In this document: in pieces, positions 1 through 64,000 of the stretch
Numbering within the stretch: the stretch's first letter is position 1
Layout of the letters: every line of letters begins with the position of its first letter
Source of the DNA: an uncultured Planctomycetia bacterium
GTDB lineage: Bacteria > Omnitrophota > Gorgyraeia > 2-02-FULL-51-18
Direction: 5' to 3'
Assembly: GCA_964606485.1 (NCBI GenBank)
Contig: CAZSGP010000001.1
Span: forward strand, 353,085-417,084
Length of the DNA stretch: 64,000 nucleotides
Translations under genes and position numbers: made by a program
The notes under the pieces: generated by a model
What the model was told of the DNA's origin: nothing
The model's database searches: none
Seen by the model: the letters and a program-made list of their open reading frames with translations, nothing else

Positions 1-1
1 T

Positions 2-337
2 GCCCCTAAGAACGTCGTTCCAGTAGAAAAAAAATTGTTTATAGATTTGATGGACGATCGGCTGGGTTTGGCGGGTGACAATATGCCTGAGAGATTTGAA
101 GGACTTGCCTTTGGGCCCGATTTCAAAGACGGAAGACATTTGCTTTGGGTTACAACGGATAATGATTTTGATGCTGTCGAGCCGACCACTATTTACGCGT
201 TTGCAATACCCCAAGCAGACCTTCCGGAGTACAAGCCGCAAAATTTTTCGAGTGGGGTGCGATGGATGTGGATGGGGTGCTTGGCTTTTTTGGGGTCGAT
301 GGTGTATGTGTTTTTTAAAAAGAGCAAAGATGAATAA
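2..337 (+). CDS. Hypothetical protein, C-terminal fragment (5' end outside window) with C-terminal transmembrane anchor
   Basis: The reading frame is open from the window edge with no upstream stop. A hydrophobic stretch WMWMGCLAFLGSMVYVFF is followed by a basic tail. No recognisable catalytic motif. Confidence 0.35.
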   Translation, partial: APKNVVPVEKKLFIDLMDDRLGLAGDNMPERFEGLAFGPDFKDGRHLLWVTTDNDFDAVEPTTIYAFAIPQADLPEYKPQNFSSGVRWMWMGCLAFLGSMVYVFFKKSKDE

Positions 338-355
338 ACTTTAGATGCTTGTTAT

Positions 356-384
356 TTGACAATCGATATAATATATGCTACTAT
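356..384 (+). promoter_or_regulatory. Candidate sigma70-type promoter (TTGACA-17nt-TACTAT) in AT-rich region upstream of pilin gene
   Basis: TTGACA at 356-361 and TACTAT at 379-384 with a 17 nt spacer, inside a 190 bp AT-rich intergenic region. A strong SD (AAAAGGAGAAAC) lies just before the ATG at 526. The implied 5'UTR would be ~135 nt. Confidence 0.3.
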
Positions 385-525
385 TTGAGTAATAGATGAT
401 AAACCTGTTAAGAACTATTGAAGAGAGAGAATGAACCGCCATCCTAATCATAGAAGGTCCTCTCTTAAACAGTTCCCGGCAGATTTTGGAATATAGGTTT
501 ATTTGTACAACAAAAGGAGAAACAC

Positions 526-897
526 ATGATTAAACGCAATAATAAGCTAGGTTTCACCCTAGTTGAAATTATGATCGTGGTTGCGATCATCGGTCTCTTG
601 GCAGCTATCGCGGTCCCGAACTTCGTTCAGGCTCGTAACAGCGCCCGTTCCAATAGCTGTATCAATAACCTCCGGTTAATTGACGCGGCCAAGGAACAGT
701 ACGCCATCGAAAACAATATCGCCAGCGGTGTGGCCACTAGCTCAACAAGCTGCACGGCTTATCTGAAGAACAACTCGTTCCCAGTTTGCCCGGGGACTAC
801 GACGGCTTATACGACAAACAACATCGGAACCTATCCTTCGTGCGCTATCTCGGGAACGGCTTCGGCCCAGACTCCCAAGAGCCATCGTCTGGATTAA
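526..897 (+). CDS. pilA: Type IV pilin / pseudopilin-like protein with prepilin-type N-terminal cleavage/methylation domain
   Basis: N-terminus MIKRNNKLGFTLVEIMIVVAIIGLLAAIAVP has a short basic leader, G|F cleavage site, Glu at +5 and a hydrophobic helix. The C-terminal half is Ser/Thr/Asn-rich with two Cys pairs (pilin D-region-like). Strong RBS. It lies upstream of pilMNOPQ. Confidence 0.85.
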   Translation: MIKRNNKLGFTLVEIMIVVAIIGLLAAIAVPNFVQARNSARSNSCINNLRLIDAAKEQYAIENNIASGVATSSTSCTAYLKNNSFPVCPGTTTAYTTNNIGTYPSCAISGTASAQTPKSHRLD

Positions 898-916
898 TTC
901 CGCTTTAGTTTAAAAC

Positions 917-2926
917 TTGATCCCCGCCGCTTTGAAACCCAAGGCGGCGGGGATTGTCTTTTTCCTCACCACATTCATTTTCACCGTTTATAGTTTTTCG
1001 CTTGGACATAATTTTTTATTCGACGAAGAGAACATTATCCTATTTAATCCTCTGGTGCGGGATTTGTCACATTGGCCACGAGTGTTTTCGAGCGGCTATT
1101 TCTCTGTTTTAAATCCAGGGGCGTCTCTCGAGTGGTCACAGTACTACCGGCCTCTAACTCTTTTAACCTTTCTTTTAAACTACGCCGTCGGCGGAACCAA
1201 CCCGCTCGGCTACAATCTCGTGAATCTTTTGCTTCACGTTCTTGTCAGCATCGGATTTTACTTCCTACTGGAAAAAATTTTTAAAAATAGAGCCGCTTGT
1301 TTTCTAGGGGCTATGCTTTTTGCGCTTCACCCGGTCCAAACCGAAGCGGTGAGCTATGTGGCTTCGCGGGGAGATCTGATGTGCGCTTTTTTCTTAGTTG
1401 CTTGCCTGCTTTTTTATTGGGAAAAAAAATATACCTTAGCGGTTTTGTGTTATCCGCTGGCTTATTTCTCAAAAGAGGGAGGGCTATTGCTCCCGCTTTA
1501 TCTCATTTTGTTGGACCGAAGCTTCTTTAAAACAAAGTTTAAGGATTTAGGATTTCGAATGATGCCTTATGCGGCGCTCGGGGCGGGCTACCTGATCTTG
1601 CGCCAGTTCTGGGTTTCGGTGCCGCTTGGGCCTGCCGATTCAAATGTGCTGGAAGGTTTAATGCGCGTGTTGTCTATGGGAAACGGTTTGATGAGCTATG
1701 CTCAAGCGATCATCGCTCCTCAGACTTTCAAATTCTGCGAGAGTCTCAATTTTTCATACGGCACCATCCAGCCGGTGATGGTTCTAACTGCTTTATTTTA
1801 CGGAGCGATTTTATTTTTAATGATTCGTCTCTGGAGACGCGGCGGATGGCCTCTGTTCGCGCTGAGCATTCCATGCATCAGTCTTTTACCGGCACTGCAG
1901 TTTGTGGAGATAGCGCCGCACTGGGCCGAACATTATTTGTATCTGACGATGATGGCGCTCGGTTTAGCGCTCGCCGGGGTATTTGCCACTATGAACATTG
2001 CCAAGAAATCGGCCGTTTATTTTTTAGTGCTTTCCATAGTGTTGGGATGGATAGGATTTTTAACTTACCGGACTATTGAGCGCAACCGCTTTTATGCGAG
2101 CCCCCGTATTTTTTATCACCGCCTGATTCTCAGTGACTCGCCGTATGCACATTTTGGTTTCGAAAATCTTGCACGGTACTGGATGGAAAGAAATGAGTGG
2201 GGGAGAGCGCTTGCCTATTTGAGGCCGGCACTTAAAAAATTCCCCGATTATGACAATATTCAGTTTAATGCGGGTCTCTGTGAATCGCGTTTGGGCAGGA
2301 CGAGTCTTGCGATTGAGTATTTCAAAGAAGCTTCCCGGCTAAATCCAAAGCTACCCATGTACTTGATGAATGCGGCCATTTTAGAAAAGCGCAGAGGAAA
2401 CTTTGCGGAGGCCGAAAAACTATTGCTTACGATCGAGCCGCAAATGAAAAATGAAAGTGTTTTTTATAGAAGTCTTGCGTCGGCGCTTGAGTTTTCTGGG
2501 AAGCCCAAAGAAGCTTTGGCGGTGCTTGCTAAAGGTTTGGAGCTGTCGACGCTAACACCAGACACCAAGACAGCGCTTCAAATGGAAATCATTTTGCTGT
2601 CGTTTCGTGAAGGCTGGTTCGAGGATATGAAGCAAAGCGTAAATCAGTTTGCGGTTGAACACAGAGGCGAGGATTGGTATGCGCTTGCCGGTCAACTTTT
2701 GTCGAACGAGATAGGCTTGGAAGAGTACCGCACCCAACTCTCCAGGCGCTATCCCGGCACAGAAGAGGCGAGCTGGCCCTATGTGCTCGCGACACTGACT
2801 CTTAAAAATGATAAGATTGGACTAAGTATTTTTTTGGAGCGCAATGCCAGTCGCATACGGTCCGAGTCTGAGGAGCCGGTTATTGTGGATAAATTTTTGA
2901 TTCAAGCCCGGAAAATTTTAGAATGA
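917..2926 (+). CDS. Membrane GT-C glycosyltransferase homolog of the TMTC / PMT_2 (DUF1736) family with C-terminal TPR repeats (paralog 1)
   Basis: N-terminal ~400 aa are polytopic membrane with the blocks GHNFLFDEENIIL, YYRPLTLLTF, NPLGYNLVNLLLH, VQTEAVSYVASRGDL and HYLYL. The C-terminal ~250 aa contain TPR-like repeats. Start is TTG at 917 (the track's M). The start overlaps a terminator-like hairpin, so the exact start is uncertain. Confidence 0.65.
   Translation: MIPAALKPKAAGIVFFLTTFIFTVYSFSLGHNFLFDEENIILFNPLVRDLSHWPRVFSSGYFSVLNPGASLEWSQYYRPLTLLTFLLNYAVGGTNPLGYNLVNLLLHVLVSIGFYFLLEKIFKNRAACFLGAMLFALHPVQTEAVSYVASRGDLMCAFFLVACLLFYWEKKYTLAVLCYPLAYFSKEGGLLLPLYLILLDRSFFKTKFKDLGFRMMPYAALGAGYLILRQFWVSVPLGPADSNVLEGLMRVLSMGNGLMSYAQAIIAPQTFKFCESLNFSYGTIQPVMVLTALFYGAILFLMIRLWRRGGWPLFALSIPCISLLPALQFVEIAPHWAEHYLYLTMMALGLALAGVFATMNIAKKSAVYFLVLSIVLGWIGFLTYRTIERNRFYASPRIFYHRLILSDSPYAHFGFENLARYWMERNEWGRALAYLRPALKKFPDYDNIQFNAGLCESRLGRTSLAIEYFKEASRLNPKLPMYLMNAAILEKRRGNFAEAEKLLLTIEPQMKNESVFYRSLASALEFSGKPKEALAVLAKGLELSTLTPDTKTALQMEIILLSFREGWFEDMKQSVNQFAVEHRGEDWYALAGQLLSNEIGLEEYRTQLSRRYPGTEEASWPYVLATLTLKNDKIGLSIFLERNASRIRSESEEPVIVDKFLIQARKILE
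919..961 (+). terminator. Intrinsic-terminator-like hairpin (GATCCCCGCCGC ... GCGGCGGGGAT + T-rich tail) just after the pilin gene, overlapping the first codons of the next ORF; possible attenuator
   Basis: An 11 bp perfect GC-rich stem with a 12 nt loop is followed by TTGTCTTTTT. It sits 22 nt after the pilin stop codon. Confidence 0.5.
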
Positions 2927-4956
2927 AAAAACCCGCCTTCCATCTCCACTATCCGCGTGTCACCGCTATCTTTGTTTTAACAATTCTTATTTTTTGTCTG
3001 TACAGTGTTTCGCTAGGACATAATTTTTTATTCGATGAAGATAATATTATTCTTCTAAACCCCCTCTTAAGAGACCTTTCTAATTTTCCGAAGCTTTTTC
3101 AGGTAGGGTTTTTTCAGCGCTTCGCTCCAGGGTCGAGCGTGCTGTGGAATGACTATTACCGGCCGTTGACGCTGGTGAGTTTTGCGCTGGATTGGCAGAT
3201 TTGGGGGTCGAATCCGCTAGGCTACAATCTCGTGAACACCGCGCTTCATTTAACCGTTTGCGCACTTTTATTTTTACTGCTTCATCGGATCACCAAGCAT
3301 ATCGGCGCGGCATTTTTGGGCGCCCTGCTTTTTGGAGTTCACACGATTCACACCGAGGCAGTGACTTACATTGCTTCTCGAAGTGATTTGTTTGGCGGCC
3401 TCTTTGTGATGGCGGCACTCTTGCTGTACTGGAGAGGACGGATGGCGCCGGTTTATGCGCTGTATGCGCTTGCGCCGTTCGCTAAAGAAAGCGGGCTTCT
3501 ACTACCTGTGTACCTTTTTATTTTGGATTTTTGTTTTGTCCGGACAAAGCTTCGGGATTTGGTGCGGCGATTTGCTGGGTTTGCCGTGATCGGTTTGGCG
3601 TACATTGTTTTTCGAAAGTACGGCACGGAAATTCCATTGGGGCCGGGGAGTATTAGTTCTCATGGGGGCCTCTTGCGGTTTTTATCGATGGGGCCGCCGT
3701 TTATCAGTTATCTGCAGGTGCTTTTAGCGCCTGAGGCATTCCGTTATTGCGACGGGATCTCGTTCGCGAAATCCTTTACCGATCATCAAGTGCTGGTTAC
3801 GGCTCAGATCCTTGCGGTTTTGGGGGCGGCTTGGTTTGCGGCGCTCCGGTACCGCGGAAGCGTTTTGTTTGGCCTTTCGATTTTTCTGTTTGCATACTTT
3901 CCAAGTCTGCAGATTATTCATTATTACCCGGAATGGGCTGAGCATTACTTGTATATTCCGCTGATAGGACTCATTATCATGCTTAGCACATTGTTTAAAA
4001 ATATTCTTGAACAGAAAAAAGCGTTTTGGGTGGGACTGCTTTTTTTAATTTACGTGCCCTTTACGGCATTTGTGAGTTTCCGGACGGTTCAGCGCAATCT
4101 GCTTTATAACGATGCTGAAAAGTTTTGCACCGCGCTCTCCCGAAGTCCGTCACCCTATTCGTACTACGGCTATATTAATTTGGCGCGGTTTTTGTGCGAG
4201 AAAGGCAAATGGGAGGAAGCTTACGTCCCGCTTAAGACGGCACTTTTAATTGAGCCGGAGTCAGAAGCCAATCACTACAATATGGCGCTTTACCACACCT
4301 ATAAGAAAAATTACGCCAAGGCCCACGAGTTTTTTAGAAAGGCCTACGATATTGGAAGCCCACAACAGCCCATTTATCTGCTCAACTCCGTGATCGCGCT
4401 CAATCGCTTGGAAAAATATCAAGAGGCGATCGATGAGCTTGAAACCGTCTACCCAAAGGTCAAAAACGAATGGACGGTTTATAAAAACTTCATGCGCTCT
4501 TACGAATTTATGGGAAACCCCAAGAAGGCACTGGAGTGGGGAAATATAGGAATCCAAGAAACCTCGTCAGACGTGTCCAGGCAAGCGGCGGTAATGGTGG
4601 AGATTGTTTCATTGGCTTATCGCCAAGGATGGGATGATGTCCTGACGGAATACTTAGACCAAATGATTCAAAAATTCCCCGATATGCCTTGGTACGCAGA
4701 TTTGGCCTTTTTTCTAAAAGGAAAGGTTTCGGTTGAGGCGTACGAGAAATTAGTGGCCGAGAAGTATTGGCCGTCGATCAAGGAATCACGGCACTATGTG
4801 CTGATGGCCTACGTGCTTCGAAAAGATAGGGCGGGGGCCCAGTCGTACCTCGACCGGTACCGTTCCGAAATCGAAAAGAACTCTAATGATGAAGTTTTGG
4901 TGAATCGAATGTTCGCTCGAGCGGAAAGGTTTTTAGCATCACATCCCGCCAATTAA
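2923..4956 (+). CDS. Membrane GT-C glycosyltransferase homolog of the TMTC / PMT_2 (DUF1736) family with C-terminal TPR repeats (paralog 2)
   Basis: Shares the same conserved blocks and architecture as the upstream gene (GHNFLFDEDNIIL, YYRPLTLVSF, NPLGYNLVNTALH, IHTEAVTYIASRSDL, HYLYI). ATGA overlap with the preceding gene. C-terminal TPR repeats. Confidence 0.7.
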   Translation: MKKPAFHLHYPRVTAIFVLTILIFCLYSVSLGHNFLFDEDNIILLNPLLRDLSNFPKLFQVGFFQRFAPGSSVLWNDYYRPLTLVSFALDWQIWGSNPLGYNLVNTALHLTVCALLFLLLHRITKHIGAAFLGALLFGVHTIHTEAVTYIASRSDLFGGLFVMAALLLYWRGRMAPVYALYALAPFAKESGLLLPVYLFILDFCFVRTKLRDLVRRFAGFAVIGLAYIVFRKYGTEIPLGPGSISSHGGLLRFLSMGPPFISYLQVLLAPEAFRYCDGISFAKSFTDHQVLVTAQILAVLGAAWFAALRYRGSVLFGLSIFLFAYFPSLQIIHYYPEWAEHYLYIPLIGLIIMLSTLFKNILEQKKAFWVGLLFLIYVPFTAFVSFRTVQRNLLYNDAEKFCTALSRSPSPYSYYGYINLARFLCEKGKWEEAYVPLKTALLIEPESEANHYNMALYHTYKKNYAKAHEFFRKAYDIGSPQQPIYLLNSVIALNRLEKYQEAIDELETVYPKVKNEWTVYKNFMRSYEFMGNPKKALEWGNIGIQETSSDVSRQAAVMVEIVSLAYRQGWDDVLTEYLDQMIQKFPDMPWYADLAFFLKGKVSVEAYEKLVAEKYWPSIKESRHYVLMAYVLRKDRAGAQSYLDRYRSEIEKNSNDEVLVNRMFARAERFLASHPAN

Positions 4957-4973
4957 GCGCTGTACTCTTTTTA

Positions 4974-7079
4974 TTGATTGCGGCGCAGTTTATTTATTTC
5001 AGGCTCAGCTTCATTCCATTTTTTAACCGAGACACGGTGCTGATGGGGGACATCAACACCTTTCATTATCTGATCAGCCTTTTCAATGCAGACGCGTACC
5101 GTCATTTTGAGATTCCTTATTGGAACCCGTACATTTTTTCCGGCATGCCTTGGTCCTGCGGCTTGGAAAACAAAGTTTTTTTCCTGCCCGAAATCATCGC
5201 CTCATTTTTTCCAGGGTTTTCCTACGGATTTTTAAAGTTTGAGCTTTTTTTCTTTATCTTCTTGGCAGGTTTAGGTGTGTTCGTGTGGGCTAAAAGCCTG
5301 AACACCTCGAATACCGCCGCTTTTTTTTCGGGAATCAGTTTTATGTCGTCGGGTATTTTTGTGGCCAACGCCGGACATTTTGGGCAGATCGTGGTTTATG
5401 CGCTCTCACCGTGGATTTTTTGGCTTCTTCAAAAGATGGTTGCTGCCCCGGAGCCTCGCTTGGCCATTGGAGCCGCTTTTTGTCTCACACTCGCACTCAC
5501 CGGAGGATACCCGGGCACAGTCATCGTTCTTTTATATCTAATAGGGTTTGTGATGGGGCTCTCGTTTTTTATTTCCAAGCACCCCAAGAAACTTTTTAAA
5601 ATTTATCTACTGTGGGGTTTATTGACCGCAGGTCTTTCAGCGGCTTTTTTACTGCCGGCATTATTCTTTTTTAAAGAGACGGTTCGCCATAACCTGACCC
5701 TTAGTTTCAAAACGATTGTGACGGAGCATGCGCTCGCGCCCGCCAATCTCTTATCTTTGCTTGCCCCAAGCCTTGCCACAAACACCCATTTTTTAGACTC
5801 CATCCCAGACGCCAATATTCTAATGAGCAATGTCTATATGGGAGCACTGGCTCTGCCCTGTGCGGCGGCCGCTTTTTTTTGGGATAAAAAACGCAGGCGC
5901 TTGATCATGATTATAATTTTTATTTCTTTGTTTTGCCTTCTTGCGGCGATGGGCGCACACACCCCGGTGAGACCCTGGATGTTTCATGCGTGGCCGTTGA
6001 TGGACAAAATCCGTCTGAGCTCATCCATTTTCAGAGGATTTTTTCTTCTCGGTTTTTGTCTCTTGGCCGGTTTCGGAGTGGATGCATTGATGGAGCTCAA
6101 AAACAGCTTTAAAAAATTCGGAATGCCTCTTATTTATGCTGTCGCCGGATTTTTAATTTTGAAATGGACTGTGAGTGGATCGGCGGTGTGGCCGGAAGTT
6201 TTGGGAGAATGGCACCACAGTCTTTTGATACTTTGTTTTTTTTGGCTCATTTTATTGGCTCTCGAGAGAAAAATTGTCGGGAAAACTGTATTTTTTCTGC
6301 TTGTCAGCGTGCTTTTAGTGGCCGACTTTTCTTACGCAGTCTCCAAAAATGATGCGGTGCTTTGGCAAAAGAACCCCGCGGCACTGGAGTGGATTGAGAG
6401 CCTTCAAAGTCAGAGAGACCGTTCATTTTCGGGCCTTCAAAATTTTCACCGCGAAAAAAAATATCCGCTAGATGATAATCTCACCCCTTTATTTTTTAGA
6501 GTGCGCTCCGATGGGGGATTTTTGGGGGGAGACGGAGGGGCTCAGCTTTTTTCATACGCGCAATTTATGAAAACGAAGGCGCACCGCATTTTAACCGATG
6601 GGCCGCAGGCTTGGTTTCTTTCGAAATTATGCCACCGGCAAAACGGGGAAGAGGTTTTGCGGGAGTTGGACCGTGATGATTTGAATCCGGAGGAGACAGG
6701 TTTCATTGTATTCAACTCAGACAAAAAAACAGAATACTCTTACCAAAAATCGCCGGAGCAAAGTTTTCGTATTTTAAAATATGGACTAAATAAAATTGTA
6801 TTTCAATATTCTTCACCGAACGAATGCTATCTTGTGTTAAACGAAGTGTATGACGATTCCTGGCGCGCGCGCTTCAAATCTAGCGGCCAAAGAATTCCCG
6901 TCGAGCGGGTAGACGCCATTTTGCGCGGCATGACTTTGCCAAAAGGGGAGGCTGTGATTGAGATGAGTTACGATCCGCCGATTCAAAAGGTCGGGATTTG
7001 GATGTCTTTAGCCACGCTCGCGGGCTTACTTGCCTTCTTTTTGTCAAATTTCAAAGGGCTGAGGCTAAAAAATGTTTGA
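4974..7079 (+). CDS. YfhO-like polytopic membrane protein (GT-C-type glycosyltransferase family) with C-terminal extracytoplasmic domain
   Basis: More than 12 predicted TM helices in the N-terminal 450 aa. C-terminal soluble domain ends with the YfhO-type motif VLNEVYDDSWRARFKSSGQRIPVERVDAILRGMTLPKGEAVIEM and a terminal TM helix. TTG start. Confidence 0.5.
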   Translation: MIAAQFIYFRLSFIPFFNRDTVLMGDINTFHYLISLFNADAYRHFEIPYWNPYIFSGMPWSCGLENKVFFLPEIIASFFPGFSYGFLKFELFFFIFLAGLGVFVWAKSLNTSNTAAFFSGISFMSSGIFVANAGHFGQIVVYALSPWIFWLLQKMVAAPEPRLAIGAAFCLTLALTGGYPGTVIVLLYLIGFVMGLSFFISKHPKKLFKIYLLWGLLTAGLSAAFLLPALFFFKETVRHNLTLSFKTIVTEHALAPANLLSLLAPSLATNTHFLDSIPDANILMSNVYMGALALPCAAAAFFWDKKRRRLIMIIIFISLFCLLAAMGAHTPVRPWMFHAWPLMDKIRLSSSIFRGFFLLGFCLLAGFGVDALMELKNSFKKFGMPLIYAVAGFLILKWTVSGSAVWPEVLGEWHHSLLILCFFWLILLALERKIVGKTVFFLLVSVLLVADFSYAVSKNDAVLWQKNPAALEWIESLQSQRDRSFSGLQNFHREKKYPLDDNLTPLFFRVRSDGGFLGGDGGAQLFSYAQFMKTKAHRILTDGPQAWFLSKLCHRQNGEEVLRELDRDDLNPEETGFIVFNSDKKTEYSYQKSPEQSFRILKYGLNKIVFQYSSPNECYLVLNEVYDDSWRARFKSSGQRIPVERVDAILRGMTLPKGEAVIEMSYDPPIQKVGIWMSLATLAGLLAFFLSNFKGLRLKNV

Positions 7080-7138
7080 AAGAATTAAGAAATTATTGCT
7101 AAACTATAGATAAGAGTTGGAACAAAAGGATAAAATTA

Positions 7139-8209
7139 TTGAAGAGATCTAAACAGAGCACCGTGGTTGGGCTAGACATCGGTGTTTCGTCCGTGAAGCG
7201 CGTTGACATTATCCGTGAGGACAAGTCGATACGTCTTGAGCGGGTCAGCGTTCTTCCTTTAGCAGATCCCACACCGGAAGCCCTTAAAAAGGTTCTAAGA
7301 ACTCTTTTCGAACCGCCAAAAGGCGTTTCACCGAAGGCCGCTAAAAAATTATTCAAACATGTCCGAATTTCGATTACAGGCCCATCTATTTTGATTCGCA
7401 GAGTGACGCTCCCCTTGATGAGTCGGATTGAATTAAAGGGTGCTATTCGGTTTGAAGCCGAAAACCATGTCCCGTTTCCGATTGACGACTGCGCTCTTGA
7501 TTTTCAAATTCTTAGCGAAAGCATCCCCGAAAAAACGATGAGTGTGTTGCTAGTAGCCGCCAAAAAAGATTACATCGAAGAGCGTTTACGGATCTTGTCA
7601 GAATTTTATATTTTCCCCGAACTTGTCGACGTGGATATTTTTTGCCTTGCGAATGCGTTTGAAATTTTAGGGGAAAGAAGCGAGCATAAAACATATGGCC
7701 TTATGAATATTGGTCATGAATCCACGTCCTTCACGATTATTCGTGATAAACAACCCTACTACGTCCGCGATGTGAGTCTTGGCAGTAAAGAAATTACGAA
7801 GTTTATTATGGAAACGAAGGGTATGGACGAAGCTCAGGCGGAAGAATTTAAAACCACCCGGCCAGCCGCCGATGCGCTGACAAATCCGGAGACGCTGGAC
7901 GCCTTAAAGACGGCCACTCAAAAAGGGTATGAAGCGCTGACAGAGGAAATCCGTACGTCCATTAGTTACTATGAAGAAGAGGTGGGTGAATCACTAGCTC
8001 AAATCTGGATGAGCGGCGGCGGGTCCATGGCTCACGGCGCGGCAGAGGTTTTTGCGGAAGCGCTCGGAAAATCGGTCCAAACTTGGGACAACACCAAAAA
8101 ACTTGAAATATTCAAAGATGTGGACCAGGCGTTTTTGACGAGCCGCGCCCCCGAGCTCAATATTGCGCTCGGGTTAGCTCTGCGCGATTTGACGGGGTCA
8201 TCGTCATGA
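7139..8209 (+). CDS. pilM: Type IV pilus assembly ATPase-fold protein PilM
   Basis: N-terminus VVGLDIGVSSVKRV (actin-like fold) and PilM-like length and order, followed by pilN/O/P/Q. TTG start with an upstream AAAAGGA. Confidence 0.85.
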   Translation: MKRSKQSTVVGLDIGVSSVKRVDIIREDKSIRLERVSVLPLADPTPEALKKVLRTLFEPPKGVSPKAAKKLFKHVRISITGPSILIRRVTLPLMSRIELKGAIRFEAENHVPFPIDDCALDFQILSESIPEKTMSVLLVAAKKDYIEERLRILSEFYIFPELVDVDIFCLANAFEILGERSEHKTYGLMNIGHESTSFTIIRDKQPYYVRDVSLGSKEITKFIMETKGMDEAQAEEFKTTRPAADALTNPETLDALKTATQKGYEALTEEIRTSISYYEEEVGESLAQIWMSGGGSMAHGAAEVFAEALGKSVQTWDNTKKLEIFKDVDQAFLTSRAPELNIALGLALRDLTGSSS

Positions 8210-8835
8210 TTCTTGTCAACCTCCTCCCGGAAAATTTACGGTTGTCCGGCGAAAGTAAGTGGAAGTTTTTACAAAACCCGCTTATTAAAGGGGTTCTTTC
8301 AATTGTTGTTCTGTTTCTGGCCGGACAAATCTTTTTGACAATCTTTGCCGGTTACCGTTTCGCGGAATTGGGGCTGGTTAAAAAGCAGGTTGCAGATTTA
8401 ACGGAGATGAGCAAGGGGTTGTCGGCGCGCAAGACTCAAATTGCGGATTTAAATCTAAAGTTGAAAGCGATTGACGCCTTAACGCAGCGAACATTTTTCT
8501 GGTCCTCTTTTTTAAATGGAATGAATCAATGTCTGACAAAGGGAATTTGGTTGACGGGTTTCTCTATAGGGGATGGCCCTACATCCGGAGCCGTGGGTAG
8601 AGACAAGAAGCCTTCGAAGCCTGCAAAGGTGCTAAAACTTGAGGGGAGCGCGGTGGCGCCTCCCGGTCAAGAAACAGCGTATGTTGCCCGTTTTATCAAG
8701 GAGCTTAAAAGCGGTCTGGTTCTAGGTGAGTTGTTTGAAAAGGCGGAGCTCTTAACGATTAATCAGAAGAGAATCAAAGATGTGGATGTTTACGATTTTG
8801 TCGTCAACTGCACCTTCAAGAAGGATAAGTTTTAA
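8206..8835 (+). CDS. pilN: Type IV pilus assembly protein PilN
   Basis: N-terminus ILVNLLPE matches the INLLP motif. Single TM, coiled-coil region and a periplasmic domain. ATGA overlap with pilM. Confidence 0.7.
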   Translation: MILVNLLPENLRLSGESKWKFLQNPLIKGVLSIVVLFLAGQIFLTIFAGYRFAELGLVKKQVADLTEMSKGLSARKTQIADLNLKLKAIDALTQRTFFWSSFLNGMNQCLTKGIWLTGFSIGDGPTSGAVGRDKKPSKPAKVLKLEGSAVAPPGQETAYVARFIKELKSGLVLGELFEKAELLTINQKRIKDVDVYDFVVNCTFKKDKF

Positions 8836-9470
8836 TGGCGTTGCCAATTAAAGAGCTGATCATTGGTTTTGTGAACACCAAAAAAACCGCTTTGATAAAC
8901 GTTATCAGCAACAGACCAGACAAAGAAAAGCAATTGATTGTGATTGTTTTCCTGGCGGCGTTTTTAGCGATCGATTACTTTTTGCTGGTGAAGCCATGCA
9001 TTGATTATTTGTACAAGAATACTCCGGAAATTGCCTCTCTGAAAAGTCGTTTGGATGAAATGCGGCAGGATCAGAAAAATAAAGCGCTGATTGAAAAAAA
9101 TTGGAAAGACACCGCATTGGAGTTAGAAACACGAGAGAAAATGTTTATCTCGCCGAACGAGATTCCGGCGTTAATCGAAAATCTTTCCAAGACAGCTTCG
9201 GATTCCCGCGTAAAAATTTTATCGCTCCAGCCGGTAGAAGCGGCGCGCAAAGAGGATAAAAAGGATTCGAAAGACGAGCATCTGCCGATTCCGATTAAAA
9301 TAGACGGCTTAGCCGGAGCCCATGAACTCGGGAGTTTTTTGGCGAGACTCGAATCAGGCGAGACGTTTATCCGCATTACGGATATGAGAATTAACTCCAA
9401 TCCTCAGGATTCGCACCGCCATTTAATTGGATTGGATATTGAGGCGTATAAAAAGGCGGGCACGTCATGA
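8835..9470 (+). CDS. pilO: Type IV pilus assembly protein PilO
   Basis: Bitopic membrane protein with a coiled coil and a periplasmic domain, at the PilO position in the operon. Stop/start overlap with pilN. Confidence 0.6.
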   Translation: MALPIKELIIGFVNTKKTALINVISNRPDKEKQLIVIVFLAAFLAIDYFLLVKPCIDYLYKNTPEIASLKSRLDEMRQDQKNKALIEKNWKDTALELETREKMFISPNEIPALIENLSKTASDSRVKILSLQPVEAARKEDKKDSKDEHLPIPIKIDGLAGAHELGSFLARLESGETFIRITDMRINSNPQDSHRHLIGLDIEAYKKAGTS

Positions 9471-9871
9471 CGAGGCGTACCTTTTTATGGATTCTTTTGG
9501 TTTCATTTGATATGATTTTTTTGGTTCCAAGCGCTCTTGCCGATAAAGCAGGGTACGACCCAGGCGGGCGCCGCGACCCTTTTGTTCCGCTTGTAACATT
9601 GACCACCAAAGAATCGACGGGGCTGATGGGTGTGGAGAGTCTGGAAGATCTCCATTTGGAAGGGGTAGTTTTTGACCCCAAAAATGGCTCCATGGTTGTC
9701 GCCAATAATGTGGTTCTAAAAGAGGGTGAAACCAACGGTCCGGTCAAAGTTTTAAAAATTAAGGCCGACGGGGCTTATTTCTCTATCAATGGGATCGAGG
9801 GTTTTAAGCCCTCTTATGAAGAGAAGCCGCAGGGCAGTTCTAAAAGTAGTTCAAAAAAGGAGCGTAAGTGA
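9467..9871 (+). CDS. pilP: Type IV pilus assembly lipoprotein PilP-like
   Basis: Small protein with a signal peptide, at the PilP position. Overlapping start/stop codons with both neighbours. Confidence 0.5.
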   Translation: MTRRTFLWILLVSFDMIFLVPSALADKAGYDPGGRRDPFVPLVTLTTKESTGLMGVESLEDLHLEGVVFDPKNGSMVVANNVVLKEGETNGPVKVLKIKADGAYFSINGIEGFKPSYEEKPQGSSKSSSKKERK

Positions 9872-11412
9872 AGCAATTTAGAATTGCCGCAAGTGCTTGC
9901 TTGAGCGTTCTCTTCCTTCTCCAGCCTAGTTTTTTAGCCTATTCCGCCGATAGCGAATCCCAAGAGCAAAGCGCCGCAATTTCTTCTGAAAATCCCTCTC
10001 CGGCGGAGTCGCAAGTTCCTTTGAGCACAGAGCCTATCTCTCCAGAATCTTCAGAGAGCGAAAGAACTGAGGATGCAAGCGCTTCGGAATCGTCAGCGCC
10101 TGAAGTTTCGGCAACCGGCAATGTCACCGTTGATTTTAAAGATGCAGACATTCAAAATGTACTGCGAATCATTTCTTTCAAAAGCGGTGTGAACATTGTT
10201 GCCGGAAGTGATGTGACGGGACAAGTGACGATTCGCCTGGTGGACGTCCCGTGGGAAAAAGCGTTGGATGTGGTGCTAAAGACGTATGGATTTGCCTACG
10301 AGAAAGATGGAAACATTATCCGTGTCACCACACTCGACTCCCTCAAAAAGGGAGATTTGTCGACCGAGGTTTATACGCTCAATTACGCAACGGCTTCTGA
10401 AGTCGTGGCCGCGCTGAAGGATATTTTAAGCGAACGCGGTAAAGCGCAAGCCGATACGCGGTCGAACTCTGTGGTGGTGACCGATATGCCAACGGTTCTC
10501 GCGCAAACAAAGAAAGTCATTGAGCGCTTGGACAAGGGCCCGGCTCAGGTGATGATTAATTCAAAGATTATTGAAACCACTTTGGGTTCTGCGGATCGTT
10601 TGGGGATTCGATGGGGCACGCAGGTAACGCTGGGAGGCTCTCGCCGTCCGACTTCGTTTCCATTTCCAGCCACTCAAAGAACGGCGATCCGACGCTTCTT
10701 ACCGCCAGGTCAACAGAGTTTGGAGGTTACCGATGGAGCGGGCGGAACGGCGGATAACGCCATATTTCCAGCCGGTGGTGCTGCTGAAAATATTCAGCCT
10801 ACTTTTCCGCTGACCGGTGCAGACCAGTTTACGTTTGGAACGCTTGATTTTACGCAGTTTCAGGCGGTTTTAGAAGCGATTCAAACCCGTGATAATTCAA
10901 AGATTCTTTCGGAGCCGCATGTGATTGTGATGAATAATCAGGAGGCTAGAGTGACGGTGGGTGACACGATTGCCATCCCAAACTTCGAACGCAACTCAAC
11001 CACGGGACGAATGGAAATTACAGGATACAGAGATCGCGCGGTGGGCATTACGCTGATCGTGACGCCGCAGATCAACAGCGCCAACGAGATTGTTTTAACC
11101 ATCAATCCGTCGGTGACAACGCTTTTAGGTTATGACACGCTGGCAACAGACATCGTGGCCCCTCACTTTACCAATCGAGAGGCGAAGACTCAGATTCGAA
11201 TTAAGGACGGCGAAACCGTCGCTATTGGAGGATTGATTAAAGACAATACCACTACTGCAGTTACAAAAGTTCCGATTTTAGGGGATCTACCCATTGCGGG
11301 GAAGCTTTTTAAGTTTAAAAATAAGACCGGTGATAAAACCGATCTTTTATTTTTTATGACCGTGCATATTCTCACGGACAAACAAGCTGCTCCGCAAGGG
11401 CATAAAATGTGA
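9868..11412 (+). CDS. pilQ: Type IV pilus secretin PilQ
   Basis: Signal peptide, a Ser/Glu-rich low-complexity linker and N0-like domains. Secretin C-domain reads PILGDLPIAGKLFKFKNKTGDKTDLLFFMTVHIL. GTG start. Confidence 0.85.
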   Translation: MKQFRIAASACLSVLFLLQPSFLAYSADSESQEQSAAISSENPSPAESQVPLSTEPISPESSESERTEDASASESSAPEVSATGNVTVDFKDADIQNVLRIISFKSGVNIVAGSDVTGQVTIRLVDVPWEKALDVVLKTYGFAYEKDGNIIRVTTLDSLKKGDLSTEVYTLNYATASEVVAALKDILSERGKAQADTRSNSVVVTDMPTVLAQTKKVIERLDKGPAQVMINSKIIETTLGSADRLGIRWGTQVTLGGSRRPTSFPFPATQRTAIRRFLPPGQQSLEVTDGAGGTADNAIFPAGGAAENIQPTFPLTGADQFTFGTLDFTQFQAVLEAIQTRDNSKILSEPHVIVMNNQEARVTVGDTIAIPNFERNSTTGRMEITGYRDRAVGITLIVTPQINSANEIVLTINPSVTTLLGYDTLATDIVAPHFTNREAKTQIRIKDGETVAIGGLIKDNTTTAVTKVPILGDLPIAGKLFKFKNKTGDKTDLLFFMTVHILTDKQAAPQGHKM

Positions 11413-11458
11413 TTTTCGCGGCTGCGACTCTATTTTCGCAGCTGATTTGAAATTTTAA

Positions 11459-11502
11459 ACACATCAACTCCGTAATCGGGTGACGTTGATGTGTTTTTTT
11501 TA
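11459..11502 (+). terminator. Rho-independent terminator after pilQ
   Basis: ACACATCAAC and GTTGATGTGT form a perfect 10 bp stem around a 16 nt loop, followed by T8. Confidence 0.65.
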
Positions 11503-11520
11503 TTTTCAGGAGAAAAAGAA

Positions 11521-13080
11521 ATGTCTAGAAAAGAAATTTTAGTGAATGTTGAGTTTCAAGAAAAAAAAGTTTGTGTGATCGAAGACGGTCACTTGGAAGA
11601 GTATTACGTCGAGCGCCACAGTGACCGGCAACTCGTCGGCTCCATTTTTAAAGGCAAGGTCAGTTCAATTGTACCGGGAATTGGTGCGGCGTTTATTGAT
11701 TTGGGACTAGAAAAGAACGGCTTTTTGTATGTTTCCGACGTGGTGGGGCAGGGTGTACTTGACTCCGAAGAAGAGGTTTACGTCGAGAATGCCGAAAAGC
11801 AGGAAGAAAAATTAGAGCGTCGTCCGGGTCGCCGGGATAAGAACGAGCCGATGGTCCAGATTCAGGATGTCTTAAAGAAGGATCAAGAAGTTCTGGTTCA
11901 GGTCGTGAAGGAGCCGTTTGGCACGAAGGGCGCGCGTCTGACTTGTCAGGTCTCCTTAGCGGGGCGTTTCGTGGTGTTTATGCCGCATCACCCGCATGTG
12001 GGAATTTCTAAGCGCATTGACGACCGCAAAGAGCGCGAGCGCATTCGCCAGATCATTAAAAGTGTGGATCTGCCGAAGGACTCCGGCCTCATTGTCCGCA
12101 CGGCGGCGTGGGGTTGTGACGCGAAGGTGCTCGAGCGAGACATTAAGTTTTTGGTGCATCAGTGGAGAGTGATCCAACGCCGCTGCACGCTTAAAAAGGC
12201 ACCGGATATCGTTCATGAAGAATACGGACTTGTACTCCGCATGGTGCGCGACGTGCTCACCGAAAATTTTGAACGCATCGTCATCAACGATAAAGACGAG
12301 TTTAAGAATGTAGATCGTTTTATGCGGGCCGCAGTCCCCAATTTACGCCCGAAGCTTGCTCATTACTCCGGAGATGTTCCAATCTTTTTGGCACATGGCG
12401 TTCAAAAAGACATTGACCGGATTTATGAGCCTAAAGCGAGTTTAAAGAGTGGCGGACATATCGTCATTGACCAGACGGAAGCGCTGGTTGCCATCGACGT
12501 GAACACCGGGAAATTCACCGGAACGCGCAATCTCGAAGAGACGGCGTTTCGCACCAATTGCGAAGCCGCGCGTGAAATTGCTAAGCAAATTCGGTTGAGA
12601 GACTTGGGTGGAATCATCATCATTGATTTCATCGACATGGATTTGTCGGAACATCGTCGTTCGGTTTTAAGAATTTTAGAAGACTCGCTCCGCAAGGATC
12701 GCGCTAAAACAAGTGTGCTCAACTTGTCGCAACTTGGCTTAGTCGAAATGACGCGTCAACGCATGCGTAAGAGCTTGGAAGGCGCCTCCACTCAGAACTG
12801 CCCGTATTGTCAGGGCAAGGGTGTTGTGAAGTCCAAGGAAACAGTTGCGAGCGAAGCGCTTCACAAGGTCACGGCGTTTTTAAAGAATATGAAAAAAGAG
12901 CATGTCGAAGTGACGGTGACTCCTGAAGTCATTGAAGTTTTGACGCGCGAAAATAGCAAGATGATCCGCGGGATTGAAACGCAGTCCCAGAACCGGATTA
13001 GCCTCGTCGCGGATCCGCATTTGCATGTGGAAGAAGTCCGGATTAAGAGGTTGCTTGACAAGCGAAAAAAGCTATGGTAG
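11521..13080 (+). CDS. rng: Ribonuclease G/E family endoribonuclease (Rne/Rng)
   Basis: N-terminus MSRKEILVNVEFQEKKVCVIEDGHLEEYYVE and S1 domain FKGKVSSIVPGIGAAFIDLG. DNase-I-like catalytic region, Zn-link CPYCQGKG. The ATG at 11521 is preceded by GGAGAAAAAG. The track ORF start at 11491 lies inside the terminator. Confidence 0.85.
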   Translation: MSRKEILVNVEFQEKKVCVIEDGHLEEYYVERHSDRQLVGSIFKGKVSSIVPGIGAAFIDLGLEKNGFLYVSDVVGQGVLDSEEEVYVENAEKQEEKLERRPGRRDKNEPMVQIQDVLKKDQEVLVQVVKEPFGTKGARLTCQVSLAGRFVVFMPHHPHVGISKRIDDRKERERIRQIIKSVDLPKDSGLIVRTAAWGCDAKVLERDIKFLVHQWRVIQRRCTLKKAPDIVHEEYGLVLRMVRDVLTENFERIVINDKDEFKNVDRFMRAAVPNLRPKLAHYSGDVPIFLAHGVQKDIDRIYEPKASLKSGGHIVIDQTEALVAIDVNTGKFTGTRNLEETAFRTNCEAAREIAKQIRLRDLGGIIIIDFIDMDLSEHRRSVLRILEDSLRKDRAKTSVLNLSQLGLVEMTRQRMRKSLEGASTQNCPYCQGKGVVKSKETVASEALHKVTAFLKNMKKEHVEVTVTPEVIEVLTRENSKMIRGIETQSQNRISLVADPHLHVEEVRIKRLLDKRKKLW

Positions 13081-13108
13081 CCTTGCATCTCTTTTAGGGG
13101 AAAATTTT

Positions 13109-13426
13109 ATGATAGCAGTGATTCAGACCGGTGGAAAACAGTACAAAGTGAAGGCGGGCGACGAGCTTCATGTCGAGCGTCTAGAGACCGGCAAAAGCAA
13201 AACATTGAAATTTGAGAAAGTGCTTTTAGTTTCCAAAGACGGTGCGGCTCAGTTTGGCAAACCTTTCTTAAAAGGCGCCTACTGCGAAGCCGAGATTTTG
13301 GCTGAAGAGAAGGGACCGAAAGTCATTTCCTTCAAGTATATCCGCCGCGAAAAGGCAGCGACCAAGATCGGACATCGCCAGAAGTATTTGAAAGTTAAAA
13401 TCAAATCCATTCACGCAGGATCTTAA
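13109..13426 (+). CDS. rplU: 50S ribosomal protein L21
   Basis: [25 protein letters not shown] matches the canonical L21 N-terminus. The internal ATG was chosen; the track ORF upstream extension overlaps rng. Confidence 0.9.
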
Positions 13427-13432
13427 ACCACT

Positions 13433-13681
13433 ATGGCACATAAAAAGGGTCTAGGTAGTTCAAAAAACGGGCGCGATTCTAATTCTAAACGCCGCGGCGT
13501 CAAAGCGTACGGCGGGGAATTTGTTTCAGCTGGAAGCATTATCATCCGTCAAAAAGGTTCACGCTTTTTTCCGGGTTTGAACGTTTCTCAGGGCCGTGAC
13601 TACACTTTATTTGCCCTCAAAGACGGCGTGGTTAGTTTTAAGCCAACCAATCGGGTTCACGTTATCCCCTCTGCAAGTTAA
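13433..13681 (+). CDS. rpmA: 50S ribosomal protein L27
   Basis: [40 protein letters not shown] matches L27. Confidence 0.95.
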
Positions 13682-13693
13682 TTAAATTTAATC

Positions 13694-13783
13694 GTCATCC
13701 TGAGCGGTAGCGAAGGATCTTTTCTAAGTGAATCGTTCAGAGAAGATCCTTCGGCGAAAAGCGCCTCAGGATGACATTTTTTA
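13694..13783 (+). terminator. Long compound hairpin (nested inverted repeats GTCATCCTGAG / CTCAGGATGAC and GAAGGATCTT / AAGATCCTTC) followed by T6, between rpmA and obg
   Basis: About 80 nt of imperfect stem with a T-run at 13777-13782. May be a terminator/attenuator or a structured RNA element. Confidence 0.5.
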
Positions 13784-13803
13784 TAGAATGAGGATTTTTT
13801 TTC

Positions 13804-14760
13804 ATGTTTGTTGATGAAGCCATTATCAATTGCACTGCAGGACGCGGAGGAAACGGGTGTCAAAGCCTAGACCGCAGTCGTCCGGGTCATTATAAGCCGA
13901 CTGGAGGGGACGGGGGAGGTGGCGGATCGATTATCATTGAAGCGCAGGCCAACATTCAAACGCTTCTGGATTTTCAGCTCAGCCGTACCTTTGAAGCCGA
14001 AAAAGGCAGTAATGGTTCGAGCAGCAACAAGCGCGGATTTTGCGGTCAAGACCTGATTTTGGGGGTTCCGCCGGGCACCGAGGTTTTTGATTACGGGACG
14101 GGGGAATTTTTAAAGGATCTAGATAAAATTGGCACGCGAGTCATAGTCTGTAAAGGCGGCGAACCGGGGCACGGCAATCATAAAAATGCTGATGCGACTC
14201 CCGGCGGCTTGGGCGAAGTTAAAGACATTCAGCTTAAACTAAAATTAATCGCTGATATCGGAATTATTGGTTTTCCCAACGCCGGCAAATCAACGTTTAT
14301 TTCTAGAGTTTCCAACGCGCGTTCGAAGTCTGCAGCGTACCCGTTTACCACGAAAAGCCCAGTATTGGGTGTGGTAAAATTTAACGATGGAGAGAAGGTT
14401 CTGGTGCTAGCGGATATTCCAGGAATTATTGAAGGGGCCCACGAAGGGCGGGGTTTGGGAATTGAATTTTTAAAGCACGTCGAACGCACCAAGGTGCTTT
14501 TACACATCATCGACTTTGCGTGTTTTGACGGAAGAGACCCGGTTTCGGACTATAAGGCCATCAACAATGAATTGAAAAGTTATTCGGAGAAATTAGCGGC
14601 AAAACCTCAGATCATTTGTGCGAATAAAATGGATGTACCGGAAGCCGAAGAAAATTTGAAAAAATTTAAGAAAAAAATTAAAAAGCAGGTGTTCCCGATC
14701 TCTGCAGCAACGGGAGAGGGGCTTGAAAAACTTTTATTTAAATTGCGAGACTCTGTATGA
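13804..14760 (+). CDS. obg: GTPase Obg (short form, no C-terminal OCT domain)
   Basis: Obg fold with Gly-rich GGDGGGGGS. G1 GFPNAGKST and G3 DIPGIIEGA motifs. Confidence 0.9.
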   Translation: MFVDEAIINCTAGRGGNGCQSLDRSRPGHYKPTGGDGGGGGSIIIEAQANIQTLLDFQLSRTFEAEKGSNGSSSNKRGFCGQDLILGVPPGTEVFDYGTGEFLKDLDKIGTRVIVCKGGEPGHGNHKNADATPGGLGEVKDIQLKLKLIADIGIIGFPNAGKSTFISRVSNARSKSAAYPFTTKSPVLGVVKFNDGEKVLVLADIPGIIEGAHEGRGLGIEFLKHVERTKVLLHIIDFACFDGRDPVSDYKAINNELKSYSEKLAAKPQIICANKMDVPEAEENLKKFKKKIKKQVFPISAATGEGLEKLLFKLRDSV

Positions 14761-15599
14761 GGATGGAATATTTAAAAGGACTGCGCAACATCGTCGTCAA
14801 GGTGGGCACATCCGTTTTATCTAAAAACGGGCGCTTTGATGAAAAGGCGATCGAGCGTTTGTCCGGGGAAATTGCAACGCTTCTTAAGAGCGGCGTTAAA
14901 ATTTCGATTGTGAGCTCCGGGGCTATTGGAGCCGGAATGACGATTTTAAAATTAAAAGAGCGGCCCGCTCAAATGCGCGAGCTTCAGGGATCGGCTGCGG
15001 TAGGACAGCGCTACCTCATGCAGTGCTATGAAAAAGCGTTTTCGAAAAAAGGCTTTTCGACGGCGCAAGTTCTGCTGACTTGGGACGATATGGCCAATGA
15101 AAAACGCTATCTCAATGCGCGACACACGTTAAAACAGATTCAGGACTGGGGAATTGTGCCGGTGGTGAATGAAAACGACACCGTAGCAACCGATGAAATC
15201 CGTTTTGGAGACAACGACCGTCTATCCAGCCTTTTGTCGATTTTAATTGAGGCGGACTGTCTTGTGATTTTGTCAGACACCAATGGGCTTTACGCTGGAG
15301 GCAAAGAGCGCCTTGAAAAAAATCGACTCAAAATAATCGAGCGGGTCGACGATGAAATTTTTGGCCATGTTCAGGAAAGCCGTAGCGCGCTGACGGTCGG
15401 GGGAATGGGCGCCAAGCTCAAATCCGTCTATACGGCGACCGCGTCAGGAATTCCGGTGATCTTAGCGGATGGACGTGAAAAAAACATACTCGGAAAAATA
15501 TTTAAAGGTGAGGACGTCGGAACATTTTTTAAGCCGGAGTCCCGGAAAGCGCGCGCGCGTTCCTGGTCTGAGAATTTTGCGGAGCATGTGAAGCGATGA
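14757..15599 (+). CDS. proB: Glutamate 5-kinase (no PUA domain)
   Basis: IVVKVGTSVLS, SSGAIGAG and amino-acid kinase fold. ATGA overlap with obg. Confidence 0.9.
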   Translation: MRMEYLKGLRNIVVKVGTSVLSKNGRFDEKAIERLSGEIATLLKSGVKISIVSSGAIGAGMTILKLKERPAQMRELQGSAAVGQRYLMQCYEKAFSKKGFSTAQVLLTWDDMANEKRYLNARHTLKQIQDWGIVPVVNENDTVATDEIRFGDNDRLSSLLSILIEADCLVILSDTNGLYAGGKERLEKNRLKIIERVDDEIFGHVQESRSALTVGGMGAKLKSVYTATASGIPVILADGREKNILGKIFKGEDVGTFFKPESRKARARSWSENFAEHVKR

Positions 15600-16840
15600 A
15601 CGCTCAAAAAACGGCCGAACTTTCTAAAAAGGCCTCACACGCTTTGTCGCTGGTTTCACCCGGCGCCAAACAAAATGCGTTGGTGGCCATGGCGAAGAGT
15701 TTAGCCGCTCATCAAGCGCTTATTTTAAAAGAAAACGCTAAAGATGTAATGTCAGCGCGTAAAAATGGACTCGCCCAGAGCCTCATTGGCCGCCTTGAGC
15801 TAGACGAATCTAAAATTAAAAAAATGGCCGAGTCGCTACTTCTCATTTCAAGACTTCCGGACCCCGTGGGGCGCGTGATTTCTCAAACCAAACGCCCCAA
15901 TGGCCTATTGATCAAAAAAGTAGGCGTGCCGATCGGCGTCATTTTGATTATTTATGAATCGCGTCCGAATGTGACCACGGACTGCATGGCGCTGTGTCTT
16001 AAGTCGGGCAATAGTGTTATTTTAAAAGGGGGCAGTGAATCGCTCCGCTCCAATCAGGCGCTTTTTAGTGTGCTGAGCAAAGCCGCTTACAGCGCGGGCA
16101 TTCCAAAAGACGCTTTTTCGCTGGTTGCCCAAGGCGGCCGTGAAACCGTTAAAGAGCTTTTACAGTTAAACGAACAGATTGATCTTGTGATTCCTCGTGG
16201 AGGGGAAGGGTTGATTCGCGAGGTGGCGCAGATTTCAAAGATTCCGGTGATCAAGCATTACAAGGGTATCTGTCAAGTTTTTGTGGATCGGGATGCAAAC
16301 CTTAAAAAAGCTGAAGCTATTGTTTTGAACGCAAAGGTGCAGAATCCAGGCGTGTGCAACGCGATGGAAACATTGCTCGTTCACGAGGCCGTGGCGCAAA
16401 AATTCCTTCCGGTAATCTGTGAATCGCTTCGCGATAAAGGCGTCAAAATCCGCGGCTGTGATAAAACGCGCAAAGTTGTTTCTGGACTTGAAAAGGCGAC
16501 GGAAGAGGACTGGGCGACGGAATACCTGGACCTAGTTCTCTCAATTCGCGTGGTGAAAAATTTAAATGAAGCGATGGCGCATATTCACAAATACGGCTCG
16601 CAACATTCTGACGCCATTGTGACCGAAAATAAAAAAGCCGCAGAACTTTTTACCCAAACCATTGATAGCGCCTGTGTATTTGTGAACACGTCCACCCGCT
16701 TTAACGACGGGGGAGAGTTTGGAATGGGCGCTGAGATGGGAATTTCGACCGACAAACTGCACGCCCGCGGGCCGATGGGGCTTGAAGAGCTGACTTCCTA
16801 CAAATACGTTGTCGAAGGCAGTGGTCAAGTCCGCTCGTAA
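15596..16840 (+). CDS. proA: Gamma-glutamyl phosphate reductase
   Basis: Aldehyde dehydrogenase-like fold with catalytic Cys context VCNAMETLLVH. Coupled to proB. Confidence 0.9.
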   Translation: MNAQKTAELSKKASHALSLVSPGAKQNALVAMAKSLAAHQALILKENAKDVMSARKNGLAQSLIGRLELDESKIKKMAESLLLISRLPDPVGRVISQTKRPNGLLIKKVGVPIGVILIIYESRPNVTTDCMALCLKSGNSVILKGGSESLRSNQALFSVLSKAAYSAGIPKDAFSLVAQGGRETVKELLQLNEQIDLVIPRGGEGLIREVAQISKIPVIKHYKGICQVFVDRDANLKKAEAIVLNAKVQNPGVCNAMETLLVHEAVAQKFLPVICESLRDKGVKIRGCDKTRKVVSGLEKATEEDWATEYLDLVLSIRVVKNLNEAMAHIHKYGSQHSDAIVTENKKAAELFTQTIDSACVFVNTSTRFNDGGEFGMGAEMGISTDKLHARGPMGLEELTSYKYVVEGSGQVRS

Positions 16841-16841
16841 G

Positions 16842-17357
16842 ATGCGGATCGGGATTTTTGGAGGCAGTTTCAACCCCGTCCACGAGGGGCATCTGGTCTT
16901 AGCCCGAAATGCTTACGACGCGCTCAATCTCGAACGCGTGATTTTTGTCCCGTCCTATCAAACACCGCTCAAAGATCCGAACGTTTTATCGAAGCCAGCA
17001 GAGCGCATTCAACATTTAAAAAAAGCTCTTACGCTGTACCCTTATTTTTCAATTTCACTGTGTGAGGTTGAGCGAAAAGGGGTGTCTTACACGGTTGACA
17101 CGCTGCGGTATTTCAAAAAAAAGTTCGGGGCGGACGCTGTGTTGTTTTTTTTAACGGGAGCTGATACCCTACAGTCACTTCGGAAATGGAAGTCGCTTGG
17201 TGAGATCCGGAAACTCTGCCATTTTGTGGTGGCCAGTCGTCCGGGGTACCCCTTAAAGACGCCGTCTTGGGCGCTGGCGCTTCCGATGGATGCGAAGGAT
17301 ATATCCTCAACAAGGATTAGGAGAAAAAAATCGAAAACAACGAAAAAGTCCGCTTAG
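16842..17357 (+). CDS. nadD: Nicotinate-nucleotide adenylyltransferase (C-terminally short)
   Basis: MRIGIFGGSFNPVHEGHL carries the (H/T)xGH motif and ISSTRIR the ISST motif. The protein ends 11 aa after ISSTRIR, whereas typical NadD extends ~25 aa further. The 3' end overlaps the rsfS frame. Confidence 0.8.
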   Translation: MRIGIFGGSFNPVHEGHLVLARNAYDALNLERVIFVPSYQTPLKDPNVLSKPAERIQHLKKALTLYPYFSISLCEVERKGVSYTVDTLRYFKKKFGADAVLFFLTGADTLQSLRKWKSLGEIRKLCHFVVASRPGYPLKTPSWALALPMDAKDISSTRIRRKKSKTTKKSA

Positions 17358-17395
17358 TCTGCGAAGCAGGGTACGAAAAAAAAGCCGACGACATC

Positions 17396-17689
17396 ATGAT
17401 TATGGAAATGAAAAGCAAAACGGCTTTTTGTGATTATTTTGTGGTGATGAGCGCGCCATCCACGGTGCGCGTGAAATCTATTTGTGATTTCATCGAAGAC
17501 ACGATGAAGGGTGAGGGGCATGCGCTGCAACACAAAGAGGGCTATCAAGACGGCCTGTGGGTGCTGCTCGACTTTGGAGCGGTGATCGCGCATGTTTTTA
17601 TTCAGGAAACGCGCGGGTTTTACGACATTGAAAATTTGTGGGGCGATGTTCCTAAGAAGCCCTATCTAGCCCATGAGCGAAAGCGTTAA
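17396..17689 (+). CDS. rsfS: Ribosomal silencing factor RsfS (Iojap family); annotated from first ATG but homology extends ~20 codons upstream with no canonical start
   Basis: DYFVVMSAPSTVRVKSICDFIED...GLWVLLDFGAVIAHVF matches RsfS. The in-frame upstream translation EKVRLVCEAGYEKKADDIMIM matches the RsfS N-terminal helix. Confidence 0.75.
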   Translation: MIMEMKSKTAFCDYFVVMSAPSTVRVKSICDFIEDTMKGEGHALQHKEGYQDGLWVLLDFGAVIAHVFIQETRGFYDIENLWGDVPKKPYLAHERKR

Positions 17690-19355
17690 AACAAGTCTCG
17701 CCAAAGCGCTTGCGAGCGCTCTGAAAGAATCGCTCGGCGAAGAGTTTTCGCTCGCGATGCTTGAAAATTCTCTCGAAGCCCCGAACGAAGAAAAATTCGG
17801 CGATCTTTCGACCAACGCTATTTTTAAAATTGCCAAAGAGCGCAAGAAAGCGCCGCGAGCACTCGCCGAAGAAATTTCGAAGAAAATATCGACCGGTGCC
17901 ATCAAAGAAAAAATTGAAAAGATTGCGGTTGAAGGCCCCGGGTTCATTAATTTCTACTTCTCCCAAAACGAAATTTCATCTGTTCTCTTAAATATCCGCA
18001 AAGAGGGGACACAATTCGGAAAACCCAAGAATTTTAAAGCCAAAAAAATCCTCTTAGAATACGTGAGTGCCAATCCGACCGGACCGCTCACCGTGGCGCA
18101 TGGCCGCCAGGCGGCACTCGGCGATTCGCTGGCGCGGATTTTAAAATTCTGCGGACATGAGCTTCATCGCGAGTACTACAACAATGACGAGGGTGTTCAG
18201 ATTCAGACGCTGGGGGAGTCGCTCAACCTGCGCATCGAAGAAATCATTGAAAACAAAAAGAAAGAACTCCCTGAAAATTTTTACAAGGGTGAGTATTTGA
18301 TCGCCATTGCGCAGGAATTCTTAAAAGAGTTCCCGGTCGAGAAATACAAAGCGCTTTCGATGGCGGAGAAGCTGGAAAAGTGCCGCGCTTTTTCGCGCGA
18401 ACAAATTTTAAAAGACATTCAAAAGGACTTGAAAGAGTTTGGAGTGGATTTTGACCGTTACTATAGCCAGGCGAGTCTCATGAGATCGGGTCGGGTCGAG
18501 TCGACGCTCGAAGAGCTTAAGAAAAAAGGATTTGTTTATGAGAATGAGGGTGCTGTGTGGCTCGCGTCCACAAGACTGGGCGACGACAAGGACCGCGTGC
18601 TGATTAAAAGTGATAAGACGTATACGTACCTCACGCCGGACATCGCCTACCATCATGAAAAATTTGAGCGCGGCTTCGAGAAGCTGATTAACATTTTAGG
18701 GCCGGATCATCATGGCTATATTGCCCGTTTAAAAGCCTCTCAGCAGGCGCTAGGCCACAATCCCGATGAGGTGCAGGTGCTGATTGCGCAGCTTGTGACG
18801 CTTTATGAAGACGGCAAGCAAGTGCGCATGTCGACAAGGGCGGGGGAGTTTGTGACGCTCCGAGAAATTTTAGACGAAGTGGGTTGTGATGCGGGCCGCT
18901 TTTTCTTTTTGATGCGCAAATTTGATGCGCACTTGGATTTTGATTTGGGCTTGGCCAAAAGCCAGACACCGGACAATCCGGTTTTTTACATTCAGTACGC
19001 ACACGCGCGCGTGGAAAGTGTGAAGCGAACTTACGCCGAGCGCGTCGAAGCATTCGACTGGAACAAGGTGAACGACTTGTCGCCTCTCAGCGATCCGCTT
19101 TCAGTTAAAATCATGCGGCTCTTGAGTCAGTTTGAGGACGCCGTTGTGGATGCTGAGCGCACACTTGAGCCTTACCGCCTGGTTCCGTATCTCATGGAAC
19201 TTGCGGCCAACTTCCACCGCTTCTACACCGAAAACCGCGTGGTGGGAGAGCCGAAGAACGTGGCTGAAGCGCGTCTAGCGCTGATGAGCGCCATTCAATC
19301 CGTGATTGCCTCGGGTTTAAGACTGCTCGGGGTCTCCGCACCGCTTAAAATGTAA
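17673..19355 (+). CDS. argS: Arginine--tRNA ligase
   Basis: Class I motif variant LEYVSANPTGPLTVAHGR and KMSTR-like VRMSTRAGE. Length 560 aa. Confidence 0.9.
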   Translation: MSESVKTSLAKALASALKESLGEEFSLAMLENSLEAPNEEKFGDLSTNAIFKIAKERKKAPRALAEEISKKISTGAIKEKIEKIAVEGPGFINFYFSQNEISSVLLNIRKEGTQFGKPKNFKAKKILLEYVSANPTGPLTVAHGRQAALGDSLARILKFCGHELHREYYNNDEGVQIQTLGESLNLRIEEIIENKKKELPENFYKGEYLIAIAQEFLKEFPVEKYKALSMAEKLEKCRAFSREQILKDIQKDLKEFGVDFDRYYSQASLMRSGRVESTLEELKKKGFVYENEGAVWLASTRLGDDKDRVLIKSDKTYTYLTPDIAYHHEKFERGFEKLINILGPDHHGYIARLKASQQALGHNPDEVQVLIAQLVTLYEDGKQVRMSTRAGEFVTLREILDEVGCDAGRFFFLMRKFDAHLDFDLGLAKSQTPDNPVFYIQYAHARVESVKRTYAERVEAFDWNKVNDLSPLSDPLSVKIMRLLSQFEDAVVDAERTLEPYRLVPYLMELAANFHRFYTENRVVGEPKNVAEARLALMSAIQSVIASGLRLLGVSAPLKM

Positions 19356-21259
19356 TGTTCCCCACGCTCGAGTTTTATGCGGGCAAAGAAATTGATTTTG
19401 ACGCGCTTGCTAAAAACCTCGTAGAACTCGGATACTCCCGCAACACTCAAGTCGGTCAGCCGGGGGACTTTGCCATTCGTGGTGGAGTGGTCGATGTTTT
19501 TCCTTCTCATTATGCGCTTCCGGTGCGCGTCAGTTTGTATGGCGACGTCGTCGAACACATTCACACCTTTGATCCATCCTCCGGACAAAATTTAGAGCCG
19601 CATCAAATGGTGATTATCACCTCTACCAAGTTGCGCCGCGGCGGTCAGCGTCATGAGTTGCCGGCTGTGATGAATCCGAATGATTACGGGGAACCGGTGG
19701 ATCCATTTGTGGATTTGGAGCCGGGGGATTACGCCGTCCACATTATTCATGGGATTGCGCGGTACAAGGGCCTGAAACACTTTCGCGGAAAAGGCGTCAA
19801 AAAAGAAGATTGTTTGACTCTCGAATTTGCCGGCCATGACGTGCTGTATGTTCCCATGAAAGACTTGCATCTCGTGTCTCGTTACCGGGCATTTGGAAAA
19901 ATGCGCCCGGCCTTGTCGAAGCTTGGCTCAAAATCCTGGGAAAAATTAAAAAATAAAACTCAAGAAGGCGTGTTTTCGTTTGCCGGGGATCTTTTGAATT
20001 TGCAGGCCAAGCGCCAGGCGCTCGAAGGCTACCGTTTTCCAAAAGACACCGATTGGCAGAAACGCCTGGAAGATGAATTTCCCTACGACGAAACGCCGGA
20101 TCAGGAAAAAGCCTGTGAGGATGTAAAAGAAGATATGGAAGCGAAGACTCCGATGGACCGCCTGCTTTGCGGGGATGTGGGATACGGCAAAACCGAGGTG
20201 GCTTTGCGCGCGGCGTTTAAGGCGGTGACGGCCGGAAAGCAAGTAGCCATTTTGGTGCCGACAACCATTTTGGCGGAGCAGCATTGGAACACGTTTCGGA
20301 AACGCCTAAAAAATTTTCCGGTCGAAATTCAAATGCTTTCGCGTTTTCAAACCAAGTCCCAACAGGACAAGACCGTTCAGGCGGTAAAAGAGGGGGCTTG
20401 TGACATTGTGATCGGGACGCACCGGCTTCTTTCAAAAGACATTGCATTTAAAGATTTGGGACTGCTCGTGATTGATGAAGAGCAGCGCTTTGGCGTGCGG
20501 CACAAAGAAAAATTAAAAAGTCTCAGACTGCTCGTGGATGTTTTGACACTCACCGCGACGCCGATTCCCCGCACGCTTTACATGGCGCTTGTGGGCGCGC
20601 GGTCGATGTCCAACATCAACACGCCCCCTAAAGGTCGCCAAGCGGTGAAGACGGTGGTGACGGACGGCGGAGAAAAAATTATCGCCGAAGCCCTGAACCG
20701 GGAGCTTGAACGCGGAGGACAAGCCTTTTTTATTCATAACCGCGTGAATGGAATTGAAATGATTGCCGCTAAAATCAAGAAGCTAGCGCCTCGCGCACGG
20801 ATTGCCGTGGGGCATGGGCAAATGCGCTCCAAAGATCTTGAAAAAGTAATGCAAAAATTCATTAATGGCGAAATCGACGTGCTCGTTTCGACGACGATTG
20901 TTGAGTCGGGCATTGACATCCCCAACACCAACACGCTGATCATTAACCGGGCGGATTTGTTCGGTTTATCCGAGCTGTACCAACTTCGGGGCCGGGTGGG
21001 GCGCTTTGACCGAGAGGCCTACGCCTACATGCTTGTCCCGAAACACGCGGTGCTGACGTCGGAATCCCGCAAGCGTTTAGAGGCCATTGAAAAATTTGCG
21101 TATCTGGGTTCTGGATTTCATATTGCCATGCAGGATCTGGAGATTCGAGGTGCGGGAAATATTCTCGGAACCGAGCAAAGCGGGTACATCGCCACGGTGG
21201 GCTTTGATCTGTACTGCCGCATGCTCAAAGAGACGGTTAAGAGGCTATCCGAGAAGTAG
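19355..21259 (+). CDS. mfd: Transcription-repair coupling factor Mfd, minimal form (end of D1b, RNAP-interacting domain, translocase D5/D6 with TRG motif; no D1a/D2/D3 and no D7)
   Basis: GDFAIRGGVVDVFP ... RVSLYGDVVEHIHTFDP (D1b-like). RID reads EPGDYAVHIIHGIARYKGL...LYVPMKDLHLVSRY. Helicase motifs GDVGYGKTEVA, DEEQRFGV, TATPIPRT and TRG GFHIAMQDLEIRGAGNILGTEQSG. 634 aa versus ~1150 aa typical. Confidence 0.85.
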   Translation: MFPTLEFYAGKEIDFDALAKNLVELGYSRNTQVGQPGDFAIRGGVVDVFPSHYALPVRVSLYGDVVEHIHTFDPSSGQNLEPHQMVIITSTKLRRGGQRHELPAVMNPNDYGEPVDPFVDLEPGDYAVHIIHGIARYKGLKHFRGKGVKKEDCLTLEFAGHDVLYVPMKDLHLVSRYRAFGKMRPALSKLGSKSWEKLKNKTQEGVFSFAGDLLNLQAKRQALEGYRFPKDTDWQKRLEDEFPYDETPDQEKACEDVKEDMEAKTPMDRLLCGDVGYGKTEVALRAAFKAVTAGKQVAILVPTTILAEQHWNTFRKRLKNFPVEIQMLSRFQTKSQQDKTVQAVKEGACDIVIGTHRLLSKDIAFKDLGLLVIDEEQRFGVRHKEKLKSLRLLVDVLTLTATPIPRTLYMALVGARSMSNINTPPKGRQAVKTVVTDGGEKIIAEALNRELERGGQAFFIHNRVNGIEMIAAKIKKLAPRARIAVGHGQMRSKDLEKVMQKFINGEIDVLVSTTIVESGIDIPNTNTLIINRADLFGLSELYQLRGRVGRFDREAYAYMLVPKHAVLTSESRKRLEAIEKFAYLGSGFHIAMQDLEIRGAGNILGTEQSGYIATVGFDLYCRMLKETVKRLSEK

Positions 21260-21297
21260 AAAATGTGGTATATTGCTTCAAACTTAGGAAAAAAATA

Positions 21298-22134
21298 ATG
21301 AACAGAATTAAATTTTTAGGCGTACTCGTCGGAGCCATTCTTTTGAGCGGTTGTTTCGAGCAGGTTTCAGACACAAGCCCTAAGGTCGCAACGTTTAAAG
21401 ATGGCGCGATCACAGCGCAACAGTTTAAAAATAGAATCAGCGGACTTCCAAAGGAAGTGAAAGCGGCTGCTCTTCAGCGAAAAGCCGACTTCGTCAATGA
21501 AATGATCGATGAATTCTATCTCGAAAAAGAAGCTAAAAAACGACGCATTGAAGAGGATGCTGACGTCAAAGCACTGTTTGCGGAAGCGCGCCGAAAAATC
21601 ATTATTGCGAAATTGGTGGAAACGGAAATCGACAAAAAAATCAGCATTCAACCGGACGACGCTCAAAATTTTTACGATTCCAATAAAGAAAAGTTTATGA
21701 CTCAGCTCACTGTACGGGCGTCTCACATTTTGGTTAAAACAGAAGACGAGGCACGGGGTGTTCTCGCGAAGCTTCAGGCCGGAGCGGATTTTGAGCAGTT
21801 GGCGCGCGAGAAATCGATTCATCGCTCGGCTGCTGCGGGTGGGGATATCGGATTTTTTTCGAAGGGGCAATTGATCAAGGAATTTGAAGAGACAGCTTTT
21901 GAGTTGAAAAAAGGGGAGCTGAGCGGTGTGGTGAAGAGCCAATTCGGTTACCACGTGATCAAGTTGACGGATCGCATTGAGCCATCCTTAAAGAGCTTTG
22001 AATCGGTGAAAGGTTTGATCGAGAGGCAGCTTTTAAATGAGAAAAAGGCCAAGCTCTTTAAAGGTTTTACTGCTAGCTTGCGCCAGAATGTGAAAGTGGA
22101 CCTTGATGAGAAAGCTCTCGAAAACGTTTCGTAA
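21298..22134 (+). CDS. PpiC/parvulin-type peptidyl-prolyl isomerase lipoprotein (SurA/PrsA-like)
   Basis: Lipoprotein signal LLSGC and parvulin domain ASHILVK...FGYHVIK. Internal ATG with RBS; the track GTG start at 21265 overlaps a -10-like TGGTATATT. Confidence 0.7.
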   Translation: MNRIKFLGVLVGAILLSGCFEQVSDTSPKVATFKDGAITAQQFKNRISGLPKEVKAAALQRKADFVNEMIDEFYLEKEAKKRRIEEDADVKALFAEARRKIIIAKLVETEIDKKISIQPDDAQNFYDSNKEKFMTQLTVRASHILVKTEDEARGVLAKLQAGADFEQLAREKSIHRSAAAGGDIGFFSKGQLIKEFEETAFELKKGELSGVVKSQFGYHVIKLTDRIEPSLKSFESVKGLIERQLLNEKKAKLFKGFTASLRQNVKVDLDEKALENVS

Positions 22135-23074
22135 AGCGCTCCCCGTTATTTTTTTTACGCTGCTGGCGTTTGCGCCGGCGTGTTTTGCCGCTGATGTCGT
22201 TGAGCGGATTCTTGCGGTTGTGAATGATGAAATCGTGACCGAGCAAGATCTTCAGATTGTCATGGCCCCCGTGCTCGCCCAATACCGCACCTCTTTTTCC
22301 GGAAAAGAATACGATGAAAAAATAAAGCAGGCCCGTAAAGAATTCTTAGACAAGGTCATCGAAGATAAACTGGTCTTGAGTGAAGCCAAAAAAAGACAGG
22401 TGATTGTCAAAGACGCAGAAGTTGATGAAATGCTAGCCGAAGTTCGAAACAAATTCCCAAACCGCGACGTGTTTATCAGGGCGCTGGAAGACCAAGGGCT
22501 CACCGAAAAAAAATTATGGGACCGGATGCACGACCAGCTGTACTCGCAAAAACTTGTGGCGTTTGAGGTGAAGTCCAAAGTCTCAGTCTCTCCGGGGGAA
22601 GTGAGTGATTATTACAAGGCTCATCCCGAAGAGTTTGCTCAAGGCGACCGCATTCGTTTGCAACAAATCTTAATTCGACTGGGAAGTCGTACGGATGAAG
22701 AGGCTAAGGCGTTTGCGCTTTCCTTGTATAACCAGCTTAAGGCTAAAAAATCTTTCGAAGAATTAGCAAAAGCATACTCGGAGGGCTCGGAAGCCAAAGA
22801 GGGCGGCGAGATGGGTTGGATCGAAAAAGGGCAGCTCATGGGCGAGATTGACCAGAGAGTTTTTGTGCTCGAGCCCGGTGATATCACCGAACCGATCAGC
22901 ACGTCTCTGGGATACCATATTTTTAAAGTTGAGGAGCGCGAGAAATTTTCCACAAAGCCTCTGAGTGAAGTTCGAGATATGATTCAGGATAAACTTTTTC
23001 AAGACAAGCTTCGCGTTAAGCTGGACGAGTGGATTAAAGGGCTTAAAAAGAAGGCTTATATTTCAATCCGGTGA
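22103..23074 (+). CDS. surA: Periplasmic chaperone/PPIase SurA-like
   Basis: Signal peptide, SurA N-domain AVVNDEIVTEQDL, parvulin domain LQQILIR...LGYHIFKV. Upstream of pdxA-rsmA as in the proteobacterial surA-pdxA-ksgA operon. Confidence 0.7.
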   Translation: MMRKLSKTFRKALPVIFFTLLAFAPACFAADVVERILAVVNDEIVTEQDLQIVMAPVLAQYRTSFSGKEYDEKIKQARKEFLDKVIEDKLVLSEAKKRQVIVKDAEVDEMLAEVRNKFPNRDVFIRALEDQGLTEKKLWDRMHDQLYSQKLVAFEVKSKVSVSPGEVSDYYKAHPEEFAQGDRIRLQQILIRLGSRTDEEAKAFALSLYNQLKAKKSFEELAKAYSEGSEAKEGGEMGWIEKGQLMGEIDQRVFVLEPGDITEPISTSLGYHIFKVEEREKFSTKPLSEVRDMIQDKLFQDKLRVKLDEWIKGLKKKAYISIR

Positions 23075-24033
23075 GGATCGGGGTAACACTTGGGGACATT
23101 GCCGGAATCGGCCCTGAAGTCGCGTTAAAAAGTCTGGAACAAATCACTACTGGGTCAAAATTTTTTCTTCTAGGCCCCGAATCTTTTTACCGCGCGCTTG
23201 CCAAAAAACTAAAATTAAAAAAAGTGACCGCTCTTTTTGGGCGGTCTGTTTTTTTTGATGACACGGTTACGCTGCCGTCGCGGTGGCGGTACGGAGCGTC
23301 CCAAAATGAATTGTCTGTGCTCGCCGTGCGTTCCATTGAGCAGGCGGTAAAGTTAGCGCTTTGCGGAAAAATAGATGCCATTGTCACTCCTCCCATCAAC
23401 AAAGCAGGGGTGAAAGCGGCGGGTTTTGATATCCCTGGGCATACGGAGTATTTGGCTAGGCTTTCAGACACTCGAAAATTCGAAATGATGCTCGTGGGTG
23501 GACCTTTGCGCGTAACACTCGTGACGCGGCATACTCCGATCAAACACGTTTCGACTGAGCTTACCCAAAAACGTGTGATTGAAACGATTTTAATGACCGA
23601 TCAAGAATTGCGAAAATCGTTTGGAATAAAAAATCCAAAGCTTGTGGTCTGTGGTTTGAATCCTCATGCGGGTGAAAAAGGGCATATTGGAAATGAAGAA
23701 ATTAAAATCATAGAACCTGCGGTGAAAAGGGCTCGGCAATTGACTCGTTCAAAAATTATCGGCCCGCTTGCGCCGGATACGGTGTTTTACGGGGCCTATG
23801 CAGGGGAGTATGATGCCGAAATTTGCATGTATCATGACCAAGGTCTTATTCCGCTCAAAATGATTTCGCGGGGTGGCGGCGTGAATGTGACGCTGGGCCT
23901 TCCATTTGTGCGCACGTCGCCCGATCACGGAACGGCGTATGACATAGCCGGACGCGGCGTGGCGGATGCGGGGTCAATGACGGAAGCATTGGCGCTTGCA
24001 ATGACGCTGGCCCGCAATAGAAATAAAAAATAA
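23071..24033 (+). CDS. pdxA: 4-hydroxythreonine-4-phosphate dehydrogenase
   Basis: MRIGVTLGDIAGIGPEV, GHTEYLA and TSPDHGTAYDIAGRG are the PdxA signature blocks. GTG start. Confidence 0.9.
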   Translation: MRIGVTLGDIAGIGPEVALKSLEQITTGSKFFLLGPESFYRALAKKLKLKKVTALFGRSVFFDDTVTLPSRWRYGASQNELSVLAVRSIEQAVKLALCGKIDAIVTPPINKAGVKAAGFDIPGHTEYLARLSDTRKFEMMLVGGPLRVTLVTRHTPIKHVSTELTQKRVIETILMTDQELRKSFGIKNPKLVVCGLNPHAGEKGHIGNEEIKIIEPAVKRARQLTRSKIIGPLAPDTVFYGAYAGEYDAEICMYHDQGLIPLKMISRGGGVNVTLGLPFVRTSPDHGTAYDIAGRGVADAGSMTEALALAMTLARNRNKK

Positions 24034-24875
24034 TGAATCTCACTCAGGAAGCCAAGTCTAGTCTCTCCAAGCTCGGCGTTCACGCGCGAAAAAAATGGGG
24101 ACAGAATTTTATGGTGTCCGTGGAAGCTTTGACGGCGATTACCGACGCGTTGAAGATCGTCCCGGGTGAGACCGTTCTTGAAATTGGCCCGGGGCTTGGA
24201 TTTTTAACACGGAATCTTTTGTCGAAAGCTTGTCGGGTGATCGCTGTGGAGTACGATCCGCTGATGATTCAACACTTGCAATCCATGTTTTCTGAAAAAA
24301 AACCCGAGCTTTTTCAGGCTGATTTTCTGAAGTTTGATTTTAAAAAAGAACTATCCCTCACGGAGCCGGTGAAGGTGGCTGGCAATATTCCGTACAACAT
24401 TACGAGCCCCATTTTAGAACGACTCATTGAGCAGCGTGAATGGGTGTCGGAGGCAGTGCTCACCGTTCAAAAAGAAGTGGCCCAGCGGCTCGCTTCAAAG
24501 CCGGGGACTAAGCAGTGGAGTGCGCTGTCGATTTTTGCACAGGTGTACGCAAAAGTGGAAGTCGTGGGAACGATCGGAAAAGAGTCATTTTTTCCGGCGC
24601 CTAAAGTGGATTCGGCAATCGTTAAGTTTGTATTTTCTAGAGAGCCGCTCGTTGCGGTAAAAGACAGTGAGCTTTTTTTTCAGATTGTCCGTAAGGCGTT
24701 TCAAAAAAGACGCAAAACAATTTTGAATGCGCTGGCGGACGAATCGTCAAGGATGTTCGCCAAGGCGCTTGTTGGCAATGCGCTCAGACGCGCTGAAATT
24801 GATCCTATCCGACGTCCAGAGACCCTTTCGCTGGAAGAATGGGCTTTACTGTCCGACCAGTTAGCGTTGTTTTAA
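24033..24875 (+). CDS. rsmA: 16S rRNA (adenine1518/1519-N6)-dimethyltransferase RsmA/KsgA
   Basis: GQNFMV, SAM site VLEIGPGLGFLT and VAGNIPYNITSPIL. Confidence 0.9.
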   Translation: MNLTQEAKSSLSKLGVHARKKWGQNFMVSVEALTAITDALKIVPGETVLEIGPGLGFLTRNLLSKACRVIAVEYDPLMIQHLQSMFSEKKPELFQADFLKFDFKKELSLTEPVKVAGNIPYNITSPILERLIEQREWVSEAVLTVQKEVAQRLASKPGTKQWSALSIFAQVYAKVEVVGTIGKESFFPAPKVDSAIVKFVFSREPLVAVKDSELFFQIVRKAFQKRRKTILNALADESSRMFAKALVGNALRRAEIDPIRRPETLSLEEWALLSDQLALF

Positions 24876-24903
24876 TTTTTTTATGGTGATATATTAAGAT
24901 TCT

Positions 24904-26073
24904 ATGGATGCTCTAATACACTCAGGCGCCGCGATTCATGCGCTGTGGACTTTTCCGGCGATTATTCTGGCGGCCCTTCTAATTGCCTGGGCGGCGGAAT
25001 GCGGCCAATTTTATATTTCCCAAGGTTTGGCCCTAGCGGTTTTGGCGTGGGTGCAGACGCTTCCGGAATTTGCTGTGGAAGCGGTGATCGCTCTCGGCGC
25101 CGCTAAAGACCCTTCTCAAATGCACTTGGTCACCGCGAATTTTACGGGGTCACTCCGGCTTTTTGTGGGATTTGGCTGGCCCATGGTTTACTTTGTAGCC
25201 GTGTTATGGGGCAAAAGGCCTAAAGGCGCTCAGAAGCGCTGGTGGACCATTGAAATGGAAGACGAGCACTCGATTGCCGTACTCTCGCTCTTACCCGCGC
25301 TGATTTATTTCCTATTTATTTATTTAAAGGGGACGCTGACGGTTTGGGACAGCGTGGCGCTCGGCTTTATTTATTTTATTTATTTGTTCCTGCTTTCAAG
25401 AATGCCCGCTCAAGAACAAGAGGGGGTAGAGGATCTGTCGCGTATTCCTAAGGCCATTATGAAGGCCAAGCCCCCGGCGAATTATTTTTGGATACTCGGT
25501 TTTTTTGTGGCAGGCGCCTTAATACTTTGGTTTTGTGCACACCCCTTCTTAGAGTCGATGTTGGGGCTTGCGGTGTCAATGGGGGTGTCTCAGTTTGTAT
25601 TTGTGCAGTGGATGGCGCCGTTCTTAAGTGAATTTCCTGAAAAACTGTCGGCGTTTCACTGGGCGAAATCCGGAAAGGCGCCGATGGCGCTTGTGAATTT
25701 TGTGTCGTCATCAATCAATCAATGGACGATTCTGGTGGCGACGGTACCGGTGATTTATTCATTCGGAGTGGGGCACGTGGCGCCCATCCAGTTTGACAGC
25801 CATCAAAGACTTGAGATTTTACTCACGATCACGCAATCGTATCTTGGATTTTTATTTTTACTCGGCATGGATTTTGCGGCGGTGGAGGCTATTGGTCTTT
25901 TTGTGTTGTGGCTCATTCAATTTTTAGTCCCGGGTGTGCGTGAGGAAATTGTTTATTTCTATGCGCTTTGGATTGTGGTGGAAACGACGCGCTTTGCTTG
26001 GAACTATAAAAAACGCAACGCGTTCAATGTTTTTGGGGGTCTCGTCCGGGAAAAGCTGTTTAAGAAACGCTGA
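24904..26073 (+). CDS. Polytopic membrane protein, possible divergent cation/Ca2+ exchanger (CaCA)-like with two internal repeats
   Basis: About 10 TM helices. Two halves each carry a G-x-x-x-x-x-x-x-(L/F)PE(F/K) block (QTLPEFAVEA; LSEFPEKLSA) reminiscent of CaCA alpha-repeats. Weak assignment. Confidence 0.3.
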   Translation: MDALIHSGAAIHALWTFPAIILAALLIAWAAECGQFYISQGLALAVLAWVQTLPEFAVEAVIALGAAKDPSQMHLVTANFTGSLRLFVGFGWPMVYFVAVLWGKRPKGAQKRWWTIEMEDEHSIAVLSLLPALIYFLFIYLKGTLTVWDSVALGFIYFIYLFLLSRMPAQEQEGVEDLSRIPKAIMKAKPPANYFWILGFFVAGALILWFCAHPFLESMLGLAVSMGVSQFVFVQWMAPFLSEFPEKLSAFHWAKSGKAPMALVNFVSSSINQWTILVATVPVIYSFGVGHVAPIQFDSHQRLEILLTITQSYLGFLFLLGMDFAAVEAIGLFVLWLIQFLVPGVREEIVYFYALWIVVETTRFAWNYKKRNAFNVFGGLVREKLFKKR

Positions 26074-26735
26074 TGTTTAAGAGCGTTCAAAAAACTCTCA
26101 CCAACGCTGGAATTGTTTTTGTTCTGGTTCTCATTTTCGCTTTTGGCGTCAAATTTTTTCAAGAATTTCTCACCTTTCGTAAAATTATCCATAATTTAAA
26201 GGCCGAATCCCGCATTGCCGAAGTGCTGGTCACCGAATCCAGCATCGACGAGTACACGCGCAAGTACACGACGACGATTAAATTTTTGGAATACGACGTG
26301 AAGGGCAAGCCGATGAAGGCGAAATACTTTACCTTTAAAGGCAATTTGATTCAGTTTCAGACGCTGGTGGTGCGATTTGATGACAAATACATCGAGCAAG
26401 GCAATCGCATGAAAGGAAAGAGCATCTACCTCTTTTTGAAGGCATTCGTGCTGGACGGCAAGGACACGCAGGAATTCGAAATTACGCCGACGGCGGAAGT
26501 CCCGGGTGGGTACAAAACTTCAGAGACACCGTCGCGCTTCGAAAAAGAAATTTGGCAAAAATTCTGGAAGGTGGCGCTGGATCCTGACCAGCGCAAGCAA
26601 GTGGGCATTAAAAACGCGCAGATTGAAGCGCCGGGCTCTGTGTTTGTGCCGGGCACGATTTACACGCTGATCATCGAGCATGATGGGGGAATTCGGATTG
26701 ATACGAGGCCGATTCCGGAGATATTGAAGAACTAA
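26073..26735 (+). CDS. Hypothetical protein with N-terminal TM anchor
   Basis: ATGA overlap with the upstream gene. One N-terminal TM helix, then a ~190 aa soluble domain with no recognised motif. Confidence 0.4.
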
Positions 26736-26740
26736 AATCA

Positions 26741-26830
26741 CCCCTCCGTCCGCTGAGGCGGACACCTCCCCTTAGTAAGGGGAGGAAATTTCCCCTCCTT
26801 ACCAAGGAGGGGTGGGCACGAAGTGCCGGG
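26741..26830 (+). repeat. Array of four consecutive GC-rich hairpins (GTCCGC-TGAG-GCGGAC; CTCCCCTT-AGT-AAGGGGAG; CCCCTCC-TTACCAA-GGAGGGG; GGCAC-GAA-GTGCC) between hypothetical gene and uvrA
   Basis: Four perfect short palindromes within 90 nt. The CCCCTCC / GGAGGGG tracts also occur in other terminator hairpins in this window. Confidence 0.5.
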
Positions 26831-26848
26831 GAGGTGAATTGGAGCGCT

Positions 26849-29647
26849 ATGGAAAAAGATTACATTTTCGTTAAAAACGCCCGCGAACACAATTTGCAGG
26901 GTGTGGATCTCAAGATTCCCCGCAATAAGCTTGTCGTTTTTACAGGCTTAAGCGGATCAGGAAAGTCCTCGCTCGCATTCGATACGATTTACGCTGAAGG
27001 GCAGCGCCGCTACGTCGAAAGTCTTTCGGCTTACGCTCGCCAATTTTTAGACCAAATGCAAAAGCCGGATGTCGAGTACATCGAAGGCTTGTCTCCTGCG
27101 ATTAGCATTGAGCAGCGCATTGCTGGGTCGAATCCTCGTTCGACGGTCGGGACCACCACGGAAATTTACGATTACCTGCGTCTACTTTTCGCTAAAACCG
27201 GCGTGCCGCATTGTTGGAAATGTAGACGGAAAATTTCGCGGCAAAGTTCGCAGGAAATCGTCGAGCAAATCTTAAAACAATTTGCCGATAAAAAAATTCA
27301 AGTGCTGGCGCCGATGATTGAAGGACGAAAAGGCGAGTACCAGCAAATTTTTAAAGACATTCAAAAGGAAGGATTTGTGCGCGTGCGTGTGGACGGCGTG
27401 GTGCGCGAGCTGTCGGAAAAAATTACACTCGATAAAAAGAAAAAGCACGTGATTGATATTGTGGTGGACCGCTTAGCTCTCAAAGAGGGCATTAAAAAGC
27501 GCCTGACGGATTCGGTGGAAGCAGCGCTCAAGACCGGAAAAGGAATTTTAAAGATTGCGGAGGAGGACAAGAAGGATCCGGATCAGATTTTTTCCGAGCT
27601 ACACGCCTGTGTGCACTGCGGACTCAGCTTTCAAACCCTAGAACCCCGGCTTTTTTCGTTCAACAGTCCTTACGGCGCGTGTCCCGAGTGCGATGGGCTT
27701 GGGAATTGCCTGGAGATTGATCCGGAGCTTGTGGTGCCGGATAAAACGCGTCCTTTGGGGGGTGGTGCGATAGCGGCGTGGAATCGCGGGGGTAAGTCGC
27801 TGATGATTTATTTGCGGCGATCGCTGCGCTACTTTGCCCAGCGCAATCACATTGATATGGACGCTCCTTTTAAGGATTTGACGAAGGCGCAAAAGGAATT
27901 GGTGTTGTACGGCGAGGACAAGGGTGGGGACCGGTGGTCGACGTTCGAGGGCGTAATTCCGAACTTGGAGCGGAGATTTAAGGAAACCGATTCGGAATTC
28001 ATGAAAGAAGAAATTAATAAATTCATGAGTCTGAAATTTTGCGAAACTTGCCAGGGCAAGCGCTTGAAGCCGGAAGCGCTGGCGGTGACGGTGGATGGCA
28101 AGAGCATTATGGACATTACGGCGTTTTCGATTGAGAACGCGGACAAATTTTTTAAGGACATCAAGCAGTCTGAGCAGGACCAGTTTATTGCGCGGCAGAT
28201 TCTAAAAGAAATTCGCGCGCGGCTTTCGTTTATGTTGAATGTGGGTTTGGGGTACTTAACACTCGACCGTATGTCCGGCACGCTGTCGGGCGGGGAAGCT
28301 CAGCGCATTCGTTTGGCGACGCAGATTGGGGCGGGGCTCATGGGTGTCTTGTATGTATTGGACGAGCCCTCCATTGGATTGCACCAGCGGGATAACGAAA
28401 AATTATTAGATGCGTTGATGACGCTTAGGGATTTGGGAAATACACTCATTGTCGTCGAGCATGACGAAGCCACCATGAAGCGCGCCGATTACTTGGTCGA
28501 CATGGGGCCGGGTGCTGGAAAGCACGGCGGAAAAATCGTATCAGCCGGAACCCCGGAAGAAGTGATGAAAGATAAAAACTCGCTGACCGGCCAATACTTG
28601 ACGGGAAAAGCGGGGATAGTCATTCCGGACAAGCGGCGGGAAACCAAAAAGAATCCAAAAATTGTAATTAAAAAAGCGTCAGAGAATAATTTGAAAAACG
28701 TCGACGTGGAAATTCCGATGGGCGTTTTCACTTGCGTTACCGGCGTGTCGGGTTCGGGGAAAAGTACGCTGGTGGATGACATTTTATTTCGCGGGCTAGC
28801 CAAAAAAATTTATGGCTCTAAAGAAAAAGTGGGCAAGCACGAAGCGATACTGGGCGCCGAAAAAATTGACAAGATCATTGAAATTGACCAGTCGCCGATT
28901 GGACGCACGCCGCGGTCGAATCCGGCGACGTACACGGGGCTTTTTGGGCCGATTCGGGATTTATTTGCAAAACTCCCCGAGGCAAAAATTCGCGGCTACG
29001 AGCCGGGGCGTTTTAGCTTTAACGTCAAAGGCGGGCGCTGTGAGGCTTGTGAAGGGGATGGCGTCAAAACAATTGAAATGCATTTTTTGCCGGATGTGTA
29101 TGTCACATGCGAAATTTGCAAAGGGCATCGTTTCAACGAACAAACGCTGGAGGTTCGCTACAAAGGAAAATCCATCGCCGATGTTTTGAAAATGAGCGTC
29201 GAAGAGGCGCTAGCGCTTTTTGAAAATATTCCGATGATTGCGTCGAAGCTTAAAACGCTGCATGAGGTGGGGCTAGATTACATTGAACTCGGTCAAGCGG
29301 CCACCACACTGTCGGGTGGAGAGGCTCAGCGCGTCAAGCTTGCCACCGAGCTTTCTAAGCGCGCCACGGGACGGACGTTTTACATTTTGGACGAACCGAC
29401 CACGGGACTGCATTTTGCTGACATTGACCGGCTTCTTAAAGTTTTGCAAACCCTGGTGAACCAGGGGAATTCGGTGCTTGTGATCGAGCACAATCTCGAC
29501 GTGATTAAGACTGCGGACTATCTCATTGATCTGGGTCCGGAGGGTGGGGATAAGGGCGGAGAAGTCGTGGCCATCGGAACCCCAGAGGAAGTGGCGAAGA
29601 ACCCCCGTTCTCATACGGGACGCTTCCTTAGATCTGTGCTAAAATAA
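26849..29647 (+). CDS. uvrA: Excinuclease ABC subunit A
   Basis: [67 protein letters not shown]. Two ABC modules and zinc fingers (CxxC pairs). The internal ATG was chosen over the track GTG at 26834. Confidence 0.95.
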
Positions 29648-29661
29648 CCCCCCATTAGCCT

Positions 29662-32004
29662 ATGAACTTCAGAAAACATCTTTCAAAAGCATTGATTCTT
29701 ATTTGCCTCACCGTTCCCGCGCTCGCAGACAGCGCCCAGGAGAAAATCGGGGTAGGGCAGTCGTACCTTGAAATGAAGGATTACCCAAAGGCCATTGGGG
29801 TTTTTGAATCCATTACCCGTGAAAATATGCCGGGCTCGCTCCACGAAGAGGCGTCTTATTGGCTCGCCGAGACGTATTTCAAGTCGGGAGATTATTCGTC
29901 GGCGATTAAGTTTTATACCGAATTCATTCAGAAGTACCCGTCATCAAAATATTTTGTTTACGCTAAGTATTCCCGCGCGTGGTGCACCGCAGAACTTAAG
30001 AATGTTGATCAAGCGATTCAGGAATTTCAGGAAGTGGTCGAAAATTTCGAAGGACATACGCTTGCAGCAGATGCGCTTTATAAAATCGGGCAATGCCAGT
30101 TTGAGCAAAAAAAGTACGAAGCCGCTTCGAAAACCTTAGCCGATTTTATTCAGCAAAACTCGCTTAACCCCAAACTTCCGAATGCGGCGTATCTTGCCGG
30201 TGAATCTTTTTACCGGTTGGGGGAATTCACTGAAGCGCTGGACTATTTTAAAAAGTCCATCGAGTCGGGGGTGAGTGGTGAGTTAAAATCGCAGGTGCTC
30301 ATCGGGACCGGATGGAGTTATCTACAAATCGGAAAATACGCTGAAAGCTTGGAAAGTTTCTCGCTGATGGGCGAAGATTTTAACGGTTCGCCGTCGGAGG
30401 ATTTGTTTTTACTAGGACGGGCGCGTGCGCTTTCGAAGTTAGGCCGGCAGGAGGATGCGATGCGAGAGCTTGATCGCATCATTCAAGGCTTTCCGAAATC
30501 AAAGCTACTGGATCAGGCCTATTTTTGGAAGGCGGACTGTTTGTATAGTTCAGGTCGTTATCAGGATGCCGCTGATTTGTACGACGAAATGTTTCGACGA
30601 TTTCCGACAAGTTCTTTGATCAATGACATTCACACTAGCATGGGCTGGGCGTACGTGGCGCTTAAAAAGCCCCAAATCGCGATTGAGCATTTTAAGATCG
30701 TGGCCGAAGAAAGCAGCGATGAGGTTTTGCAGGTGGGAGCGTATTGCCGCATTGGAGACACTTATCTCGAAAACCAGGAACCCGAAAAGGCTCTGGAGGC
30801 CTATGACCAAGTGCTCAAGGAACACCCGAAGAGTTTTTATTCGGATTATGCGCAATATCAGTCCGCTTGTACGCTGCAAAAGTTAGGGCGCTTGGACGCG
30901 GCGATCTTTAGTTTTCAGAGCATGCTCGTTAATTTTCCGCAAAGCCATTTCAAGGCTGAGGCGATGTACCGATTGGGAACAGCACTTGCTCAGAAACAAA
31001 ATTTTCGAGACGCGATTGAGCAATTTAAAAAGCTGATCGCAGCGTTTCCAGAAAGCTCTCTCAAAGATAAGGCTTATTTTCAAATTGGCAGTGCGTTTTT
31101 TAGCACAGCGGAGTACGACAAGGCGCTCGAGGTGTTTCGATCGGTCGTGGAGAAAGCGCCGGATACGGACATCGGTCGCTACGCAAAGTACCAGATGGGG
31201 TGGTGCTTTTTTAAAATGAATCGCGACGAAGAAGCGATCCGCGAGTTTGAAGATTTTATAAAGAAATACCCGGAAAGCGAAATGATGCCCGATGTTCTGT
31301 ATGGCTTGGGCGAATATTATTTTAACCGCGGTCAGTACGCGAAGGCTCGGGAATACTTTCAGCAGATCGGGTCGAAGTTCCCAAAAAGTTCGCTGGCCGA
31401 CGATGCTCATTTTTCAACTGCGTCGACGTTTGAGCGAGAGGGCGACTTGTGGGCCATGGTCAAAGAATTTCAGGATTTAGCGGGATTATTTCCAGCAAGT
31501 CCCTTGTCGGCGAAAGGTCTTTTGAAAGTGGCGGATTTTTTGGTGTCGCAGGGAAAATCTGAGGAGGCCAGGCTTGAGCTTTTAAAAATCATCAACGTGG
31601 TTGAAAAAGGAACAAATCGTGCCATGGCTGCGAAAAAGCTTGGTGAGATTTTGCGCGCCCAGGGACATTTAAAAGAAGCGGCGTTTTATTTTAGCGAAGC
31701 TCTGAAGGACGCGCCCGAGGAAATGGCTTGTGAAGCAAATTTTAATTTAGCAGAAGTGTATGAAACGCAAGGTGAGGCCGAAAAAGCGGCTCAAGAGTTT
31801 TTGAAAGTCAGCGAAACATACCCCAAGAACATGATCTACATGGACCGCGCCCGTTTGCGCTCAGCTAAGATATACGAAGATTTGGGTCAGAACGAAAATG
31901 CGATAAAAGTTTATTCCAAAATTGCGGCTTCCAGTTCAAACCAAAAAGATTTTGCAGTAGAACAAATCGAAAAATTAAAACAAGAACTTAAGAACAAGAA
32001 ATAA
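29662..32004 (+). CDS. Large secreted TPR-repeat protein (YbgF/CpoB-like tol-pal associated repeats, ~18 TPR units)
   Basis: Signal peptide, then repeated 34-aa units with the W/Y-x-x-A/G-x-x-Y/F pattern throughout. Located directly upstream of tolQ/tolR-like genes. Confidence 0.6.
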   Translation: MNFRKHLSKALILICLTVPALADSAQEKIGVGQSYLEMKDYPKAIGVFESITRENMPGSLHEEASYWLAETYFKSGDYSSAIKFYTEFIQKYPSSKYFVYAKYSRAWCTAELKNVDQAIQEFQEVVENFEGHTLAADALYKIGQCQFEQKKYEAASKTLADFIQQNSLNPKLPNAAYLAGESFYRLGEFTEALDYFKKSIESGVSGELKSQVLIGTGWSYLQIGKYAESLESFSLMGEDFNGSPSEDLFLLGRARALSKLGRQEDAMRELDRIIQGFPKSKLLDQAYFWKADCLYSSGRYQDAADLYDEMFRRFPTSSLINDIHTSMGWAYVALKKPQIAIEHFKIVAEESSDEVLQVGAYCRIGDTYLENQEPEKALEAYDQVLKEHPKSFYSDYAQYQSACTLQKLGRLDAAIFSFQSMLVNFPQSHFKAEAMYRLGTALAQKQNFRDAIEQFKKLIAAFPESSLKDKAYFQIGSAFFSTAEYDKALEVFRSVVEKAPDTDIGRYAKYQMGWCFFKMNRDEEAIREFEDFIKKYPESEMMPDVLYGLGEYYFNRGQYAKAREYFQQIGSKFPKSSLADDAHFSTASTFEREGDLWAMVKEFQDLAGLFPASPLSAKGLLKVADFLVSQGKSEEARLELLKIINVVEKGTNRAMAAKKLGEILRAQGHLKEAAFYFSEALKDAPEEMACEANFNLAEVYETQGEAEKAAQEFLKVSETYPKNMIYMDRARLRSAKIYEDLGQNENAIKVYSKIAASSSNQKDFAVEQIEKLKQELKNKK

Positions 32005-32020
32005 AGGAGGAGTTAGCGTT

Positions 32021-32653
32021 ATGTGGGAATTCATGCAAAAGGGCGGGCCGATCATGTGGCCGATATTGCTTTGTTCGATTGTGGCGTTTGCCATTGTGGT
32101 GGAGCGCTTGATGGCGCTGCGCAAAGAGCAGATTGACACAAAAAGTTTTATGGAACAAATTTCGAAAAGTTTAAAAAGAAACAAAGTGATGGAAGCGCTC
32201 GATCTTTGCGATAAAACGAAGGGGCCCATCGCGAGTGTGCTCAAGGCTGGTATTTTGAAACACGACCGTCCGCGGCAAGATGTGCGAGAGGCTATTGAAG
32301 ATGCGGCCATTCACGAAGTGCCGCGTCTTGAGAAAAACTTACCTGTTTTAGCAACTATTGCGCATGTGGCTCCGCTCTTAGGTTTGCTTGGTACCGTGAC
32401 CGGAATGGTCGCGGCGTTTCAGGTGATTCAGAGTAAGGCGACCTCGCTCAATCCCGTGAATCCAGGGGATCTGGCGGGAGGAATTTGGGAAGCGCTTTTA
32501 ACGACGGTGTTCGGTCTTTGTGTGGCGATTCCGACGTTTGTGGCTTACAACTATTTGGTGAGTCGGGTGGATGGGTTTGTGTTAGAAATGGAACGCAGCG
32601 CAACCGATCTTTTAAACATTTTGGGCGAAAAACGCGACGAGTCGGAGCTTTAA
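32021..32653 (+). CDS. MotA/TolQ/ExbB family proton channel
   Basis: Three TM helices and the conserved GLLGTVTGM...AF block typical of TolQ/ExbB. Confidence 0.85.
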   Translation: MWEFMQKGGPIMWPILLCSIVAFAIVVERLMALRKEQIDTKSFMEQISKSLKRNKVMEALDLCDKTKGPIASVLKAGILKHDRPRQDVREAIEDAAIHEVPRLEKNLPVLATIAHVAPLLGLLGTVTGMVAAFQVIQSKATSLNPVNPGDLAGGIWEALLTTVFGLCVAIPTFVAYNYLVSRVDGFVLEMERSATDLLNILGEKRDESEL

Positions 32654-32656
32654 TTT

Positions 32657-33076
32657 ATGCGGTTTGAACGCATCAAAAGACGCACGGAAATTAAAAAAGG
32701 CCAGCTCGACATCGCACCTCTCATCGATGTGGTGTTTCAGCTGTTGATATTTTTCATGCTCACTTCGAATTTTGTGTTACAACCGGGAATTTCTGTGAAG
32801 CTCCCGAAAGCCATCACCTCGGAAGTTATTTCGAGCGATAATCTAGTTGTCACAATTACGGCGCAGGATTTACTTTTCTTAAATGAGAGTCCGATCACGA
32901 TTGAAGATTTGACTCAAAAATTAAAGGCGGCCGCTGAGGACAAAAAATCCATCCTTCTAAAGGCGGATTCGGGAGCATCGCTTGGGCGCATTGTGGAAGT
33001 GTGGGATTTGTGCCGGGATTTAGGAATTGCGCAGGTTAACATTGCTACCGGCCAAAAGGGGGGTAGTACCGCTTGA
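32657..33076 (+). CDS. TolR/ExbD family protein
   Basis: Basic N-terminus followed by TM IDVVFQLLIFFM, at ExbD/TolR length. Confidence 0.85.
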   Translation: MRFERIKRRTEIKKGQLDIAPLIDVVFQLLIFFMLTSNFVLQPGISVKLPKAITSEVISSDNLVVTITAQDLLFLNESPITIEDLTQKLKAAAEDKKSILLKADSGASLGRIVEVWDLCRDLGIAQVNIATGQKGGSTA

Positions 33077-33516
33077 ACTCCAATTTTTGGGGCTGGTCTT
33101 TTACGGACCGGAATTTTTTAAAAGCATTGTCCATTTCACTCTTGTGGCATGGGTTTTGGTTTTTTGCGGTGGTTATTTCTGTCAACCCAAAGCGTTTTGC
33201 ATTTAAAGAGCACGCAAAAGTTGTTTCGCTGGGCCCCGTTTTAAATGACACTATTTTCCGAACACTGGTAGATTCGCGTCCCGAGACCTCCCAGGTTGTT
33301 TACCGGAGACTCTCTGATTTTAAATCACCCGTTGAACTGGAAACAAGAACGCTTGAGCGCGAAGCATTGCCTCAAGGACAGGTGGTTAGCGTGCCGGGCT
33401 TGCAAAATGAACCGTCGCTTCTACGGCAGTTGATTGGCGGAGAAAAATTGTCACCGGAATCTGAGTCCGCAGATCAAGATCCTGAATATTTGCGTCACTG
33501 GAAGTCGAGGGTTTAG
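33073..33516 (+). CDS. Membrane-anchored hypothetical protein (TonB/TolA-position, lacks recognisable C-terminal domain)
   Basis: TTG start overlapping the tolR stop. N-terminal TM WHGFWFFAVVISV, then a ~100 aa low-conservation periplasmic tail. Confidence 0.3.
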   Translation: MNSNFWGWSFTDRNFLKALSISLLWHGFWFFAVVISVNPKRFAFKEHAKVVSLGPVLNDTIFRTLVDSRPETSQVVYRRLSDFKSPVELETRTLEREALPQGQVVSVPGLQNEPSLLRQLIGGEKLSPESESADQDPEYLRHWKSRV

Positions 33517-33518
33517 CG

Positions 33519-33764
33519 ATGATTCGAGTGGATGTCTCAACGATGGTTTTTTTGTACATCATGAGCTCGCTGCTCGTTATTTTTGTTTTATGGATATTTT
33601 TTGAGAAAACGACGGTTTTGCCAAAGTTTGTGCGCGAAGAGGCGGATGTTTGGGAGTGCACAATTTGCGGGTATACCTACGTGGATTCGACACATCAAGA
33701 GATTTCCCAGTGCCCGCAGTGCAAGAGCTATAACAAAAAAAGCCAAGAAGAGCGTTTCGTTTAA
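33519..33764 (+). CDS. Small membrane protein with C-terminal rubredoxin-like zinc ribbon (CxxC...CxxC)
   Basis: TM MVFLYIMSSLLVIFVLWIFF, then CTICGY...CPQCKS. Confidence 0.4.
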   Translation: MIRVDVSTMVFLYIMSSLLVIFVLWIFFEKTTVLPKFVREEADVWECTICGYTYVDSTHQEISQCPQCKSYNKKSQEERFV

Positions 33765-33832
33765 GATTGATTTATTGAAGGATGGTCATTATCATAGTGG
33801 CGAATTTCGTACGCTCATCGTAAGGGGGAAGA

Positions 33833-34033
33833 ATGATCACTGAAATTGGAATTGTGGCTGGAGATATCTGGCACTATTTGGATCAGAACAAGACCTGTTT
33901 TTTGTCGGAGCTTATCAAGGGAATTGATAAGAAAAAGGATGTTGTGATGATGAGTTTAGGGTGGCTTGCCCGTGAAGGCCATGTCATCATGGAAGAGACC
34001 GGCGGGGATTATAAAGTTACGCTGCGCTTCTAA
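33833..34033 (+). CDS. Small winged-helix-like protein (DUF2582-like)
   Basis: 66 aa with a wHTH-like pattern ...LSELIKGIDKKKDVVMMSLGWLAREGHV. Confidence 0.35.
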   Translation: MITEIGIVAGDIWHYLDQNKTCFLSELIKGIDKKKDVVMMSLGWLAREGHVIMEETGGDYKVTLRF

Positions 34034-34035
34034 CG

Positions 34036-34341
34036 TTGATTATTTTTTGTACGGCGCCTGATACCGAGACGGCGCGAACCCTCGCCAAGGTTCTAGTGGA
34101 TAAAAAACTGGCGGCCTGTGTTTCTTTTCAGGGCGGGTGGGAATCGCGATACCGCTGGAAGGGCAAGGTTGAAACGGCCAAAGAAGTTTTACTTCTCATT
34201 AAAGCGCCCGAGAAGAGTTTTAAGAAGATCAAAAAAGCTATTCTTCAGAATCACCCGTACGAAGTGCCGGAAATTCTAGCGGTTCGCGTCGGTAAGAGTT
34301 ACAAAAAATATTTGCAGTGGTTAGAAAGTTCGATGGAATAA
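34036..34341 (+). CDS. cutA: Divalent-cation tolerance protein CutA
   Basis: IIFCTAPDTETARTLAKVLVDKKLAACVSF...YRWKGKVE...ILQNHPYEVPEILAV matches CutA1. Confidence 0.8.
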   Translation: MIIFCTAPDTETARTLAKVLVDKKLAACVSFQGGWESRYRWKGKVETAKEVLLLIKAPEKSFKKIKKAILQNHPYEVPEILAVRVGKSYKKYLQWLESSME

Positions 34342-34353
34342 ACCCAATTTTTT

Positions 34354-34426
34354 GGGCCTGTAGCTCAGTTGGTAGAGCGCCTCGTTCGCAATGAGGAGGC
34401 CAGCGGTTCGACCCCGCTCAGGTCCA
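34354..34426 (+). tRNA. tRNA-Ala (anticodon CGC), CCA not encoded
   Basis: Hand-folded cloverleaf: acceptor GGGCCTG/CAGGTCC with the G3:U70 Ala identity pair, D-arm TAGCTCAGTTGGTAGAGC, anticodon loop TTCGCAA, T-arm AGCGGTTCGACCCCGCT. Confidence 0.85.
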
Positions 34427-34446
34427 CGTTTTTTTTAGGAGAAAAG

Positions 34447-34911
34447 ATGCCGCGAGTTATTTCGTTTAATTATGTGCTCACAGACAAGTCTGGTAAGAAG
34501 TTGGATGCCTCGAAGGGCGAGCCACTTTCATATATCGAAGGAAGTCATCAGATTATTCCGGGACTCGAGAGCGAGCTCTCCTCTCTAAAAAAAGGGGATA
34601 AGAAGAAAATTTCGGTACCCGCTGCCGAAGCGTACGGCGAATTGAACCCCGATCTCAAAATGGCCGTCGCCCGAGATAAATTTCCTTCGACGAATATCAG
34701 CGTGGGCGACCGTTTCCGCGGCGGCCCAGAATCCCATGCGCCCATTTTTACCGTGATTGCCGTTTCAGAGACCGAGATTACTGTTGATGGGAATCATCCT
34801 TTGGCAGGGCAAGATCTGGTGTTTGATATCGAGCTCACGGGCATCCGGGAAGCCACGCAGGAAGAGCTTTCACACGGTCATGCTCACGGCGAGCATGGGC
34901 ATTCGCACTAG
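34447..34911 (+). CDS. slyD: FKBP-type peptidyl-prolyl isomerase SlyD-like with His-rich metal-binding tail
   Basis: MPRVISFNYVLTDKSGKKLDAS (FKBP beta-strand start), an IF-domain insert and the C-terminal HGHAHGEHGHSH. The internal ATG has an RBS; the track ORF upstream part overlaps the tRNA. Confidence 0.85.
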   Translation: MPRVISFNYVLTDKSGKKLDASKGEPLSYIEGSHQIIPGLESELSSLKKGDKKKISVPAAEAYGELNPDLKMAVARDKFPSTNISVGDRFRGGPESHAPIFTVIAVSETEITVDGNHPLAGQDLVFDIELTGIREATQEELSHGHAHGEHGHSH

Positions 34912-35771
34912 TTTTTAATCGGAACGTCTTTCTTTTTAAACTTTTCTTTTACTTTTTCGTATTCGGCGAGCATTTTTTTGATTTTAGATGCCGGTACGGC
35001 AAAGCCAATATTCTGCGCATTCTGAACCACTGCTAAATTAATTCCCAAAAGTCTTCCTTCCAAATTAAGAAGCGCGCCGCCGCTAGAGCCCGGATTGATT
35101 GAAGCGTCCGTTTGAATGAGGTCCGTGAATGAATGGTTTCCGGTTCCCGCGTTGAACGAGCGACCCGTGCCGCTCACAATCCCCGAACTCACCGAGCCAT
35201 TGAGTCCCAGCGGGTTTCCGATCGCAATCACGGTTTCGCCGAGCAGAATATCATCCGAAAGCGGCACCGGTTTAATGGGCGAGGGTGGGCTGATTTGAAG
35301 GAGAGCAAGGTCATCGTCATTATCCGTTCCGAGTAGGCTAGCCTCCAGCGTCTGACCATCCTGTAAGGTCACAAACACGCGGCTTGCCATGTGAACCACA
35401 TGCGCATTGGTGATGATTAGTCCGTCGCCCGAAACAACGACGCCCGATCCAAGACTTGTTGTTTTCATGGCATTGATAAAATTTTGGTTGTAGGTATTAA
35501 AAAAATTATCAAATTGATTTCCGTAATTTCCCCAAAAAGGATTATGCTGCAGGAGAACCAATTTTTCAGTGCTGATATTCACTACCGACGGCTCCACTTC
35601 CTTAATAATTTGAACAATGGGCGTTTCGCGCACACTTTGTGCAGCCCATAAGAGGGGAGATATCCCAATGAGAAGGACTCCCAGGATGAGGTTAAATCGG
35701 GTTCGAATTTTCATGACTTTACCTTGGTTTAATATACTGAATAGGCGTTTTCTTTTCAATAGCTTTGGCAT
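34908..35771 (-). CDS. Trypsin-like serine protease (S1C/HtrA-type protease domain, no PDZ)
   Basis: Catalytic triad contexts TNAHVV, DDLALL and GNSGGALL. Signal/TM at the N-terminus. Converges with slyD. Confidence 0.75.
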   Translation of the reverse strand: MPKLLKRKRLFSILNQGKVMKIRTRFNLILGVLLIGISPLLWAAQSVRETPIVQIIKEVEPSVVNISTEKLVLLQHNPFWGNYGNQFDNFFNTYNQNFINAMKTTSLGSGVVVSGDGLIITNAHVVHMASRVFVTLQDGQTLEASLLGTDNDDDLALLQISPPSPIKPVPLSDDILLGETVIAIGNPLGLNGSVSSGIVSGTGRSFNAGTGNHSFTDLIQTDASINPGSSGGALLNLEGRLLGINLAVVQNAQNIGFAVPASKIKKMLAEYEKVKEKFKKKDVPIKN

Positions 35772-35800
35772 ACAATAGACGCGTTTCTTAAGGAGAAATC

Positions 35801-36082
35801 ATGAAAAAAATATTCTTAGTGGTTGGAATGATTCTATTGGGTCAAGGGGTGCTGATGGCCGCAGAACGCGGAACGCCCGAATACGAAAAAATTAAAGAGT
35901 ACAAAAAATCTCAGAAGGCTAAAAAAGAAGCGGAAAAATTAAATCCGCCGTCAAAGGAAAAGGGTTTCTGGCAGAAAGAAGCGGAGCGTTCAGGCTTTGC
36001 TGGAACGGGTGCGATGTTTTCAAATTCCGTCGGCCGCGTCCTGCCCTTTGACGCACCAAATTCCAGAAAAAAAGCCGAGTAA
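35801..36082 (+). CDS. Small secreted Lys-rich hypothetical protein
   Basis: Signal peptide MKKIFLVVGMILLGQGVLMAA, then a charged region. Good RBS AAGGAGAAATC. Confidence 0.35.
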   Translation: MKKIFLVVGMILLGQGVLMAAERGTPEYEKIKEYKKSQKAKKEAEKLNPPSKEKGFWQKEAERSGFAGTGAMFSNSVGRVLPFDAPNSRKKAE

Positions 36083-36088
36083 GAGAGC

Positions 36089-36535
36089 TTGTCTCGACTC
36101 ATCGAATATATTCGCGCTGTTGCGCGGGGCGACAAGCCCGCACCACCCGTCGCCAAACTTCTCGACATGCGCATCACGACTGTGGAGGACGGACGTGTCA
36201 CCATGCAAATGCCGGTGGATGAGCGCTATGGCAATCAGATTGGCACGACGCATGGCGGGATTATTTGTGACATCGCGGATGCGGCCATGGGCACCGCTTT
36301 TGCGACCACCTGCAATGAAGGCGAAACTTACGCCACGGTGGAGCTTAAGTGTAATTTCTTGAGACCCGTATGGAATTCGATGTTGACCGCCAATGCCTGG
36401 GTCGTCCAGCGCGGTAAAACGATGGGAATGGCCGAGTGCGAAGTGCGTGATGGCGAGAATAAACTCATCGCGAAACTCAGTTGCACACTCGCTATCCTTC
36501 AAGGCGACGCCGCAAAAGGAAGAGCCTTAAGATAA
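36089..36535 (+). CDS. PaaI-family hotdog-fold thioesterase
   Basis: HGGIICDIADAAMG and the surrounding hotdog pattern characteristic of PaaI/YbgC-like thioesterases. Confidence 0.75.
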   Translation: MSRLIEYIRAVARGDKPAPPVAKLLDMRITTVEDGRVTMQMPVDERYGNQIGTTHGGIICDIADAAMGTAFATTCNEGETYATVELKCNFLRPVWNSMLTANAWVVQRGKTMGMAECEVRDGENKLIAKLSCTLAILQGDAAKGRALR

Positions 36536-36564
36536 GATTAACGAATTGTGCGACAAATACTATA

Positions 36565-36599
36565 AACCCCTCTAGCGAGCGATTCCTGGAGGGGTTTTT
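36565..36599 (+). terminator. Rho-independent terminator after thioesterase gene
   Basis: CCCCTC ... GAGGGG stem followed by TTTTT. Confidence 0.55.
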
Positions 36600-36678
36600 C
36601 ATTTGAAAAAATTATATAATTATGGTAATATATAGTTAATATTGATAATTTATAAATAGATCAAAGGAGGATCCGTTT

Positions 36679-37317
36679 ATGAGAATTGGCTCTAAGAAAA
36701 TTTTAGCGATAGCGGCGCTAGGCATCCCATTAATTTTTAACTTGGCCATAGCCGCTCCGGGTGGCGGAGGGGATCATGATCGCTCCTCAGGATCCACTCA
36801 GAAACATTCTAAATCTTCGCATGATGGCGCTTCTCGCAAAGAGGCTTCAGCTCGGGGAGGTTCTTCCGAAAAATTAGGAAAGTCCGAAAAAATGAATCGA
36901 TCGGAAATGCCAGGGCGATCTCAAGGGCACTCCGAAAAGTCCAGATCTCCTAAAGAAGGTTTTAAGAAACCAGAAGGCGCCAAAGGTTCTCGCAAGCAAT
37001 CGCAAGGTGAAAATGCCGGCAGCAATGCCGAAACCGTTTATAGCGACAGCCGCGCCGAGCAAGACCAGCGTCAATCGAATACGGAGGCTGCTTACAACAA
37101 CACGCAGCAAACCGTGGACGACGCTGTCACGGCTCAGAGCTCAGCCGATTCCCAACAAGCCTCCAGTTGCCAGAGTCAGTATAGTTCGTGTCTTCAATAC
37201 GCGGAGGACGCTCGAAAAAAATGTGCCGATAAATCCGGCGACTCTAGTTCCTGCGAGTCAGCATACAATCGGGCGAAAACCATATGCACGGATCAATTGG
37301 ATAGCTGCATGGGGTAG
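36679..37317 (+). CDS. Secreted low-complexity (Ser/Gly/Lys/Glu-rich) protein with C-terminal 6-Cys module
   Basis: Signal peptide, ~150 aa of disordered composition, then C-x9-C-x12-C-x11-C-x12-C-x6-C at the C-terminus. AT-rich promoter region and SD AAAGGAGGA upstream. Confidence 0.4.
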   Translation: MRIGSKKILAIAALGIPLIFNLAIAAPGGGGDHDRSSGSTQKHSKSSHDGASRKEASARGGSSEKLGKSEKMNRSEMPGRSQGHSEKSRSPKEGFKKPEGAKGSRKQSQGENAGSNAETVYSDSRAEQDQRQSNTEAAYNNTQQTVDDAVTAQSSADSQQASSCQSQYSSCLQYAEDARKKCADKSGDSSSCESAYNRAKTICTDQLDSCMG

Positions 37318-37349
37318 TAGGTTAACATTCTTATAAAGGGAGAGAAGCA

Positions 37350-37610
37350 ATGAGCGAAGAAGAATTGGCTGGTAGTCCGGAAGAATCCAAAGCAGATAAA
37401 TTTAAAAGACTCGCACAGTCACGCGTAAATAACGCCATTTCTAAAATTGACTTGATTGGAAATTTATCGAGTTCCAGTTATGAGTTTACCGCGGATCAGG
37501 TGGAGAGAATTCTTTATAGCGTCCGTGCGGCTGTTGACGACGTGGATAAAAAATTCCAAAAAGGATTAAATAAAAAAGGATTTAACGATCAGGGAAAGTT
37601 TAGGCTTTAA
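37350..37610 (+). CDS. Small hypothetical protein
   Basis: 86 aa, acidic N-terminus, RBS GGGAGAGAAGCA. No recognised motif. Confidence 0.3.
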   Translation: MSEEELAGSPEESKADKFKRLAQSRVNNAISKIDLIGNLSSSSYEFTADQVERILYSVRAAVDDVDKKFQKGLNKKGFNDQGKFRL

Positions 37611-38800
37611 TTGCCTGAGTGAAGTCCTGCGACTGTGCCGGAGGCCCAGGCCCAGGCGAGATTAAATCCGCCGCGTTTTCCGTTCACGTCTAAAATTTCG
37701 CCCGCAAAGAATAGTCCAGGGCATTTTTTAGATTCCAATGTTTTTAATTGAATTTCCGAAATACTGATGCCCCCTGCGGTGAATTCTGCTTCAGCCCACC
37801 CGCGTGTCCCCGTGATGTGAAAGCGGCGGTTTTTGAGTGCCGTGCTGATGGTTTTGGGATTTCGAGTTTCAAGAGTTTTGAGAAGTACTCGCGAAAACTT
37901 GGGAGGCAAAAGCCCTATCAGTAGCTTGTCGCTAGGGAAATTAAGCCTCAGTCTGCGTGCCATTTCTTTCTCTAGCTCATTTTCATGAATAAACGGAATG
38001 AGATCGACCAGAAGCCATGCGTCTTTGTCGAGCGAGCGATGCAGCGAAATCGCAATCTCGTCGCTCGAATCAAACACCGCGAGCCCCGACAATCCGTAAT
38101 CTGTAAAAAGCAGGTCGTGTTCTACGGCGTGCCCAGTAACAGTACCCACTTCATATCGAACGGACGCCAAAATTTTTTGACCGGTAAGTTCCTTGCACCA
38201 GGAGTCGTCGCTCGTTAGCGGAACCGTGATCGGAGCGGTGTTGACGATGGTGTGGCCTAAGTGTTTTGCCAATTCGTAGGCGCTTCCATCCGTGCCGTAA
38301 ACGGGGTAGGATTTTCCACCGGCGGAGAGCACGACGTGTTTGGCTTCAAAAGATCCAGCGGGTGTATCCAGTAGAAAGCCGCCCTTCATTTTTTTTATTT
38401 CCGTTACCGGGCAGTCGTATTTTATTTCAACGCGTTGCCTCGTTAGTTCAAGCTCCAACGCGTCGAGCACTGAGGCCGCCTGGTTCGTGATAGGGAAGAC
38501 GCGGCCGTCTTTGTCGGAATAAAGTCTGAGTCCCAGCTCTTTAAAAAATTTGAGAATATCTGCGCGTCCAAATTGAGCAAAAACCGACTCCACAAGTGCC
38601 TTTGCTGGGGCATTAAAAAAGGAGCTATCAAGCTTATCGTTTGTGAGATTGCAGCGGCCGTTTCCGGAAATGCGAACTTTCTTACCGAGTTTCTGCATTT
38701 TTTCGCAAATGAGAACACGCGCACCTTTTCGTGCGGCACTGATCGCCGCAGCCATGCCAGCTCCTCCTCCACCAATAATGATTACATCGAATGTGGGCAT
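37607..38800 (-). CDS. HI0933-family FAD-dependent oxidoreductase (aminoacetone oxidase family flavoprotein)
   Basis: MPTFDVIIIGGGGAGMAAAISAARKG dinucleotide-binding motif and the C-terminal GEILDVNGKRGGFNLAWAWASG typical of the HI0933 family. Confidence 0.8.
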   Translation of the reverse strand: MPTFDVIIIGGGGAGMAAAISAARKGARVLICEKMQKLGKKVRISGNGRCNLTNDKLDSSFFNAPAKALVESVFAQFGRADILKFFKELGLRLYSDKDGRVFPITNQAASVLDALELELTRQRVEIKYDCPVTEIKKMKGGFLLDTPAGSFEAKHVVLSAGGKSYPVYGTDGSAYELAKHLGHTIVNTAPITVPLTSDDSWCKELTGQKILASVRYEVGTVTGHAVEHDLLFTDYGLSGLAVFDSSDEIAISLHRSLDKDAWLLVDLIPFIHENELEKEMARRLRLNFPSDKLLIGLLPPKFSRVLLKTLETRNPKTISTALKNRRFHITGTRGWAEAEFTAGGISISEIQLKTLESKKCPGLFFAGEILDVNGKRGGFNLAWAWASGTVAGLHSGN

Positions 38801-38887
38801 GGACGCATTTTAGCACACAAGAGCTTTTGTCTCGGGATAGCCATCTAGCGCCCACTTAGGCTATACTGTGCGCCACAGGAGAAGGTT

Positions 38888-40201
38888 ATGAGTCAAGCGC
38901 ACCCCAAAAGTTTTAATGGTTTAGGCATTAGCCCCGAAATCCTAACCGTGCTGGAAAGTCTCAAATTTGAAGTTCCGACACCCGTGCAGGTGAAGGCGAT
39001 TCCTGTAGCAAATGAAGGAAAAGACGTGCTGGGCATTGCGCAAACCGGCACGGGGAAGACGCTGGCGTTTGGCGTTCCCATGATTCAACGCCTTCGCACC
39101 GAATCTGGCCGCGCGCTGATCTTAGTCCCCACCCGCGAATTGGCCCTTCAAGTGGATGCGACCATTCGGAAATTAGGCAACCCCTTCGACATCCGTTCCG
39201 TGATTGTGATCGGCGGCATGGACATGGCCACACAGGTGAAGCTTCTTAAAAAAGAAACGATCCGTGTGATTATTGCGACGCCTGGCCGGCTTCTGGATCA
39301 TTTCGAACAAAAAACGTTGAACGCAGAAGATCTTAAAATGGTGGTTCTCGACGAAGCAGACCGCATGCTCGACATGGGTTTTGCGCCGCAAGTTGAGCGC
39401 TTGGCCAAATTTTTACCCAAAAATCGTCAGACTTTATTTTTTTCCGCGACCATGCCTGAGGCCGTGGTAACGCTCGCAGCTTTGTATATGACAGCACCCG
39501 TGACAGTGGAAGTGGCCCCCTCGGGCGCGGCCCCTGAAAAAATTGTGCAGGAGCTTTATATTATTCCAATGGAGTCAAAGCTCGAGCTATTGTCTAAAAT
39601 TTTATCTAAAACCCGCGGAAGCGTGCTTATTTTTACGCGCACCAAGGCCAATGCGTGGAAGCTTGCTGAAGCGCTGAGACAAATGAAGTTTACCGCCAAT
39701 GAGCTTCACTCGGACCGCACCCAAGGCCAAAGGCGTCATGCGCTGAACGGTTTTAAAACGGGCGTTTACAAGGTGCTCGTTGCCACCGACATAGCCGCGC
39801 GCGGCATCGACGTGAAGGGGATAGAGCTCGTGGTGAATTTTGATTTGCCGGATGAGACCGAAAACTATGTGCATCGCATTGGTCGCACCGGCCGCGCGGG
39901 ACTTGCGGGTCACGCCATCACGTTTGCCATGCCCAACGAAAGCGGAGACATTCGCGCGATTGAAAAATTAATGAAGACCGCTTTGAAAGTGGTCCATCAC
40001 CCGGCCGTTCCATCCGCAGAATTCGACGAAACCCTGCGGCGCTCCAAGCGCAAACACGTTTACGAAGACGAAGAGCGCCACAAAGACGGTCGACCCCAGT
40101 TTAGAGGCTCGACTCAACTCAAACAGTTTATTGAACGCAAAGCGCAAAGAGAGAAACATGCCGAAGGCGATATTCATCCGCCACGCGGAAAGCGTCGCTA
40201 A
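38888..40201 (+). CDS. DEAD-box ATP-dependent RNA helicase
   Basis: Q-motif, AQTGTGKT, PTRELA, DEAD, SAT, ARGID and HRIGRTGR motifs. Confidence 0.9.
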   Translation: MSQAHPKSFNGLGISPEILTVLESLKFEVPTPVQVKAIPVANEGKDVLGIAQTGTGKTLAFGVPMIQRLRTESGRALILVPTRELALQVDATIRKLGNPFDIRSVIVIGGMDMATQVKLLKKETIRVIIATPGRLLDHFEQKTLNAEDLKMVVLDEADRMLDMGFAPQVERLAKFLPKNRQTLFFSATMPEAVVTLAALYMTAPVTVEVAPSGAAPEKIVQELYIIPMESKLELLSKILSKTRGSVLIFTRTKANAWKLAEALRQMKFTANELHSDRTQGQRRHALNGFKTGVYKVLVATDIAARGIDVKGIELVVNFDLPDETENYVHRIGRTGRAGLAGHAITFAMPNESGDIRAIEKLMKTALKVVHHPAVPSAEFDETLRRSKRKHVYEDEERHKDGRPQFRGSTQLKQFIERKAQREKHAEGDIHPPRGKRR

Positions 40202-40751
40202 CGCCGGGGAAAAAACCCAGGATCCCGTTTCGACCGCTCTTTCGGCTAAGGGTGTTGTGCAAGCGGAGGAGTTTGCCAAAACCATTGTGACCGCGCCGAC
40301 TTTACTGGTGAGCTCTCCATTTGACCGCGCTCGAAACACAGCGCTTCCCGTGGCCAGGCGTTTTCCGGCCGTCCCTCTAGAGGAGTGGGCCATTCAGGAA
40401 TTTACTTACCTATCTCCAGATAAATATCATGGCACCACCGTGCAAGACCGTATGGCGAACGCGGCTATTTACTGGGAGCGAGGGGATTCTCTTTTTGTAG
40501 ATGGTCCCGGTGCTGAAAGTTTTCAAAATCTCATCAAGCGCTGTGAAGCGACTGTCGAACGTTTAAAAAAAATTCCATCCGGCACTGTTCTTTTGTTTAG
40601 TCATCAGCAATTTGTTTCGGCGATCCGTTGGCACCTCGAAGGACGCTTTAAAATGGTTAATGCCACAACGATGCGCGAATTCCGTCGCTTTCTTGTTGAA
40701 CAGCCAATCGAAAATTGCGGCCGATACGAAGTGAATCTTGGCCCTCATTAG
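40158..40751 (+). CDS. Histidine phosphatase family protein (phosphoglycerate mutase-like)
   Basis: AIFIRHAESVAN carries the RHG motif. Internal ATG chosen. Overlaps the helicase 3' end by ~44 nt in another frame. Confidence 0.65.
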   Translation: MPKAIFIRHAESVANAGEKTQDPVSTALSAKGVVQAEEFAKTIVTAPTLLVSSPFDRARNTALPVARRFPAVPLEEWAIQEFTYLSPDKYHGTTVQDRMANAAIYWERGDSLFVDGPGAESFQNLIKRCEATVERLKKIPSGTVLLFSHQQFVSAIRWHLEGRFKMVNATTMREFRRFLVEQPIENCGRYEVNLGPH

Positions 40752-42654
40752 CATTCAGGAAGTGTCGCTCGCACTCGGCGGGCCGCTTCTTTTTGACAAC
40801 ATCAGCGTCCAGATCGAAGCCGGCGAGCGCATCGCACTACTCGGCCGCAACGGCTCCGGAAAAACCACGCTCATGCGCGTACTTGCGGGTCAAATCAAAG
40901 TCGACAGCGGTGAGATTGGTTTTCAAAAAGGCATTCGCATCACGCTGCTTCCCCAAGAAGTGCCGTCGGACATTACCGGTTCGGTGTATGACATTGTGCT
41001 CTCGGGGCTTCCGGACCGCGTCAAACTTTTAGGGGATTACCACCATTTAAGCCACCGTCTGCAAAGCGAATCTTCGCCTCAGCTCCTGAAGCAACTCGAC
41101 GCGCTTCAAACCGAAATGGACCGCACCAATGGCTGGGAAACCGAGCGCGAAATTGAAAACGTAATTTCTCACATGAAGCTCGACCCCGAAAGTTTTTTTG
41201 AAAAATTATCCGGTGGTCAAAAGCGCCGTGCGCTTCTGGCGAGAGCACTCGCTTTAAAACCGGACGTGTTGCTTCTCGACGAACCCACCAATCACTTGGA
41301 CATTGAGTCCATTCAGTGGCTCGAAGGATTTTTAAAAGAATACACCGGGACGATTTTCTTTGTGACGCACGATCGTATGTTTATGACGAAGCTCGCGACA
41401 AAAATTATGGAGCTCGACCGCGGGCATCTTCACAACTGGTCTTGTGATTATCCGACATTTTTAGAACGAAAAAAATTGGCACTTCACGCAGAGGCGAGGG
41501 AGTGGGAGGAGTTTGATAAAAAGCTAGCCCAGGAAGAAGTGTGGATTCGTCAGGGCATTAAAGCGCGCCGGACGCGAAACGAAGGCCGCGTGCGCGCACT
41601 CGAACAATTGCGCGAAGAAAAAAAGGCCCAGCGACAACTGATCGGTAAAGTGCGCATGAAGGCACAGGAAGCCGACCGCTCGGGTCATGTCGTGACGAAG
41701 GCCGAAAATATTACCCACGGGTACGGTGAAAAAAAACTTATTCAGAACTTTTCAGCGCGCATCATGCGCGGCGATAAAATTGGTGTGATTGGTTCGAACG
41801 GTACGGGCAAAACCACTCTGCTTCGGATTCTTTTAGGTGAGATCAAACCGCAGGAAGGCGTGGTTACACTCGGAACCAATTTACAAATTTCCTATTTCGA
41901 TCAGCTTCGCGAACAGCTCGACGAAAATAAAACCGTGGTTGAAAACGTCTGTGGTGAAACCGATACGGTCACAGTAGAAGGAAGACCGCGCCACGTGATG
42001 GGGTATTTGCAGGAATTTCTTTTTTCGCCCGACCGCGCCCGCACGCGCGTTAAAGTGTTGTCGGGTGGGGAGCGTAACCGCCTGCTTTTAGCTAAGCTTT
42101 TTACCAAAACGTCCAATTTGCTCGTGATGGACGAGCCCACTAATGATTTAGACGTGGAAACGTTAGAGCTTTTAGAGGAGCTGCTCGTCAATTACTCCGG
42201 CACGCTTATTTTGGTGAGCCATGACCGCGCATTTTTAAACAACGTGGTGACCTCGACGATTATTTTGGAAGGCGACGGCGTGATTTACGAATACCCCGGC
42301 GGTTACGATGATTGGCTCGCGCGCCGCAGTCAAAAAGTTTCAGAGGAGGAAGAAACCCCAAAAGAAGAGATCGTAAAATTAAAATCACCCACAATTGAAA
42401 AGCCCGTTAAGCTTAAAAAATTAAATCAAAAAGAGCAAAAAGAATTGCTGAGTATCCCACTTCTCATTGAAAAACTAGACACCGAGCAAGCGCAGATCGT
42501 TGAAAAAATGGCCAATCCCAATTTCACGATGAAAGACTCCATCAAGATCGCTGAAACGAAAGCGCGCCTCGCTGCCATCACAGCAGAGCTCGCTGTGCTC
42601 TACGAGCGCTGGGAAGCTCTGGAAAAAATTAAAAACCTAACCGAAGCCTTGTAG
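40738..42654 (+). CDS. uup: ABC-F family ATPase (Uup/EttA-like)
   Basis: Two ABC domains (GRNGSGKTT, GSNGTGKTT; LSGGQKRR, LSGGERNR), an inter-domain linker and a C-terminal coiled coil. No TM region. Confidence 0.85.
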   Translation: MALISIQEVSLALGGPLLFDNISVQIEAGERIALLGRNGSGKTTLMRVLAGQIKVDSGEIGFQKGIRITLLPQEVPSDITGSVYDIVLSGLPDRVKLLGDYHHLSHRLQSESSPQLLKQLDALQTEMDRTNGWETEREIENVISHMKLDPESFFEKLSGGQKRRALLARALALKPDVLLLDEPTNHLDIESIQWLEGFLKEYTGTIFFVTHDRMFMTKLATKIMELDRGHLHNWSCDYPTFLERKKLALHAEAREWEEFDKKLAQEEVWIRQGIKARRTRNEGRVRALEQLREEKKAQRQLIGKVRMKAQEADRSGHVVTKAENITHGYGEKKLIQNFSARIMRGDKIGVIGSNGTGKTTLLRILLGEIKPQEGVVTLGTNLQISYFDQLREQLDENKTVVENVCGETDTVTVEGRPRHVMGYLQEFLFSPDRARTRVKVLSGGERNRLLLAKLFTKTSNLLVMDEPTNDLDVETLELLEELLVNYSGTLILVSHDRAFLNNVVTSTIILEGDGVIYEYPGGYDDWLARRSQKVSEEEETPKEEIVKLKSPTIEKPVKLKKLNQKEQKELLSIPLLIEKLDTEQAQIVEKMANPNFTMKDSIKIAETKARLAAITAELAVLYERWEALEKIKNLTEAL

Positions 42655-42655
42655 T

Positions 42656-43666
42656 GTGATTTCCGCCGCCCAAAAAAATATAAAAGATATTCTTTCGTTA
42701 TCTGTAAAACATTCCGATTTTCAATCGGCGGTTATCGTGTCCGATGCGCAGTGTGAGCTCTCAAAAATTCTAAGCCGCGCCTACCGGGACTGCTTGCCCT
42801 CAGCGCAATTTGTGGATTTTGATTCCACGTCGCCCAGCGAGGTGCTCGCCACGTTTAAACGCTTAAAGCCGTCCGATCTTGTGGTGCTCATTCAGTCGTC
42901 TAATTTTCGCTTAGAGGCTTTTCGTTTGCGCGTGGAGCTCTTTAACCAGTCGCTCAAAGTCATTGAGCACGTGCATTTAGCCAAAATGAAAGACACGGAG
43001 CTCGAAATTTACATCGATTCGCTGGCGTATGACCCGGATTATTTTTGCGGAGTAGGGGAAGCGCTTAAAAAGCGGATGGACCGCGCCACGCGGACCGAAA
43101 TTAAAAGTGGTGATGAGTGTTTGGTGGTTGAAGGGATGCTCGAATCCGCAAAACTCAACACCGGCAACTACTCTCAGATGAAAAATGTGGGCGGGCAGTT
43201 TCCGATCGGCGAAGTTTTTTCGGAAGCGCAGGATTTAACCCGAGTGAATGGTTGCGCGCAAATTTTTGCATTTGGGGATGCGGAATTTAAAGTCAACAAA
43301 CCCAAAACACCCATCACGCTTGTGATTGAAAGTGGGAAAGTGGTAGATGTTCGAAATTCGACTCCGGAATTTGACCGCGTGCTTGCCACGATTCGCGCTG
43401 ACGAGGGGGATGTCTGGGTGAGAGAGCTTGGATTTGGATTAAATCGCGCGTTTACGAAAGAGCGTACGGTGATCGACATCGGAGCGTACGAGCGCATGTG
43501 CGGCGTGCATTTGTCGCTCGGCGTCAAACACACCGTTTACAAAAAGCCTGCATTCACCCGAAGCATGGCCAAGCATCATGTTGATGTGTTTATAGACACT
43601 ACGCAAGTTTTGCTGGGTGGTGAGAGCGTCTACCACGGTGGAAAGTGGATGATTGGTCGGAGCTGA
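42656..43666 (+). CDS. Hypothetical protein, possible M29 (aminopeptidase T/PepS)-like fold
   Basis: Weak resemblance to the M29 N-terminal region. C-terminal HLSLG resembles the M29 HIALG block. 336 aa is shorter than typical M29 proteins. GTG start. Confidence 0.3.
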   Translation: MISAAQKNIKDILSLSVKHSDFQSAVIVSDAQCELSKILSRAYRDCLPSAQFVDFDSTSPSEVLATFKRLKPSDLVVLIQSSNFRLEAFRLRVELFNQSLKVIEHVHLAKMKDTELEIYIDSLAYDPDYFCGVGEALKKRMDRATRTEIKSGDECLVVEGMLESAKLNTGNYSQMKNVGGQFPIGEVFSEAQDLTRVNGCAQIFAFGDAEFKVNKPKTPITLVIESGKVVDVRNSTPEFDRVLATIRADEGDVWVRELGFGLNRAFTKERTVIDIGAYERMCGVHLSLGVKHTVYKKPAFTRSMAKHHVDVFIDTTQVLLGGESVYHGGKWMIGRS

Positions 43667-43706
43667 GGGGTGTAGTGAACCGAATACCCCTCAGCGCCGA
43701 TTGAAT
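43656..43706 (+). repeat. Hairpin repeat element, copy A (GTCGGAGCTGAGGGGTG-TAGTGAACCGAATACCCCTCAGCGCCGATTGAAT)
   Basis: Near-identical to the sequence at 46783-46843 apart from a 10 nt insertion in copy B. Forms a GAGGGG/CCCCTC hairpin. Overlaps the last codons of the upstream gene. Confidence 0.55.
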
Positions 43707-43719
43707 TAAATCTAAGGAG

Positions 43720-43749
43720 TTGACAAACTAAACGATCGTTCAGTATAGT
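43720..43749 (+). promoter_or_regulatory. Sigma70-type promoter (TTGACA-18-TATAGT) of lexA with embedded palindromic LexA-box candidate AACGATCGTTC (GAAC-N4-GTTC class) at 43731-43741
   Basis: A perfect 10 bp palindrome AACGATCGTT lies between the -35 and -10 hexamers. This matches the Cheo-box type consensus CGAAC-N4-GTTCG with one flank mismatch. Confidence 0.5.
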
Positions 43750-43770
43750 ATGTCCAGAGGGAGAGTCCCA

Positions 43771-44352
43771 ATGGCAAAAACGATTGAGTGGTCGAAGGCC
43801 GTCGCAAAGTTAAGAGAGTTTTACCGCGCGCAGAAGCGCCCGCCGAGTTTCCAGGAAATAGCCGAACTTTTTTCTTACAAATCCAAAAACGCCGCGTTTG
43901 AACTGGTCGAAAAATTAATCGAAAAAGGATTTCTAAAAAAGGATTCCAAGGGAAAAATTCTTTTTGATTCGCTTCTGGGTGTGAAGCTCTTGGGAAGCGT
44001 GCAGGCGGGGTGGCCCAGTCCCGCCGAAGAAGAGCTTGTCGACACGATGAGTTTGGATGAATACCTCATCAAGCACCCCGAGCAAACTTTTCTCGTGAAA
44101 GTGTCGGGCGACTCAATGATTGACGCGGGCATTCACGAAGGGGACTTGGTGCTGGTTGAGCGCGGCCGCCAAGCCAAGCACCGGGACATCGTGATCGCTC
44201 AGGTCGACAACGAGTGGACGATGAAATATTACGAAAGAGTCGGCTCGGCTGTTCGGCTTGTAGCTGCCAATAAAAAATATCCGCCCATTGCTCCCAAACA
44301 AGAACTGAATATCGGCGGCGTTGTCGTCGCTGTGATCCGGAGGTACAAATAA
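43771..44352 (+). CDS. lexA: LexA repressor (S24 peptidase)
   Basis: N-terminal wHTH, cleavage-site region VQAG, and catalytic Ser/Lys contexts GDSMIDAGI and ...KYYER. RBS GAGGGAGAG before the ATG at 43771. Confidence 0.9.
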   Translation: MAKTIEWSKAVAKLREFYRAQKRPPSFQEIAELFSYKSKNAAFELVEKLIEKGFLKKDSKGKILFDSLLGVKLLGSVQAGWPSPAEEELVDTMSLDEYLIKHPEQTFLVKVSGDSMIDAGIHEGDLVLVERGRQAKHRDIVIAQVDNEWTMKYYERVGSAVRLVAANKKYPPIAPKQELNIGGVVVAVIRRYK

Positions 44353-45656
44353 TGACGCTCAACTTGCATTCGCTTCCAAAGGCCATTGTTCACATCGACT
44401 GCGATTCTTTTTTTGCGAGTGTCGAGCAGTCGCTTGACCCCAAGTTAAAAGGAAAGCCCGTGATTGTCGGAAAAGACCGCGGGATTGCGGCCGCATTTAG
44501 CATTGAGGCTAAGCGCTGTGGGGTGACGCGCGCCATGCCGCTTTATGAAATTAAAAAATTGTGTCCGGACGCGGTATTTTTGCCGTGCGATTACGAAACG
44601 TACAGTTTGGTGTCCAAACGTTTTTACGGAATTCTGCGGCGCTTTACGCCGGATGTGGAGGAGTACTCCATCGACGAAGCATTTGCCGATCTCACGGGTT
44701 TGCGGCGCGTGTATCACGGTTCGTACGAGTCGATTGCACTAGAAATGAAAAAGACGGTCGAAAAGGAACTTGGGATCACCGTCTCGGCAGGTTTAAGTCT
44801 CACCAAATCGATTGCAAAAATCTGCTCCAAAGACAACAAGCCCTCCGGCTTTACCTGTGTAAAAGGGTATGAGCTTCACGAGTATTTGAAAAGCGTTGCG
44901 GTCGAGCGCGTCTGCGGATTTGGACCAGCGAGCACCGCACTTCTGAATAAGCATGGTGTCGCGACGGTGTGGGACTACATTCAAAAGCCTGAACTGTTTG
45001 CGCAAAGCTTGCTTGGAAAAATTGGCGTCGAGCTCTGGCATGAATTAAAAGGTGATTCGGTTTACCCGGTGTCGATTGAGAAAAAAGAAGCGCAAGCGAC
45101 GCTTAGCAAAACTAAAACCTTTACACCGGCGTCGAGCGACCGTGAGGTGGTGCGTGCTCAGCTTATTCGCAACATGGAGTCGGCGTTTATCAAGTTGCGC
45201 CGCCACGGACTGCGCACCAAAGCGATCGGGGCGTATTTAAAAAATAATGATCACCGCGGCAAAGGGCTTTTTGCAGAGCTTGAGCGCCACACCGATTCAC
45301 CGCTTGAGGGGATTAAAATTGTATCGGGACTTTTCGACCGCTTGTTTGAACCGAATGTGCGCTACCGCGCAACCGGCGTGTGGTTTGAAGATTTGGAAGG
45401 CGGCATCGAAATGCAGAGAGATTTATTTGAAGACCCGGTGCGCGTGAAAGGCATGAAGGAAATTTCCAAAACGATTGATGAAGCCGGTGAGATGTACGGC
45501 AAGCACGCGCTTCATTTAGGGGCGAGTGATCTTTTGCGCGAGCATCGCCAGCACTTGGGCGAGCGGGGAGATTTTTCTACGCGCAAGCTCAATCCCCTAA
45601 AAGGCGAAAATTTTCGCCAGCATCTGGGCATTCCGTTGTGGGATGTTAAAGTGTAA
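44352..45656 (+). CDS. Y-family translesion DNA polymerase (DinB/UmuC-like)
   Basis: IVHIDCDSFFASVE at the N-terminus and SIDEAFADLTG. Length 434 aa. Start overlaps the lexA stop (ATAATGA). Confidence 0.85.
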   Translation: MTLNLHSLPKAIVHIDCDSFFASVEQSLDPKLKGKPVIVGKDRGIAAAFSIEAKRCGVTRAMPLYEIKKLCPDAVFLPCDYETYSLVSKRFYGILRRFTPDVEEYSIDEAFADLTGLRRVYHGSYESIALEMKKTVEKELGITVSAGLSLTKSIAKICSKDNKPSGFTCVKGYELHEYLKSVAVERVCGFGPASTALLNKHGVATVWDYIQKPELFAQSLLGKIGVELWHELKGDSVYPVSIEKKEAQATLSKTKTFTPASSDREVVRAQLIRNMESAFIKLRRHGLRTKAIGAYLKNNDHRGKGLFAELERHTDSPLEGIKIVSGLFDRLFEPNVRYRATGVWFEDLEGGIEMQRDLFEDPVRVKGMKEISKTIDEAGEMYGKHALHLGASDLLREHRQHLGERGDFSTRKLNPLKGENFRQHLGIPLWDVKV

Positions 45657-45667
45657 GATACTGCCTC

Positions 45668-46585
45668 ATGAGACATTTTAATCCAAGACACGACCGGCAT
45701 GAGCGTCCGCGTCAGCGCGACGAGGCGGAGAGTCGGTTTCTAGCCGGTATCGCCGTCGACCCATCTCCGAGAATTCGCCTAGAAGACGGCTCTAAAGAAT
45801 TCACCACGCGCGCCATAGATCTCATTTGTCCCATCGGAATGGGGCAGAGGGGTTTGATTGTGGCACCTCCCGGTTCCGGTAAAACGACTTTCTTGAAACA
45901 CATTTGTCAGGCCGTATCGAAATCTCAGCCTGCGATAAAACTTTACTGCCTGCTCGTTGACGAGCGCCCCGAAGAGGTGACTGATTTTAAACGAAGTGTT
46001 CCCGCAACGCTTTATTGGTCCTCCTCCGATGAAAGTTATGAAAATCATATCCGCGTGGCAGACGAATTGATGCGCCAAGCGATTCGCGAGGCGGGCAATG
46101 GTGAAAACGTGATGGTGGTGATTGATTCGCTCACACGTCTCTCGCGCGTGCACAATGCCGAACGTGGCTCGAGTGGACGGACCCTTTCAGGCGGAGTAGA
46201 TGCGCGAGCGCTCGAAGTACCGCGACGAATTTTTGGCATGGCGCGCAAAATTGAAAATGCCGGCTCACTCACGATTCTTGCCACAATCTTAGTCGACACC
46301 GGAAGCCGCATGGACCAAGTCATCTTTGAAGAGTTTAAAGGCACCGGCAATATGGAAATTGTTCTAAGCCGCGAAATCTCCGGGCACCGCATTTACCCGG
46401 CAATTGATATTTCTAAAAGCATGACGCGACGTGAGGAATTATTGGCCACCGGTCCCGAACTCGGCAACATGCGCAAACTCCGCCGCGAACTGGTGAAGCT
46501 CGGCAGTGTCGAAGCCGCCAAAACGCTCGTGTCTCTCCTCGAAAAATTTCCCACAAACACCGAACTTCTCGCGGCTCAGCGTTAA
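45668..46585 (+). CDS. rho: Rho termination factor homolog consisting only of the C-terminal RecA-type ATPase domain (no N-terminal RNA-binding/OB domain)
   Basis: Walker A LIVAPPGSGKTT, LLVDERPEEVTD, Q-loop-like LVDTGSRMDQVIFEEFKGTGNMEIVL, and PAIDISKSMTRREELL. The ORF is closed 18 nt upstream of the ATG by an in-frame TAA, so no NTD can be encoded here. Confidence 0.8.
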   Translation: MRHFNPRHDRHERPRQRDEAESRFLAGIAVDPSPRIRLEDGSKEFTTRAIDLICPIGMGQRGLIVAPPGSGKTTFLKHICQAVSKSQPAIKLYCLLVDERPEEVTDFKRSVPATLYWSSSDESYENHIRVADELMRQAIREAGNGENVMVVIDSLTRLSRVHNAERGSSGRTLSGGVDARALEVPRRIFGMARKIENAGSLTILATILVDTGSRMDQVIFEEFKGTGNMEIVLSREISGHRIYPAIDISKSMTRREELLATGPELGNMRKLRRELVKLGSVEAAKTLVSLLEKFPTNTELLAAQR

Positions 46586-46762
46586 GCGGAAGCCAGTCAA
46601 AAAAGCTTCCTCGCTCCAGGTCCCCCGCCTTCGGCGGGCCACGCCTATTCCGATGTTAGATGAGTTTTTTGGTGAATTATCATGCGAATAAAATCCAAAA
46701 CGTTTGGGTTCTGTGGTCGGCGCATGCCTTTCGCTCCGGAAACTTTTTTGACTGGCTTCCGC
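46586..46762. mobile_element. MITE-like 177 bp element with perfect 20 bp terminal inverted repeats (GCGGAAGCCAGTCAAAAAAG / CTTTTTTGACTGGCTTCCGC)
   Basis: TIRs at 46586-46605 and 46743-46762. The interior is non-coding. It carries a CCCGCC-TTCG-GCGGG tetraloop hairpin right after the rho-like stop, and the TCGCTCC motif repeats directly inside both ends. Confidence 0.45.
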
Positions 46763-46782
46763 TTCTTTGTGTTTGCCGGGCT

Positions 46783-46843
46783 AGTCGGAGTTGAGGGGTG
46801 TTCGCAGGCGTAGTGAACCGAATACCCCTCAACGCCGACTGGA
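46783..46843 (+). repeat. Hairpin repeat element, copy B (same family as 43656-43706, with 10 nt loop insertion)
   Basis: GTCGGAGTTGAGGGGTG-TTCGCAGGCG-TAGTGAACCGAATACCCCTCAACGCCGACTGGAT. Same orientation as copy A. Confidence 0.55.
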
Positions 46844-46853
46844 TGACGCGTTA

Positions 46854-49079
46854 CTAGTGCCGTGTTTCTTTAATTCGAAGCGTGAGGCCGATGCGCTTGC
46901 GGGGGAGATCAATCGTTAAAACTTTAACGGTGACAATTTGCCCAGTCTTAACAACGGCATGCGGATCTCGCACGTAGTCGTTCGCGAGTTCTGAAATGTG
47001 AACGAGTCCATCCTGGTGAACGCCAATGTCCACAAACGCACCGAAGTTAGCGACGTTGGTGATCGTGCCTTCCAGAATCATGCCGGGTTTTAAGTGTTCC
47101 ATTTCAGTGATTTTAGAATTCAGCACCGCCGCTTTAAACTCAGGGCGCGGGTCGCGTCCTGGTTTTTCGAGTTCTTCTAAAATGTCGGAAACCGTAGGCA
47201 CGCCAAATTTTTCGTCGGCGTATTCCTCGGGTTTTAAATTTTGCAAGATTTCTGATTTGCCTAGAAGCGTTTTAAGGTCGAGCGACTGACGCTCCAAAAT
47301 TTTATGCACGACTGGGTACGACTCGGGGTGAACGGCGGACGCATCCAGCGGATTGTCACCGTTTGGAATTCTTAAAAAACCCGCCGCTTGCTCAAATGTG
47401 CGCGGACCAAATTCGAATATTTTCTTAAAATCTTCACGCGATCTAAACGCACCGTTTTCGTTGCGGTACAAAACCATTTTATCGGCCACGCGGCGCGTGA
47501 GGCCGGCGACGTAAGACAAAAGAGAAGGGGACGCGGTGTTCACATCGACGCCGACGGCATTTACGCAGTCTTCGACCACGTTGTGAAGCATTTTACCGAG
47601 ACGAATTTGATTCACGTCGTGTTGATATTGACCCACACCAATGGACTTGGGATCGATTTTCACGAGTTCCGCGAGCGGGTCTTGCAGGCGCCGCGCAATA
47701 GAAACCGCGCCACGCAAAGTAACATCGAGCGTTGGCAGTTCACTCGAGGCCAGTTCCGACGCCGAATACACCGACGCCCCCGCCTCAGACACCACAATTT
47801 TTTGAATCTTAGAATCCGGCAATAATTTTATAAGATCGACGGCCAGTTTGTCGGTTTCGCGTGACGCGGTGCCGTTTCCGATGGCGACAAGTTCGATGGA
47901 GTGTTTTTGAGCGAGCTCTTTTAATTTTCGAAGCGCGCCATTCCAGTCGTCGCCCGGTGGGTGAGGGTAAATCGTGGCGCACTCGAGCACTTTTCCGGTT
48001 TTGTCGACACAAGCGACTTTGACGCCGGTGCGAAAGCCAGGGTCAAGACCCATCGTGGCGCGGCTACCGCCGGGTGCTGCCAAGAGAAGGCTTTTTAAGT
48101 TTTGAGCGAACACGCGAATCGCTTCCTCTTCCGCGTTCTTTTTGAGCCGCAAGATCAAATCAATTTCAAGGCCGGCGCGAATTTTGTATTTCCAGGCAAA
48201 CTTCACTGCTTCCAAGAGCCACGGGTCTCGCAGTGACCGAGCCAAGCGCACGTTAAATTTTTTAAGAATTTCAAAAATGTATTCTTCGTCTTCGGTTTTT
48301 TTATCGGTGTAGCCCACAAGGCCGGTTGTCTCCATTCGAACCGATAAAACACCTTCCGCGCGCCCGCGCAAGATCGCGAGAATCCGGTGAGAGGGGAGTT
48401 TCGCAAGCGCTTCACGGAAATCAAAATAATCTAAAAATTTCTGAGCGTCAGCGACCTGCATTTTATCTTTTGCGGAAACCTTGGAGTAAAGATAACCTTC
48501 GCGCCAGAATTTTTCACGCAAGAAACTCACGAGCTCCGGATTTTCAGAAAAAGTTTCCGCCAAAATGTCCCGCGCGCCGTTTAGTGCTTGCTCAAGCGAG
48601 GCAATGCCTTTAATTTCGGAAACGTATTTCAAGCCTTCTGCTGAGGGGTCCGTAGCGGAGTCGTTTAAAATTTTGAGAGCAAGGGGTTCGAGTCCAGCGG
48701 CGCGAGCGGCTTCGGCCCGGGAATTTTTTTTAGGTTTAAATGGTAAGTAGAGATCTTCGAGTTCGGCTTTGGTTTGTGCTTTTTCAATCGCATCTTTCAC
48801 GGCGGGGGTTAATTTTCCCTGCTCTTGAATCGAGTCTAAAATAGATTTACGTCTCGATTCCAGTTCTCGCAAATACTCCAACCGATCGGCCAGTGCGCGC
48901 AAATGAGTGTCCGTTAGCCCGCCTGTAACCTCTTTGCGGTAGCGCGCAATGAAAGGAACGGTGGCGCCGCCATCCAAAAGACGGATCGCCGCCCAGATTT
49001 GATGAGGTTTCACCGCCAGTTCTTTGGCGATGGTTTGTTCTATGGGCAAAGAGCCCGCTTCGACGACGGTGGAATTCAT
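46854..49079 (-). CDS. tex: Transcription accessory protein Tex (YqgF/RNase H-like, HhH, S1 domains)
   Basis: N-terminal ...VPFIARYRKEVTGGL, YqgF domain, HhH motifs and a C-terminal S1 domain. 741 aa. Confidence 0.9.
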   Translation of the reverse strand: MNSTVVEAGSLPIEQTIAKELAVKPHQIWAAIRLLDGGATVPFIARYRKEVTGGLTDTHLRALADRLEYLRELESRRKSILDSIQEQGKLTPAVKDAIEKAQTKAELEDLYLPFKPKKNSRAEAARAAGLEPLALKILNDSATDPSAEGLKYVSEIKGIASLEQALNGARDILAETFSENPELVSFLREKFWREGYLYSKVSAKDKMQVADAQKFLDYFDFREALAKLPSHRILAILRGRAEGVLSVRMETTGLVGYTDKKTEDEEYIFEILKKFNVRLARSLRDPWLLEAVKFAWKYKIRAGLEIDLILRLKKNAEEEAIRVFAQNLKSLLLAAPGGSRATMGLDPGFRTGVKVACVDKTGKVLECATIYPHPPGDDWNGALRKLKELAQKHSIELVAIGNGTASRETDKLAVDLIKLLPDSKIQKIVVSEAGASVYSASELASSELPTLDVTLRGAVSIARRLQDPLAELVKIDPKSIGVGQYQHDVNQIRLGKMLHNVVEDCVNAVGVDVNTASPSLLSYVAGLTRRVADKMVLYRNENGAFRSREDFKKIFEFGPRTFEQAAGFLRIPNGDNPLDASAVHPESYPVVHKILERQSLDLKTLLGKSEILQNLKPEEYADEKFGVPTVSDILEELEKPGRDPRPEFKAAVLNSKITEMEHLKPGMILEGTITNVANFGAFVDIGVHQDGLVHISELANDYVRDPHAVVKTGQIVTVKVLTIDLPRKRIGLTLRIKETRH

Positions 49080-49131
49080 GGATCAGCAGTATATCAAATG
49101 AACGGCCGTCCATGGTATACTCACGCCACTT

Positions 49132-50490
49132 ATGACAAATGAAAATCAAACCGCGACGTTTTACGGCTTGGGAATCGCGCCAAGCATTTTAGAATTGTTA
49201 GACAAAATGAAGTACAGTGTTCCAACACCGATCCAGCAAAAAGCCATTCCGATTGGCCTGGAAGGAAAAGACGTGCTCGGAATCGCCCAAACGGGAACCG
49301 GGAAAACACTCGCCTTCGGAATTCCCATTATTCAACGCCTTCTGCAGAACCCGGGCCGCGCACTGATTTTGGTGCCCACTCGTGAACTCGCCGTGCAAGT
49401 TGATGAAACTTTGAGAAAATTAGGACAGCCTTACAACATCCGCACCGTGATTTTGATCGGCGGCATGAATATGTCCATGCAGGTTCAGCAATTGAAGAAA
49501 TCTTTCACGCGCGTGCTTATTGCAACGCCTGGACGTTTTTTAGATCATCTTCAGCAGCGCACGGTGAATCCGGCGGATCTGAAGACCGTGGTGCTCGACG
49601 AAGCGGATCGCATGCTCGACATGGGTTTTGCGCCGCAGATCTCAAAGATTGCCAAGTTTCTGCCCAAGGATCGTCAGACTTTATTCTTCTCGGCGACGAT
49701 GCCGGAATCCATTTTAAAAATTGCGTCCGAATACATGAAACTTCCGATCCGCATTGAAATCGCGCGACCGGGAACCACAGCGGACAAAATTACGCAGGAG
49801 CTTTTCATTGTCCGTCAGGGCATGAAGCAAATGCTGCTTGGAAAATTACTGGAGCAGTACCGCGGCAGCGTGCTCGTATTTGCACGCACGAAAATTAATG
49901 CCCGTAAAATTACTCAACATTTGCGTCAGACGGGGCATACGGCGAATGAAATTCACGCCAACCGTTCGCTCGGTCAGCGCCGTGAAGCGCTCGAAGGTTT
50001 TAAAACCGGGCGCTACCGCGTACTGGTCGCCACCGACATTGCCGCACGCGGCATTGACGTGAAGGGGATCGAGCTTGTCATTAATTACGATTTGCCGGAC
50101 GACATTGAAAATTATGTTCACCGTATCGGCCGCACCGGCCGCGCGGGACACTCCGGTCACGCGATTGCTTTGGCAACGCCGGATCAGGGGGCCAATGTTC
50201 GCGATATCGAAAAAATGATTCGCGGATCGCTTAAAGTTTCTATTCACCCGGCCGTTCCTCCGGAGAAATTTTCAGGAGCTTCGACGCCGTTTCGTCCTCA
50301 GCAGCAGCGGCATTCGAGCCAACATCGCCGGCCGCATGGCGGCGGACAGCACTCCCGTCCTTACGGGGGTGGTGGGAATTCGAGACCCTACGGCGGCGGC
50401 AATTCGCGCGGTGGAAATTCTCAAGGCGGCCAGTCACAAGGCGGTCATTCCAGTGGCGGACAAAGACCAAGAAATAGTTTCTACGACTAA
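49132..50490 (+). CDS. DEAD-box ATP-dependent RNA helicase (paralog of 38888-40201) with Gly/Arg/Ser-rich C-terminal tail
   Basis: All DEAD-box motifs are present and collinear with the first helicase. The tail reads GGGNSRPYGGGNSRGGNSQGGQSQGG. Confidence 0.9.
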   Translation: MTNENQTATFYGLGIAPSILELLDKMKYSVPTPIQQKAIPIGLEGKDVLGIAQTGTGKTLAFGIPIIQRLLQNPGRALILVPTRELAVQVDETLRKLGQPYNIRTVILIGGMNMSMQVQQLKKSFTRVLIATPGRFLDHLQQRTVNPADLKTVVLDEADRMLDMGFAPQISKIAKFLPKDRQTLFFSATMPESILKIASEYMKLPIRIEIARPGTTADKITQELFIVRQGMKQMLLGKLLEQYRGSVLVFARTKINARKITQHLRQTGHTANEIHANRSLGQRREALEGFKTGRYRVLVATDIAARGIDVKGIELVINYDLPDDIENYVHRIGRTGRAGHSGHAIALATPDQGANVRDIEKMIRGSLKVSIHPAVPPEKFSGASTPFRPQQQRHSSQHRRPHGGGQHSRPYGGGGNSRPYGGGNSRGGNSQGGQSQGGHSSGGQRPRNSFYD

Positions 50491-51043
50491 GCGTTGTTCT
50501 TGGTGCGGGGACGACCCGCTGTACGTGGCTTACCACGACACCGAGTGGGGAGTGCCCATTCACGATGACCGCAAACTCTTTGAATTCATCATCCTCGAGG
50601 GTGCTCAAGCAGGTTTAAGCTGGCTCACGGTTTTAAGAAAACGCGAAAACTACCGCAAGGCGTTTGATCAATTTGACGCTAAAAAAATTGCAAAGTACGA
50701 CGCCAAAAAAGTCCGCGAACTGTTAAACAATCCCGGAATTATCCGAAATCGTCTTAAAATTTCAGCGACCATCGACAACGCAAAAGCGTTTCTTAAAATT
50801 CAAAAAGAATTCGGTAGTTTCGACAAATATCTCTGGCGGTTTGTTGCGCATAAGCCTAAGCCCAACAAAATTAAAACCCTAAAAGACATTCCAGCGAAGA
50901 CGGCTGAGTCCGACGCCATGAGCATAGACTTAAAAAAACGCGGCTTCCGTTTTGTGGGTTCGACGATTTGCTACGCTCACATGCAGGCGACCGGGATGGT
51001 GAATGATCACTTTGTAGATTGTTTTCGGCGAGACGCCATCTAA
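50453..51043 (+). CDS. tag: DNA-3-methyladenine glycosylase I
   Basis: KRCSWCGDDPLYVAYHDTEWGVPIHDDRKLFEFIILEGAQAGLSW matches Tag. Start uncertain; an in-frame GTG was chosen so the product is ~196 aa. The first in-frame ATG, the alternative start, is at 50336 inside the helicase tail. Confidence 0.75.
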   Translation: MADKDQEIVSTTKRCSWCGDDPLYVAYHDTEWGVPIHDDRKLFEFIILEGAQAGLSWLTVLRKRENYRKAFDQFDAKKIAKYDAKKVRELLNNPGIIRNRLKISATIDNAKAFLKIQKEFGSFDKYLWRFVAHKPKPNKIKTLKDIPAKTAESDAMSIDLKKRGFRFVGSTICYAHMQATGMVNDHFVDCFRRDAI

Positions 51044-51109
51044 CTTGATTTAATGCGACACTTTCGCGCTTTCGCCGGCGTCTAACTCTATAGAAACGGG
51101 AGGAATAAA

Positions 51110-51469
51110 ATGAAAATTACATCTATTCTGGCAGCGCTATTGCTTTTTATTGCGGTTCCTGTATTCGCCAATGACGGCGGAGCCTGTGCGGCGAAGGGTA
51201 AGGGCGATTTTGCCCAAAAGAGAATTGAGCGCATGAAGGAAAAGCTTGCGTTGAGCGATGCTCAGGCCGACCAGATCAAGGGGATCTTTGAAGCCAAAAA
51301 GCAAAAAATGGAAGCGCTTAAGACAGAAATCGATGCCGAGGTGAACGCAGTTTTAACACCGGAGCAGAAAGAAAAGCATGAGGCGATGAAGAAGGAGTTC
51401 GCTGAGAAACATAAGAACGGCAATTGGAATAAGAAGAAACATCAGTCTAGCGAGTCACAAGAGTCCTAA
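51110..51469 (+). CDS. Periplasmic LTXXQ-motif protein (Spy/CpxP-like)
   Basis: Signal peptide, then two LTXXQ-like motifs (LSDAQADQ, LTPEQKEK). Helical, Lys/Glu-rich. Confidence 0.55.
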   Translation: MKITSILAALLLFIAVPVFANDGGACAAKGKGDFAQKRIERMKEKLALSDAQADQIKGIFEAKKQKMEALKTEIDAEVNAVLTPEQKEKHEAMKKEFAEKHKNGNWNKKKHQSSESQES

Positions 51470-51490
51470 AGCGCGGTAGCGTAAAAAAAT

Positions 51491-51524
51491 AAAGCCCGAG
51501 CCGGAATCCGGTTCGGGCTTTATA
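51491..51524 (+). terminator. Terminator-like hairpin (AAAGCCCGAGCCGGA / TCCGGTTCGGGCTTT)
   Basis: 14-15 bp stem with a U-tail interrupted by TATAAT. Confidence 0.4.
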
Positions 51525-51535
51525 ATGCTTAAATC

Positions 51536-52120
51536 ATGGAAGAGTTGAGCGAAAAACAAAAGGATCTTGAAATCATACAGCGCGTGCGTAAAGGCGACTG
51601 CCAAGCCTACGCGGACATTGTGCGTCGGTATCAGGTACGGGTATTGGCTCACTGCCGCACAATGATCGGGCAAGCGGACGCTGAGGACGCAGCCCAAGAA
51701 GCCTTTTTTAAGGCGTACCAATCGCTCGACCAGTTTCGCGAGGATTCGTCTTTTTACACCTGGCTTTACCGCATCGCTTCGAATCACTGTCTCACACTGC
51801 TGCGCTCCAAATCCCGCAAGCCCGTTGAATCTCTGGATGCTATCGCCGAAGATCAAAAGGAAGGGCTTTTAAATCTGTTTTCTCAAGGACCGGATTTTCG
51901 AGACACCATGGATGCTCGACAGCTTGTTGAGCGGGTTCTTTCGGCGCTTCCACCTAATTATTGCCTTGTTTTAACGCTTCGGGAGAGAGACGGTATGAGT
52001 TATGAGGAGATTGCGCAAGTGATGGAGAATTCGGTGGATTCTGTAAAGGCCCTTCTGCGCCGAGCGAGAGTGGAAGTTGAGGAGAAACTGCGACACTTTT
52101 TACCGCCGGATGGCGTCTAA
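51536..52120 (+). CDS. ECF (sigma-24/RpoE-like) RNA polymerase sigma factor
   Basis: Region 2 ...EDAAQEAFFKAYQSLDQF...YTWLYRIASN and region 4 LTLRERDGMSYEEIAQVM. Confidence 0.85.
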   Translation: MEELSEKQKDLEIIQRVRKGDCQAYADIVRRYQVRVLAHCRTMIGQADAEDAAQEAFFKAYQSLDQFREDSSFYTWLYRIASNHCLTLLRSKSRKPVESLDAIAEDQKEGLLNLFSQGPDFRDTMDARQLVERVLSALPPNYCLVLTLRERDGMSYEEIAQVMENSVDSVKALLRRARVEVEEKLRHFLPPDGV

Positions 52121-52139
52121 CAGGATAGGGAAAAAAGTT

Positions 52140-52472
52140 ATGGAAAACGACGACTCTAAAAACTGGAAGAAAATTTCAAAGGCGCTGTTCACTCAAAAGA
52201 GCGAGCCTGCTTCAGAAGCTTTTGTTCAAAGTGTGATGGGTCGCATCCGTCAGGCGCAGTCATCTCCGCGTCTTGTGCGCATTCCGTCGTACTGGTTTGC
52301 GCCGGTCATTGGAATTGCCGCCATGCTACTTTTAGCGATTTTGCCCGCTCGAGTGCCGGTGTCGGCGGAGTCGATTATCTTAGGCGGAACCGATGCTGTT
52401 TCCGGCATGGCGATCACCGGCAATGTGCCGGAAGCCGACGATATTTTGAGTTTTGTCATGGAGGAACAATGA
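52140..52472 (+). CDS. Putative anti-sigma factor (single-pass membrane protein)
   Basis: Immediately downstream of the ECF sigma gene. Cytoplasmic N-terminus, TM APVIGIAAMLLLAIL, short periplasmic tail. Internal ATG chosen. Confidence 0.45.
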   Translation: MENDDSKNWKKISKALFTQKSEPASEAFVQSVMGRIRQAQSSPRLVRIPSYWFAPVIGIAAMLLLAILPARVPVSAESIILGGTDAVSGMAITGNVPEADDILSFVMEEQ

Positions 52473-52828
52473 AAGCCCCTTTCAAAGAAATCATTATTGC
52501 ACTTTTAATCGGCGGCCTCGTGGGTTGGTTTGCGGCCACGCGCAGTTTTGAGAGACCCATGCACGGCCGGCACGGTCAGTTGATTGAAAAGTTTAGCCGC
52601 GAACTTCATTTAACACCCGCTCAGAAAGATCAGGTGAGCGTGGTTTTGGAGTCTAAACGCGCGCAGTTTAAAGCGCTTCGTGAAGAGATGAGCCCTCGTT
52701 TTGAACAGTTGCGCGCATCTTCACAAAAAGAAATCGAAAAAATTCTTACTCCCGATCAAATTCCCGCCTTCAAAAAGATGGAAGAGCGCTGGCAATCCCG
52801 CCGTCAAAAATGGGCAGATAAAAATTAA
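52469..52828 (+). CDS. Periplasmic LTXXQ-motif protein (Spy/CpxP-like), second copy
   Basis: N-terminal TM/signal, then LTPAQKDQ and LTPDQIPA motifs. ATGA overlap with the upstream gene. Confidence 0.5.
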   Translation: MKAPFKEIIIALLIGGLVGWFAATRSFERPMHGRHGQLIEKFSRELHLTPAQKDQVSVVLESKRAQFKALREEMSPRFEQLRASSQKEIEKILTPDQIPAFKKMEERWQSRRQKWADKN

Positions 52829-52891
52829 TTAGAACTGGTACCATGTAGGTAGGTTGCGGGAATCATCTCGCGTCGGTAAAGGGAGGTAAGC

Positions 52892-53122
52892 ATGACACAG
52901 AACGGTAAATGCTTGATCTGCAAGCTGATTGGCCTGTTGCTCGTGGTGGGTGCGCTCAACTGGGGTTTGGTGGGAGCATTCAACTTCAACGTGGTCGAGC
53001 GGTTGCTGGGAAGCGTGCCGCACGCCGTGAGAATTGTTTACATTCTCGTGGGACTCGCCGGCATTGCGGGAGTCGTTTCCTGTATAAAGAGTTGTCCGTG
53101 TTCGTGCAAGAAAGATAAATAG
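52892..53122 (+). CDS. DUF378-family small membrane protein
   Basis: LVVGALNWGLVGAFNFNVV matches the DUF378 core. Two TM helices and a Cys-rich C-terminus. Confidence 0.6.
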   Translation: MTQNGKCLICKLIGLLLVVGALNWGLVGAFNFNVVERLLGSVPHAVRIVYILVGLAGIAGVVSCIKSCPCSCKKDK

Positions 53123-53135
53123 AAGCAAATTATTG

Positions 53136-53173
53136 GCAGGACGGCATTCTTCTCAAGAGAATGCCGTCCTTTT
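53136..53173 (+). terminator. Rho-independent terminator
   Basis: GGACGGCATTC ... GAATGCCGTCC stem followed by TTTTT. Confidence 0.65.
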
Positions 53174-53357
53174 TACTGATATAATCTACGCATGAACACC
53201 CGCCCAATGCCCTCTGTTTTTGTGTCTGATTTTGGACCTTTTCTAGCCGTAGAAAATGACGGGTACATCAGCATCCGCTACGGCAACGGTTTAATGAAAA
53301 TTATTGTTTTTGGAGAGTCGTAGACGGGATGCAATTTTTGAGAACAATAAAATAGCT

Positions 53358-54008
53358 ATGGAATCAAATTTTTGGATAAAAGTCTGGCAAGAAGGAAGAA
53401 CGCATTTTCACCAGGCTCAGTTCAACACCAAGCTTTTAGAATATTTCCCGCGCTTAGCCCCTCAAAAGGGTCAAAAGGTGCTTGTTCCTTTGTGCGGAAA
53501 ATCAAAAGACCTGCTCTGGCTAAGCCAGCAGAACCTGCTTGTGCACGGGGTAGAGTTGTACGACGATGCGGTAAAATCTTTTTTTAAAGAAAATCAGCTT
53601 CCGGCACCGGAAATAACCAGCGGGGAAGGTTTTACTCATTACACCCACCAAAATATCACCCTTAGCTGTGGAGATTTCTTTGCGTTAAATCAAAACGGTT
53701 CGTACGACTTTGTTTACGATAGGGCTGCTCTAGTCGCATTGCCAGCTGACATGCGAAAGCGTTACGCTCAGGTGGTTGAGCGCTCTCTCAAAAAAGGCGG
53801 TAAATGTTTACTATTTACTTATGAATACGATGCTTCCGCCATGGACGGTCCACCGTTTAGTGTGCCCACCCTTGAAATACAAGCGTTGTATCAGGGTGCA
53901 TTCACTATTGAACTCGTCGAAAGCCAAAAGCCCACGAACGAGAGCGGCAGACTTTCTGTTGTGGAAAGTTTGAAGCAGAAAGTTTATATTCTGGAGAAGA
54001 TGGGTTAA
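53358..54008 (+). CDS. tpm: Thiopurine S-methyltransferase family (Tpm) SAM-dependent methyltransferase
   Basis: FWIKVWQEGRTHFHQ and VLVPLCGKSKDLLWL are characteristic TPMT N-terminal blocks. The internal ATG is offset 18 codons into the track ORF. Confidence 0.7.
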   Translation: MESNFWIKVWQEGRTHFHQAQFNTKLLEYFPRLAPQKGQKVLVPLCGKSKDLLWLSQQNLLVHGVELYDDAVKSFFKENQLPAPEITSGEGFTHYTHQNITLSCGDFFALNQNGSYDFVYDRAALVALPADMRKRYAQVVERSLKKGGKCLLFTYEYDASAMDGPPFSVPTLEIQALYQGAFTIELVESQKPTNESGRLSVVESLKQKVYILEKMG

Positions 54009-54025
54009 ATGGGAGGGTAATACTC

Positions 54026-54205
54026 ATGAAACAAAAGCCGCTTAAAAAAATTAGCTCTAAACAAGTGGAGGTTTTCAAAGTCCGCAACCGGCGCAGTTAT
54101 GCGGCAATCTGCATGGACAATTTGTGCGAAGGCACGACGCCTAAGCAGGCGATTGGTCGTTTGTATCATCCCTTGCGGCGAATGGGGTATGAGCTTGTCG
54201 ATTAA
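54026..54205 (+). CDS. Unlisted small ORF (59 aa, below track cutoff) with strong RBS
   Basis: GGGAGGG lies 7 nt before the ATG. Protein MKQKPLKK...YAAICMDNLCEGTTPKQAIGRLYHPLRRMGYELVD. Sits between tpm and the DUF2132 gene. Confidence 0.35.
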   Translation: MKQKPLKKISSKQVEVFKVRNRRSYAAICMDNLCEGTTPKQAIGRLYHPLRRMGYELVD

Positions 54206-54214
54206 AATCCACCC

Positions 54215-54430
54215 ATGACTGACCCACTTCACGGCATCACGCTTCAAGCTATCCTTGAGAGTCTTGTCGCTCGATACGGCTGGGAAGAACTTGGCCGAAA
54301 AATCCGCATCCGCTGTTTTAACTCGGACCCGAGCATTAAATCCAGCCTCACATTTCTCCGCAAGACTCCATGGGCTCGTGCGAAGGTAGAAAAGTTGTAT
54401 CTACGCGCTCAAACTCAAGACCCCGCGTGA
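54215..54430 (+). CDS. DUF2132 (VF530-like) small conserved protein
   Basis: [31 protein letters not shown]...[17 protein letters not shown]. Confidence 0.55.
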
Positions 54431-54939
54431 AATCCGATCTGCCTCGACCGGCGTTTTTTGATGGGTTCTTCTAATTCTTTGATTGCATGGAACACACTTC
54501 GAAATTGCTCATCGTAGCGACCCTCAATTTCTTCAATCTTCTTCTGTAGATCCTTATGTGTCAGAATATATTCTTTGAGTCGTGCGAAAGTGCGGATGAT
54601 CTCGATGTTCACGTGAATTGCTTTCTTGCTATTCAGAACACTCGAGAGCATTGCGACACCTTGCTCGGTAAAGGCGAATACGTTAGGAGCATGTTTTAGA
54701 CTTATCACAAATTGTGATATGTTCCGAATTTCTTCCCTTGTGAGTGAGAACATGAAATCAGCCGGAAAACGGTCAATATTGCGTCTAACCGCCTGGTTTA
54801 GCGCCCGGGTTTCAACCTCGTAGAGCTCGGCCAAATCCCTATCCAACATGACCTTTTTACCTCTAACCACATAGATCTTCCGTACGATTAACTCGTGAGA
54901 CACAAACGACGACACTTCAATGGCCTTATTTTTAGACAT
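54415..54939 (-). CDS. ORF6N-domain protein (phage/antirepressor-associated DNA-binding domain)
   Basis: [46 protein letters not shown] matches ORF6N. Only minus-strand gene in a long plus-strand run. Confidence 0.6.
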
Positions 54940-55290
54940 GGCTTATTCCTCCTACTACACTAGACGTCAGACCCCCTCAAATTTTCCAAATATATTTCAA
55001 TATTTTTGAAGCTCTTAACATTTTCACTCTAGAAATTGAACGGGCTGGCTTTTTAGTGAGTCAGGATTTAAACTGGCGCAAGTATGCTTCCGGGATGCAT
55101 ACTGGGTTTACACCATCCCTTTGCATTTCACTTTCCCGCCTGCTAAACTTTTCCAATGCCCATCAAGAAAGGCCTCTTAACTTTTTTCCTCGTCTCTAGT
55201 TTATTAATTTCCAATCTCTGGTCATCGCAAGCCGACACCGTCTACATCCCCGCTGATCAATATTTCGAAGTCACACTCAAAGTACCAGGG

Positions 55291-55352
55291 GTCAGTTCTT
55301 GAATCTTGAACGGCAACTTGGGGCAACCGTTTTTCAAGTTTCAAGAACTGAC
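55291..55352. repeat. Large perfect inverted repeat (GTCAGTTCTTGAA ... TTCAAGAACTGAC, 13 bp arms plus inner TCTTGAA/TTCAAGA) forming ~60 nt hairpin
   Basis: Lies in an intergenic region between the ORF6N gene and a hypothetical gene. No T-tract follows. Confidence 0.4.
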
Positions 55353-55360
55353 ACCTTAAT

Positions 55361-55867
55361 GTGATCAGTCTCGCGCGCGCGGCGGGGGCGAGCGGGCGGT
55401 TTTTTATTTTTAGAAAAGACATCGCCGAAAAATACCATGTATCAAATGACTTTATCTCGGACGCGATCAGGGAGCTCAAAAGTCAAAACCTTTTAGACGT
55501 GAAGTATGGCGCGATAGACCCTGAGAGCCACAAGCACGAACACGCCAGCGCCTACACGCCCTTAACGCTTTATGACCCGGAAGTTTTAAGGGAAAATCTC
55601 GGCAAGCTTGAAACAAAAGTGGGCGCGGAGAAATTGGAAAGAGCCATTCGAACGGCAAGCGTTGTGTTTAAACAAAATGACATTGCAACGCTGGAAGACT
55701 TGATAGAGCTCGAAAACCGTTATGGGCAGGCCGTGGTGCAAGAAGCGGCGCAAAAAATTTCAGTCAAAAGCACGGATAACCCCAAGAGAAGTGCCGGGTA
55801 CCTGATCAATACGATTAAGAGTTTTCAGGACCCGCCGGGGAAGAAGAGCCTAAGGCGTAAATTTTAA
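55361..55867 (+). CDS. Hypothetical protein with wHTH-like segment; start uncertain
   Basis: The ORF starts inside a GC-rich stretch (GCGCGCGCGGCGGGGGCGAGCGGGCGGTTTTTT). No canonical internal start. Weak similarity to phage/plasmid replication-organiser type proteins. Confidence 0.3.
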   Translation: MISLARAAGASGRFFIFRKDIAEKYHVSNDFISDAIRELKSQNLLDVKYGAIDPESHKHEHASAYTPLTLYDPEVLRENLGKLETKVGAEKLERAIRTASVVFKQNDIATLEDLIELENRYGQAVVQEAAQKISVKSTDNPKRSAGYLINTIKSFQDPPGKKSLRRKF

Positions 55868-55905
55868 ACGTGTTAGAATAGTAAAAATTATTCAGGAGAA
55901 CCTTA

Positions 55906-56448
55906 ATGGCAAATCGATTCATGCGATCATTTTCTTTTTTACTTCTTTCGTCGAGCTTGTTGCAAGCGGTGGCATTTGCCGAAACCATTGAAGGCCGTGT
56001 CGCGGCGGTGGGTTCGTGGACGGTGGACGTGACCGTTTTCGACGCACAAGGCCGGCCATTTCCAAATGCGCTGCGCGTGAATGTGGACAGCGCAACTCAG
56101 CTTGCGGGACTGGACTCAGTTTTAGAACTAAACGAAGGCGATCCGGTGTCGGTGGACGCGCGGCAGATGGAATCTAAAAATTGGCACGCCGATCGAATTG
56201 CGCTATTGCAAAACAACAAGGTAAAGCCTGTGACAAAAGCATCGCCCTCCTTAAAAGACGCGCTCGGAAACCCGATGGTCCGCGGCGCGCTACTCGGAGC
56301 GGCAACCGGCGCGATTGCGGCCGGCGCTTCGGATGGCAAAGCGGGCAAGGGTGCACTCGTGGGTGCCGGCGTGGGTGCTGCGGCGGGTTTACTCGGTCAA
56401 ATGTTTAGCTCGCGCTCAAATTCACAAGAGAATTCCGACAATTCATGA
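55906..56448 (+). CDS. Secreted protein with C-terminal glycine-zipper segment
   Basis: Signal peptide and a C-terminal [38 protein letters not shown]. Confidence 0.5.
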
Positions 56449-56750
56449 AAAAGTGCCCGTTTTGCGCAGAAGAAATTCAAGACGAAGCCATTAAATGTAA
56501 ACACTGCGGTGAATTTTTAAGCAAGTCCCCAACACAACCGTGGTATCTGCAAACGAAAACCGTGGTGACCGCATTTCTTTTTGTGGGACCCTTCGCGTTG
56601 CCGCTCGTGTGGCTCAACCCTAAAATTAGCCGCGTCTGGAAACTCGCCATCACCGCCGCGACACTGGTCGCAACTTACTATCTCATTCAAGTGATGACGG
56701 AGTCGGTGAAATCCATTCTCGCGACGTACGGACAGCTCGCGGGGTTGTAG
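56445..56750 (+). CDS. Zinc-ribbon plus two-TM membrane protein
   Basis: CPFCAEE...CKHCGE at the N-terminus, then two hydrophobic helices. ATGA overlap with the upstream gene. Confidence 0.4.
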
Positions 56751-56846
56751 GTATTTCCCGATAAGGTATTTAGCATTTCCACTGATTCCCGATTTTTAAA
56801 TTCTGCGTTAATATAATGGTTAGATAGGCGGAGGAATAAGCGAGAG

Positions 56847-57500
56847 ATGAGCCCATCCGAAATAAATTTAAAAGCTGAGCAAGCGAAGACGCTAGCGTCA
56901 CCCAGGCGGCCGTATGGATTTTTGGCGCGCGTTCTTTTTGCGACTTTGGATGTTTTTTACGGTCGTGAACGGACACTGTCAAAATTTAAAGTGTTGGAAG
57001 TGATTGCGCGGGTGCCGTACCAGTCGTGGGAGCAGATTGGCTACATTGCCATGACGCACACGTACAGCAAGCCTGATTTTGCCAGGCGTATATTTGATTT
57101 CGTCAAAGAAAGCCGGCATCAGCAGGACAACGAGCAGTGGCATCTTTTGATTTTAGAGGAATTGGTTCAGCATAAAAATCTGCGCGAGAATTTATTGCTT
57201 CACCGCGTGCTGCCGCAGGTCATAGCGTTTTTTTATTATCATGTGAGTTGGCTGCTCTATGTGGTGAAACCTTTGTGGAGTTACGCGCTGAACGCTGATT
57301 TTGAGGACCACGCCGAGCACGAGTACATGGAATTTGTACGGGACAACCCGGCGTACGAGAGCGAAAAATTTGAAAGTGCTTTTAAAGAAGACTACGGGGA
57401 TTTTCAGAGTCTAGCGGATTTGTTCCGACGAATCGGACTCGATGAGCGCATGCACAAAGAAGAGAGTTTAGCGAGAACCGGACATGCGCGGTTTTCTTAG
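56847..57500 (+). CDS. Alternative oxidase (AOX)/PTOX-like diiron carboxylate protein
   Basis: Four helix segments carry E / ExxH-type ligand motifs in AOX order: LEVIARVP, NEQWHLLILEEL, FEDHAEHEYMEF and LDERMHKEE. Confidence 0.45.
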   Translation: MSPSEINLKAEQAKTLASPRRPYGFLARVLFATLDVFYGRERTLSKFKVLEVIARVPYQSWEQIGYIAMTHTYSKPDFARRIFDFVKESRHQQDNEQWHLLILEELVQHKNLRENLLLHRVLPQVIAFFYYHVSWLLYVVKPLWSYALNADFEDHAEHEYMEFVRDNPAYESEKFESAFKEDYGDFQSLADLFRRIGLDERMHKEESLARTGHARFS

Positions 57501-57512
57501 AGGAGATTCGAA

Positions 57513-58295
57513 GTGGATAAAAAAATAAACGGGATTGCATGGACGGATGAGGAATGCCCGCACGGAGAGACGGTGGTTTTTATACACGGCTTTCCGTTTA
57601 ACCGATCCATGTGGCAGCCGCAAACGAAAGCGTTGTCAGACCGACACCGCGTGCTTTCGTTTGACGTGCGCGGGCACGGGCAGAGCGAGGTGGGAGATGG
57701 GCAGTACTCGCTCGAATTTTTTGTGGATGATTTGATGGCAGGAATGGATGAGTTTAAAATTAAAACTGCCGTGCTCTGCGGTCTTTCGATGGGCGGTTAC
57801 ATTGCTCTGCGCGCCGTCGAGCGGCACCCCGACCGCTTTAAAGCGCTGGTGCTTTGCGACACGAAAAGCGAGGCGGACAGCGACGAAGTTAAAATTAAAC
57901 GCGCCGCCACTATTCGGAAAGTGAAGGACGAAGGTGTTGAGGCGTTTGCCGGCGGATTTGTCAAAACCGTTTTAGGTGAAAAGTCCGCGATGACAAAGCC
58001 TGAGCTTATTGAAAGCGTGCTCAAAATGATACGCGGGAATACAACACTTGGAATTTCCGGCGCGCTCCTAGCCCTGGCCGCGCGAACCGACACGACGGCG
58101 AGCCTTTCAAAAATCAAAATGCCGACACTCATCTTAGTGGGGGAGGAAGACAAGCTAACACCGCTAGCAAATGCAGAGGCGATGAGGCAAAGAATACCCA
58201 ATTCAATCCTGCATGTGATTCCGGAGGCCGGACATTTGTCGAATTTGGAAAACCCGAATTTTTTTAATGAGCGCTTGCTAGCGTTTCTAAACTGA
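57513..58295 (+). CDS. Alpha/beta-fold hydrolase
   Basis: HGFPFN oxyanion region, nucleophile elbow GLSMGG, and catalytic Asp and His in the C-terminal region (HVIPEAGHL). Confidence 0.75.
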   Translation: MDKKINGIAWTDEECPHGETVVFIHGFPFNRSMWQPQTKALSDRHRVLSFDVRGHGQSEVGDGQYSLEFFVDDLMAGMDEFKIKTAVLCGLSMGGYIALRAVERHPDRFKALVLCDTKSEADSDEVKIKRAATIRKVKDEGVEAFAGGFVKTVLGEKSAMTKPELIESVLKMIRGNTTLGISGALLALAARTDTTASLSKIKMPTLILVGEEDKLTPLANAEAMRQRIPNSILHVIPEAGHLSNLENPNFFNERLLAFLN

Positions 58296-58356
58296 GACGC
58301 CGAATCAAGCGATAAACCGTTCTATATGTTATAATTACAAAAAAGGGGATACGCCC

Positions 58357-58692
58357 ATGTCAAACGATTCCAGCGCCAAAAAATTCGAAGAAGCTCTGAG
58401 CCTGCTCAACGAAGCGGCTAAAGACAAAAAAGAAGAAATTCAAAACTTGATCACCAATAAGTATTCCAATTTCAGGGAAGCGGTTGAGGAAATGACGGAC
58501 CGCAACCTGGACAATTTCAACCGGGTCCGCAAGATGACTGCCAAAGCCATTGAAGAGGGCGGGGACAAGGCTAAAGAAATCGCGGAGGAAGTGGATGAAC
58601 AGGTTAAGAAAAATCCTTGGGCTTATATCGGTGGCGCGGCGCTGGGAGCGCTACTCCTCGGGTATATTCTCGGCAGCTCCAAAAATAAATAA
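58357..58692 (+). CDS. DUF883 family protein (ElaB/YqjD-like C-tail-anchored stress protein)
   Basis: Helical charged N-terminal region and a C-terminal TM PWAYIGGAALGALLLGYILG. Confidence 0.7.
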   Translation: MSNDSSAKKFEEALSLLNEAAKDKKEEIQNLITNKYSNFREAVEEMTDRNLDNFNRVRKMTAKAIEEGGDKAKEIAEEVDEQVKKNPWAYIGGAALGALLLGYILGSSKNK

Positions 58693-58720
58693 ATTTTTTG
58701 ACGAGCTGATCCAACCGTAT

Positions 58721-59116
58721 ATGGCATGGATAGACCGCTTTAAAGGCGCGCTGCTGGGCGCGACGTTCGGTCTTCTGAAAGATTACCAAGATAAAACCGT
58801 AGAACTTGCCAAGATAAAAGCCGTGCAAGGCTACGCGGTGGCCATGCAAATGGTGCGCCGGCAGCTCTTGGCAATGCTGCTCATTTTTTTTTGTGTGATG
58901 GTGCTGGCCGTGGCGGTCGTGGCGCTTCCACTCGCGATTGTGCTGCTTTTGCCGATTGCGCTTTCAGTTAAAATTTCTGTTCTGTGCGTATTGACCGTTA
59001 TCCTGATCTCACTGCTAGTCTGGACCGTGTCAGTTCTCGTGTCCGAGAGTCGCTGGATGCGATTCACCAAAGTCGAACAACTCGTTGAATCTGTTCTTAA
59101 AAAAGAAAACCCTTAA
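58721..59116 (+). CDS. YqjE-like (DUF1469) inner-membrane protein
   Basis: Follows the DUF883 gene as in the E. coli yqjD-yqjE pair. Two long hydrophobic helices. Internal ATG chosen; the track extension overlaps the upstream gene. Confidence 0.5.
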   Translation: MAWIDRFKGALLGATFGLLKDYQDKTVELAKIKAVQGYAVAMQMVRRQLLAMLLIFFCVMVLAVAVVALPLAIVLLLPIALSVKISVLCVLTVILISLLVWTVSVLVSESRWMRFTKVEQLVESVLKKENP

Positions 59117-59125
59117 GTTAAAATT

Positions 59126-59884
59126 ATGCATCGATTTGTGATCGATCCGCAAAAGATCGAAGAAGGCGTTGTTGTGCTAAACGCTAAAGAGAGCCGTCAC
59201 GCCATGTCTGTGCTGCGTGTGAAACCTGGCGAAGCGGTGGAACTTTTGGACGGTAAGGGCAGCGTGCTGAGAGGAGTGGTGCGGTCGATTCGCGAAGAGG
59301 GTGTGAGTGTGACGCTCGATAAAAACACCGACGCAAGTCTGGGAGATAGCCGTAGAATTCCAATCGAAGTAACGCTTGCCGTGAGCGTGATCAAGCCCGA
59401 GCGCATGGAACTTTTGGTGCAGAAGGCGACGGAGCTGGGTGTGGCGCGAATAGTGCCGCTCGTGTCCCAGCACTGTGTGGTGAAGTTGTCTCAGGTGCGC
59501 TGGGATGTGAAGCGTGACCGTTGGCAGAGAATTGCCGAAGAAACCTGCAAACAGTGTGGGCTCGCGAAAATTCCGGAGATTGCACCCATTCAAAATTATG
59601 AAATTTTCATGAGAAGTTTAAAAGAGGCGTATAACACCATCCTCATCCCGACGCTGGCTCAAAAAGGACCGCTGGTTTCCGAAGCGCTGCAGGGGAAAAA
59701 TTTGCAAAAGACACTCGTTTTAATCGGTCCGGAAGGGGACTTTAGCGCGTCCGAGGTCGAATTTGCGGTCAAAAAGGGAGCTCTGCCGGTGAGTTTGGGA
59801 CCGCTGGTTCTCAGGAGCGAGACGGCGGGGATTTACATGCTCTCTATTCTGAATTTTTTATCGATTAACACATTGACAAAATGA
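59126..59884 (+). CDS. rsmE: 16S rRNA (uracil1498-N3)-methyltransferase RsmE
   Basis: MHRFVIDPQKI N-terminus (PUA-like) and a SPOUT C-terminal domain with LVLIGPEGDFSASEV. Confidence 0.85.
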   Translation: MHRFVIDPQKIEEGVVVLNAKESRHAMSVLRVKPGEAVELLDGKGSVLRGVVRSIREEGVSVTLDKNTDASLGDSRRIPIEVTLAVSVIKPERMELLVQKATELGVARIVPLVSQHCVVKLSQVRWDVKRDRWQRIAEETCKQCGLAKIPEIAPIQNYEIFMRSLKEAYNTILIPTLAQKGPLVSEALQGKNLQKTLVLIGPEGDFSASEVEFAVKKGALPVSLGPLVLRSETAGIYMLSILNFLSINTLTK

Positions 59885-59938
59885 ATAATCGGTGGTATAC
59901 TCCACGCGTTGCCGTCTATACTCTAATTACTTACTATC

Positions 59939-60454
59939 ATGAATGAGATTATCTCACGGCTAACCTGGGCAGACTACTTAACGGCTATTGCCGTTTTGAG
60001 AGGGGCCTGGGTCGGCTATAAGTCCGGTTTGTTTCCGGAGCTGCTTCGCATTGTCGGATACGTCGTCACGGCGGTCGTAACGCTTTATTACTACGACCCA
60101 GTGGCGCAGTTGATTACGCTGAGAACCGTTTTAAATAGCACAGCCGCAACAGCGCTGGCTTTCTTTTTGGTGTTTGCGGTGACGTTTGGGATTACGAAAC
60201 TAGCTTCATTTTTGCTGGTTAAAATTTTGAATGCCGGTGATGGTGGCGTGTTTTACAAGATTGCCGGAATGCTCGTGGGGATGTGCCGCTGGGTGATTTT
60301 ACTCAGCTTAACATTTATGCTGATCGGCCAATTGCCGCTCACACCCCTCAAAAAAGACATTGAAGAAAAGTCGGTTGTCGGTCAAAAGGTCGCAAAGATT
60401 GCGCCCATGCTCTTTGAATACGTGCAGAGTTTTTCACCGCAGTTAAAAAAATAA
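59939..60454 (+). CDS. cvpA: CvpA family membrane protein
   Basis: Four TM helices of CvpA-like length; N-terminus DYLTAIAVLRGAWVGYKSG. Confidence 0.65.
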   Translation: MNEIISRLTWADYLTAIAVLRGAWVGYKSGLFPELLRIVGYVVTAVVTLYYYDPVAQLITLRTVLNSTAATALAFFLVFAVTFGITKLASFLLVKILNAGDGGVFYKIAGMLVGMCRWVILLSLTFMLIGQLPLTPLKKDIEEKSVVGQKVAKIAPMLFEYVQSFSPQLKK

Positions 60455-60464
60455 GGAGCGCCGC

Positions 60465-62243
60465 ATGATTCCGGAAGCGGTGCTCAACCAAATTCAGGAC
60501 CGGGCGGACATCGTCGAAATTATTTCGGCGTACACCCCGATGAAGCGCGCGGGGCGGAATTTTAAAGCAAACTGCCCCTTTCACGGCGAGAAAACGCCGT
60601 CGTTCATGGTGAGTCCGGACAAGCAGATTTTTCACTGCTTCGGATGCGGGGCGGGCGGGAATGTGTTTGGCTTCCTGATGAAAATCGAAAAAAAAGATTT
60701 TCTCGAGGTGGTTGAAGACTTAGCGCTGCGGACAGGGATTGAGATTCCAAAGTCCGGATTTAAAGATTCAGAAGCCGATAAGCGGCGAGACATTTTTTTA
60801 AAGGCCAATGGAATAGCTGCGGATTTTTATCACCGCACACTGCTCAAGGATAAGGCCGCGGAAAAAGCGCGGACCTATTTAAAGAAGCGCGGAATCACTG
60901 AGCAGACGGTTGAAGATTTTAAGATTGGTTGGGCGCCGGAGACGTGGGACAGTTTTTACCAGTCGGCGCACGGACAGATTGCTGACGGAATTTTAGAAAA
61001 AGCAGGGCTGGTTCTTTCAAAAAAAGAGGGGAGCGGGTTTTACGACCGGTTTCGCTCGAGAGTGATGTTCCCGATTTTAGACGGCAAGGGTATTTGTGTG
61101 GCCTTTGGCGGGCGCGTGCTGGACGATTCGGTGCCGAAATACTTAAATTCTCCGGAGACGGAAATTTATTATAAAGGGCGCGAGTTGTACGGCTTGTTTC
61201 AGGCGCGTAAAGCCATTCGCGAAAAAGACGCGGTGATGGTGGTAGAAGGCTACATGGACGTGATTGCCTGTCATCAGGCCGGCGTGCAAAACGTGGTCGC
61301 GAGCTTAGGCACGGCACTCACACCGGACCAAGCGCGGCTCATGAAACGGCACACGAAAAACGTGTACATCTTGTACGACGCGGACAAGGCCGGCGAGATG
61401 GCGACGCTACGAGGACTTGAAATTTTCCTCGAAGAAGATTTGGAAGTGAAGATTGTGCGGCTGCCGGAAGGGCACGACCCGGATTCGTTCATCCGCGAGT
61501 ATGGCCGGGAAAAATTTGAAAGTGAAGTGCTGAACGCAAAAAATTTATTTGAATACAAGCTGTCGCTTTCCAAAAAAAATAACGACGCGAAGACGATTGA
61601 AGGGAAAATCCGGATCGCCAATGAAATGGCGGGGTTTTTAGCGAAAGTAAAAAATGAGATTTCGCGCTCGGCCTGGGCGAAGGAATTGGCCAGGGGATTA
61701 GCGTTGTCGGAAGAAGCGGTTGCGGCGGAAATTAAAAAAGGCCAGTCGGCGTTTAAAGCAGGATGGAAAGCGCCTGAAAAAAATTTAGAAGCAAAAGAAG
61801 TTGCTAGTGTTAAGCCCAGCACTTTTGAGCGAATGCTGCTCGGGCTTTGTTTGGAAAATGAAGAGCTCGCAAGTCGCGCGAAGAATGAAATACGGCTTGA
61901 AGATTTTAAAAGTGAGACCGCACACGCGGTGGCTGAAAAAGTTTTGAGTTCTAAGGAATACGTGTCGGCAGCGAATTTGCTAACGACGTTTCGGGAAGAT
62001 GCGAAGGCGACGGCGTTTATCGCGTCGGCGATTGCAGAGACCGAGTCGATGACCGAGCGTGAGAAAGCATTTGAGGATTGTGTGGCGCTCGCCAAGCGCA
62101 ATCGCGTGAACAATCGGCGCGATGTTTTGCGGGCAGAGTTGTCCCAGGCGCAAGCGTCAGGGGATGCAAGTCAGATTCAAAAAATTTTATTCGAGTTTAA
62201 CGAGATAAACAAAGGAATGAAGACACAACATGAAAAAAAATAA
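60465..62243 (+). CDS. dnaG: DNA primase
   Basis: Zinc-binding domain [11 protein letters not shown]...FHCFGCG, TOPRIM domain [10 protein letters not shown]...ILYDADKAG, and a C-terminal helicase-interaction region. Confidence 0.9.
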
Positions 62244-63978
62244 GAAAAACGAACCTAAGAATAACAATAAAGACAAGGTTGAGAAAAAGGCAGTAGTGGC
62301 CCGCATTGTCAAAGATGCCAAAGAGCCCAAAGATTTAAAAGTTGGCGAAGCCGCGCCCAAGGACGCCACGGACAGCGCGTCTATTCAGAGTAAGGGTGTT
62401 GAGCAGCTTGTAACCCTTGGAAAAGAAAAAGGATTTTTAACGTACGACGATATCAATCGTATTTTGCCGCGCACCGTGGTTTCGGCAGAAGACATCGATG
62501 ATGTGCTCGTGACTTTAAATTCACAGCAAATCGACGTTGTGGACAACGAAGAAGACGCGGATAAAGATTCGGATGACGACGATGAGAAGGATTCGGATTC
62601 GGAGTCTTCGGAGCAAGAAGAGAAAAAAGAAGAGCCTGCTCCCACAAATATGTCGCCTGCTCGTTTAGAGCAGATGGATGATCCAGTGAGGATGTATTTG
62701 CGCCAGATGGGGCAGATCTCACTTTTAACACGCGAGCAGGAATTGGAACTCGCCAAGCGCATTGAAGCGGATGAACTGGAATTTAGAAAAGCTGTTTTTG
62801 AGAATGCCTACTCCCGTGATTACATTGTAGAGTTCACCCAAAAGCTCGTGAAAAACGAGGGGAATGTCGACGAGTACATCGACGAAGATTACAAGGTTCG
62901 CGATGATACGCCGAGAACGCTTCGCCGCATCAAAGCGCTCTTCAAACGCTTAAATAAAGTTCGCCGTGGTGCCAACATTACGGAATTGTTGATCGAATTC
63001 AAAGTAGCGCCCTACGTCGTGGAAGAAATTTTCCACGAAATTCGCGACGGCGTGATTCGTATTGAAAAAATTGATCGCGAGTTGGATAAATTCCGCAAGA
63101 AACGACTTCGTGCCGAGATCGGAAAGCTTCTCAAAGAACGCTTTCAACTCCTGAAGAAGTTTGGCCACAAGAACATTGAAGATCTGCGTGAGCAGTATCA
63201 GGTGATTCGCCGCAAAGAAACCAAATACCAGAAGGCCAAGAAGGAATTGGTTGAGGCAAACTTACGTTTGGTGGTGAGTATCGCCAAGAAATACACCAAC
63301 CGCGGATTGTCGTTTCTGGATTTGATTCAAGAGGGCAATATCGGTTTGATGAAAGCGGTGGATAAGTTTGAATATCGCCGCGGTTACAAGTTTAGCACCT
63401 ACGCGACGTGGTGGATTCGTCAGGCGGTAACACGCTCGATCGCCGACCAGGCCCGTACGATTCGTATTCCGGTGCACATGACCGAGACGATCAATAAGTT
63501 GATCCGCGTTTCAAGAACTTTGGTTCAAGAGACTGGAAAAGAACCGACTCCTGAAGAAATTGGCCAGCGCATGCGCATGGGCGTTGAGAAAGTCCGCGAA
63601 ATTTTAAAAATTGCGCAGGAACCGATCTCGCTTCAGACGCCTATCGGCGACGAAGGTGACACACACTTTGGTGACTTCATCGAAGATAAACGCGCTGTCT
63701 CTCCCTCGAGCGCCACGACTTACGCGATGTTGCGTGAGCAGATGGACGAGGTTTTGACGACTCTGACGGATCGTGAACGCAAAGTTCTGAAGCTTCGTTT
63801 TGGTGTGAATGATGGTTACCCGCGCACACTTGAAGAAGTGGGTTCTATTTTTAGTGTGACCCGCGAACGTGTTCGTCAGATTGAAGCCAAGGCTCTTCGG
63901 AAACTCCGCCACCCCACGCGCTCTAGAAAACTAAAAACCTTCTTGGAGATGGGGGGAGGGGACGATCTGGATTTTTAA
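62230..63978 (+). CDS. rpoD: RNA polymerase primary sigma factor (sigma-70) with acidic N-terminal insertion
   Basis: Region 2 [36 protein letters not shown], region 3, and region 4 [27 protein letters not shown]. Overlaps the dnaG 3' end as in the dnaG-rpoD operon. Confidence 0.95.
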
Positions 63979-64000
63979 GCGACGCTTCTTTTTCTCGCAA

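Follow-up and report, generated by a model that had tools for sequence, protein, structure and literature searches.

TfpW of Pseudomonas aeruginosa is the closest described counterpart of the genes analysed here. It is a GT-C protein of 646 aa with 11 predicted transmembrane (TM) helices, a periplasmic TPR domain, and a DDX motif in loop 1, and the best template for its model was ArnT (bioRxiv 10.1101/2020.04.19.049825). The tfpW gene lies immediately downstream of pilA and is needed for pilin O-glycosylation. The enzyme modifies Ser/Thr of the pilin at multiple sites from a polyprenyl-phosphate-sugar donor, and the sugar is D-arabinofuranose. TfpW is found in the group IV strains (Pa5196/PA7), with homologs in other Proteobacteria (bioRxiv 10.1101/2020.04.19.049825).

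Related architectures occur outside pilus systems. The eukaryotic cadherin O-mannosyltransferases TMTC1-4 (GT105, DUF1736) combine an 11-TM GT-C domain with an extracytoplasmic TPR domain, and their acceptors are folded protein domains outside the cytoplasm (PMC7801869). Their motifs M1-M7 (Eisenhaber et al. 2021) were explained as sites for metal, phosphate, and sugar (PMC7801869). In the YfhO family, PgtC2 of S. pyogenes and S. pneumoniae and PgfM1/PgfM2 of S. mutans use Und-P-sugar donors to place Glc or HexNAc on extracytoplasmic Ser/Thr-rich protein regions, and the pgf genes cluster with the genes of their adhesin substrates (PMC12041528). The YfhO enzymes of B. subtilis and Listeria are described as having teichoic acids as acceptor (PMC5836110). 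The PMT/GT39 enzymes include yeast Pmt1/2/4, actinobacterial Pmt, and Cbes_1864 of C. bescii, a GT39 gene which adjoins that of its substrate.

Type IVa pili are almost universal in Omnitrophota and are thought to serve host or prey attachment; the study describing them makes no mention of glycosylation (PMC10066038). Literature searches for pilin combined with TMTC, PMT_2, or O-mannosyltransferase brought up no specific report. The original prediction placed TfpW in other families and considered a PMT/TMTC-like route of pilin glycosylation undescribed. This novelty was overstated. TfpW has been published with the same architecture and gene position, and YfhO-family protein O-glycosylation is also a known precedent. 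Likewise, YfhO proteins had been taken as teichoic-acid enzymes, a view that is too narrow given PgtC2 and PgfM1/M2 (PMC12041528).

The pilin and its locus

The window, i.e., the whole 64-kb stretch of DNA analysed, contains the locus at 526-11412 on the + strand. The gene order is as predicted, at the same coordinates and on the same strand: a prepilin gene, TMTC_A, TMTC_B, and a YfhO-like gene, followed by pilMNOPQ. Minor-pilin genes lie on one side of this candidate cassette and pilMNOPQ on the other. According to Pfam and NCBIfam, pilMNOPQ (7139-11412, +) is a type IVa pilus alignment and secretin module. It consists of pilM (7139-8209; Pfam PilM_2 1.3e-47, NCBIfam pilM 8e-51), pilN (8206-8835; Pfam PilN 1.8e-3, under the gathering cut-off), pilO (8835-9470; Pfam PilO 2.4e-8), a pilP-like fourth gene (9467-9871), and the secretin gene pilQ (9868-11412; Pfam Secretin 2.1e-43, NCBIfam PilQ 3.8e-80). 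This order is kept in seven related loci, with RNase G next.

The major type IV pilin (526..897, +) has 123 aa. Both the prepilin leader and the Ser/Thr-heavy C-terminal half claimed for it were recovered: Pfam N_methyl matches at 1.7e-8, and Ser and Thr make up 33% of the last 61 residues. The leader reads MIKRNNKLG/FTLVEIM, leaving a mature protein of 114 aa with four Cys, and the NCBIfam models PilA, GspG, and ComGC match the N-terminal helix only. Pilin orthologs from 13 related genomes are 50-81% identical. In 10 of the orthologs, Ser and Thr account for 22-35% of the C-terminal part versus 8-13% of the N-terminal half. Ser/Thr-rich C-termini are frequent among pilins and are not diagnostic.

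A sigma-70-like promoter candidate (356..384, +) lies upstream of the pilin gene, from which the major pilin would be transcribed separately. It reads TTGACA-17-TACTAT with an extended -10 TG, matches at 10 of 12 positions, and is the top-scoring promoter-like site at 300-13500. The scan of this region gave 19 sites versus 14.6 expected by chance, and the candidate is to be read as a consensus match only.

The pilin gene is followed by an intrinsic-terminator-like hairpin (918..966, +), which starts 21 nt past the pilin stop and covers both candidate start codons of TMTC_A. It has a 17-bp stem (10 GC pairs) and a 5-nt loop, followed by TCTTTTTCCT, and was the highest-ranked terminator-like site of the scan. 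The roughly 113 nt from the pilin stop codon onward, hairpin included, fold at -34.2 kcal/mol. Nine relatives (L001, L005, L006, L010, L011, L012, L014, L015, and L016) have a comparable GC-rich hairpin, with a T-run but of different sequence, just past the pilin stop. The same post-pilin terminator-like hairpin was described in Pseudomonas pilin-accessory cassettes (PMC11841053). The hairpin is probably an attenuator setting the ratio of pilin to accessory genes, and it would let only a fraction of the transcripts reach the latter. Alternatively, a terminator at this position could place the GT-C genes in one transcriptional unit with pilMNOPQ, which counts against a pilin-accessory cassette.

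Fold, motifs, and family of the GT-C proteins

TMTC_A (917..2926, +) encodes a GT-C protein of 669 aa with a C-terminal periplasmic TPR domain; in the deposited annotation it starts at TTG 932 and has 664 aa. TMTC_B (2923..4956, +) encodes 677 aa and is the pilin-adjacent GT-C protein with TPR that is conserved across the phylum. The two genes are joined by a 4-nt ATGA overlap, and the proteins are 37% identical over their full length, with C-terminal TPRs in both. The model of TMTC_B (pLDDT 95, DSSP) shows 11 membrane helices, loop helices, and 18 helices, or about nine TPR-like hairpins, at 398-672. The TPR Pfam matches, at 417-548 in TMTC_A, bear out the repeat domain. An arrangement of 11 TM helices followed by an extracytoplasmic TPR domain is that of TMTC. 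The fold is that of the GT-C superfamily (ArnT, PMT, STT3/PglB, ALG, Aft), and an acidic F-D-E-(E/D) motif, as expected for the GT-C acidic loop, directly follows TM1 in periplasmic loop 1.

The motif strings quoted for the GT-C proteins were all found. As to the DE dyad, D38 is invariant across 18 homologs with identities down to 22%, and distant homologs have DD. The other invariant residues of the TMTC_B type are R80, P81, H140, E189, P270, and P327, while Y79, K188, Y263, and E340 are kept in at least 90% of the sequences, homologs of 22-29% identity included. These residues fall on the TMTC motifs M1, M2, M3, M4, and M7 (ERxxY in TMTC1-4, EHxxY here). TMTC_A retains D36/E37, Y76-R78-P79, R151/D153, K186/E187, and E338-H339.

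This pattern bears on whether the conserved protein could be a pilus-assembly factor, with the TPRs as a PilF/PilW/Tgl-like pilotin or scaffold and the polytopic domain as an anchor. A weak NCBIfam type_IV_pilW match (9.6e-7, far under the cut-off) agrees with such a role, as does the fact that no separate pilF or pilW gene was seen on inspection of the window. A pure anchor would, however, lose residues at GT-C catalytic and donor-binding loop positions, and these are the invariant ones. Moreover, similarity between TPR domains is generic, with equal scores for OGT, Rap, and designed TPR proteins, and gene adjacency tracks the pilin, not pilQ. An assembly factor is very unlikely.

Family placement was less direct. 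For the transmembrane domains of TMTC_A and TMTC_B, Pfam gave no match at a threshold as loose as E<=10, PMT_2 (PF13231), DUF1736 (PF08409), and PMT included, and direct placement in PMT_2 or DUF1736 was rejected. PMT_2 matches only 5 of the 55 homologs aligned, and two distant homologs are recorded with PF08409. Thus, the label PMT_2/DUF1736-like rests on transitive homology, fold, and motifs. A search of solved structures with the full-length protein gave TPR matches only, and a profile of the N-domain had no sequence-level match to solved GT-C structures. The family was therefore assigned by fold and motifs. Of the predicted TMTC/PMT_2-like character with TPR tails, the TPRs stand, but PF08409 and PF13231 do not match.

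PMT/GT39 enzymes share the loop-1 D-E catalytic pair and the Ser/Thr acceptors. In contrast, TMTC_A and TMTC_B have neither a MIR nor a PMT Pfam domain; their extracytoplasmic module is an all-helical TPR domain in place of MIR. A PMT-with-MIR assignment was dropped on this domain content, and the terms PMT-type and mannose used in the original prediction are unproven. A PglL/TfpO-type assignment was dropped as well, since none of the three proteins has a Wzy_C/O-antigen ligase match in Pfam or NCBIfam. PglL and PilO (TfpO) are Wzy_C/O-antigen-ligase-type enzymes, which transfer preassembled Und-PP-oligosaccharides en bloc. They resemble the present case in the periplasmic O-glycosylation of pilin Ser/Thr and in the position of tfpO directly after pilA, but differ in fold and donor chemistry.

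With TMTC1-4, the pair shares M2 (YRP), M3 ((S/G)RxD), M4 (KE), M7 (E(H/R)xxY), and the loop-1 acidic pair. Differences are M1, which is DE and not DD, the motifs M5 (DW) and M6 (PxxP), which were not seen, the lack of a DUF1736/PMT_2 match, and the donors, dolichyl in TMTC1-4 versus bacterial polyprenyl in the putative enzymes here. It is conceivable, though unlikely, that the pilin-linked enzymes are of a true bacterial TMTC lineage distinct from TfpW, with TPRs that recognise the small folded pilin domain and with three cooperating GT-Cs. If true, it would be the first time that a TMTC-type system of a prokaryote had its protein substrate defined genetically. TMTC_A, TMTC_B, and the YfhO-like protein would then build a multi-site or multi-sugar coat in the periplasm from lipid-phosphate monosaccharide donors only.

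Judged by its published description, TfpW shares several features with the pair. These are a length of about 650 aa, a cytoplasmic N-terminus, 11 TM helices (predicted for TfpW), an acidic loop-1 motif, an ArnT-like fold, and a large C-terminal periplasmic TPR domain with OGT as best match. Furthermore, the gene follows the pilin gene with a hairpin in between, here in the window and 13 genomes, with the hairpin in nine. Of the YX6PFX7P motif of periplasmic loop 4, only the Y263-x6-P270 half is present; residue 271 is Phe in some homologs only, and a second Pro at +8 is lacking. TfpW of the group IV strains was reportedly studied by Kus et al. in 2008. TfpW belongs to Gamma- and Betaproteobacteria and has DDX, whereas the present proteins come from Omnitrophota and have D-E-(E/D). 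Also, no D-Araf biosynthesis genes lie near the cassette, and the tfpX position is not occupied, as TMTC_B, the YfhO-like gene, and pilM come next. Finally, the gene is duplicated here and accompanied by a YfhO-family GT-C, and the cassette lies between the minor-pilin genes and pilMNOPQ.

The third gene (4974..7079, +) encodes a YfhO-family GT-C protein of 701 aa whose C-terminal beta-sandwich domain is accompanied by a terminal TM helix. The YfhO type claimed for it was borne out by Pfam YfhO (PF09586), at 38.2 bits versus a cut-off of 28.5, with only the C-terminal 127 residues matched; PF09586 is present on all 42 detected homologs. The model has a GT-C fold, resembling STT3B (16.7), Pmt4 (16.3), and PglB (16.1), and D26 is nearly invariant among homologs. 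Folds and loop-1 acidic residues thus support the claim of three GT-C enzymes. The start codon is uncertain and the N-terminus questionable: the canonical TTG start leaves only half of TM1, while the frame is open from about 4890 and encodes the full TM1, with ATC as the sole possible start codon there. No database protein is more than 34% identical to this YfhO-like protein. Its two nearest homologs (34% and 25%) have methyltransferase/radical-SAM genes and housekeeping genes, respectively, as neighbours and are not pilus-linked. PgtC2 and the PgfM proteins share the family and fold, but they are Gram-positive enzymes with a pathway-encoded GtrB-type synthase, whereas this gene is orphan-like and not conserved at pilus loci.

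Conservation at Omnitrophota pilin loci

In 13 other species-level genomes, a pilin gene lies directly upstream of one TMTC_B-type gene, while the remaining neighbours vary. The recurrence of pilin-adjacent TMTC-like genes in relatives, suggested as a check, was therefore found, and it argues against chance adjacency. A second pilin gene lies downstream of the TMTC_B ortholog in two loci (L002, L007). Family members of an Omnitrophota sister clade (L009, L019) show no pilin linkage.

The proposal of three GT-Cs as a dedicated pilin module holds for TMTC_B; it does not extend to TMTC_A and the YfhO-like gene, which are not conserved at the locus. That two of the three genes are not conserved there counts against a dedicated cassette. 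All locus orthologs are closer to TMTC_B than to TMTC_A, and the best database match of TMTC_A besides itself is its neighbour TMTC_B, which indicates local duplication. TMTC_A is a lineage-specific paralog of TMTC_B. The YfhO-like gene had no tblastn match in any related pilin locus. As a conserved pilus partner it was rejected, given the lack of a counterpart and the unrelated contexts of its homologs, and it is a lineage-specific addition to the locus.

It is rather improbable that the TPR-GT-Cs are active on another envelope protein, such as the PilQ N-terminal linker, the minor pilins, or a broad periplasmic set. Residues 26-84 or so of PilQ form a low-complexity stretch rich in Ser/Glu/Pro, and PMT and YfhO-type enzymes favour segments of this kind (PMC12041528). 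The TMTC_B-type gene adjoins pilMNOPQ in eight loci, and one MAG (L008) has a second paralog between pilC and four minor-pilin-like genes. In addition, most distant members of the family, which counts 144,551 cluster representatives, have no pilus neighbours. Against these points, the pilin is the sole constant neighbour. In L005 and L016, pilB/pilC lie upstream and a plsX-like gene or another membrane protein gene downstream in place of pilMNOPQ, and the pilin gene still directly precedes the TMTC_B ortholog. The hairpin-separated layout of pilin and accessory genes also resembles pilin-specific systems.

The acceptor could also be non-protein, i.e., lipid A, LPS core, or another surface glycopolymer, with the location among pilus genes incidental. 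This is how ArnT and the YfhO enzymes of teichoic acids act (for YfhO, as described in PMC5836110), and a weak NCBIfam match to cell surface glycopolymer formation was found (1.5e-4, under the cut-off). The unlinked homologs of the YfhO-like gene point in the same direction, and such an acceptor is more plausible for that gene alone than for TMTC_B. Nonetheless, the pilin adjacency in 13 genomes would be hard to account for, and among GT-C families a big periplasmic TPR domain is typical of the protein-modifying TMTC/TfpW and is not mentioned in the ArnT description. For the locus as a whole, a non-protein acceptor is quite improbable.

Concerning the donor, no polyprenyl-phosphate-sugar synthase or flippase was apparent among the window ORFs (by eye) or in the 7.6 kb upstream. 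In the same region, ORF inspection and precomputed Pfam matches, on which the whole donor-gene search was based, revealed no D-Araf (DprE1/DprE2-type) pathway that stood out. In distant members of the family, the neighbouring genes are GT2, GT2, and DUF2304, an arrangement that would fit polyprenyl-phosphate-sugar donors and lends them indirect support.

Proposed function and significance

Since one GT-C with a TPR domain shows a tight and specific linkage to the pilin gene across Omnitrophota, pilus-dedicated glycosylation is the best reading. The locus is probably, though far from certainly, a TfpW-like pilin-accessory O-glycosylation cassette within a type IVa pilus super-operon. [quoted passage not shown] The unassembled pilin would be held in the inner membrane by its N-terminal helix, and its small globular domain would face the periplasm, where the TPR domain may dock it. 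The GT-C domain would then move single sugars from a polyprenyl-phosphate-sugar donor to Ser/Thr of the C-terminal half of the pilin. Enzyme duplication and the YfhO-family GT-C may provide this lineage with extra sites, a second sugar, or glycan extension. A likely benefit would be a masked or diversified pilus surface, which could serve defence against phages or the recognition of hosts or prey.

In many species a glycosyltransferase gene separates the pilin gene from pilM, which suggests routine sugar-coating of the pili. If true, this would bear on phage resistance, on host recognition, and on predictions of conductive pili made from sequence only. It would also mean that the TfpW-type system, reported so far for a handful of Proteobacteria, reaches a distant uncultivated phylum. 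Through motifs and architecture, the cassette ties this system to the huge TPR-GT-C family of which the animal TMTC O-mannosyltransferases are members. With the genes of enzyme and substrate side by side, it may offer a tractable model for how TPRs choose a folded acceptor protein.

Pilus locus and gene layout

All genes of the locus are encoded on the plus strand. A 123-aa prepilin with a prepilin methylation motif recognised by Pfam/NCBIfam (526-897) is followed by two large membrane proteins, TMTC_A (669 aa, 917-2926) and TMTC_B (677 aa, 2923-4956), a YfhO-like membrane protein (701 aa, 4974-7079), pilM, pilN, pilO, a pilP-like gene and pilQ (7139-11412), and RNase G after pilQ. PilM, PilO and the PilQ secretin were confirmed with Pfam/NCBIfam, and PilN gave a weak match (1.8e-3) below the gathering cut-off. 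Every peptide string quoted in the original prediction was found in the window. Its description of the gene products also held: TPR repeats lie in the C-terminal third of both paralogs (Pfam, NCBIfam), which are 37% identical end to end, and the YfhO match of the third gene exceeds the curated cut-off. The 7.6 kb lying 5' of the window, available from a second assembly that includes this locus (L033), encode three minor-pilin-like proteins, a DUF7305 protein resembling PilX and a phytase-like protein. Together with the prepilin and pilMNOPQ, the minor-pilin-like genes therefore make the locus part of a type IVa pilus super-operon.

Several features of these neighbours were recorded. Two minor-pilin-like genes are arranged in tandem upstream of the window start (L033 3124-4208); their products (188 and 173 aa) bear long C-terminal poly-Asp tails, one of which is followed by HGHGHG. 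The third minor pilin (204 aa) and the PilX-like DUF7305 protein (428 aa) come after them. The phytase-like protein (425 aa; PF13449, 3e-64), which starts with a signal peptide and has a membrane helix at its C-terminus, is encoded after the minor pilins and ahead of the major pilin (full gene L033 6138-7415; 3' end at window 35-337).

A 17-bp GC-rich hairpin with a T-run begins 21 nt 3' of the pilin stop and spans both candidate start codons of TMTC_A. Equivalent hairpins, unlike in sequence, are found 3' of the pilin in nine related loci. This layout matches the description of Pseudomonas pilin-accessory cassettes, in which a Rho-independent terminator after pilA attenuates accessory gene expression (PMC11841053). 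In the mature pilin (114 aa), the N-terminal half hardly changes from ortholog to ortholog, and the C-terminal part is variable. In each of the ten orthologs analysed, Ser and Thr make up 22-35% of the C-terminal part versus 8-13% of the N-terminal half. One Cys pair is conserved.

Family placement of TMTC_A and TMTC_B

The transmembrane domains of TMTC_A and TMTC_B had no Pfam match, even at E<=10, and a profile of the N-terminal domain matched no solved structure by sequence, so the PMT_2/DUF1736 label first given to them fails the direct HMM test. The broader assignment stood, however, and both proteins can be placed firmly in the GT-C superfamily, near the TMTC/PMT_2 group. A homology search returned about 60 Omnitrophota homologs with 35-44% identity across the N-terminal domain and, beyond these, hundreds of TPR proteins (E 1e-29 to 1e-19), some of which carry PF13231 or PF08409 and the JGI name 'protein O-mannosyl-transferase'. 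Among the aligned family members, 5 of 55 had a PMT_2 match. An exhaustive profile search (E<=1e-3) yielded 144,551 cluster representatives; the TPR-GT-C family is thus very large. PMT proper was excluded because both the MIR domain and a PMT match were absent, and PglL/TfpO because a Wzy_C-type match was not returned.

Seven residues (D38, R80, P81, H140, E189, P270 and P327) are invariant down to 22% identity, and K188, Y79, Y263 and E340 are kept in at least 90% of homolog sequences. The conserved residues fall on the TMTC motifs M1, M2 (YRP), M3 (RxD), M4 (KE) and M7 (ERxxY), which Eisenhaber et al. interpreted as sites for metal, phosphate and sugar (PMC7801869). M1 is an acidic pair in loop 1, DE in the window proteins and DD in distant homologs, and M7 reads EHxxY in the window proteins versus ERxxY in TMTC; motifs M5 and M6 were absent from the window proteins in this comparison. 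Since the N-terminus is basic and the number of helices odd, the TPR domain is predicted to be periplasmic. Such a domain might serve a mainly structural role, similar to that of PilF/PilW, but the invariant catalytic positions speak against this explanation, which we regard as improbable.

Conservation of the pilin neighbourhood

One genome per GTDB species was scanned, and 27 loci were returned. In 13 species-level genomes, a single TPR-GT-C gene is located directly 3' of the pilin (L001, L002, L004, L005, L006, L007, L010, L011, L012, L014, L015 with L013, L016 and L017). The linked pilins are 50-81% identical to that of the window, or 38-44% in L002. The pilin/GT-C adjacency thus recurs for one TPR-GT-C gene but not for the YfhO-like gene, which has no counterpart at the related pilin-linked loci. 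The orthologs are all nearer to TMTC_B than to TMTC_A, and the best database match of TMTC_A is TMTC_B; TMTC_A is therefore a local duplicate. A tandem TPR-GT-C pair is also present in L003.

Downstream of the TPR-GT-C gene, eight loci contain pilMNOPQ and RNase G. In L005 and L016, pilC, or pilB and pilC, are upstream and unrelated genes downstream, and L002 and L007 have a second pilin downstream. A second paralog, 36% identical to TMTC_B (L008 36-4689), has a pilC fragment on one side and, on the other, a run of four pilin-like genes that belong to another type. L008 and L010 come from the same MAG, which means that one genome has two pilin-linked copies. As the other neighbours vary among loci, the pilin is the constant partner of the TPR-GT-C gene. 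Another T4P or envelope protein could be the acceptor, for example PilQ, whose residues ~26-84 (window ~9943-10120) are Ser/Glu/Pro-rich, of low complexity and unalignable with orthologs. Judging from its composition, this stretch is a possible alternative O-glycosylation target, yet we consider an acceptor other than the pilin unlikely, if slightly less so than the structural role.

An Omnitrophota sister clade lacks a pilin neighbour (L009 473-2440, L019 9950-11947; 33-35% identical to TMTC_B, 31-32% to TMTC_A); in both of its loci the conserved neighbour is instead an FNR-like oxidoreductase gene, read from the other strand. Distant homologs (Acidobacteriota, Nitrospina and others) have no pilin linkage, and several are flanked by GT2, GT2, DUF2304 and GT4 genes, the usual company of enzymes using polyprenyl-phosphate sugars. 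In Bryobacterales and Acidobacteriota, the homolog is preceded by a GT2 gene, or two of them, and by the gene of a small membrane protein with DUF2304 (L025 7805-12669, L027 733-5592, L021 7188-9864), with a GT4 gene 3' of it in L025; L027 was compared with L025 by ORF arrangement, which is the same. The GT2/DUF2304 layout is reminiscent of three-component modules that glycosylate from lipid-phosphate sugars.

L013 and L015, two contigs from a MAG that bears the label Candidatus Eisenbacteria, appear to be halves of one locus: L015 stops inside the N-terminus of the TPR-GT-C, and L013 picks up this gene near residue 167. With 81% identity to the window's, the pilin of this locus is the nearest relative found. 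Several MAG labels (Planctomycetia, Eisenbacteria) conflict with the Omnitrophota affiliation of the closest homologs.

The YfhO-like gene and the proposed pilin glycosylation

The nearest homologs of the YfhO-like protein occur in contexts unrelated to a pilus locus. Its ORF begins at a TTG, giving half of the first membrane helix compared to homologs (window 4890-4974). The frame stays open for about 84 nt farther upstream, where ...ITSRQLSAVLFLL gives a complete TM1. Only a non-canonical ATC (~4938), which overlaps the 3' end of TMTC_B, could act as a start there. This anomaly could stem from an atypical start codon, from a misassembly or from truncation at the 5' end. In L016, a 504-aa polytopic membrane protein follows the TPR-GT-C gene (11946-13460; 37-nt gene overlap). 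It is without a Pfam match, has an 'HHEIWRDEG' segment directly after the first helix, and may be a further GT-C-like partner, comparable to the window's YfhO-like protein.

The original prediction described YfhO proteins as enzymes that glycosylate teichoic acids, but the family is not confined to these acceptors: PgtC2 and PgfM1/M2 O-glycosylate Ser/Thr-rich extracytoplasmic protein segments, and pgf genes cluster with the genes of their adhesin substrates (PMC12041528). In C. bescii, a GT39 gene adjoins the gene of its substrate. A non-protein acceptor fits the YfhO-like gene, taken by itself, better; for the locus it seems as improbable as the structural role.

The original prediction counted TfpW of Pseudomonas aeruginosa among other families and called the route undescribed. 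Both views overlook the published description of TfpW: a TPR-bearing GT-C encoded after pilA and glycosylating the pilin is a known concept, and the published TfpW has the same length, topology and position. In TfpW (646 aa, 11 predicted TM helices), periplasmic loop 1 carries the GT-C motif DDX and loop 4 carries YX6PFX7P. Its large periplasmic TPR domain has OGT as best match, and the best template of TfpW is ArnT. Its gene lies directly 3' of pilA and is needed for D-arabinofuranose O-glycosylation at several pilin Ser/Thr (bioRxiv 10.1101/2020.04.19.049825). Going by this description only, the window proteins share the length, topology, acidic loop-1 motif, OGT-like TPR domain and gene position, and they keep the Y-x6-P half of the loop-4 motif in the equivalent loop.

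Overall, the locus is rather likely to be a TfpW-like pilin-accessory system that glycosylates the pilin. The analysis establishes the folds, motifs, synteny and hairpin; enzymatic activity, acceptor, donor and benefit are what we infer here. Read-through beyond the hairpin would yield the inner-membrane GT-C enzymes at a low level. Their periplasmic TPR domain would dock the globular part of the membrane-anchored pilin, and the GT-C domain would move single sugars from a polyprenyl-phosphate donor to pilin Ser/Thr before assembly. In this lineage, the duplicated enzyme and the YfhO-type enzyme might add more sites, a second sugar or glycan extension.

The main Omnitrophota survey describes T4aP as near-universal and leaves glycosylation unmentioned (PMC10066038). 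What is new is that a phylum which is distant, uncultivated and host-associated keeps a pilin-linked TPR-GT-C within its T4aP operon, that the motifs of this enzyme clearly tie it to the TMTC family, and that three GT-C enzymes are stacked in a lineage-specific manner.

Follow-up and report, generated by a model that had tools for sequence, protein, structure and literature searches.

The 64-kb stretch of DNA analysed here (the window) derives from a metagenome-assembled genome and carries a gene for a short form of the transcription-repair coupling factor Mfd, located between argS and two genes for SurA-like PPIases (Table 1). An earlier note on this DNA had described an ORF of 634 codons that starts at the argS stop, and the overlap is indeed seen in the sequence, where the mfd ATG and the argS stop codon are joined as TAATG. 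The full-length uvrA that the same note placed 5.5 kb downstream of mfd is likewise found there, and its UvrA_inter domain is present. The product of this uvrA also carries PF17755 and the ABC ATPase domains (Pfam). The UvrB/Mfd-binding domain of this UvrA is intact and is presumed to be the partner of D2, the UvrA-binding domain of Mfd.

Table 1. Genes at the mfd locus and modules encoded by the short mfd gene (positions in the window).
Feature	Position	Strand	Content or evidence
argS, complete, 560 aa	17673..19355	+	Pfam Arg_tRNA_synt_N, tRNA-synt_1d, DALR_1
short mfd gene	19355..21259	+	634 aa plus stop; D2-linker-D4(RID)-D5-D6
domain D2 (aa 1-90)	19355..19624	+	homologous to UvrB domain 2; PF17757, alignments, AF2
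variable linker (aa 91-116)	19625..19702	+	K/R/P-rich; replaces D1b and D3; AF2 and conservation
RID (D4)	19703..19924	+	PF02559 CarD_TRCF_RID aa 121-177, E 1e-14
relay helix and D5 (TD1), aa 191-424	19925..20626	+	PF00270 (DEAD) aa 247-408
D6 (TD2), aa 425-634, with TRG motif and hook helices	20627..21256	+	PF00271 (Helicase_C) aa 445-551
two SurA-like PPIase genes	21265..23074	+	Pfam; immediately 3′ of mfd
uvrA, 937 aa	26834..29647	+	PF17760 UvrA_inter aa 137-244, E 2e-38

The boundaries of the short mfd gene are set on both sides. An in-frame stop codon lies two codons 5′ of the ATG (the stop-to-stop frame spans 19349-21256), and therefore no N-terminal extension of the protein is possible. 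In addition, ArgS carries all three of its Pfam domains, with DALR_1 extending to the final residue. Because argS is complete and its stop codon overlaps the mfd ATG, there is no space for a D1a module 5′ of mfd. At the other end, the first PPIase gene begins 6 nucleotides past the mfd stop. The protein is not extendable in either direction. A protein identical to the short Mfd is present in an independent Logan assembly.

The short protein is a genuine minimal Mfd and the Omnitrophota ortholog of mfd. It scores 879.7 bits against TIGR00580, the NCBIfam equivalog model for mfd, which has a cutoff of 800, and both its best PDB sequence matches and its best fold matches are Mfd proteins. With 652.3 bits it falls below the cutoff of 1329 for NF007966 / PRK10689, the model that represents full-length Mfd of the E. 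coli type. UvrB models match only residues 5-91 and reach 68-75 bits there (cutoffs, ~745). RecG models match only the motor and all fall well short of their cutoffs, the best of them scoring 410.9 bits (cutoff, 718). The protein is therefore neither a UvrB nor a RecG.

Modules retained and lost

Residues 117-631 of the short Mfd align to residues 473-986 of E. coli Mfd. As the alignment extends to residue 986 and the last residue of the short Mfd is equivalent to E. coli residue ~989, the short Mfd terminates just past D6. The RID region aligns with E. coli Mfd 473-547, and position 143, the aligned counterpart of E. coli L499, carries a hydrophobic residue in 47 of 48 homologues. A helix corresponding to the relay helix is predicted by AF2 at residues 193-221, and W195, the equivalent of E. 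coli W550, is invariant among the 48 homologues. The same is true for Walker A (GDVGYGKT, G273-T280), for the DEEQ motif (D374-Q377), and for R598, Q608 and the QLRGRVGR sequence. A corresponding alignment joins residues 119-632 of the short Mfd to residues 317-827 of the 978-residue Mfd of Thermus thermophilus.

N-terminal to this region, the short Mfd begins with D2, which starts at Met1. The Pfam family UvrB_inter (PF17757) spans residues 6-90 (E = 4.2e-24), and a gapless phmmer alignment places residues 8-85 on E. coli Mfd 131-208. Residues 5-84 match positions 8-87 of the 93-residue D2 chain in PDB entry 4DFC, wherein isolated Mfd D2 was crystallised with UvrA, and they also align to the UvrB domain-2 chain 3FPN_B. 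A confident fold is predicted for this region by AF2, with pLDDT values of 74-88. Column conservation among the 48 homologues is 0.63 for D2 and 0.32 for the adjacent linker. By this measure, D2 is not only present in the short Mfd but also under purifying selection.

Three UvrA-binding residues are known for E. coli Mfd, namely R165, R181 and F185 (PMC13453472, PMC3025350), and the short Mfd keeps two of them. R42, the equivalent of R165, is arginine in 44 of the 48 homologues, and R58, the equivalent of R181, is arginine in all 48; these are the most conserved surface arginines in the short family. With D7 missing, no known partner other than UvrA could hold these two residues under constraint. 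The F185 equivalent is lost: this position is occupied by S, A, L or D across the short family and by Y in the window protein, whereas F or W is found in 105 of 143 full-length relatives. Other positions have changed as well. The Q200 equivalent, which is near-invariant in full-length Mfds, is G in 47 of 48 short homologues, and the R193 equivalent, again at a position that is near-invariant in full-length Mfds, is mostly H. The G186 equivalent differs from that of the 143 full-length relatives, and the position equivalent to E. coli 206 is an invariant histidine (H83), which also sets the family apart from full-length Mfds. More generally, H83, G77, Y8 and F53 are invariant or near-invariant residues of the short family that are absent from full-length Mfds. 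On the mfd model, D2 of the short family scores 46-53 bits, compared with 74-79 bits for canonical D2. These altered near-invariant positions, along with the lower score, indicate that the binding surface of D2 has changed in the short family.

A UvrB origin of this N-terminal domain was also considered, prompted by an FDPxTG motif and by equal E-values for UvrB and Mfd. This idea was rejected because a calibrated scan with D2 only reveals the behaviour of an Mfd D2 on UvrB models, where D2 of the short family scores 41-54 bits and true UvrB domain 2 scores 108-111 bits. From these low scores we conclude that D2 is no recent graft from UvrB, but is divergent nonetheless.

Only 26 residues separate D2 from RID. 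The central part of this linker (residues 94-115) is predicted to be disordered, as evident by AF2 pLDDT values below 50. Its column conservation of 0.32 contrasts with values of 0.63-0.80 for the rest of the protein, and its length varies from 14 to 40 residues across the 48 homologues. Measured over 60 related loci, the gap between D2 and D4 spans 15-52 residues, compared with 186-189 in full-length controls. Similarly, the tail past the conserved core is 0-25 residues long at most of the 60 loci, compared with the ~153 residues of D7 in the controls.

Judged from its sequence, the short Mfd is without D1a, D1b, D3 and D7. Pfam lists no match to the TRCF-domain family (D7) for this protein, and tblastn searches of the 64-kb window with E. 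coli D1a, D1b, D3 and D7 gave no match below an E-value of 0.5. We also searched six-frame translations of the window and of 65 loci with module profiles built from 142 full-length relatives, covering 64 kb in the source genome and up to 10 kb on either side of mfd in other genomes. The D7 profile recovered all five full-length controls at E-values of ~1e-30, and found no match in the window or at the 60 related loci. The D3 profile likewise recovered five of five controls; its weak matches in short proteins map to the RecA domains, all at per-domain E-values that exceed 0.08, and were dismissed. No match to D1a or D1b was found in the window with profiles of lower sensitivity, as the D1a profile recovered only three of five controls and the D1b profile, which is insensitive, recovered none, so that its negative result carries no weight.

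This domain content agrees in part with the earlier note, which had correctly listed RID and a full translocase (PF02559, DEAD and Helicase_C are all found) and had recognised that D3 and D7 are missing. Its proposal that the UvrB-homology module is absent is right for D1a, to which D1b must be added, and wrong for D2. The N-terminal sequence GDFAIRGGVVDVFP...HTFDP, which the note had taken for the end of D1b, is actually the core of D2, as established by PF17757, by the alignment to E. coli Mfd and by 4DFC. The alignment to Mfd thus reveals that D2 residues are present, an outcome that the note itself had named beforehand as fatal to its reading. A coordinated loss of D2 and D7 did not occur because D2 was retained, and the suggestion that UvrA could not be recruited by the canonical D2 contact is baseless, given that D2 is present.

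Distribution and proposed function

The truncation is common to orthologs, a point on which the earlier note had sought comparison with related genomes. The short architecture is observed in at least 120 protein clusters, with lengths of 600-716 residues and identities of 56-71%; one further entry, of 508 residues, has no D2 match. At the level of genomes, 60 species-level loci carry contiguous D2 and RID and no D7. Nearly all records of the short form are labelled Candidatus Omnitrophota or ‘uncultured Planctomycetia/Planctomycetales’; records with the labels Elulimicrobium or Elusimicrobia also occur. The closest relatives outside of the short family are full-length Mfds of 1000-1390 residues. 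PPIase homologues are located 3′ of mfd at most Omnitrophota-type loci whose contigs extend far enough, and the downstream PPIase pair is also observed at the five full-length controls (L062-L066), which come from other phyla. Because the short and full-length genes share this pair, the loci are orthologous (syntenic). The half-size Mfd is real and phylum-wide in Omnitrophota. Neither the short Mfd nor any Omnitrophota Mfd was found described in the literature that we could search; most subscription journals lie outside that coverage, and a prior description is possible.

In E. coli, D7 masks D2, and domains D1-D3 rearrange widely such that UvrA recruitment is delayed until Mfd is committed (PMC7864632). 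The short Mfd has lost both D7, which serves as the lid, and the D1a, D1b and D3 scaffold, but has retained the UvrA-binding domain that they masked and carried. Its most likely role would be that of a coupling factor that is derepressed by nature, with D2 permanently exposed. RID would dock the protein on the β protrusion of a stalled RNA polymerase, and D5 and D6 would run along the upstream duplex DNA, thereby pushing the polymerase off. The tethered D2 could then bind the UvrB-binding domain of UvrA and thus bring Uvr(A)B to the site. [quoted passage not shown] This state would be comparable to that of E. coli Mfd-deltaD7 or deltaBHM, and of native T. thermophilus Mfd. The controls that remain would be the node formed by the hook and the relay helix, which includes the invariant W195, and the binding of RNA polymerase itself. 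The altered D2 surface (the lost F185 equivalent, the change of Q200 to G, and H83) may lower the affinity for UvrA and so offset the permanent exposure.

We estimate a probability of about 60% that the protein is best explained as a whole by this reading, in which a four-module Omnitrophota ortholog of Mfd is derepressed and recruits UvrA. That it binds UvrA, is derepressed and couples repair we infer from sequence comparison. Somewhat more tentative is the larger proposal that an entire phylum carries out transcription-coupled repair with a half-size Mfd, such that a bare, flexibly tethered D2 suffices for the handover of the site to UvrA, with no D1a/D1b scaffold, D3 or D7 clamp and hence no occlusion checkpoint on the UvrA-binding surface.

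The most serious rival is a protein limited to displacing or rescuing stalled RNA polymerase, its coupling to nucleotide excision repair (NER) gone and its D2 kept with decayed UvrA binding. The loss of the F185 equivalent, the departures at the Q200, R193 and G186 equivalents from the full-length relatives and the reduced score of D2 on the mfd model would all be expected from such decay. Nevertheless, we consider it unlikely, because D2 is so clearly under purifying selection relative to the adjoining linker, the two buried arginines on which UvrA binding depends have been maintained, and the partner domain is retained in uvrA; moreover, a useless domain of 90 residues at Met1 would not last phylum-wide. 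A related alternative, which seems less probable still, is that D2 has been repurposed as an intramolecular regulator that docks on the translocase, or as a binding site for a partner other than UvrA. The family-specific residues H83, G77, Y8 and F53 would then mark a new surface, and there is a precedent in E. coli, where N-terminal domains touch D6 and restrain the motor (PMC3488230). However, R42 and R58, which represent UvrA contacts common to UvrB and Mfd, are still the top-conserved surface arginines.

The missing modules might instead be encoded elsewhere and assemble in trans. Some room for such a split gene is left by the limited span of the profile searches and by the poor recovery of controls with the D1a and D1b profiles. 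This arrangement is nonetheless highly improbable, given the clean result with the D7 profile in the window and at the 60 related loci, the empty tblastn searches of the window with the E. coli modules, and the lack of remnants beside mfd, where in-frame stops and flanking genes close off both sides. Furthermore, D1a and D1b flank D2 within one fold, and therefore three separate pieces would be required. Finally, a metagenome-assembled source raises the concern that the short form is an artefact of assembly or annotation, or a pseudogene fragment, and the frame is indeed interrupted at L052 and L061, which belong to the 60 related loci. This concern is effectively refuted by conservation: the identical protein recurs in an independent assembly, the same boundaries are shared by at least 120 clusters and by 60 species, and the helicase motifs are all invariant.

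Current models of Mfd rest on the E. coli protein, and a 2026 study has argued against autoinhibition as a universal property of Mfd (PMC13453472). For this debate, a lineage-wide protein composed of D2, RID and the motor offers a clean test. If the proposed function is true, the short Mfd would be a natural minimal coupling factor and would permit a direct test of which loading steps known from E. coli are essential. Should this protein prove to support coupled repair, D1a, D1b, D3 and D7 would be regulatory additions rather than core machinery. With its 634 residues, the protein also lends itself to structural analysis as a compact target. For annotation, short ‘transcription-repair coupling factor’ calls in Omnitrophota genomes should not be taken for fragments.

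Comparison with known systems

With E. coli Mfd (1148 residues; PDB 2EYQ, 6X26) the short Mfd has in common D2, RID, the relay helix, the D5/D6 SF2 translocase, the TRG motif and the hook helices. The identity is ~50% over residues 117-631 (tblastn), and the equivalents of R165, R181 and W550 are kept. In contrast, D1a, D1b, D3 and D7, ~510 residues in total, are missing; D2 is located at Met1, with 14-40 disordered residues connecting it to RID, and the equivalents of F185 and Q200 are changed.

The natural short form also resembles certain engineered constructs. E. coli Mfd-deltaD7 likewise has no D7, and hence no clamp, and is derepressed while still supporting strand-specific repair. Specifically, the BHM is essential and D7 is dispensable for coupled repair, with strand-specific repair maintained by Mfd-deltaD7 (Manelyte 2010, PMC3025350), and deletion of either D7 or the BHM lifts Mfd autoinhibition (Smith 2012, PMC3488230); engineered constructs are also described in Smith 2007 (PMC1874598). 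However, the loss of D7 together with D1a, D1b and D3, with D2 kept, is a combination that is not among the Mfd-deltaD7 and Mfd-deltaBHM constructs described in these reports (PMC3025350, PMC1874598, PMC3488230). Among natural proteins, T. thermophilus Mfd (978 residues; 6M6A, 13JQ; PMC13453472) is also shorter than E. coli Mfd, has a mobile, unclamped D2 and is natively derepressed, but unlike the short Mfd it retains D1a, D1b and D7.

Two more distant systems share individual parts. UvrB domain 2, as seen in isolation and bound to UvrA (3FPN chain B), has the same fold and the same Pfam family (PF17757) as D2 of the short family, whose FDPxTG motif resembles the FDPLTG of E. coli UvrB. In isolation, UvrB domain 2 binds UvrA autonomously. 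RecG has a homologous translocase core with the TRG motif, as reflected by RecG model scores of ~400 bits and by the presence of 1GM5 among the matches, but it carries a wedge domain where the short Mfd has D2 and RID.

Domain composition and gene context of the short Mfd

Pfam assigns to the short Mfd a UvrB_inter domain (PF17757) at residues 6-90 (E 4.2e-24), the RNAP-interacting domain (RID, PF02559) at residues 121-177, DEAD at 247-408 and Helicase_C at 445-551, and no TRCF (D7) domain. When the protein is compared with solved structures, its residues 8-85 pair with E. coli Mfd 131-208 in a gap-free alignment and its residues 117-631 with 473-986. These alignments agree with the E. coli domain limits used, which are reportedly those of Deaconescu et al. 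2006: D1a 1-119, D2 127-213, D1b 214-349, D3 350-472, D4 473-547, D5 548-780, D6 781-~990 and D7 to 1148. Thus D1a, D1b, D3 and D7 are absent. The earlier note was correct in listing D1a, D3 and D7 as missing, but not in listing D2 with them. The segment GDFAIRGGVVDVFP...HTFDP, which it had read as the end of D1b, is actually the heart of D2 (PF17757; E. coli Mfd 131-208; 4DFC; 3FPN). Given that D2 residues are present in the alignment, its headline claim that the UvrA-binding surface had been lost is refuted. This surface is supplied by D2 (PMC7835731). Moreover, when the N-terminal 118 residues are searched by themselves, they match the Mfd chain (93 residues) of 4DFC, the core Mfd-UvrA complex, over its positions 8-87, and also the UvrB interaction-domain chain (106 residues) of 3FPN.

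Features of the short mfd locus (nucleotide positions in the window) and of its product (residues, aa)
Feature	Position	Strand	Remarks
Upstream genes	14757-19355		proB-like kinase, proA-like dehydrogenase, nadD-like cytidylyltransferase, argS; tightly packed, overlapping
Short mfd ORF	19355-21259	+	encodes 634 aa
D2	aa 1-90
Linker	aa 91-116
D4	aa 117-190
Relay helix, D5 and D6	aa 191-634
Genes 3' of mfd	21265-24875		two SurA-like PPIase genes, pdxA, rRNA adenine dimethylase (rsmA/ksgA-type)
ORF	26073-26735	+	220 aa; between a Na/Ca-exchanger-family gene and uvrA

The RID and full translocase recognized earlier are indeed present, as evident by the intact RID, Walker A, DEEQ, motif VI and TRG residues and by an intact relay helix, in which the invariant W195 corresponds to E. 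coli W550. An AlphaFold2 model built on a 48-sequence alignment (mean pLDDT 73) has a confidently folded D2 (74-88) and a disordered stretch at residues 94-115 (below 50), and in Foldseek it comes closest to crystal and cryo-EM structures of Mfd. The sequence clears the cutoff of the NCBIfam mfd equivalog TIGR00580 (879.7 bits; cutoff 800) but not that of NF007966, the model for full-length E. coli-type Mfd (652 bits; cutoff 1329), and scores far under the cutoffs of RecG and UvrB models. ‘Transcription-repair coupling factor’ is the name that databases already give such proteins, and the component parts are all known; our literature search for the D2-RID-motor architecture or for an Omnitrophota Mfd found no description.

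The argS gene is complete, and its TAA overlaps the mfd ATG as TAATG, just as originally noted. The stop-to-stop frame begins only two codons 5' of this ATG, and therefore no N-terminal extension is concealed. The first PPIase gene starts 6 nt past the mfd stop, and the gene order 3' of mfd echoes the surA-pdxA-rsmA operon of E. coli. Start and stop codons overlap in several upstream genes, and this packing is consistent with a streamlined genome. For the ORF preceding uvrA, Pfam gives no hit at E <= 1e-4.

Distribution of the shortened architecture

A search of 5.8 billion proteins yielded 120 or more clusters with 56-71% identity to the short Mfd, their lengths being 600-716 aa apart from one entry of 508 aa. 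All bar this entry combine PF17757, PF02559, PF00270 and PF00271, and those with a source name derive from Candidatus Omnitrophica/Omnitrophota. Two homologues are unusual in length: P0088 (508 aa), which has no UvrB_inter match and spans only 80% of the query, is probably a fragment, and the N-terminal extension of ~80 aa in P0075 (716 aa) probably reflects a start-codon call. In a set clustered at 50%, just two of the top 150 representatives are short proteins (642 and 640 aa), and nearly all others are full-length Mfds of ~1000-1390 aa, including those of NPL-UPA2 and Verrucomicrobia.

One genome per GTDB species was scanned with an alignment of the D2-linker-RID region, giving 65 loci. The match spans essentially all of query residues 1-200 in 58 of these, and two further loci are truncated where their contigs stop. 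Across these 60 loci, D2 and D4 lie 15-52 aa apart, versus 186-189 aa in the five full-length controls (L062-L066; Syntrophorhabdaceae and others). The tail past the motor measures 0-25 aa in most of the 60, with exceptions that include contig-truncated and interrupted genes, and ~153 aa, equivalent to D7, in the controls. A PPIase homologue lies 3' of both short and full-length genes, as a pair in the Syntrophorhabdaceae controls; the short gene is thus the ortholog, with domains lost, rather than a paralog. Related genomes therefore share the truncation, and the proposal of a conserved, drastically shortened Mfd is almost certainly correct.

The 60 records are named Ca. Omnitrophota/Omnitrophica or ‘uncultured Planctomycetia/Planctomycetales’ (TPA bins), except for L045 (JAAYZZ010000122.1), an Elusimicrobia record, and L059 (DYOU01000026.1), a Candidatus Elulimicrobium sp. 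(assigned by NCBI to the Patescibacteria group). Either the architecture reaches beyond Omnitrophota or these two bins are mislabelled. Many Planctomycetia/Planctomycetales-titled bins (L002, L004, L006, L007 and others) carry an Omnitrophota-type short Mfd with 47-57% N-terminal identity and argS upstream; labels of TPA bins probably lag behind phylogeny. Two of the 60 loci have an interrupted mfd frame, 439 aa from stop to stop in L052 (6812-8128) and 440 aa in L061 (2461-3780), which could result from frameshifts, assembly errors or pseudogenes.

Sequence character of the retained D2

By homology with UvrB, R165, R181 and F185 of E. coli Mfd are candidate UvrA contacts, and a triple-alanine mutant of these residues loses coupled repair (Manelyte et al.; PMC3025350). 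Of 48 short-family members, 44 have R at the R165 position (R42 here), three have K and one has H, and every member has R at the R181 position (R58). The F185 position, F or W in 105 of 143 full-length relatives, is Y62 here and mostly S, A or L across the short family. At the Q200 position, all 143 full-length proteins have Q, whereas 47 of the 48 short proteins have G, yielding a UvrB-like FDPxTG. Furthermore, the R193 position is mostly H, position 206 is an invariant H (H83), and new aromatics occur at positions 8 and 53. This signature may reflect lost contacts with D1a, D1b and D7, or a retuned affinity for UvrA.

In calibrated D2-only scans, the short family scores 46-53 bits on the mfd model versus 74-79 for canonical D2. 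On UvrB models it scores 41-54 bits, canonical Mfd D2 45-57 and true UvrB domain 2 108-111, and thus a UvrB graft is excluded. Judged by these scores, the domain is a diverged Mfd-type D2.

A model for coupled repair and its alternatives

We favor, at a probability of roughly 0.6, a model in which Omnitrophota Mfd couples transcription to repair. The protein would use its RID to bind stalled RNAP and would translocate to dislodge it, while D2, always exposed on its flexible tether, would be offered to UvrA. The window UvrA retains its UvrB/Mfd-binding domain (PF17760, residues 137-244).

Should D2 instead have decayed, the protein would be a displacement-only factor. This reading is unlikely, as a column conservation of 0.63 in D2 (linker, 0.32; RID, 0.72) indicates selection on this domain. 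With D7 gone, UvrA is the sole known partner able to constrain R42 and R58. Repurposing of D2, as a regulator or as an adaptor for another partner, we consider more doubtful still. A split system, with modules encoded elsewhere, is improbable. The window and the 65 loci, translated in all six frames, were screened with profiles derived from 142 full-length relatives. D7 was detected in each of the five controls (~1e-30) and nowhere in the 64-kb window or the 60 Omnitrophota-type loci. The D1a profile picked up three of the controls and the D1b profile not one, which makes the D1b negative uninformative; tblastn searches using the E. coli modules gave no match in the window. An artefact or pseudogene is hardly credible, and an independent Logan assembly encodes the very same protein.

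For the coupled-repair model, studies of known Mfd proteins are instructive. The UvrB homology module (BHM) is needed for repair-rate enhancement, D7 regulation is not, and Mfd-deltaD7 still catalyses strand-specific repair (PMC3025350). Autoinhibition is relieved when D7 or the BHM is removed (PMC3488230). In E. coli, D2 has its UvrA surface covered first by D7 and subsequently by DNA, up to the completion of loading, an occlusion proposed to stop premature UvrA recruitment (PMC7864632). Both clamp autoinhibition and this checkpoint would be expected to be absent from Omnitrophota Mfd, although relay-helix wrapping of DNA may persist. Speculatively, loss of the exposed aromatic might weaken UvrA binding and so avoid UvrA sequestration. 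The short Mfd would be useful as a natural minimal coupling factor, and it bears on the current debate over the universality of autoinhibition, in which T. thermophilus provides an Mfd that is natively derepressed (PMC13453472).

Follow-up and report, generated by a model that had tools for sequence, protein, structure and literature searches.

The attC sites of integrons are hairpins bordered by two inverse core sites, RYYYAAC (R'') and GTTRRRY (R'), and attC sites lying less than 4 kb apart without a nearby integrase form CALIN clusters in the definitions of IntegronFinder. Classical REP families run to hundreds of copies, and unrelated terminators normally have no sequence in common. REP (repetitive extragenic palindromic) elements are species-specific hairpins of 21-65 nt at gene ends, which make mRNA more stable, act as transcription terminators and influence translation (PMC6006769; PMC3116915). 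They are recognised by a guide tetranucleotide (GTAG or GTGG) located 0-2 nt upstream of the foot of the hairpin and by a fully paired basal stem of 7-20 nt, followed by a loop of 2-5 nt or by a second stem after a bulge of 1-3 nt (PMC6006769). Elements of the IS200/IS605 type carry a subterminal hairpin of 20-25 nt at either end, with both hairpins on one strand (PMC6006769). A further likeness concerns the genes between the repeats described here and not the repeats themselves: in LexA-regulated translesion cassettes (umuDC, lexA2-imuA-imuB-dnaE2 and the streptococcal hdiR-umuC), as at this locus, translation of a Y-family polymerase is coupled to that of an S24 LexA-type repressor, and the promoter has a LexA box.

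Two hairpin copies around lexA, polY and a short Rho

A preliminary description of this Omnitrophota locus proposed that direct repeats surround lexA, a Y-family polymerase gene and an N-terminally short Rho, together with a MITE-like element, which is the 181-bp element with inverted arms of Table 1. Both the orientation and the contents were borne out in the window (the whole 64-kb stretch of DNA analysed), with copies A and B on the + strand (Table 1); the earlier placement stood for copy A and was off by one for copy B.

Table 1. Features at and around the paired hairpin repeats, with positions in the window.
Feature	Position	Strand	Remarks
Aminopeptidase-like gene (AmP)	42656-43666	+	336 aa; no Pfam match
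Hairpin repeat copy A	43656-43706	+	51 nt; covariance model 82.7 bits on +, 31.8 on -
lexA promoter	43720-43749	+	TTGACA-18-TATAGT, near-consensus
Cheo-type LexA box AAAC-GATC-GTTC	43730-43741	+	in lexA promoter spacer
lexA	43771-44352	+	193 aa from ATG 43771; above NCBIfam lexA equivalog cutoff
Y-family (Pol IV-like) DNA polymerase, polY	44352-45656	+	start overlaps lexA stop
Short Rho	45668-46585	+	305 aa; aligns only to E. coli Rho residues 141-412
181-bp element, 27-nt inverted arms	46584-46764	.	arms 96% complementary
Hairpin repeat copy B	46784-46844	+	61 nt; covariance model 98.2 bits on +, 32.5 on -
Tex	46854-49079	-	741 aa; convergent with lexA-polY-rho; 3' end abuts copy B
tag (adenine glycosylase)	50453-51043	+	separated from polY here by short Rho, the inverted-arm element, copy B, Tex and DEAD2

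The copies differ by four substitutions and one 10-nt indel; the ten extra nucleotides already reported for copy B (TTCGCAGGCG, equivalently GTTCGCAGGC) were found again, and their effect is to lengthen its stem. The longest perfect identity between the copies is 21 nt, and the window contains the 21-mer TAGTGAACCGAATACCCCTCA exactly twice, against an expectation of zero from shuffles. Folding of both copies, also claimed earlier, was reproduced with minimum free energies of -32.5 kcal/mol for A and -41.5 kcal/mol for B (z-scores of -7.5 and -6.6; 0 of 200 shuffles were equally stable). In each hairpin the basal stem has 5 bp and is separated by a 1x1 A.G mismatch from an upper stem of 12 bp (A) or 15 bp (B), which carries a loop of 10-14 nt; both the mismatch and a 14-nt loop segment (TAGTGAACCGAATA) are the same in A and B. 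All 15 modelled pairs form in either copy, and the pair changes between them comprise one two-sided compensatory change (C-G to U-A) and one change from GU to GC, although covariation statistics have no power with two sequences (the observed value is also attained in 243 of 500 shuffles). The repeat is biased toward one strand, with 83-98 bits on the + strand vs 32 on the - strand under the covariance model, and folding is better on the + strand by 7-8 kcal/mol. The comparison shows that A and B derive from a common origin and that their hairpin has been kept through compensatory change. Moreover, a Logan assembly made independently from this sample contains both copies identically, so they are not an assembly artefact.

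By exact, BLAST and covariance-model searches, A and B are the sole copies in about 71 kb (the window and a 7-kb extension). They lie 3.1 kb apart, and the probability that two random positions in 71 kb fall within that distance is roughly 0.09. The covariance model (R1), run with filters off, detected diverged copies neither in the window and its extension nor in 28 related loci, and exact scans with a 19-nt core gave 0 matches in genome, metagenome and viral contig collections (the species representatives searched do not include the source genome). Partial matches at 9616, 30264 and 21915 are coding and have no 3' arm, and were set aside as chance. Because it is without a match in these collections and in the 28 related loci, the repeat is, as judged from sequence searches, species-specific. 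No Rfam family reached its gathering threshold for the repeats or for the 181-bp element, where the only permissive match, to Moco-II (E = 4.9), was taken as noise. Repeats do not bracket lexA-polY units in general: bracketing was seen at only one other lexA-polY locus, from a related organism, where a generic intergenic repeat family fills every intergenic gap.

Gene ends and gene order at the two junctions

That copy A overlaps the stop codon of the upstream gene, as first described, holds on closer reading, with the TGA (43664-43666) located within its 5' arm. Homologues of the aminopeptidase-like gene terminate in W-x-V/I and then a stop, whereas here the last three codons (G-R-S) and the TGA come from the 5' arm of copy A; judged from these homologues, copy A has replaced the native stop codon. 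Copy B starts 198 nt after the stop of the short Rho gene and ends 9 nt from the Tex stop codon on the - strand. Such positions, on a stop codon and 9 nt from one, are typical of inserted gene-end palindromes.

The genes between the copies have separate histories of linkage. lexA and polY form a conserved two-gene operon that regulates itself and is native to Omnitrophota: its promoter and LexA box are conserved in all lexA-polY relatives, with homology ending just upstream of the -35 element, which lies 14 nt downstream of copy A. Despite this conserved promoter and operator, no hairpin was found upstream of lexA in the 13 relatives inspected. Unlike the LexA-regulated translesion cassettes named above, the pair is vertically inherited in Omnitrophota, has tag downstream in the closest relative and gives no sign of mobility. 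The short Rho, which is without the N-terminal RNA-binding domain, is a stand-alone gene in relatives; lexA-polY is followed by it at 0 of 20 related loci, and it is preceded by lexA-polY at 0 of 7. The 181-bp element, whose first bases fall within the native stop codon of Rho, is single-copy and had no homologue at any related locus fetched.

In the closest relative, L163 (81% identity in PolY), the same neighbourhood of Tex, aminopeptidase-like gene, lexA-polY and tag occurs in a different order and without such hairpins, with tag directly 3' of polY. Gene order in this neighbourhood is shuffled among lineages, and the linkage of Rho to the DEAD2 helicase is the same as in another relative, L003. 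The bracketed genes are native neighbours, locally shuffled. Copies A and B are located at two junctions that differ from L163, AmP|lexA and rho|Tex; the preliminary description had foreseen neither this placement at changes of gene order nor the supply of a stop codon by copy A.

Likeness to REP elements and a putative role at RNA 3' ends

The preliminary description had also offered REP-type elements as an alternative, which stands in the broad sense of a species-specific, gene-end hairpin repeat; the canonical REP hallmarks are missing, and there are two copies in 71 kb. Like REP elements, the palindromic units mobilised by RAYT (TnpA-REP), A and B have lengths within 21-65 nt, are imperfect palindromes able to form ssDNA or RNA hairpins, are species-specific and oriented, occur at gene 3' ends near stop codons, and vary slightly between copies in sequence and length. 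Unlike REP elements, they have no GTAG or GTGG tag at the hairpin foot: GTAG occurs only within the loop, and the 5' flanks read ATTG (A) and GCTA (B) on the + strand and TCAA and CCAG on the other. Their loop of 10-14 nt is longer than the 2-5 nt of REP elements, and their basal stem has 5 bp instead of 7-20. Among the genes of the window, no RAYT (Y1 HUH) was seen. Overall, A and B have the appearance of ordinary gene-end palindromes specific to one species, not of the borders of a mobile SOS cassette. We favour, with moderate confidence and from sequence evidence, the reading that they are two copies of a low-copy, lineage-specific, oriented REP-like palindrome, installed at gene 3' ends as putative RNA 3'-end hairpins. 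As it stands, the finding adds one species-specific palindromic repeat in the poorly studied Omnitrophota and matters little; should the repeat belong to a larger family, or should pairs occur around other gene blocks, no earlier REP-like system would have been described in Omnitrophota, and the interest would grow.

At the RNA level, A and B would form 3'-end stem-loops on two successive + strand transcripts. Copy A would form the end of the ABC-F/aminopeptidase-like operon, immediately ahead of the LexA-controlled promoter; copy B would form that of lexA-polY-rho, while also capping the Tex transcript that converges on it. The stem-loops may protect these 3' ends, or may stop read-through even though no U-tract follows. 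Like intrinsic (Rho-independent) terminators, A and B are GC-rich stem-loops directly after stops and between convergent genes. Unlike them, neither has a U-tract after the stem in either orientation (tails UUGAAUUA and UGGAUGAC on the + strand, CUAGCCCG on the - strand), so that any role as terminators is putative; a terminator scan of the window did not call A or B, and canonical terminators with a stem and T-run are present in the same window at 11457-11504 and 53138-53175. The locus offers a natural test case of whether hairpins without a U-tract shield an error-prone polymerase operon under LexA control from read-through that starts upstream.

The REP-like palindromes may have marked or mediated local rearrangement, their arrival having perhaps accompanied the reordering of the neighbourhood, either by filling new junctions or by serving as short homology for the event. 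In this respect A and B have modest value as a recent local rearrangement marker. In principle, direct repeats with this 3.1-kb spacing could also allow lexA-polY-rho to be amplified or lost.

Other explanations of the pair

A possible but doubtful explanation is that one local event made the direct repeats, with a block of native genes translocated by recombination between pre-existing hairpins, or with a terminator hairpin co-duplicated with the moved block; the family would then be just the A/B pair, and would have no function beyond that of the original hairpin. This agrees with the location of both copies exactly at junctions that differ from L163, with there being only two copies, close together, in 71 kb, and with a neighbourhood demonstrably shuffled among lineages; moreover, removal of the DNA between A and B would leave a tidy convergent pair (the AmP stop, one hairpin, 9 nt and the Tex stop). 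However, AmP is directly convergent with Tex in no relative, the retained Rho-DEAD2 linkage implies that the block between the copies was not transplanted as a single piece, and a perfect identity of 21 nt is short for homologous recombination. The relatives, at 62-81% amino acid identity, are too distant for the event to be reconstructed, and reconstruction of an empty site via Tex, the aminopeptidase-like gene and the short Rho met with synteny too scrambled at 62-82% identity.

It is improbable that A and B are paired protein-binding sites, or a shared cis-regulatory RNA motif that coordinates the adjoining genes, with their similarity due to selection and not to common insertion. The identical loop segment, the conserved A.G mismatch and the short distance from copy A to the lexA -35 element are what such sites might display, but the motif is missing upstream of lexA in 13 of 13 relatives in which promoter and operator are conserved, copy B lies at gene 3' ends away from promoters, and there is no Rfam match. 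Similarly, a LexA box within the hairpin was sought and is absent, the loop having no GAAC-N4-GTTC.

The preliminary description had suggested, as one of two readings, that A and B might be att-like direct repeats bounding a mobile or acquired SOS cassette. This tempting reading is corrected here: the three genes are not conserved as a unit and all are native to Omnitrophota, and the shift in codon usage that had been suggested as a check is absent, with GC, GC3 and codon usage like those of the flanks, so that a compositional or codon-usage island was rejected. A positive GC skew spans 42750-45750, with boundaries matching neither A nor B. No integrase, tyrosine recombinase, transposase or HUH enzyme was found among the genes of the 64-kb window, and its sole tRNA (Ala) is 9 kb away. 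An integrative element with att direct repeats is not supported, given the lack of a recombinase in the window, the typical composition and genes native to the phylum. A dif/Xer-type site was rejected: A and B do not resemble one, and there is no skew switch. The arms of A and B can be read as the TIRs of a MITE, but no shared TSD flanks A and B, and two copies are known.

A mobile module without its own recombinase, in which same-strand hairpins serve as ends for a hairpin-specific enzyme acting in trans (an IS200/IS605-type Y1/HUH transposase, a RAYT or an integron-type integrase) that excises and inserts lexA-polY-rho, is highly improbable. Direct, same-strand, asymmetric hairpins with a conserved internal mismatch at both borders do have the geometry of IS200/IS605 LE and RE and of attC arrays (PMC6006769). 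As in IS200/IS605 elements and their non-autonomous derivatives, the two similar imperfect hairpins lie at the segment borders with neither inverted terminal repeats nor a target-site duplication, and copy A was inserted over a stop codon; as in CALIN, same-orientation hairpin sites with unpaired stem bases lie less than 4 kb apart with no nearby integrase. If true, native SOS genes and even rho would be relocated within the Omnitrophota chromosome in units bounded by hairpins, and the intense local shuffling of the neighbourhood would be explained. However, tnpA, tnpB and intI are absent inside the segment and across 64 kb, the hairpins of 51-61 nt are more than twice as long as the 20-25 nt of IS ends, and there is no evidence of a conserved target tetranucleotide or of further copies. 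Neither strand has AAC...GTT inverse core sites at the hairpin foot, as read directly from the sequence. The segment encodes only LexA, the Pol IV-like polymerase and Rho, a cargo of native housekeeping and SOS genes that includes a probably essential rho; in contrast to integron cassettes, it is a unit of three genes with its own conserved, near-consensus promoter in a region of core chromosome. Finally, the hairpin is at no other lexA-polY locus and the composition is unshifted.

Sequence, fold and copy number of the hairpin pair

The preliminary description reported two direct copies, A and B, of a hairpin repeat on either side of lexA, polY (a Y-family polymerase) and a short Rho gene (sRho), and this is borne out. 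The 21-mer TAGTGAACCGAATACCCCTCA, common to A and B, occurs exactly twice in the 64 kb and in none of 100 shuffles, the copies align with four substitutions and one 10-nt indel, both fold stably (A, -32.5 kcal/mol, z -7.5; B, -41.5 kcal/mol, z -6.6), and both recur identically in a Logan assembly made independently from the same sample. The coordinates first given hold for A and were one base off for B, and the 10 extra nucleotides of B, originally placed in the loop, make its stem longer. All pairs common to A and B form in each copy (15/15); one pair is altered on both sides (C-G to U-A), GU becomes GC at one position, and an A.G mismatch is kept in both. Pairing is preserved by two of the four substitutions, a count from n=2 sequences for which statistics are formally powerless. 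A covariance model of the pair scores 83-98 bits on the plus strand vs ~32 on the minus strand, and the RNA fold is better by 7-8 kcal/mol on the plus strand, so the element is oriented.

No third copy turned up in the window, whether the search was exact, mismatch-tolerant, BLAST-short or structure-aware, nor is there one in a 7-kb extension to its left (98-kb contig, same sample). Partial matches at 9616, 30264 and 21915 were rejected as further copies, being coding and lacking a partner arm. The pair is the sole non-coding dispersed repeat of the window, the remaining repeat families being coding paralogues. Exact matches to its 19-nt core are missing from 185,579 species-representative genomes (the source genome not among these), from the JGI metagenomes and from IMG/VR; a repeat search in relatives had also been suggested, and the covariance model found nothing in 28 related loci.

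Features of the repeat region in the window and, in the last row, of a lexA-polY locus from a different organism
Feature	Position	Strand	Remark
ABC-F gene			upstream of copy A, together with AmP
AmP (aminopeptidase-like)	42656-43666		upstream of lexA-polY-rho
Hairpin repeat copy A	43656-43706	+	hairpin-forming direct repeat
lexA promoter TTGACA-18-TATAGT	43720-43749		near-consensus, 3' of copy A
lexA	43771-44352		above NCBIfam lexA equivalog cutoff; starts at ATG 43771, not 43750
polY (Pol IV-like Y-family polymerase)	44352-45656		translationally coupled to lexA
Short Rho, 305 aa	45668-46585		starts 11 nt after polY; above Rho equivalog cutoff
IR element, 181 bp	46584-46764		27-nt inverted arms; between Rho and copy B
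Hairpin repeat copy B	46784-46844	+	hairpin-forming direct repeat
Tex	46854-49079		convergent, beyond copy B
Repeat clusters of locus L101	7100-7430, 9293-9560, 10690-10950

The bracketed genes in Omnitrophota

The source organism is a Candidatus Omnitrophota MAG and the window, with its genes for pilus and secretin, RNase E/G, L21/L27, obg, argS, mfd, surA, pdxA, ksgA, dnaG and rpoD, belongs to the core chromosome. Neither an integrase nor a transposase nor a HUH enzyme is encoded in it, and the single tRNA of the window lies at a distance of 9 kb. The compositional shift proposed as a mark of acquisition is absent, GC, GC3 and codon usage of lexA, polY and rho all being typical for the window.

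Conservation of the lexA-polY pair extends to about 20 metagenomic loci (52-80% identity), none of which has Rho after polY. All of these Omnitrophota-like loci conserve the promoter with a Cheo-type LexA box (GAAC-N4-GTTC) between -35 and -10; the window's own box, AAAC-GATC-GTTC, sits in the same spacer. Similarity among the loci (L087-L103 and L163, the closest relative) ends just upstream of -35, and in no relative inspected does a hairpin precede the lexA promoter. The hairpin is therefore not conserved in the SOS regulation of the phylum and not required for the operon. Named PolY homologues are all from Omnitrophota, and PolY and Tex of MAG Bin_62 are 60% and 61% identical to those of the window, as vertical descent would predict.

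Short Rho covers only positions 132-411 of the NCBIfam Rho equivalog profile, aligns to E. coli Rho residues 141-412, and has a short Arg/Pro-rich tail in place of the entire N-terminal primary RNA-binding domain; it scores under the cutoff of the NCBIfam 'Rho, short form' paralogue model. Hundreds of homologues of 290-335 aa (70-82% identity), annotated as Rho, occur across Omnitrophota, and a full-text literature search found no paper on an Omnitrophota Rho termination factor. In seven related loci sRho neighbors other genes (FKBP, PNPOx, pseudouridine synthase, L-PSP), and lexA-polY precedes it in 0/7.

Several relatives show peculiarities of their own. Every intergenic gap of the L101 lexA-polY locus carries repeat clusters of about 26-105 nt (GTCCGGGAC...GGTGTTCGGATGAC), which are a dense REP/BIME-like family. 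In L098 the final 86 nt of polY (9217-9302) recur 1,169 bp downstream (10386-10471, 93% identity), which suggests insertion into, or duplication at, that end. L092 (8001-9676) and L093 (7904-9579) have the reversed order, with polY ahead of an S24-only gene; this gene corresponds to LexA residues 76-200, lacks the DNA-binding domain and resembles UmuD.

Gene-end junctions and origin of the repeats

AmP homologues all end in W-x-V/I followed by the stop, and in the window AmP the 5' arm of copy A supplies an additional G-R-S and the TGA. The overlap of A with this stop codon, noted in the preliminary description, is thus confirmed, and the native stop has been overwritten by the repeat or by the junction it marks. 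The Tex stop lies 9 nt from the end of copy B. The IR element, an inverted-arm element, starts inside the native Rho stop codon and leaves the protein unaltered; its terminal arms are 96% complementary and it contains a CCCGCC-UUCG-GGCGGG hairpin. It occurs once in the window, matches no Rfam family and has no homologue among the loci retrieved; it may be the remnant of a MITE, or else an sRNA or 3'UTR structure.

Synteny with L163 (GCA_031379345.1; PolY 81%, LexA 75%, Tex 67%, AmP 62% and Tag 55% identical to those of the window) is partial: the neighborhood genes are kept, but in another order, without sRho between polY and tag (adenine glycosylase) and without a comparable hairpin at any junction. 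Its order is Tex(-) - GSDH - AmP - pseudouridine synthase - hydrolase - lexA - polY - tag, vs AmP - A - lexA - polY - sRho - IR - B - Tex(-) - DEAD2 - tag in the window. The polY stop of L163 overlaps the start of tag (3-methyladenine glycosylase I), forming a lexA-polY-tag damage operon (9414-11871), and its AmP stop overlaps the next gene; the window tag (50453-51043) lies 4.8 kb downstream of polY (lexA-polY, 43771-45656) and overlaps the DEAD2 helicase gene at its end. Other lineages hold partial linkages (Tex close to tag in L007, sRho close to DEAD2 in L003, sRho adjoining FKBP in L002 and pseudouridine synthase in L006), and this scatter indicates that the region consists of native genes shuffled locally. 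Two DEAD-box helicase paralogues (38888-40201 and 49132-50490; same orientation, exactly 10,247 nt apart, about 71-78% nucleotide identity over roughly 1 kb) flank the whole repeat region.

A and B agree with REP elements (PMC6006769, PMC3116915) in being palindromic, of fitting size, species-specific and located at gene ends, but they depart from them in the 5' GT[AG]G tag and in stem and loop geometry. REPs have a high copy number; the count for A/B is two in the window and 7-kb extension. We place them, as a new member with low copy number, among the palindromic repeats in the broad sense that are species-specific and sit at gene ends, and do not class them as canonical REPs. REP-type elements flanking the genes by chance is the better of the two readings first offered, to which we add that both copies mark junctions of local rearrangement, and we lean slightly towards an origin as a dispersed repeat family. 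That the pair is instead a rearrangement scar draws on the position of A (AmP/lexA) and B (rho/Tex) at junctions that both differ from L163, and we consider it unlikely. The other initial reading, a mobile SOS cassette, is not supported: lexA-polY and sRho never adjoin in the relatives inspected and are native genes of typical composition in a window without a recombinase. The native genes, their composition and the lack of a recombinase also contradict att sites of an integrative element. A hairpin-bounded mobile module is highly improbable: the same-strand hairpin geometry is that of IS200/IS605 ends, but neither tnpA nor tnpB is present and A and B exceed the length of such ends, and unlike attC sites A and B have no inverse core sites and bracket a unit that is not cassette-like.

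A possible role at RNA 3' ends

A and B rank among the most stable gene-end structures of the window. Neither has a U-tract in either orientation or was called by the terminator scan; canonical intrinsic terminators (stem and T-run) occur elsewhere, at 11457-11504 and 53138-53175. From their plus-strand bias and their position after two successive plus-strand transcription units, we infer that A and B may act as RNA 3'-end hairpins of these units, where they would protect transcripts or impede read-through. Enterobacterial REP elements have such effects (PMC6006769). The most structured gene end of the window (-35 kcal/mol) is at 26740-26825, where three successive GC-rich hairpins (CCGTCCGC...GCGGAC, CCTCCCCTTAGTAAGGGGAGG, CCCCTCCTTACCAAGGAGG) follow a gene ending at 26735.

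Follow-up and report, generated by a model that had tools for sequence, protein, structure and literature searches.

A long and nearly perfect inverted repeat that begins inside the stop codon of a rho gene raises the question of what, if anything, has moved there. The two arms could be the ends of a small mobile element, or they could be the two halves of a hairpin that was already in place when some other DNA arrived. The locus was analysed within a 64,000-nt stretch of DNA from an uncultured member of the Omnitrophota, and this whole stretch is called the window here. A sequence-only reading of the window had described a 177-bp non-coding element with perfect 20-bp terminal inverted repeats (TIRs), located immediately after the stop codon of a rho-like gene. 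It proposed that the element is a MITE (miniature inverted-repeat transposable element) or, as an alternative, a long-stemmed sRNA.

The inverted repeat at 46584-46764 is real, is larger than first described, and lies far beyond what chance would produce. The 20-mer GCGGAAGCCAGTCAAAAAAG occupies positions 46586-46605 and its exact reverse complement occupies positions 46743-46762, just as the sequence-only reading had reported. When up to three mismatches are allowed, these two arm sites are the only matches to the 20-mer in 64 kb (shuffle mean of 0.02). The perfect repeat is in fact 22 nt long (46584-46605 and 46743-46764), and the arms can be followed to 27 nt (46584-46610 and 46738-46764) with a single mismatch between C46606 and A46742. 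The original description located the repeat correctly and underestimated its extent: 26 of the 27 arm positions are complementary, the arms enclose 127 nt, and the whole unit measures 181 bp. At its outer edge, the left arm shares two bases with rho, namely the last two of the stop codon TAA (46583-46585). No other inverted repeat in the 64-kb window has at least 16 perfect base pairs within 500 nt, and the longest arm in 30 Markov-1 simulations used as a chance control was no longer than 16. The 127-nt interior segment is not palindromic. In the remaining features, the anatomy is as it was first described (perfect arms, small size, non-coding, intergenic), including a direct repeat of TCGCTCC beside both arms with zero spacer and a small internal hairpin, CCCGCC-TTC-GGCGGG. 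The parts of the element are as follows.

46584-46610, no strand assigned: left arm, AAGCGGAAGCCAGTCAAAAAAGCTTCC, itself a small palindrome of the form GGAAGC-N11-GCTTCC.
46611-46617, no strand assigned: first copy of TCGCTCC, abutting the left arm; it would be one of the two copies of a target-site duplication of 7 bp and, formerly, the loop of the hairpin.
46618-46730, no strand assigned: insert of 113 nt, non-coding and not unusually structured.
46731-46737, no strand assigned: second copy of TCGCTCC, abutting the first base of the right arm with no spacer.
46738-46764, no strand assigned: right arm, GGAAACTTTTTTGACTGGCTTCCGCTT, carrying the single mismatch at A46742.
46765-46774, plus strand: T-rich tail, CTTTGTGTTT, directly 3' of the stem and, as read from the sequence, terminator-like for the rho transcript.

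The one mismatch in the arms is itself informative. Because A46742 also disrupts the palindrome GGAAGC-N11-GCTTCC within the arm, the change probably arose at this base, from a stem that would at first have been a perfect 27 bp.

The genes and the second hairpin that surround the element are listed next.

45668-46585, plus strand: rho, a short form of 305 aa without the N-terminal RNA-binding domain, with its stop codon TAA at 46583-46585.
46783-46840, no strand assigned: second, REP-like hairpin with a 22-bp stem, 14 nt beyond the tex stop codon, with a sister at 43656-43700.
46854-49079, minus strand: tex, convergent with rho, 741 aa, with Pfam Tex_N, Tex_central, Tex_YqgF, HHH, and S1 domains.

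The 268-bp gap between rho and tex contains the element and the second hairpin. The upstream gene, called only rho-like at first, encodes a genuine short Rho, and the element does follow its stop codon directly, with the left arm beginning in the stop codon itself. The product matches the NCBIfam Rho equivalog model NF006886 with 360 bits over model positions 132-411 of 413, and the best 120 Rho homologs are 283-357 aa in length, many of them named Rho and assigned to Candidatus Omnitrophota/Omnitrophica. The short form looks to be phylum-wide in the Omnitrophota and not a truncation. Nothing has been cut off this Rho, because its C terminus aligns normally with those of its homologs.

Relatives provide a second line of evidence regarding the history of the site. 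At five related Omnitrophota rho loci, the space after rho ranges from -4 to 112 bp, the neighboring genes are different, and no comparable element is present. An origin by insertion is plausible because these five loci lack any such element. Among the available genomes, the closest has a best Rho identity of 82%, and there is no conserved synteny at rho.

The detail that best distinguishes between an element that carries its own inverted ends and one that landed between two existing arms is the direct repeat. Both copies of TCGCTCC abut the arms exactly (P of about 1e-4 to 1e-3): the exact abutment of a 7-mer is expected by chance at a rate of about 4^-7, and the simulated value, with 16 combinations of offset permitted, was 1.2e-3. 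If one copy of TCGCTCC is deleted together with the 113 nt (46618-46737), what remains is arm(27)-TCGCTCC-arm(27), which folds at -52.6 kcal/mol. In this reconstructed hairpin the 27-bp stem is restored, TCGCTCC forms the entire loop and is centred on the axis, and CTTTGTGTTT follows the stem.

The best reading of these observations, in which our confidence falls slightly short of even, is that a pre-existing hairpin at the 3' end of rho was struck at its axis by a small insertion that created a 7-bp duplication. Equally tentative is the corollary that the apparent TIRs are the two halves of the target and not the ends of an element. The ancestral hairpin would have had a 27-bp stem and the 7-nt loop TCGCTCC, followed by CTTTGTGTTT, and it could have served as a rho 3' terminator or as a stem that stabilizes the mRNA where rho and tex converge. 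Foreign or mobile DNA, a short piece that today measures 113 nt, would then have entered exactly at the axis of the palindrome, adding about 120 bp to the loop. In the process the 7-nt loop would have been duplicated through a staggered cut to yield arm - TCGCTCC - 113 nt - TCGCTCC - arm. The hairpin would therefore be older than the insertion, and in the rho transcript the long stem could still form with the insert inside it, its function at the 3' end probably retained. Candidates for the inserting agent are a non-autonomous derivative, or a remnant left by deletion, of a palindrome-targeting element.

Insertion at the hairpin axis would account for the lack of an outer duplication, for a location at the stop codon with a T-rich tail, and for arms that are single-copy. 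It draws on an inverted repeat, an abutting direct repeat, and one copy in the available sequence, as well as on an element that is absent from relatives and an insert that has neither intrinsic structure nor coding capacity. Outside the arms no direct repeat reaches 3 bp, whereas a MITE with these arms as its TIRs would normally have left one. With its start in the rho stop codon and a T-rich run behind it, the structure occupies the place expected of a 3' hairpin. All of the excess folding energy resides in the arms and none in the interior, and the 73.7 kb available from the source genome contain just one copy of the element.

Other long hairpins in the window also lie at gene ends (46783-46840, 43656-43700, 55287-55356, and 51489-51523). 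The two that are sisters, 46783-46840 and 43656-43700, align in the same orientation (nhmmer E of 2.5e-6) and differ by one compensatory change from C:G to T:A and by a 10-nt insertion in the loop of 46783-46840. Loops in this window do take indels, because the hairpin at 46783 carries this insertion relative to its sister.

Precedents for such an event are known. Insertion sequence (IS) elements that target REP sequences or other palindromes, including ISRm22, ISPsy8, ISPpu9/10, and IS1397, split REP palindromes to give the order REP fragment - direct repeat - IS - direct repeat - REP fragment, and ISRm22 has 6-bp direct repeats “just at the palindromy axis” (Tobes and Pareja 2006; PMC1525189). 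The rho locus has the same order of palindrome half, direct repeat, insert, direct repeat, and palindrome half. However, its insert is only 113 nt, without a transposase or recognizable ends, its target hairpin is single-copy and not a member of a high-copy REP family, and its duplication is 7 bp. Also comparable is the MITEPpu9/ssr9 module of Pseudomonas putida, which is small, non-coding, and non-autonomous, lacks classical TIRs, and is mobilized in trans into REPs (PMC12288879). That module shares A'/B' end boxes with an IS110-family element, creates only an AG duplication, is multi-copy, and gives rise to a promoter-driven sRNA (PMC12288879). The insert after rho likewise presents a small non-coding module without classical TIRs inside a palindrome, whereas the A'/B' boxes, the AG duplication, the multi-copy state, and the promoter-driven sRNA were not found at this locus. 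In sum, two palindrome halves flank the insert and a short direct repeat occurs at both junctions, but the insert does not correspond to a recognizable IS or MITE found elsewhere in the collections searched.

Several observations weigh against insertion at the hairpin axis. One concerns the insert, which has no TIRs of its own (its end-to-end alignment is no better than that of shuffles) and no relative in the collections searched, such that neither an inserting element nor an enzyme can be named. Homologs of the 113 nt were not found among plasmids, phages, or viral contigs, nor, in translation, in a set of 5.8 billion proteins. For the element as a whole, six-frame translation yielded 0 matches at E <=10 against the same 5.8 billion proteins, blastn yielded no match in the plasmid and phage collections, and patterns made from the interior and from the second hairpin had no match in viral contigs. 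Furthermore, the empty arm-TCGCTCC-arm arrangement was not found in relatives. The closest of these reach just 82% Rho identity and have other neighbors, so that the ancestral state is a reconstruction. Finally, a family of independent hairpins built from these arms was not found.

The proposed role of the ancestral hairpin also meets some resistance. The stem is located right after a stop codon, is followed by a U-rich run, and lies between convergent genes, all of which resemble an intrinsic terminator or a 3' stabilizing hairpin. In canonical intrinsic terminators the stem measures 5-14 bp and the loop 3-8 nt. In contrast, the stem of the element is 27 bp, which is long for a terminator when perfect, and it now encloses 127 nt; its terminator function is putative. 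Terminator-like consensus sites are also not enriched in the window (35 vs 30.8 and 28 vs 28.6 in shuffles). A clear terminator-like example is present at 53138-53170.

One statement in the sequence-only reading, that the element contains no open reading frame (ORF) with a start and ribosome-binding site, is nearly correct. A 43-aa ORF with an ATG start (MRIKSKTFGFCGRRMPFAPETFLTGFRFFVFAGLVGVEGCSQA), preceded by GGTGA 6 nt upstream, is present at 46682-46813, although no homolog was found in any of the six frames. The ORF begins in the insert, crosses the right arm, and ends inside the next hairpin, and its product has a signal-peptide-like shape. It is probably fortuitous. A small protein or type I toxin was considered and rejected on the grounds that the ORF has no homolog and crosses the border of the element.

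The strongest competitor to insertion at the hairpin axis is the one first proposed, that of a genuine MITE whose 27-nt arms are TIRs for a transposase encoded elsewhere, and whose entire 181-bp unit transposed to its place after the rho stop codon. Bacterial MITEs such as the Correia elements of Neisseria, RUP, and Nezha are about 100-400 bp in length, carry long TIRs, are non-coding and intergenic, and are often co-transcribed with their neighbors. The element after rho is similar in size to these, with near-perfect 27-nt TIRs on a short (<~500 bp) non-coding, intergenic unit, and it is missing after rho in five relatives. On this anatomy, and given that an origin by insertion is plausible, the sequence-only interpretation is partly supported. 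We nevertheless judge a MITE unlikely, because the outer duplication was not found, because no extra copy or transposase was found in 73.7 kb, and because the exactly abutting internal 7-nt direct repeat is left unexplained.

The search for an outer target-site duplication covered three plausible boundaries and revealed no direct repeat of at least 3 bp. There is only an ambiguous, palindromic GC at both borders, which might pass for a 2-bp duplication given a TIR start at GGAAGCC. Searches of 73.7 kb of the source genome with blastn-short and nhmmer found no second copy of the element, not even a diverged one. The 73.7 kb, which comprise the window and 9.5 kb upstream, likewise contain no transposase or recombinase in gene tables or Pfam scans. 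Assembly data point in the same direction. In SRR12487046, a Logan contig (k=31) that matches the window at 100% identity along 17.2 kb passes unbroken through the element. A near-identical sister copy in the same sample is therefore unlikely, because such a copy should have broken the contig there. Logan contigs do break at other repeated or palindromic places, namely at 26.76 kb, at a tRNA at 34.38 kb, and at a DEAD-box paralog at 39.35 kb. A strain with 99.94% identity along a contig of 3.1 kb is present in ERZ4216102.

The arms were also sought more widely. An 18-mer from the arm core was scanned against 185,579 species genomes, JGI metagenomes, and IMG/VR, and the matches, among which the window's own element does not appear, amounted to 29, 30, and 2 loci, respectively, or about the number expected by chance. 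These matches are isolated, with no partner arm in TIR orientation within 400 nt or in the whole locus (up to 14.9 kb). Further TIR copies were not found in the 73.7 kb, and the public collections gave only isolated, chance-level arm matches. A cognate transposase with matching ends was not found in the 73.7 kb, just as no pair of arms flanking a transposase was found in the public collections. As far as it can be tested, the MITE reading is not supported, because no similar TIRs were found anywhere in the sequence searched, an outcome that the sequence-only reading had itself named as refuting. Membership in the REP or REPIN families fares no better: with up to three mismatches the arm 20-mer occurs only at the two arms in 64 kb, and no RAYT-type Y1 transposase appears in the gene tables.

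Other known types of ends and sites were compared with the arms and set aside. By eye, resemblances to IS66-like or Tc1-like TIRs, to a sigma-54 promoter, to an outward-facing -35 element, and to a tyrosine-recombinase att core all failed because a required second half-site or spacing is absent. An integron attC consists of RYYYAAC 5' and GTTRRRY 3' of an imperfect hairpin, and is found beside cassette arrays and an IntI gene. Here, a core-like heptamer occurs only once, as GTTAAGC and at the wrong end; GCTTCTT stands at the opposite end, and there is no integrase.

One lead from the arm searches, a 28-nt match of 93% in JAKAHD010000007.1, was followed and dropped. The match is to a hairpin within 356-nt inverted repeats beside a serine recombinase. 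It was ruled out on the grounds that the source belongs to the Patescibacteria and not the Omnitrophota, that the match is at chance level in a 596-Gb search, and that its copies are oriented opposite to TIRs. That locus has features of its own. At 200-6850 of this Patescibacteria metagenome-assembled genome contig, the 356-nt inverted repeats are 97% complementary, contain several hairpins, and flank an N6-adenine methyltransferase gene and an HsdS-like specificity gene. The adjoining gene for a large serine recombinase is itself within 95-nt inverted repeats. The region is a candidate invertible or mobile restriction-modification module.

A less probable explanation than the MITE, and one that we consider rather improbable, is that the element is a lineage-specific structured RNA, either a rho 3'UTR element or an sRNA with a long closing helix. 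Relative to shuffles, the folding of the 181-bp unit is strongly non-random, with z of -5.98 for RNA from the plus strand, -7.52 for RNA from the minus strand, and -5.54 for DNA. On the minus strand the mismatch becomes a G-U pair, which gives 27 uninterrupted pairs, and co-transcription with rho is probable, as there is no promoter or terminator between them. However, the 127-nt interior folds no better than shuffles (z of +0.18 and +0.09 for the two strands). The folding signal must therefore come from the terminal helix alone, because the interior z is near 0. Perfect, bulge-free helices of 22-27 bp are atypical of evolved RNAs and would be substrates for RNase III.

Additional results speak against a structured RNA. 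There is no promoter-like site inside the element, and the element is not present after rho in relatives. In Rfam 15, which includes the 6S, Y RNA, and omega RNA families, no match reached the gathering thresholds anywhere in the window. When positions 46400-46950 were searched in E-value mode, the best hit, Moco-II, scored 19.1 bits (E of 0.77), below its gathering score of 35. RNAs of the 6S, Y-RNA, or omega-RNA type were rejected for this lack of matches and for the unstructured interior. The long-stemmed sRNA that had been offered as an alternative to the MITE is left unsupported by the absence of an Rfam match, by the interior z of about 0, and by the five relatives that lack the element.

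Still further down the list is an inverton, in which the 127 bp between the 27-bp repeats would be flipped by a site-specific recombinase, with an effect on read-through or antisense transcription where rho and tex converge. Invertons comprise segments of 100-300 bp between inverted repeats of about 10-30 bp, which are kept perfect because the crossover falls within them. The element after rho fits this anatomy in both segment size and repeat length, and it shares with fimS, the C. difficile cwpV/flgB switches, and the Bacteroides capsule promoters a short segment between inverted repeats, which in those systems measure about 130-300 bp and about 20 bp, respectively. Unlike these, it has no sigma-70-like promoter inside, no recombinase within 73.7 kb, and a location 3' of both neighboring genes. 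The Logan contig, 100% identical over 17.2 kb, holds a single orientation with no break in the graph, and the internal direct repeat is not expected of an inverton. We regard an inverton as very improbable here, and give similarly little credence to a 127-bp phase-variable switch at the 3' end of rho that would tune termination, read-through, or antisense transcription between rho and tex, the genes for two RNA-handling factors.

Chance similarity or an assembly artefact is effectively refuted by a perfect repeat of 22 nt where simulations reach at most 16, by the non-palindromic interior, and by the identical sequence within a long contig of the Logan assembly of SRR12487046. Whatever probability is not taken up by insertion at the hairpin axis, a MITE, a structured RNA, or an inverton goes to something that was not considered.

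If a hairpin at the end of rho was indeed struck at its axis, the locus would show cleanly, in an uncultured phylum that has been little studied, a long gene-end palindrome that served as an insertion target. Such an event would pass for a MITE even though the “TIRs” belong to the target, and this would counsel caution in the use of automated MITE and inverton callers. The biology is incremental, in that this is one orphan locus whose kind is broadly known, without an identifiable enzyme, and any effect on rho expression is putative. Its surroundings arguably hold more interest than the element itself, as the gene for the short Rho is apparently co-transcribed with two upstream genes.

43750-44352, upstream of rho: lexA, with a score above the TIGR00498 cutoff.
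44352-45656, upstream of rho: Y-family DNA polymerase, with a start that overlaps the lexA stop codon and an 11-nt gap to rho.

By their arrangement, lexA, the Y-family polymerase gene, and rho look like one operon, and rho may be co-transcribed under SOS control. The sister hairpins at 43656-43700 and 46783-46840 bracket lexA, the polymerase gene, rho, and the element, and each is at the 3' end of a gene (a 336-aa ORF and tex, respectively). Within 43720-46585 there is also a near-consensus promoter, TTGACA-18-TATAGT, with a Cheo-box-like palindrome, AAACGATCGTTC, ahead of lexA.

Two other places in the window deserve mention. At 26763-26814, in the gap after the ORF at 26073-26735, there are overlapping palindromes of the CCCCTCC/GGAGGGG type. 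Two Logan contigs of the same sample end or begin there, which suggests a repeated or self-complementary sequence. The window also encodes two DEAD-box helicase paralogs, at 38888-40201 and 49132-50490, that share 75% nucleotide identity over about 450 nt, and a Logan contig boundary at 39352 falls in the first of these genes.
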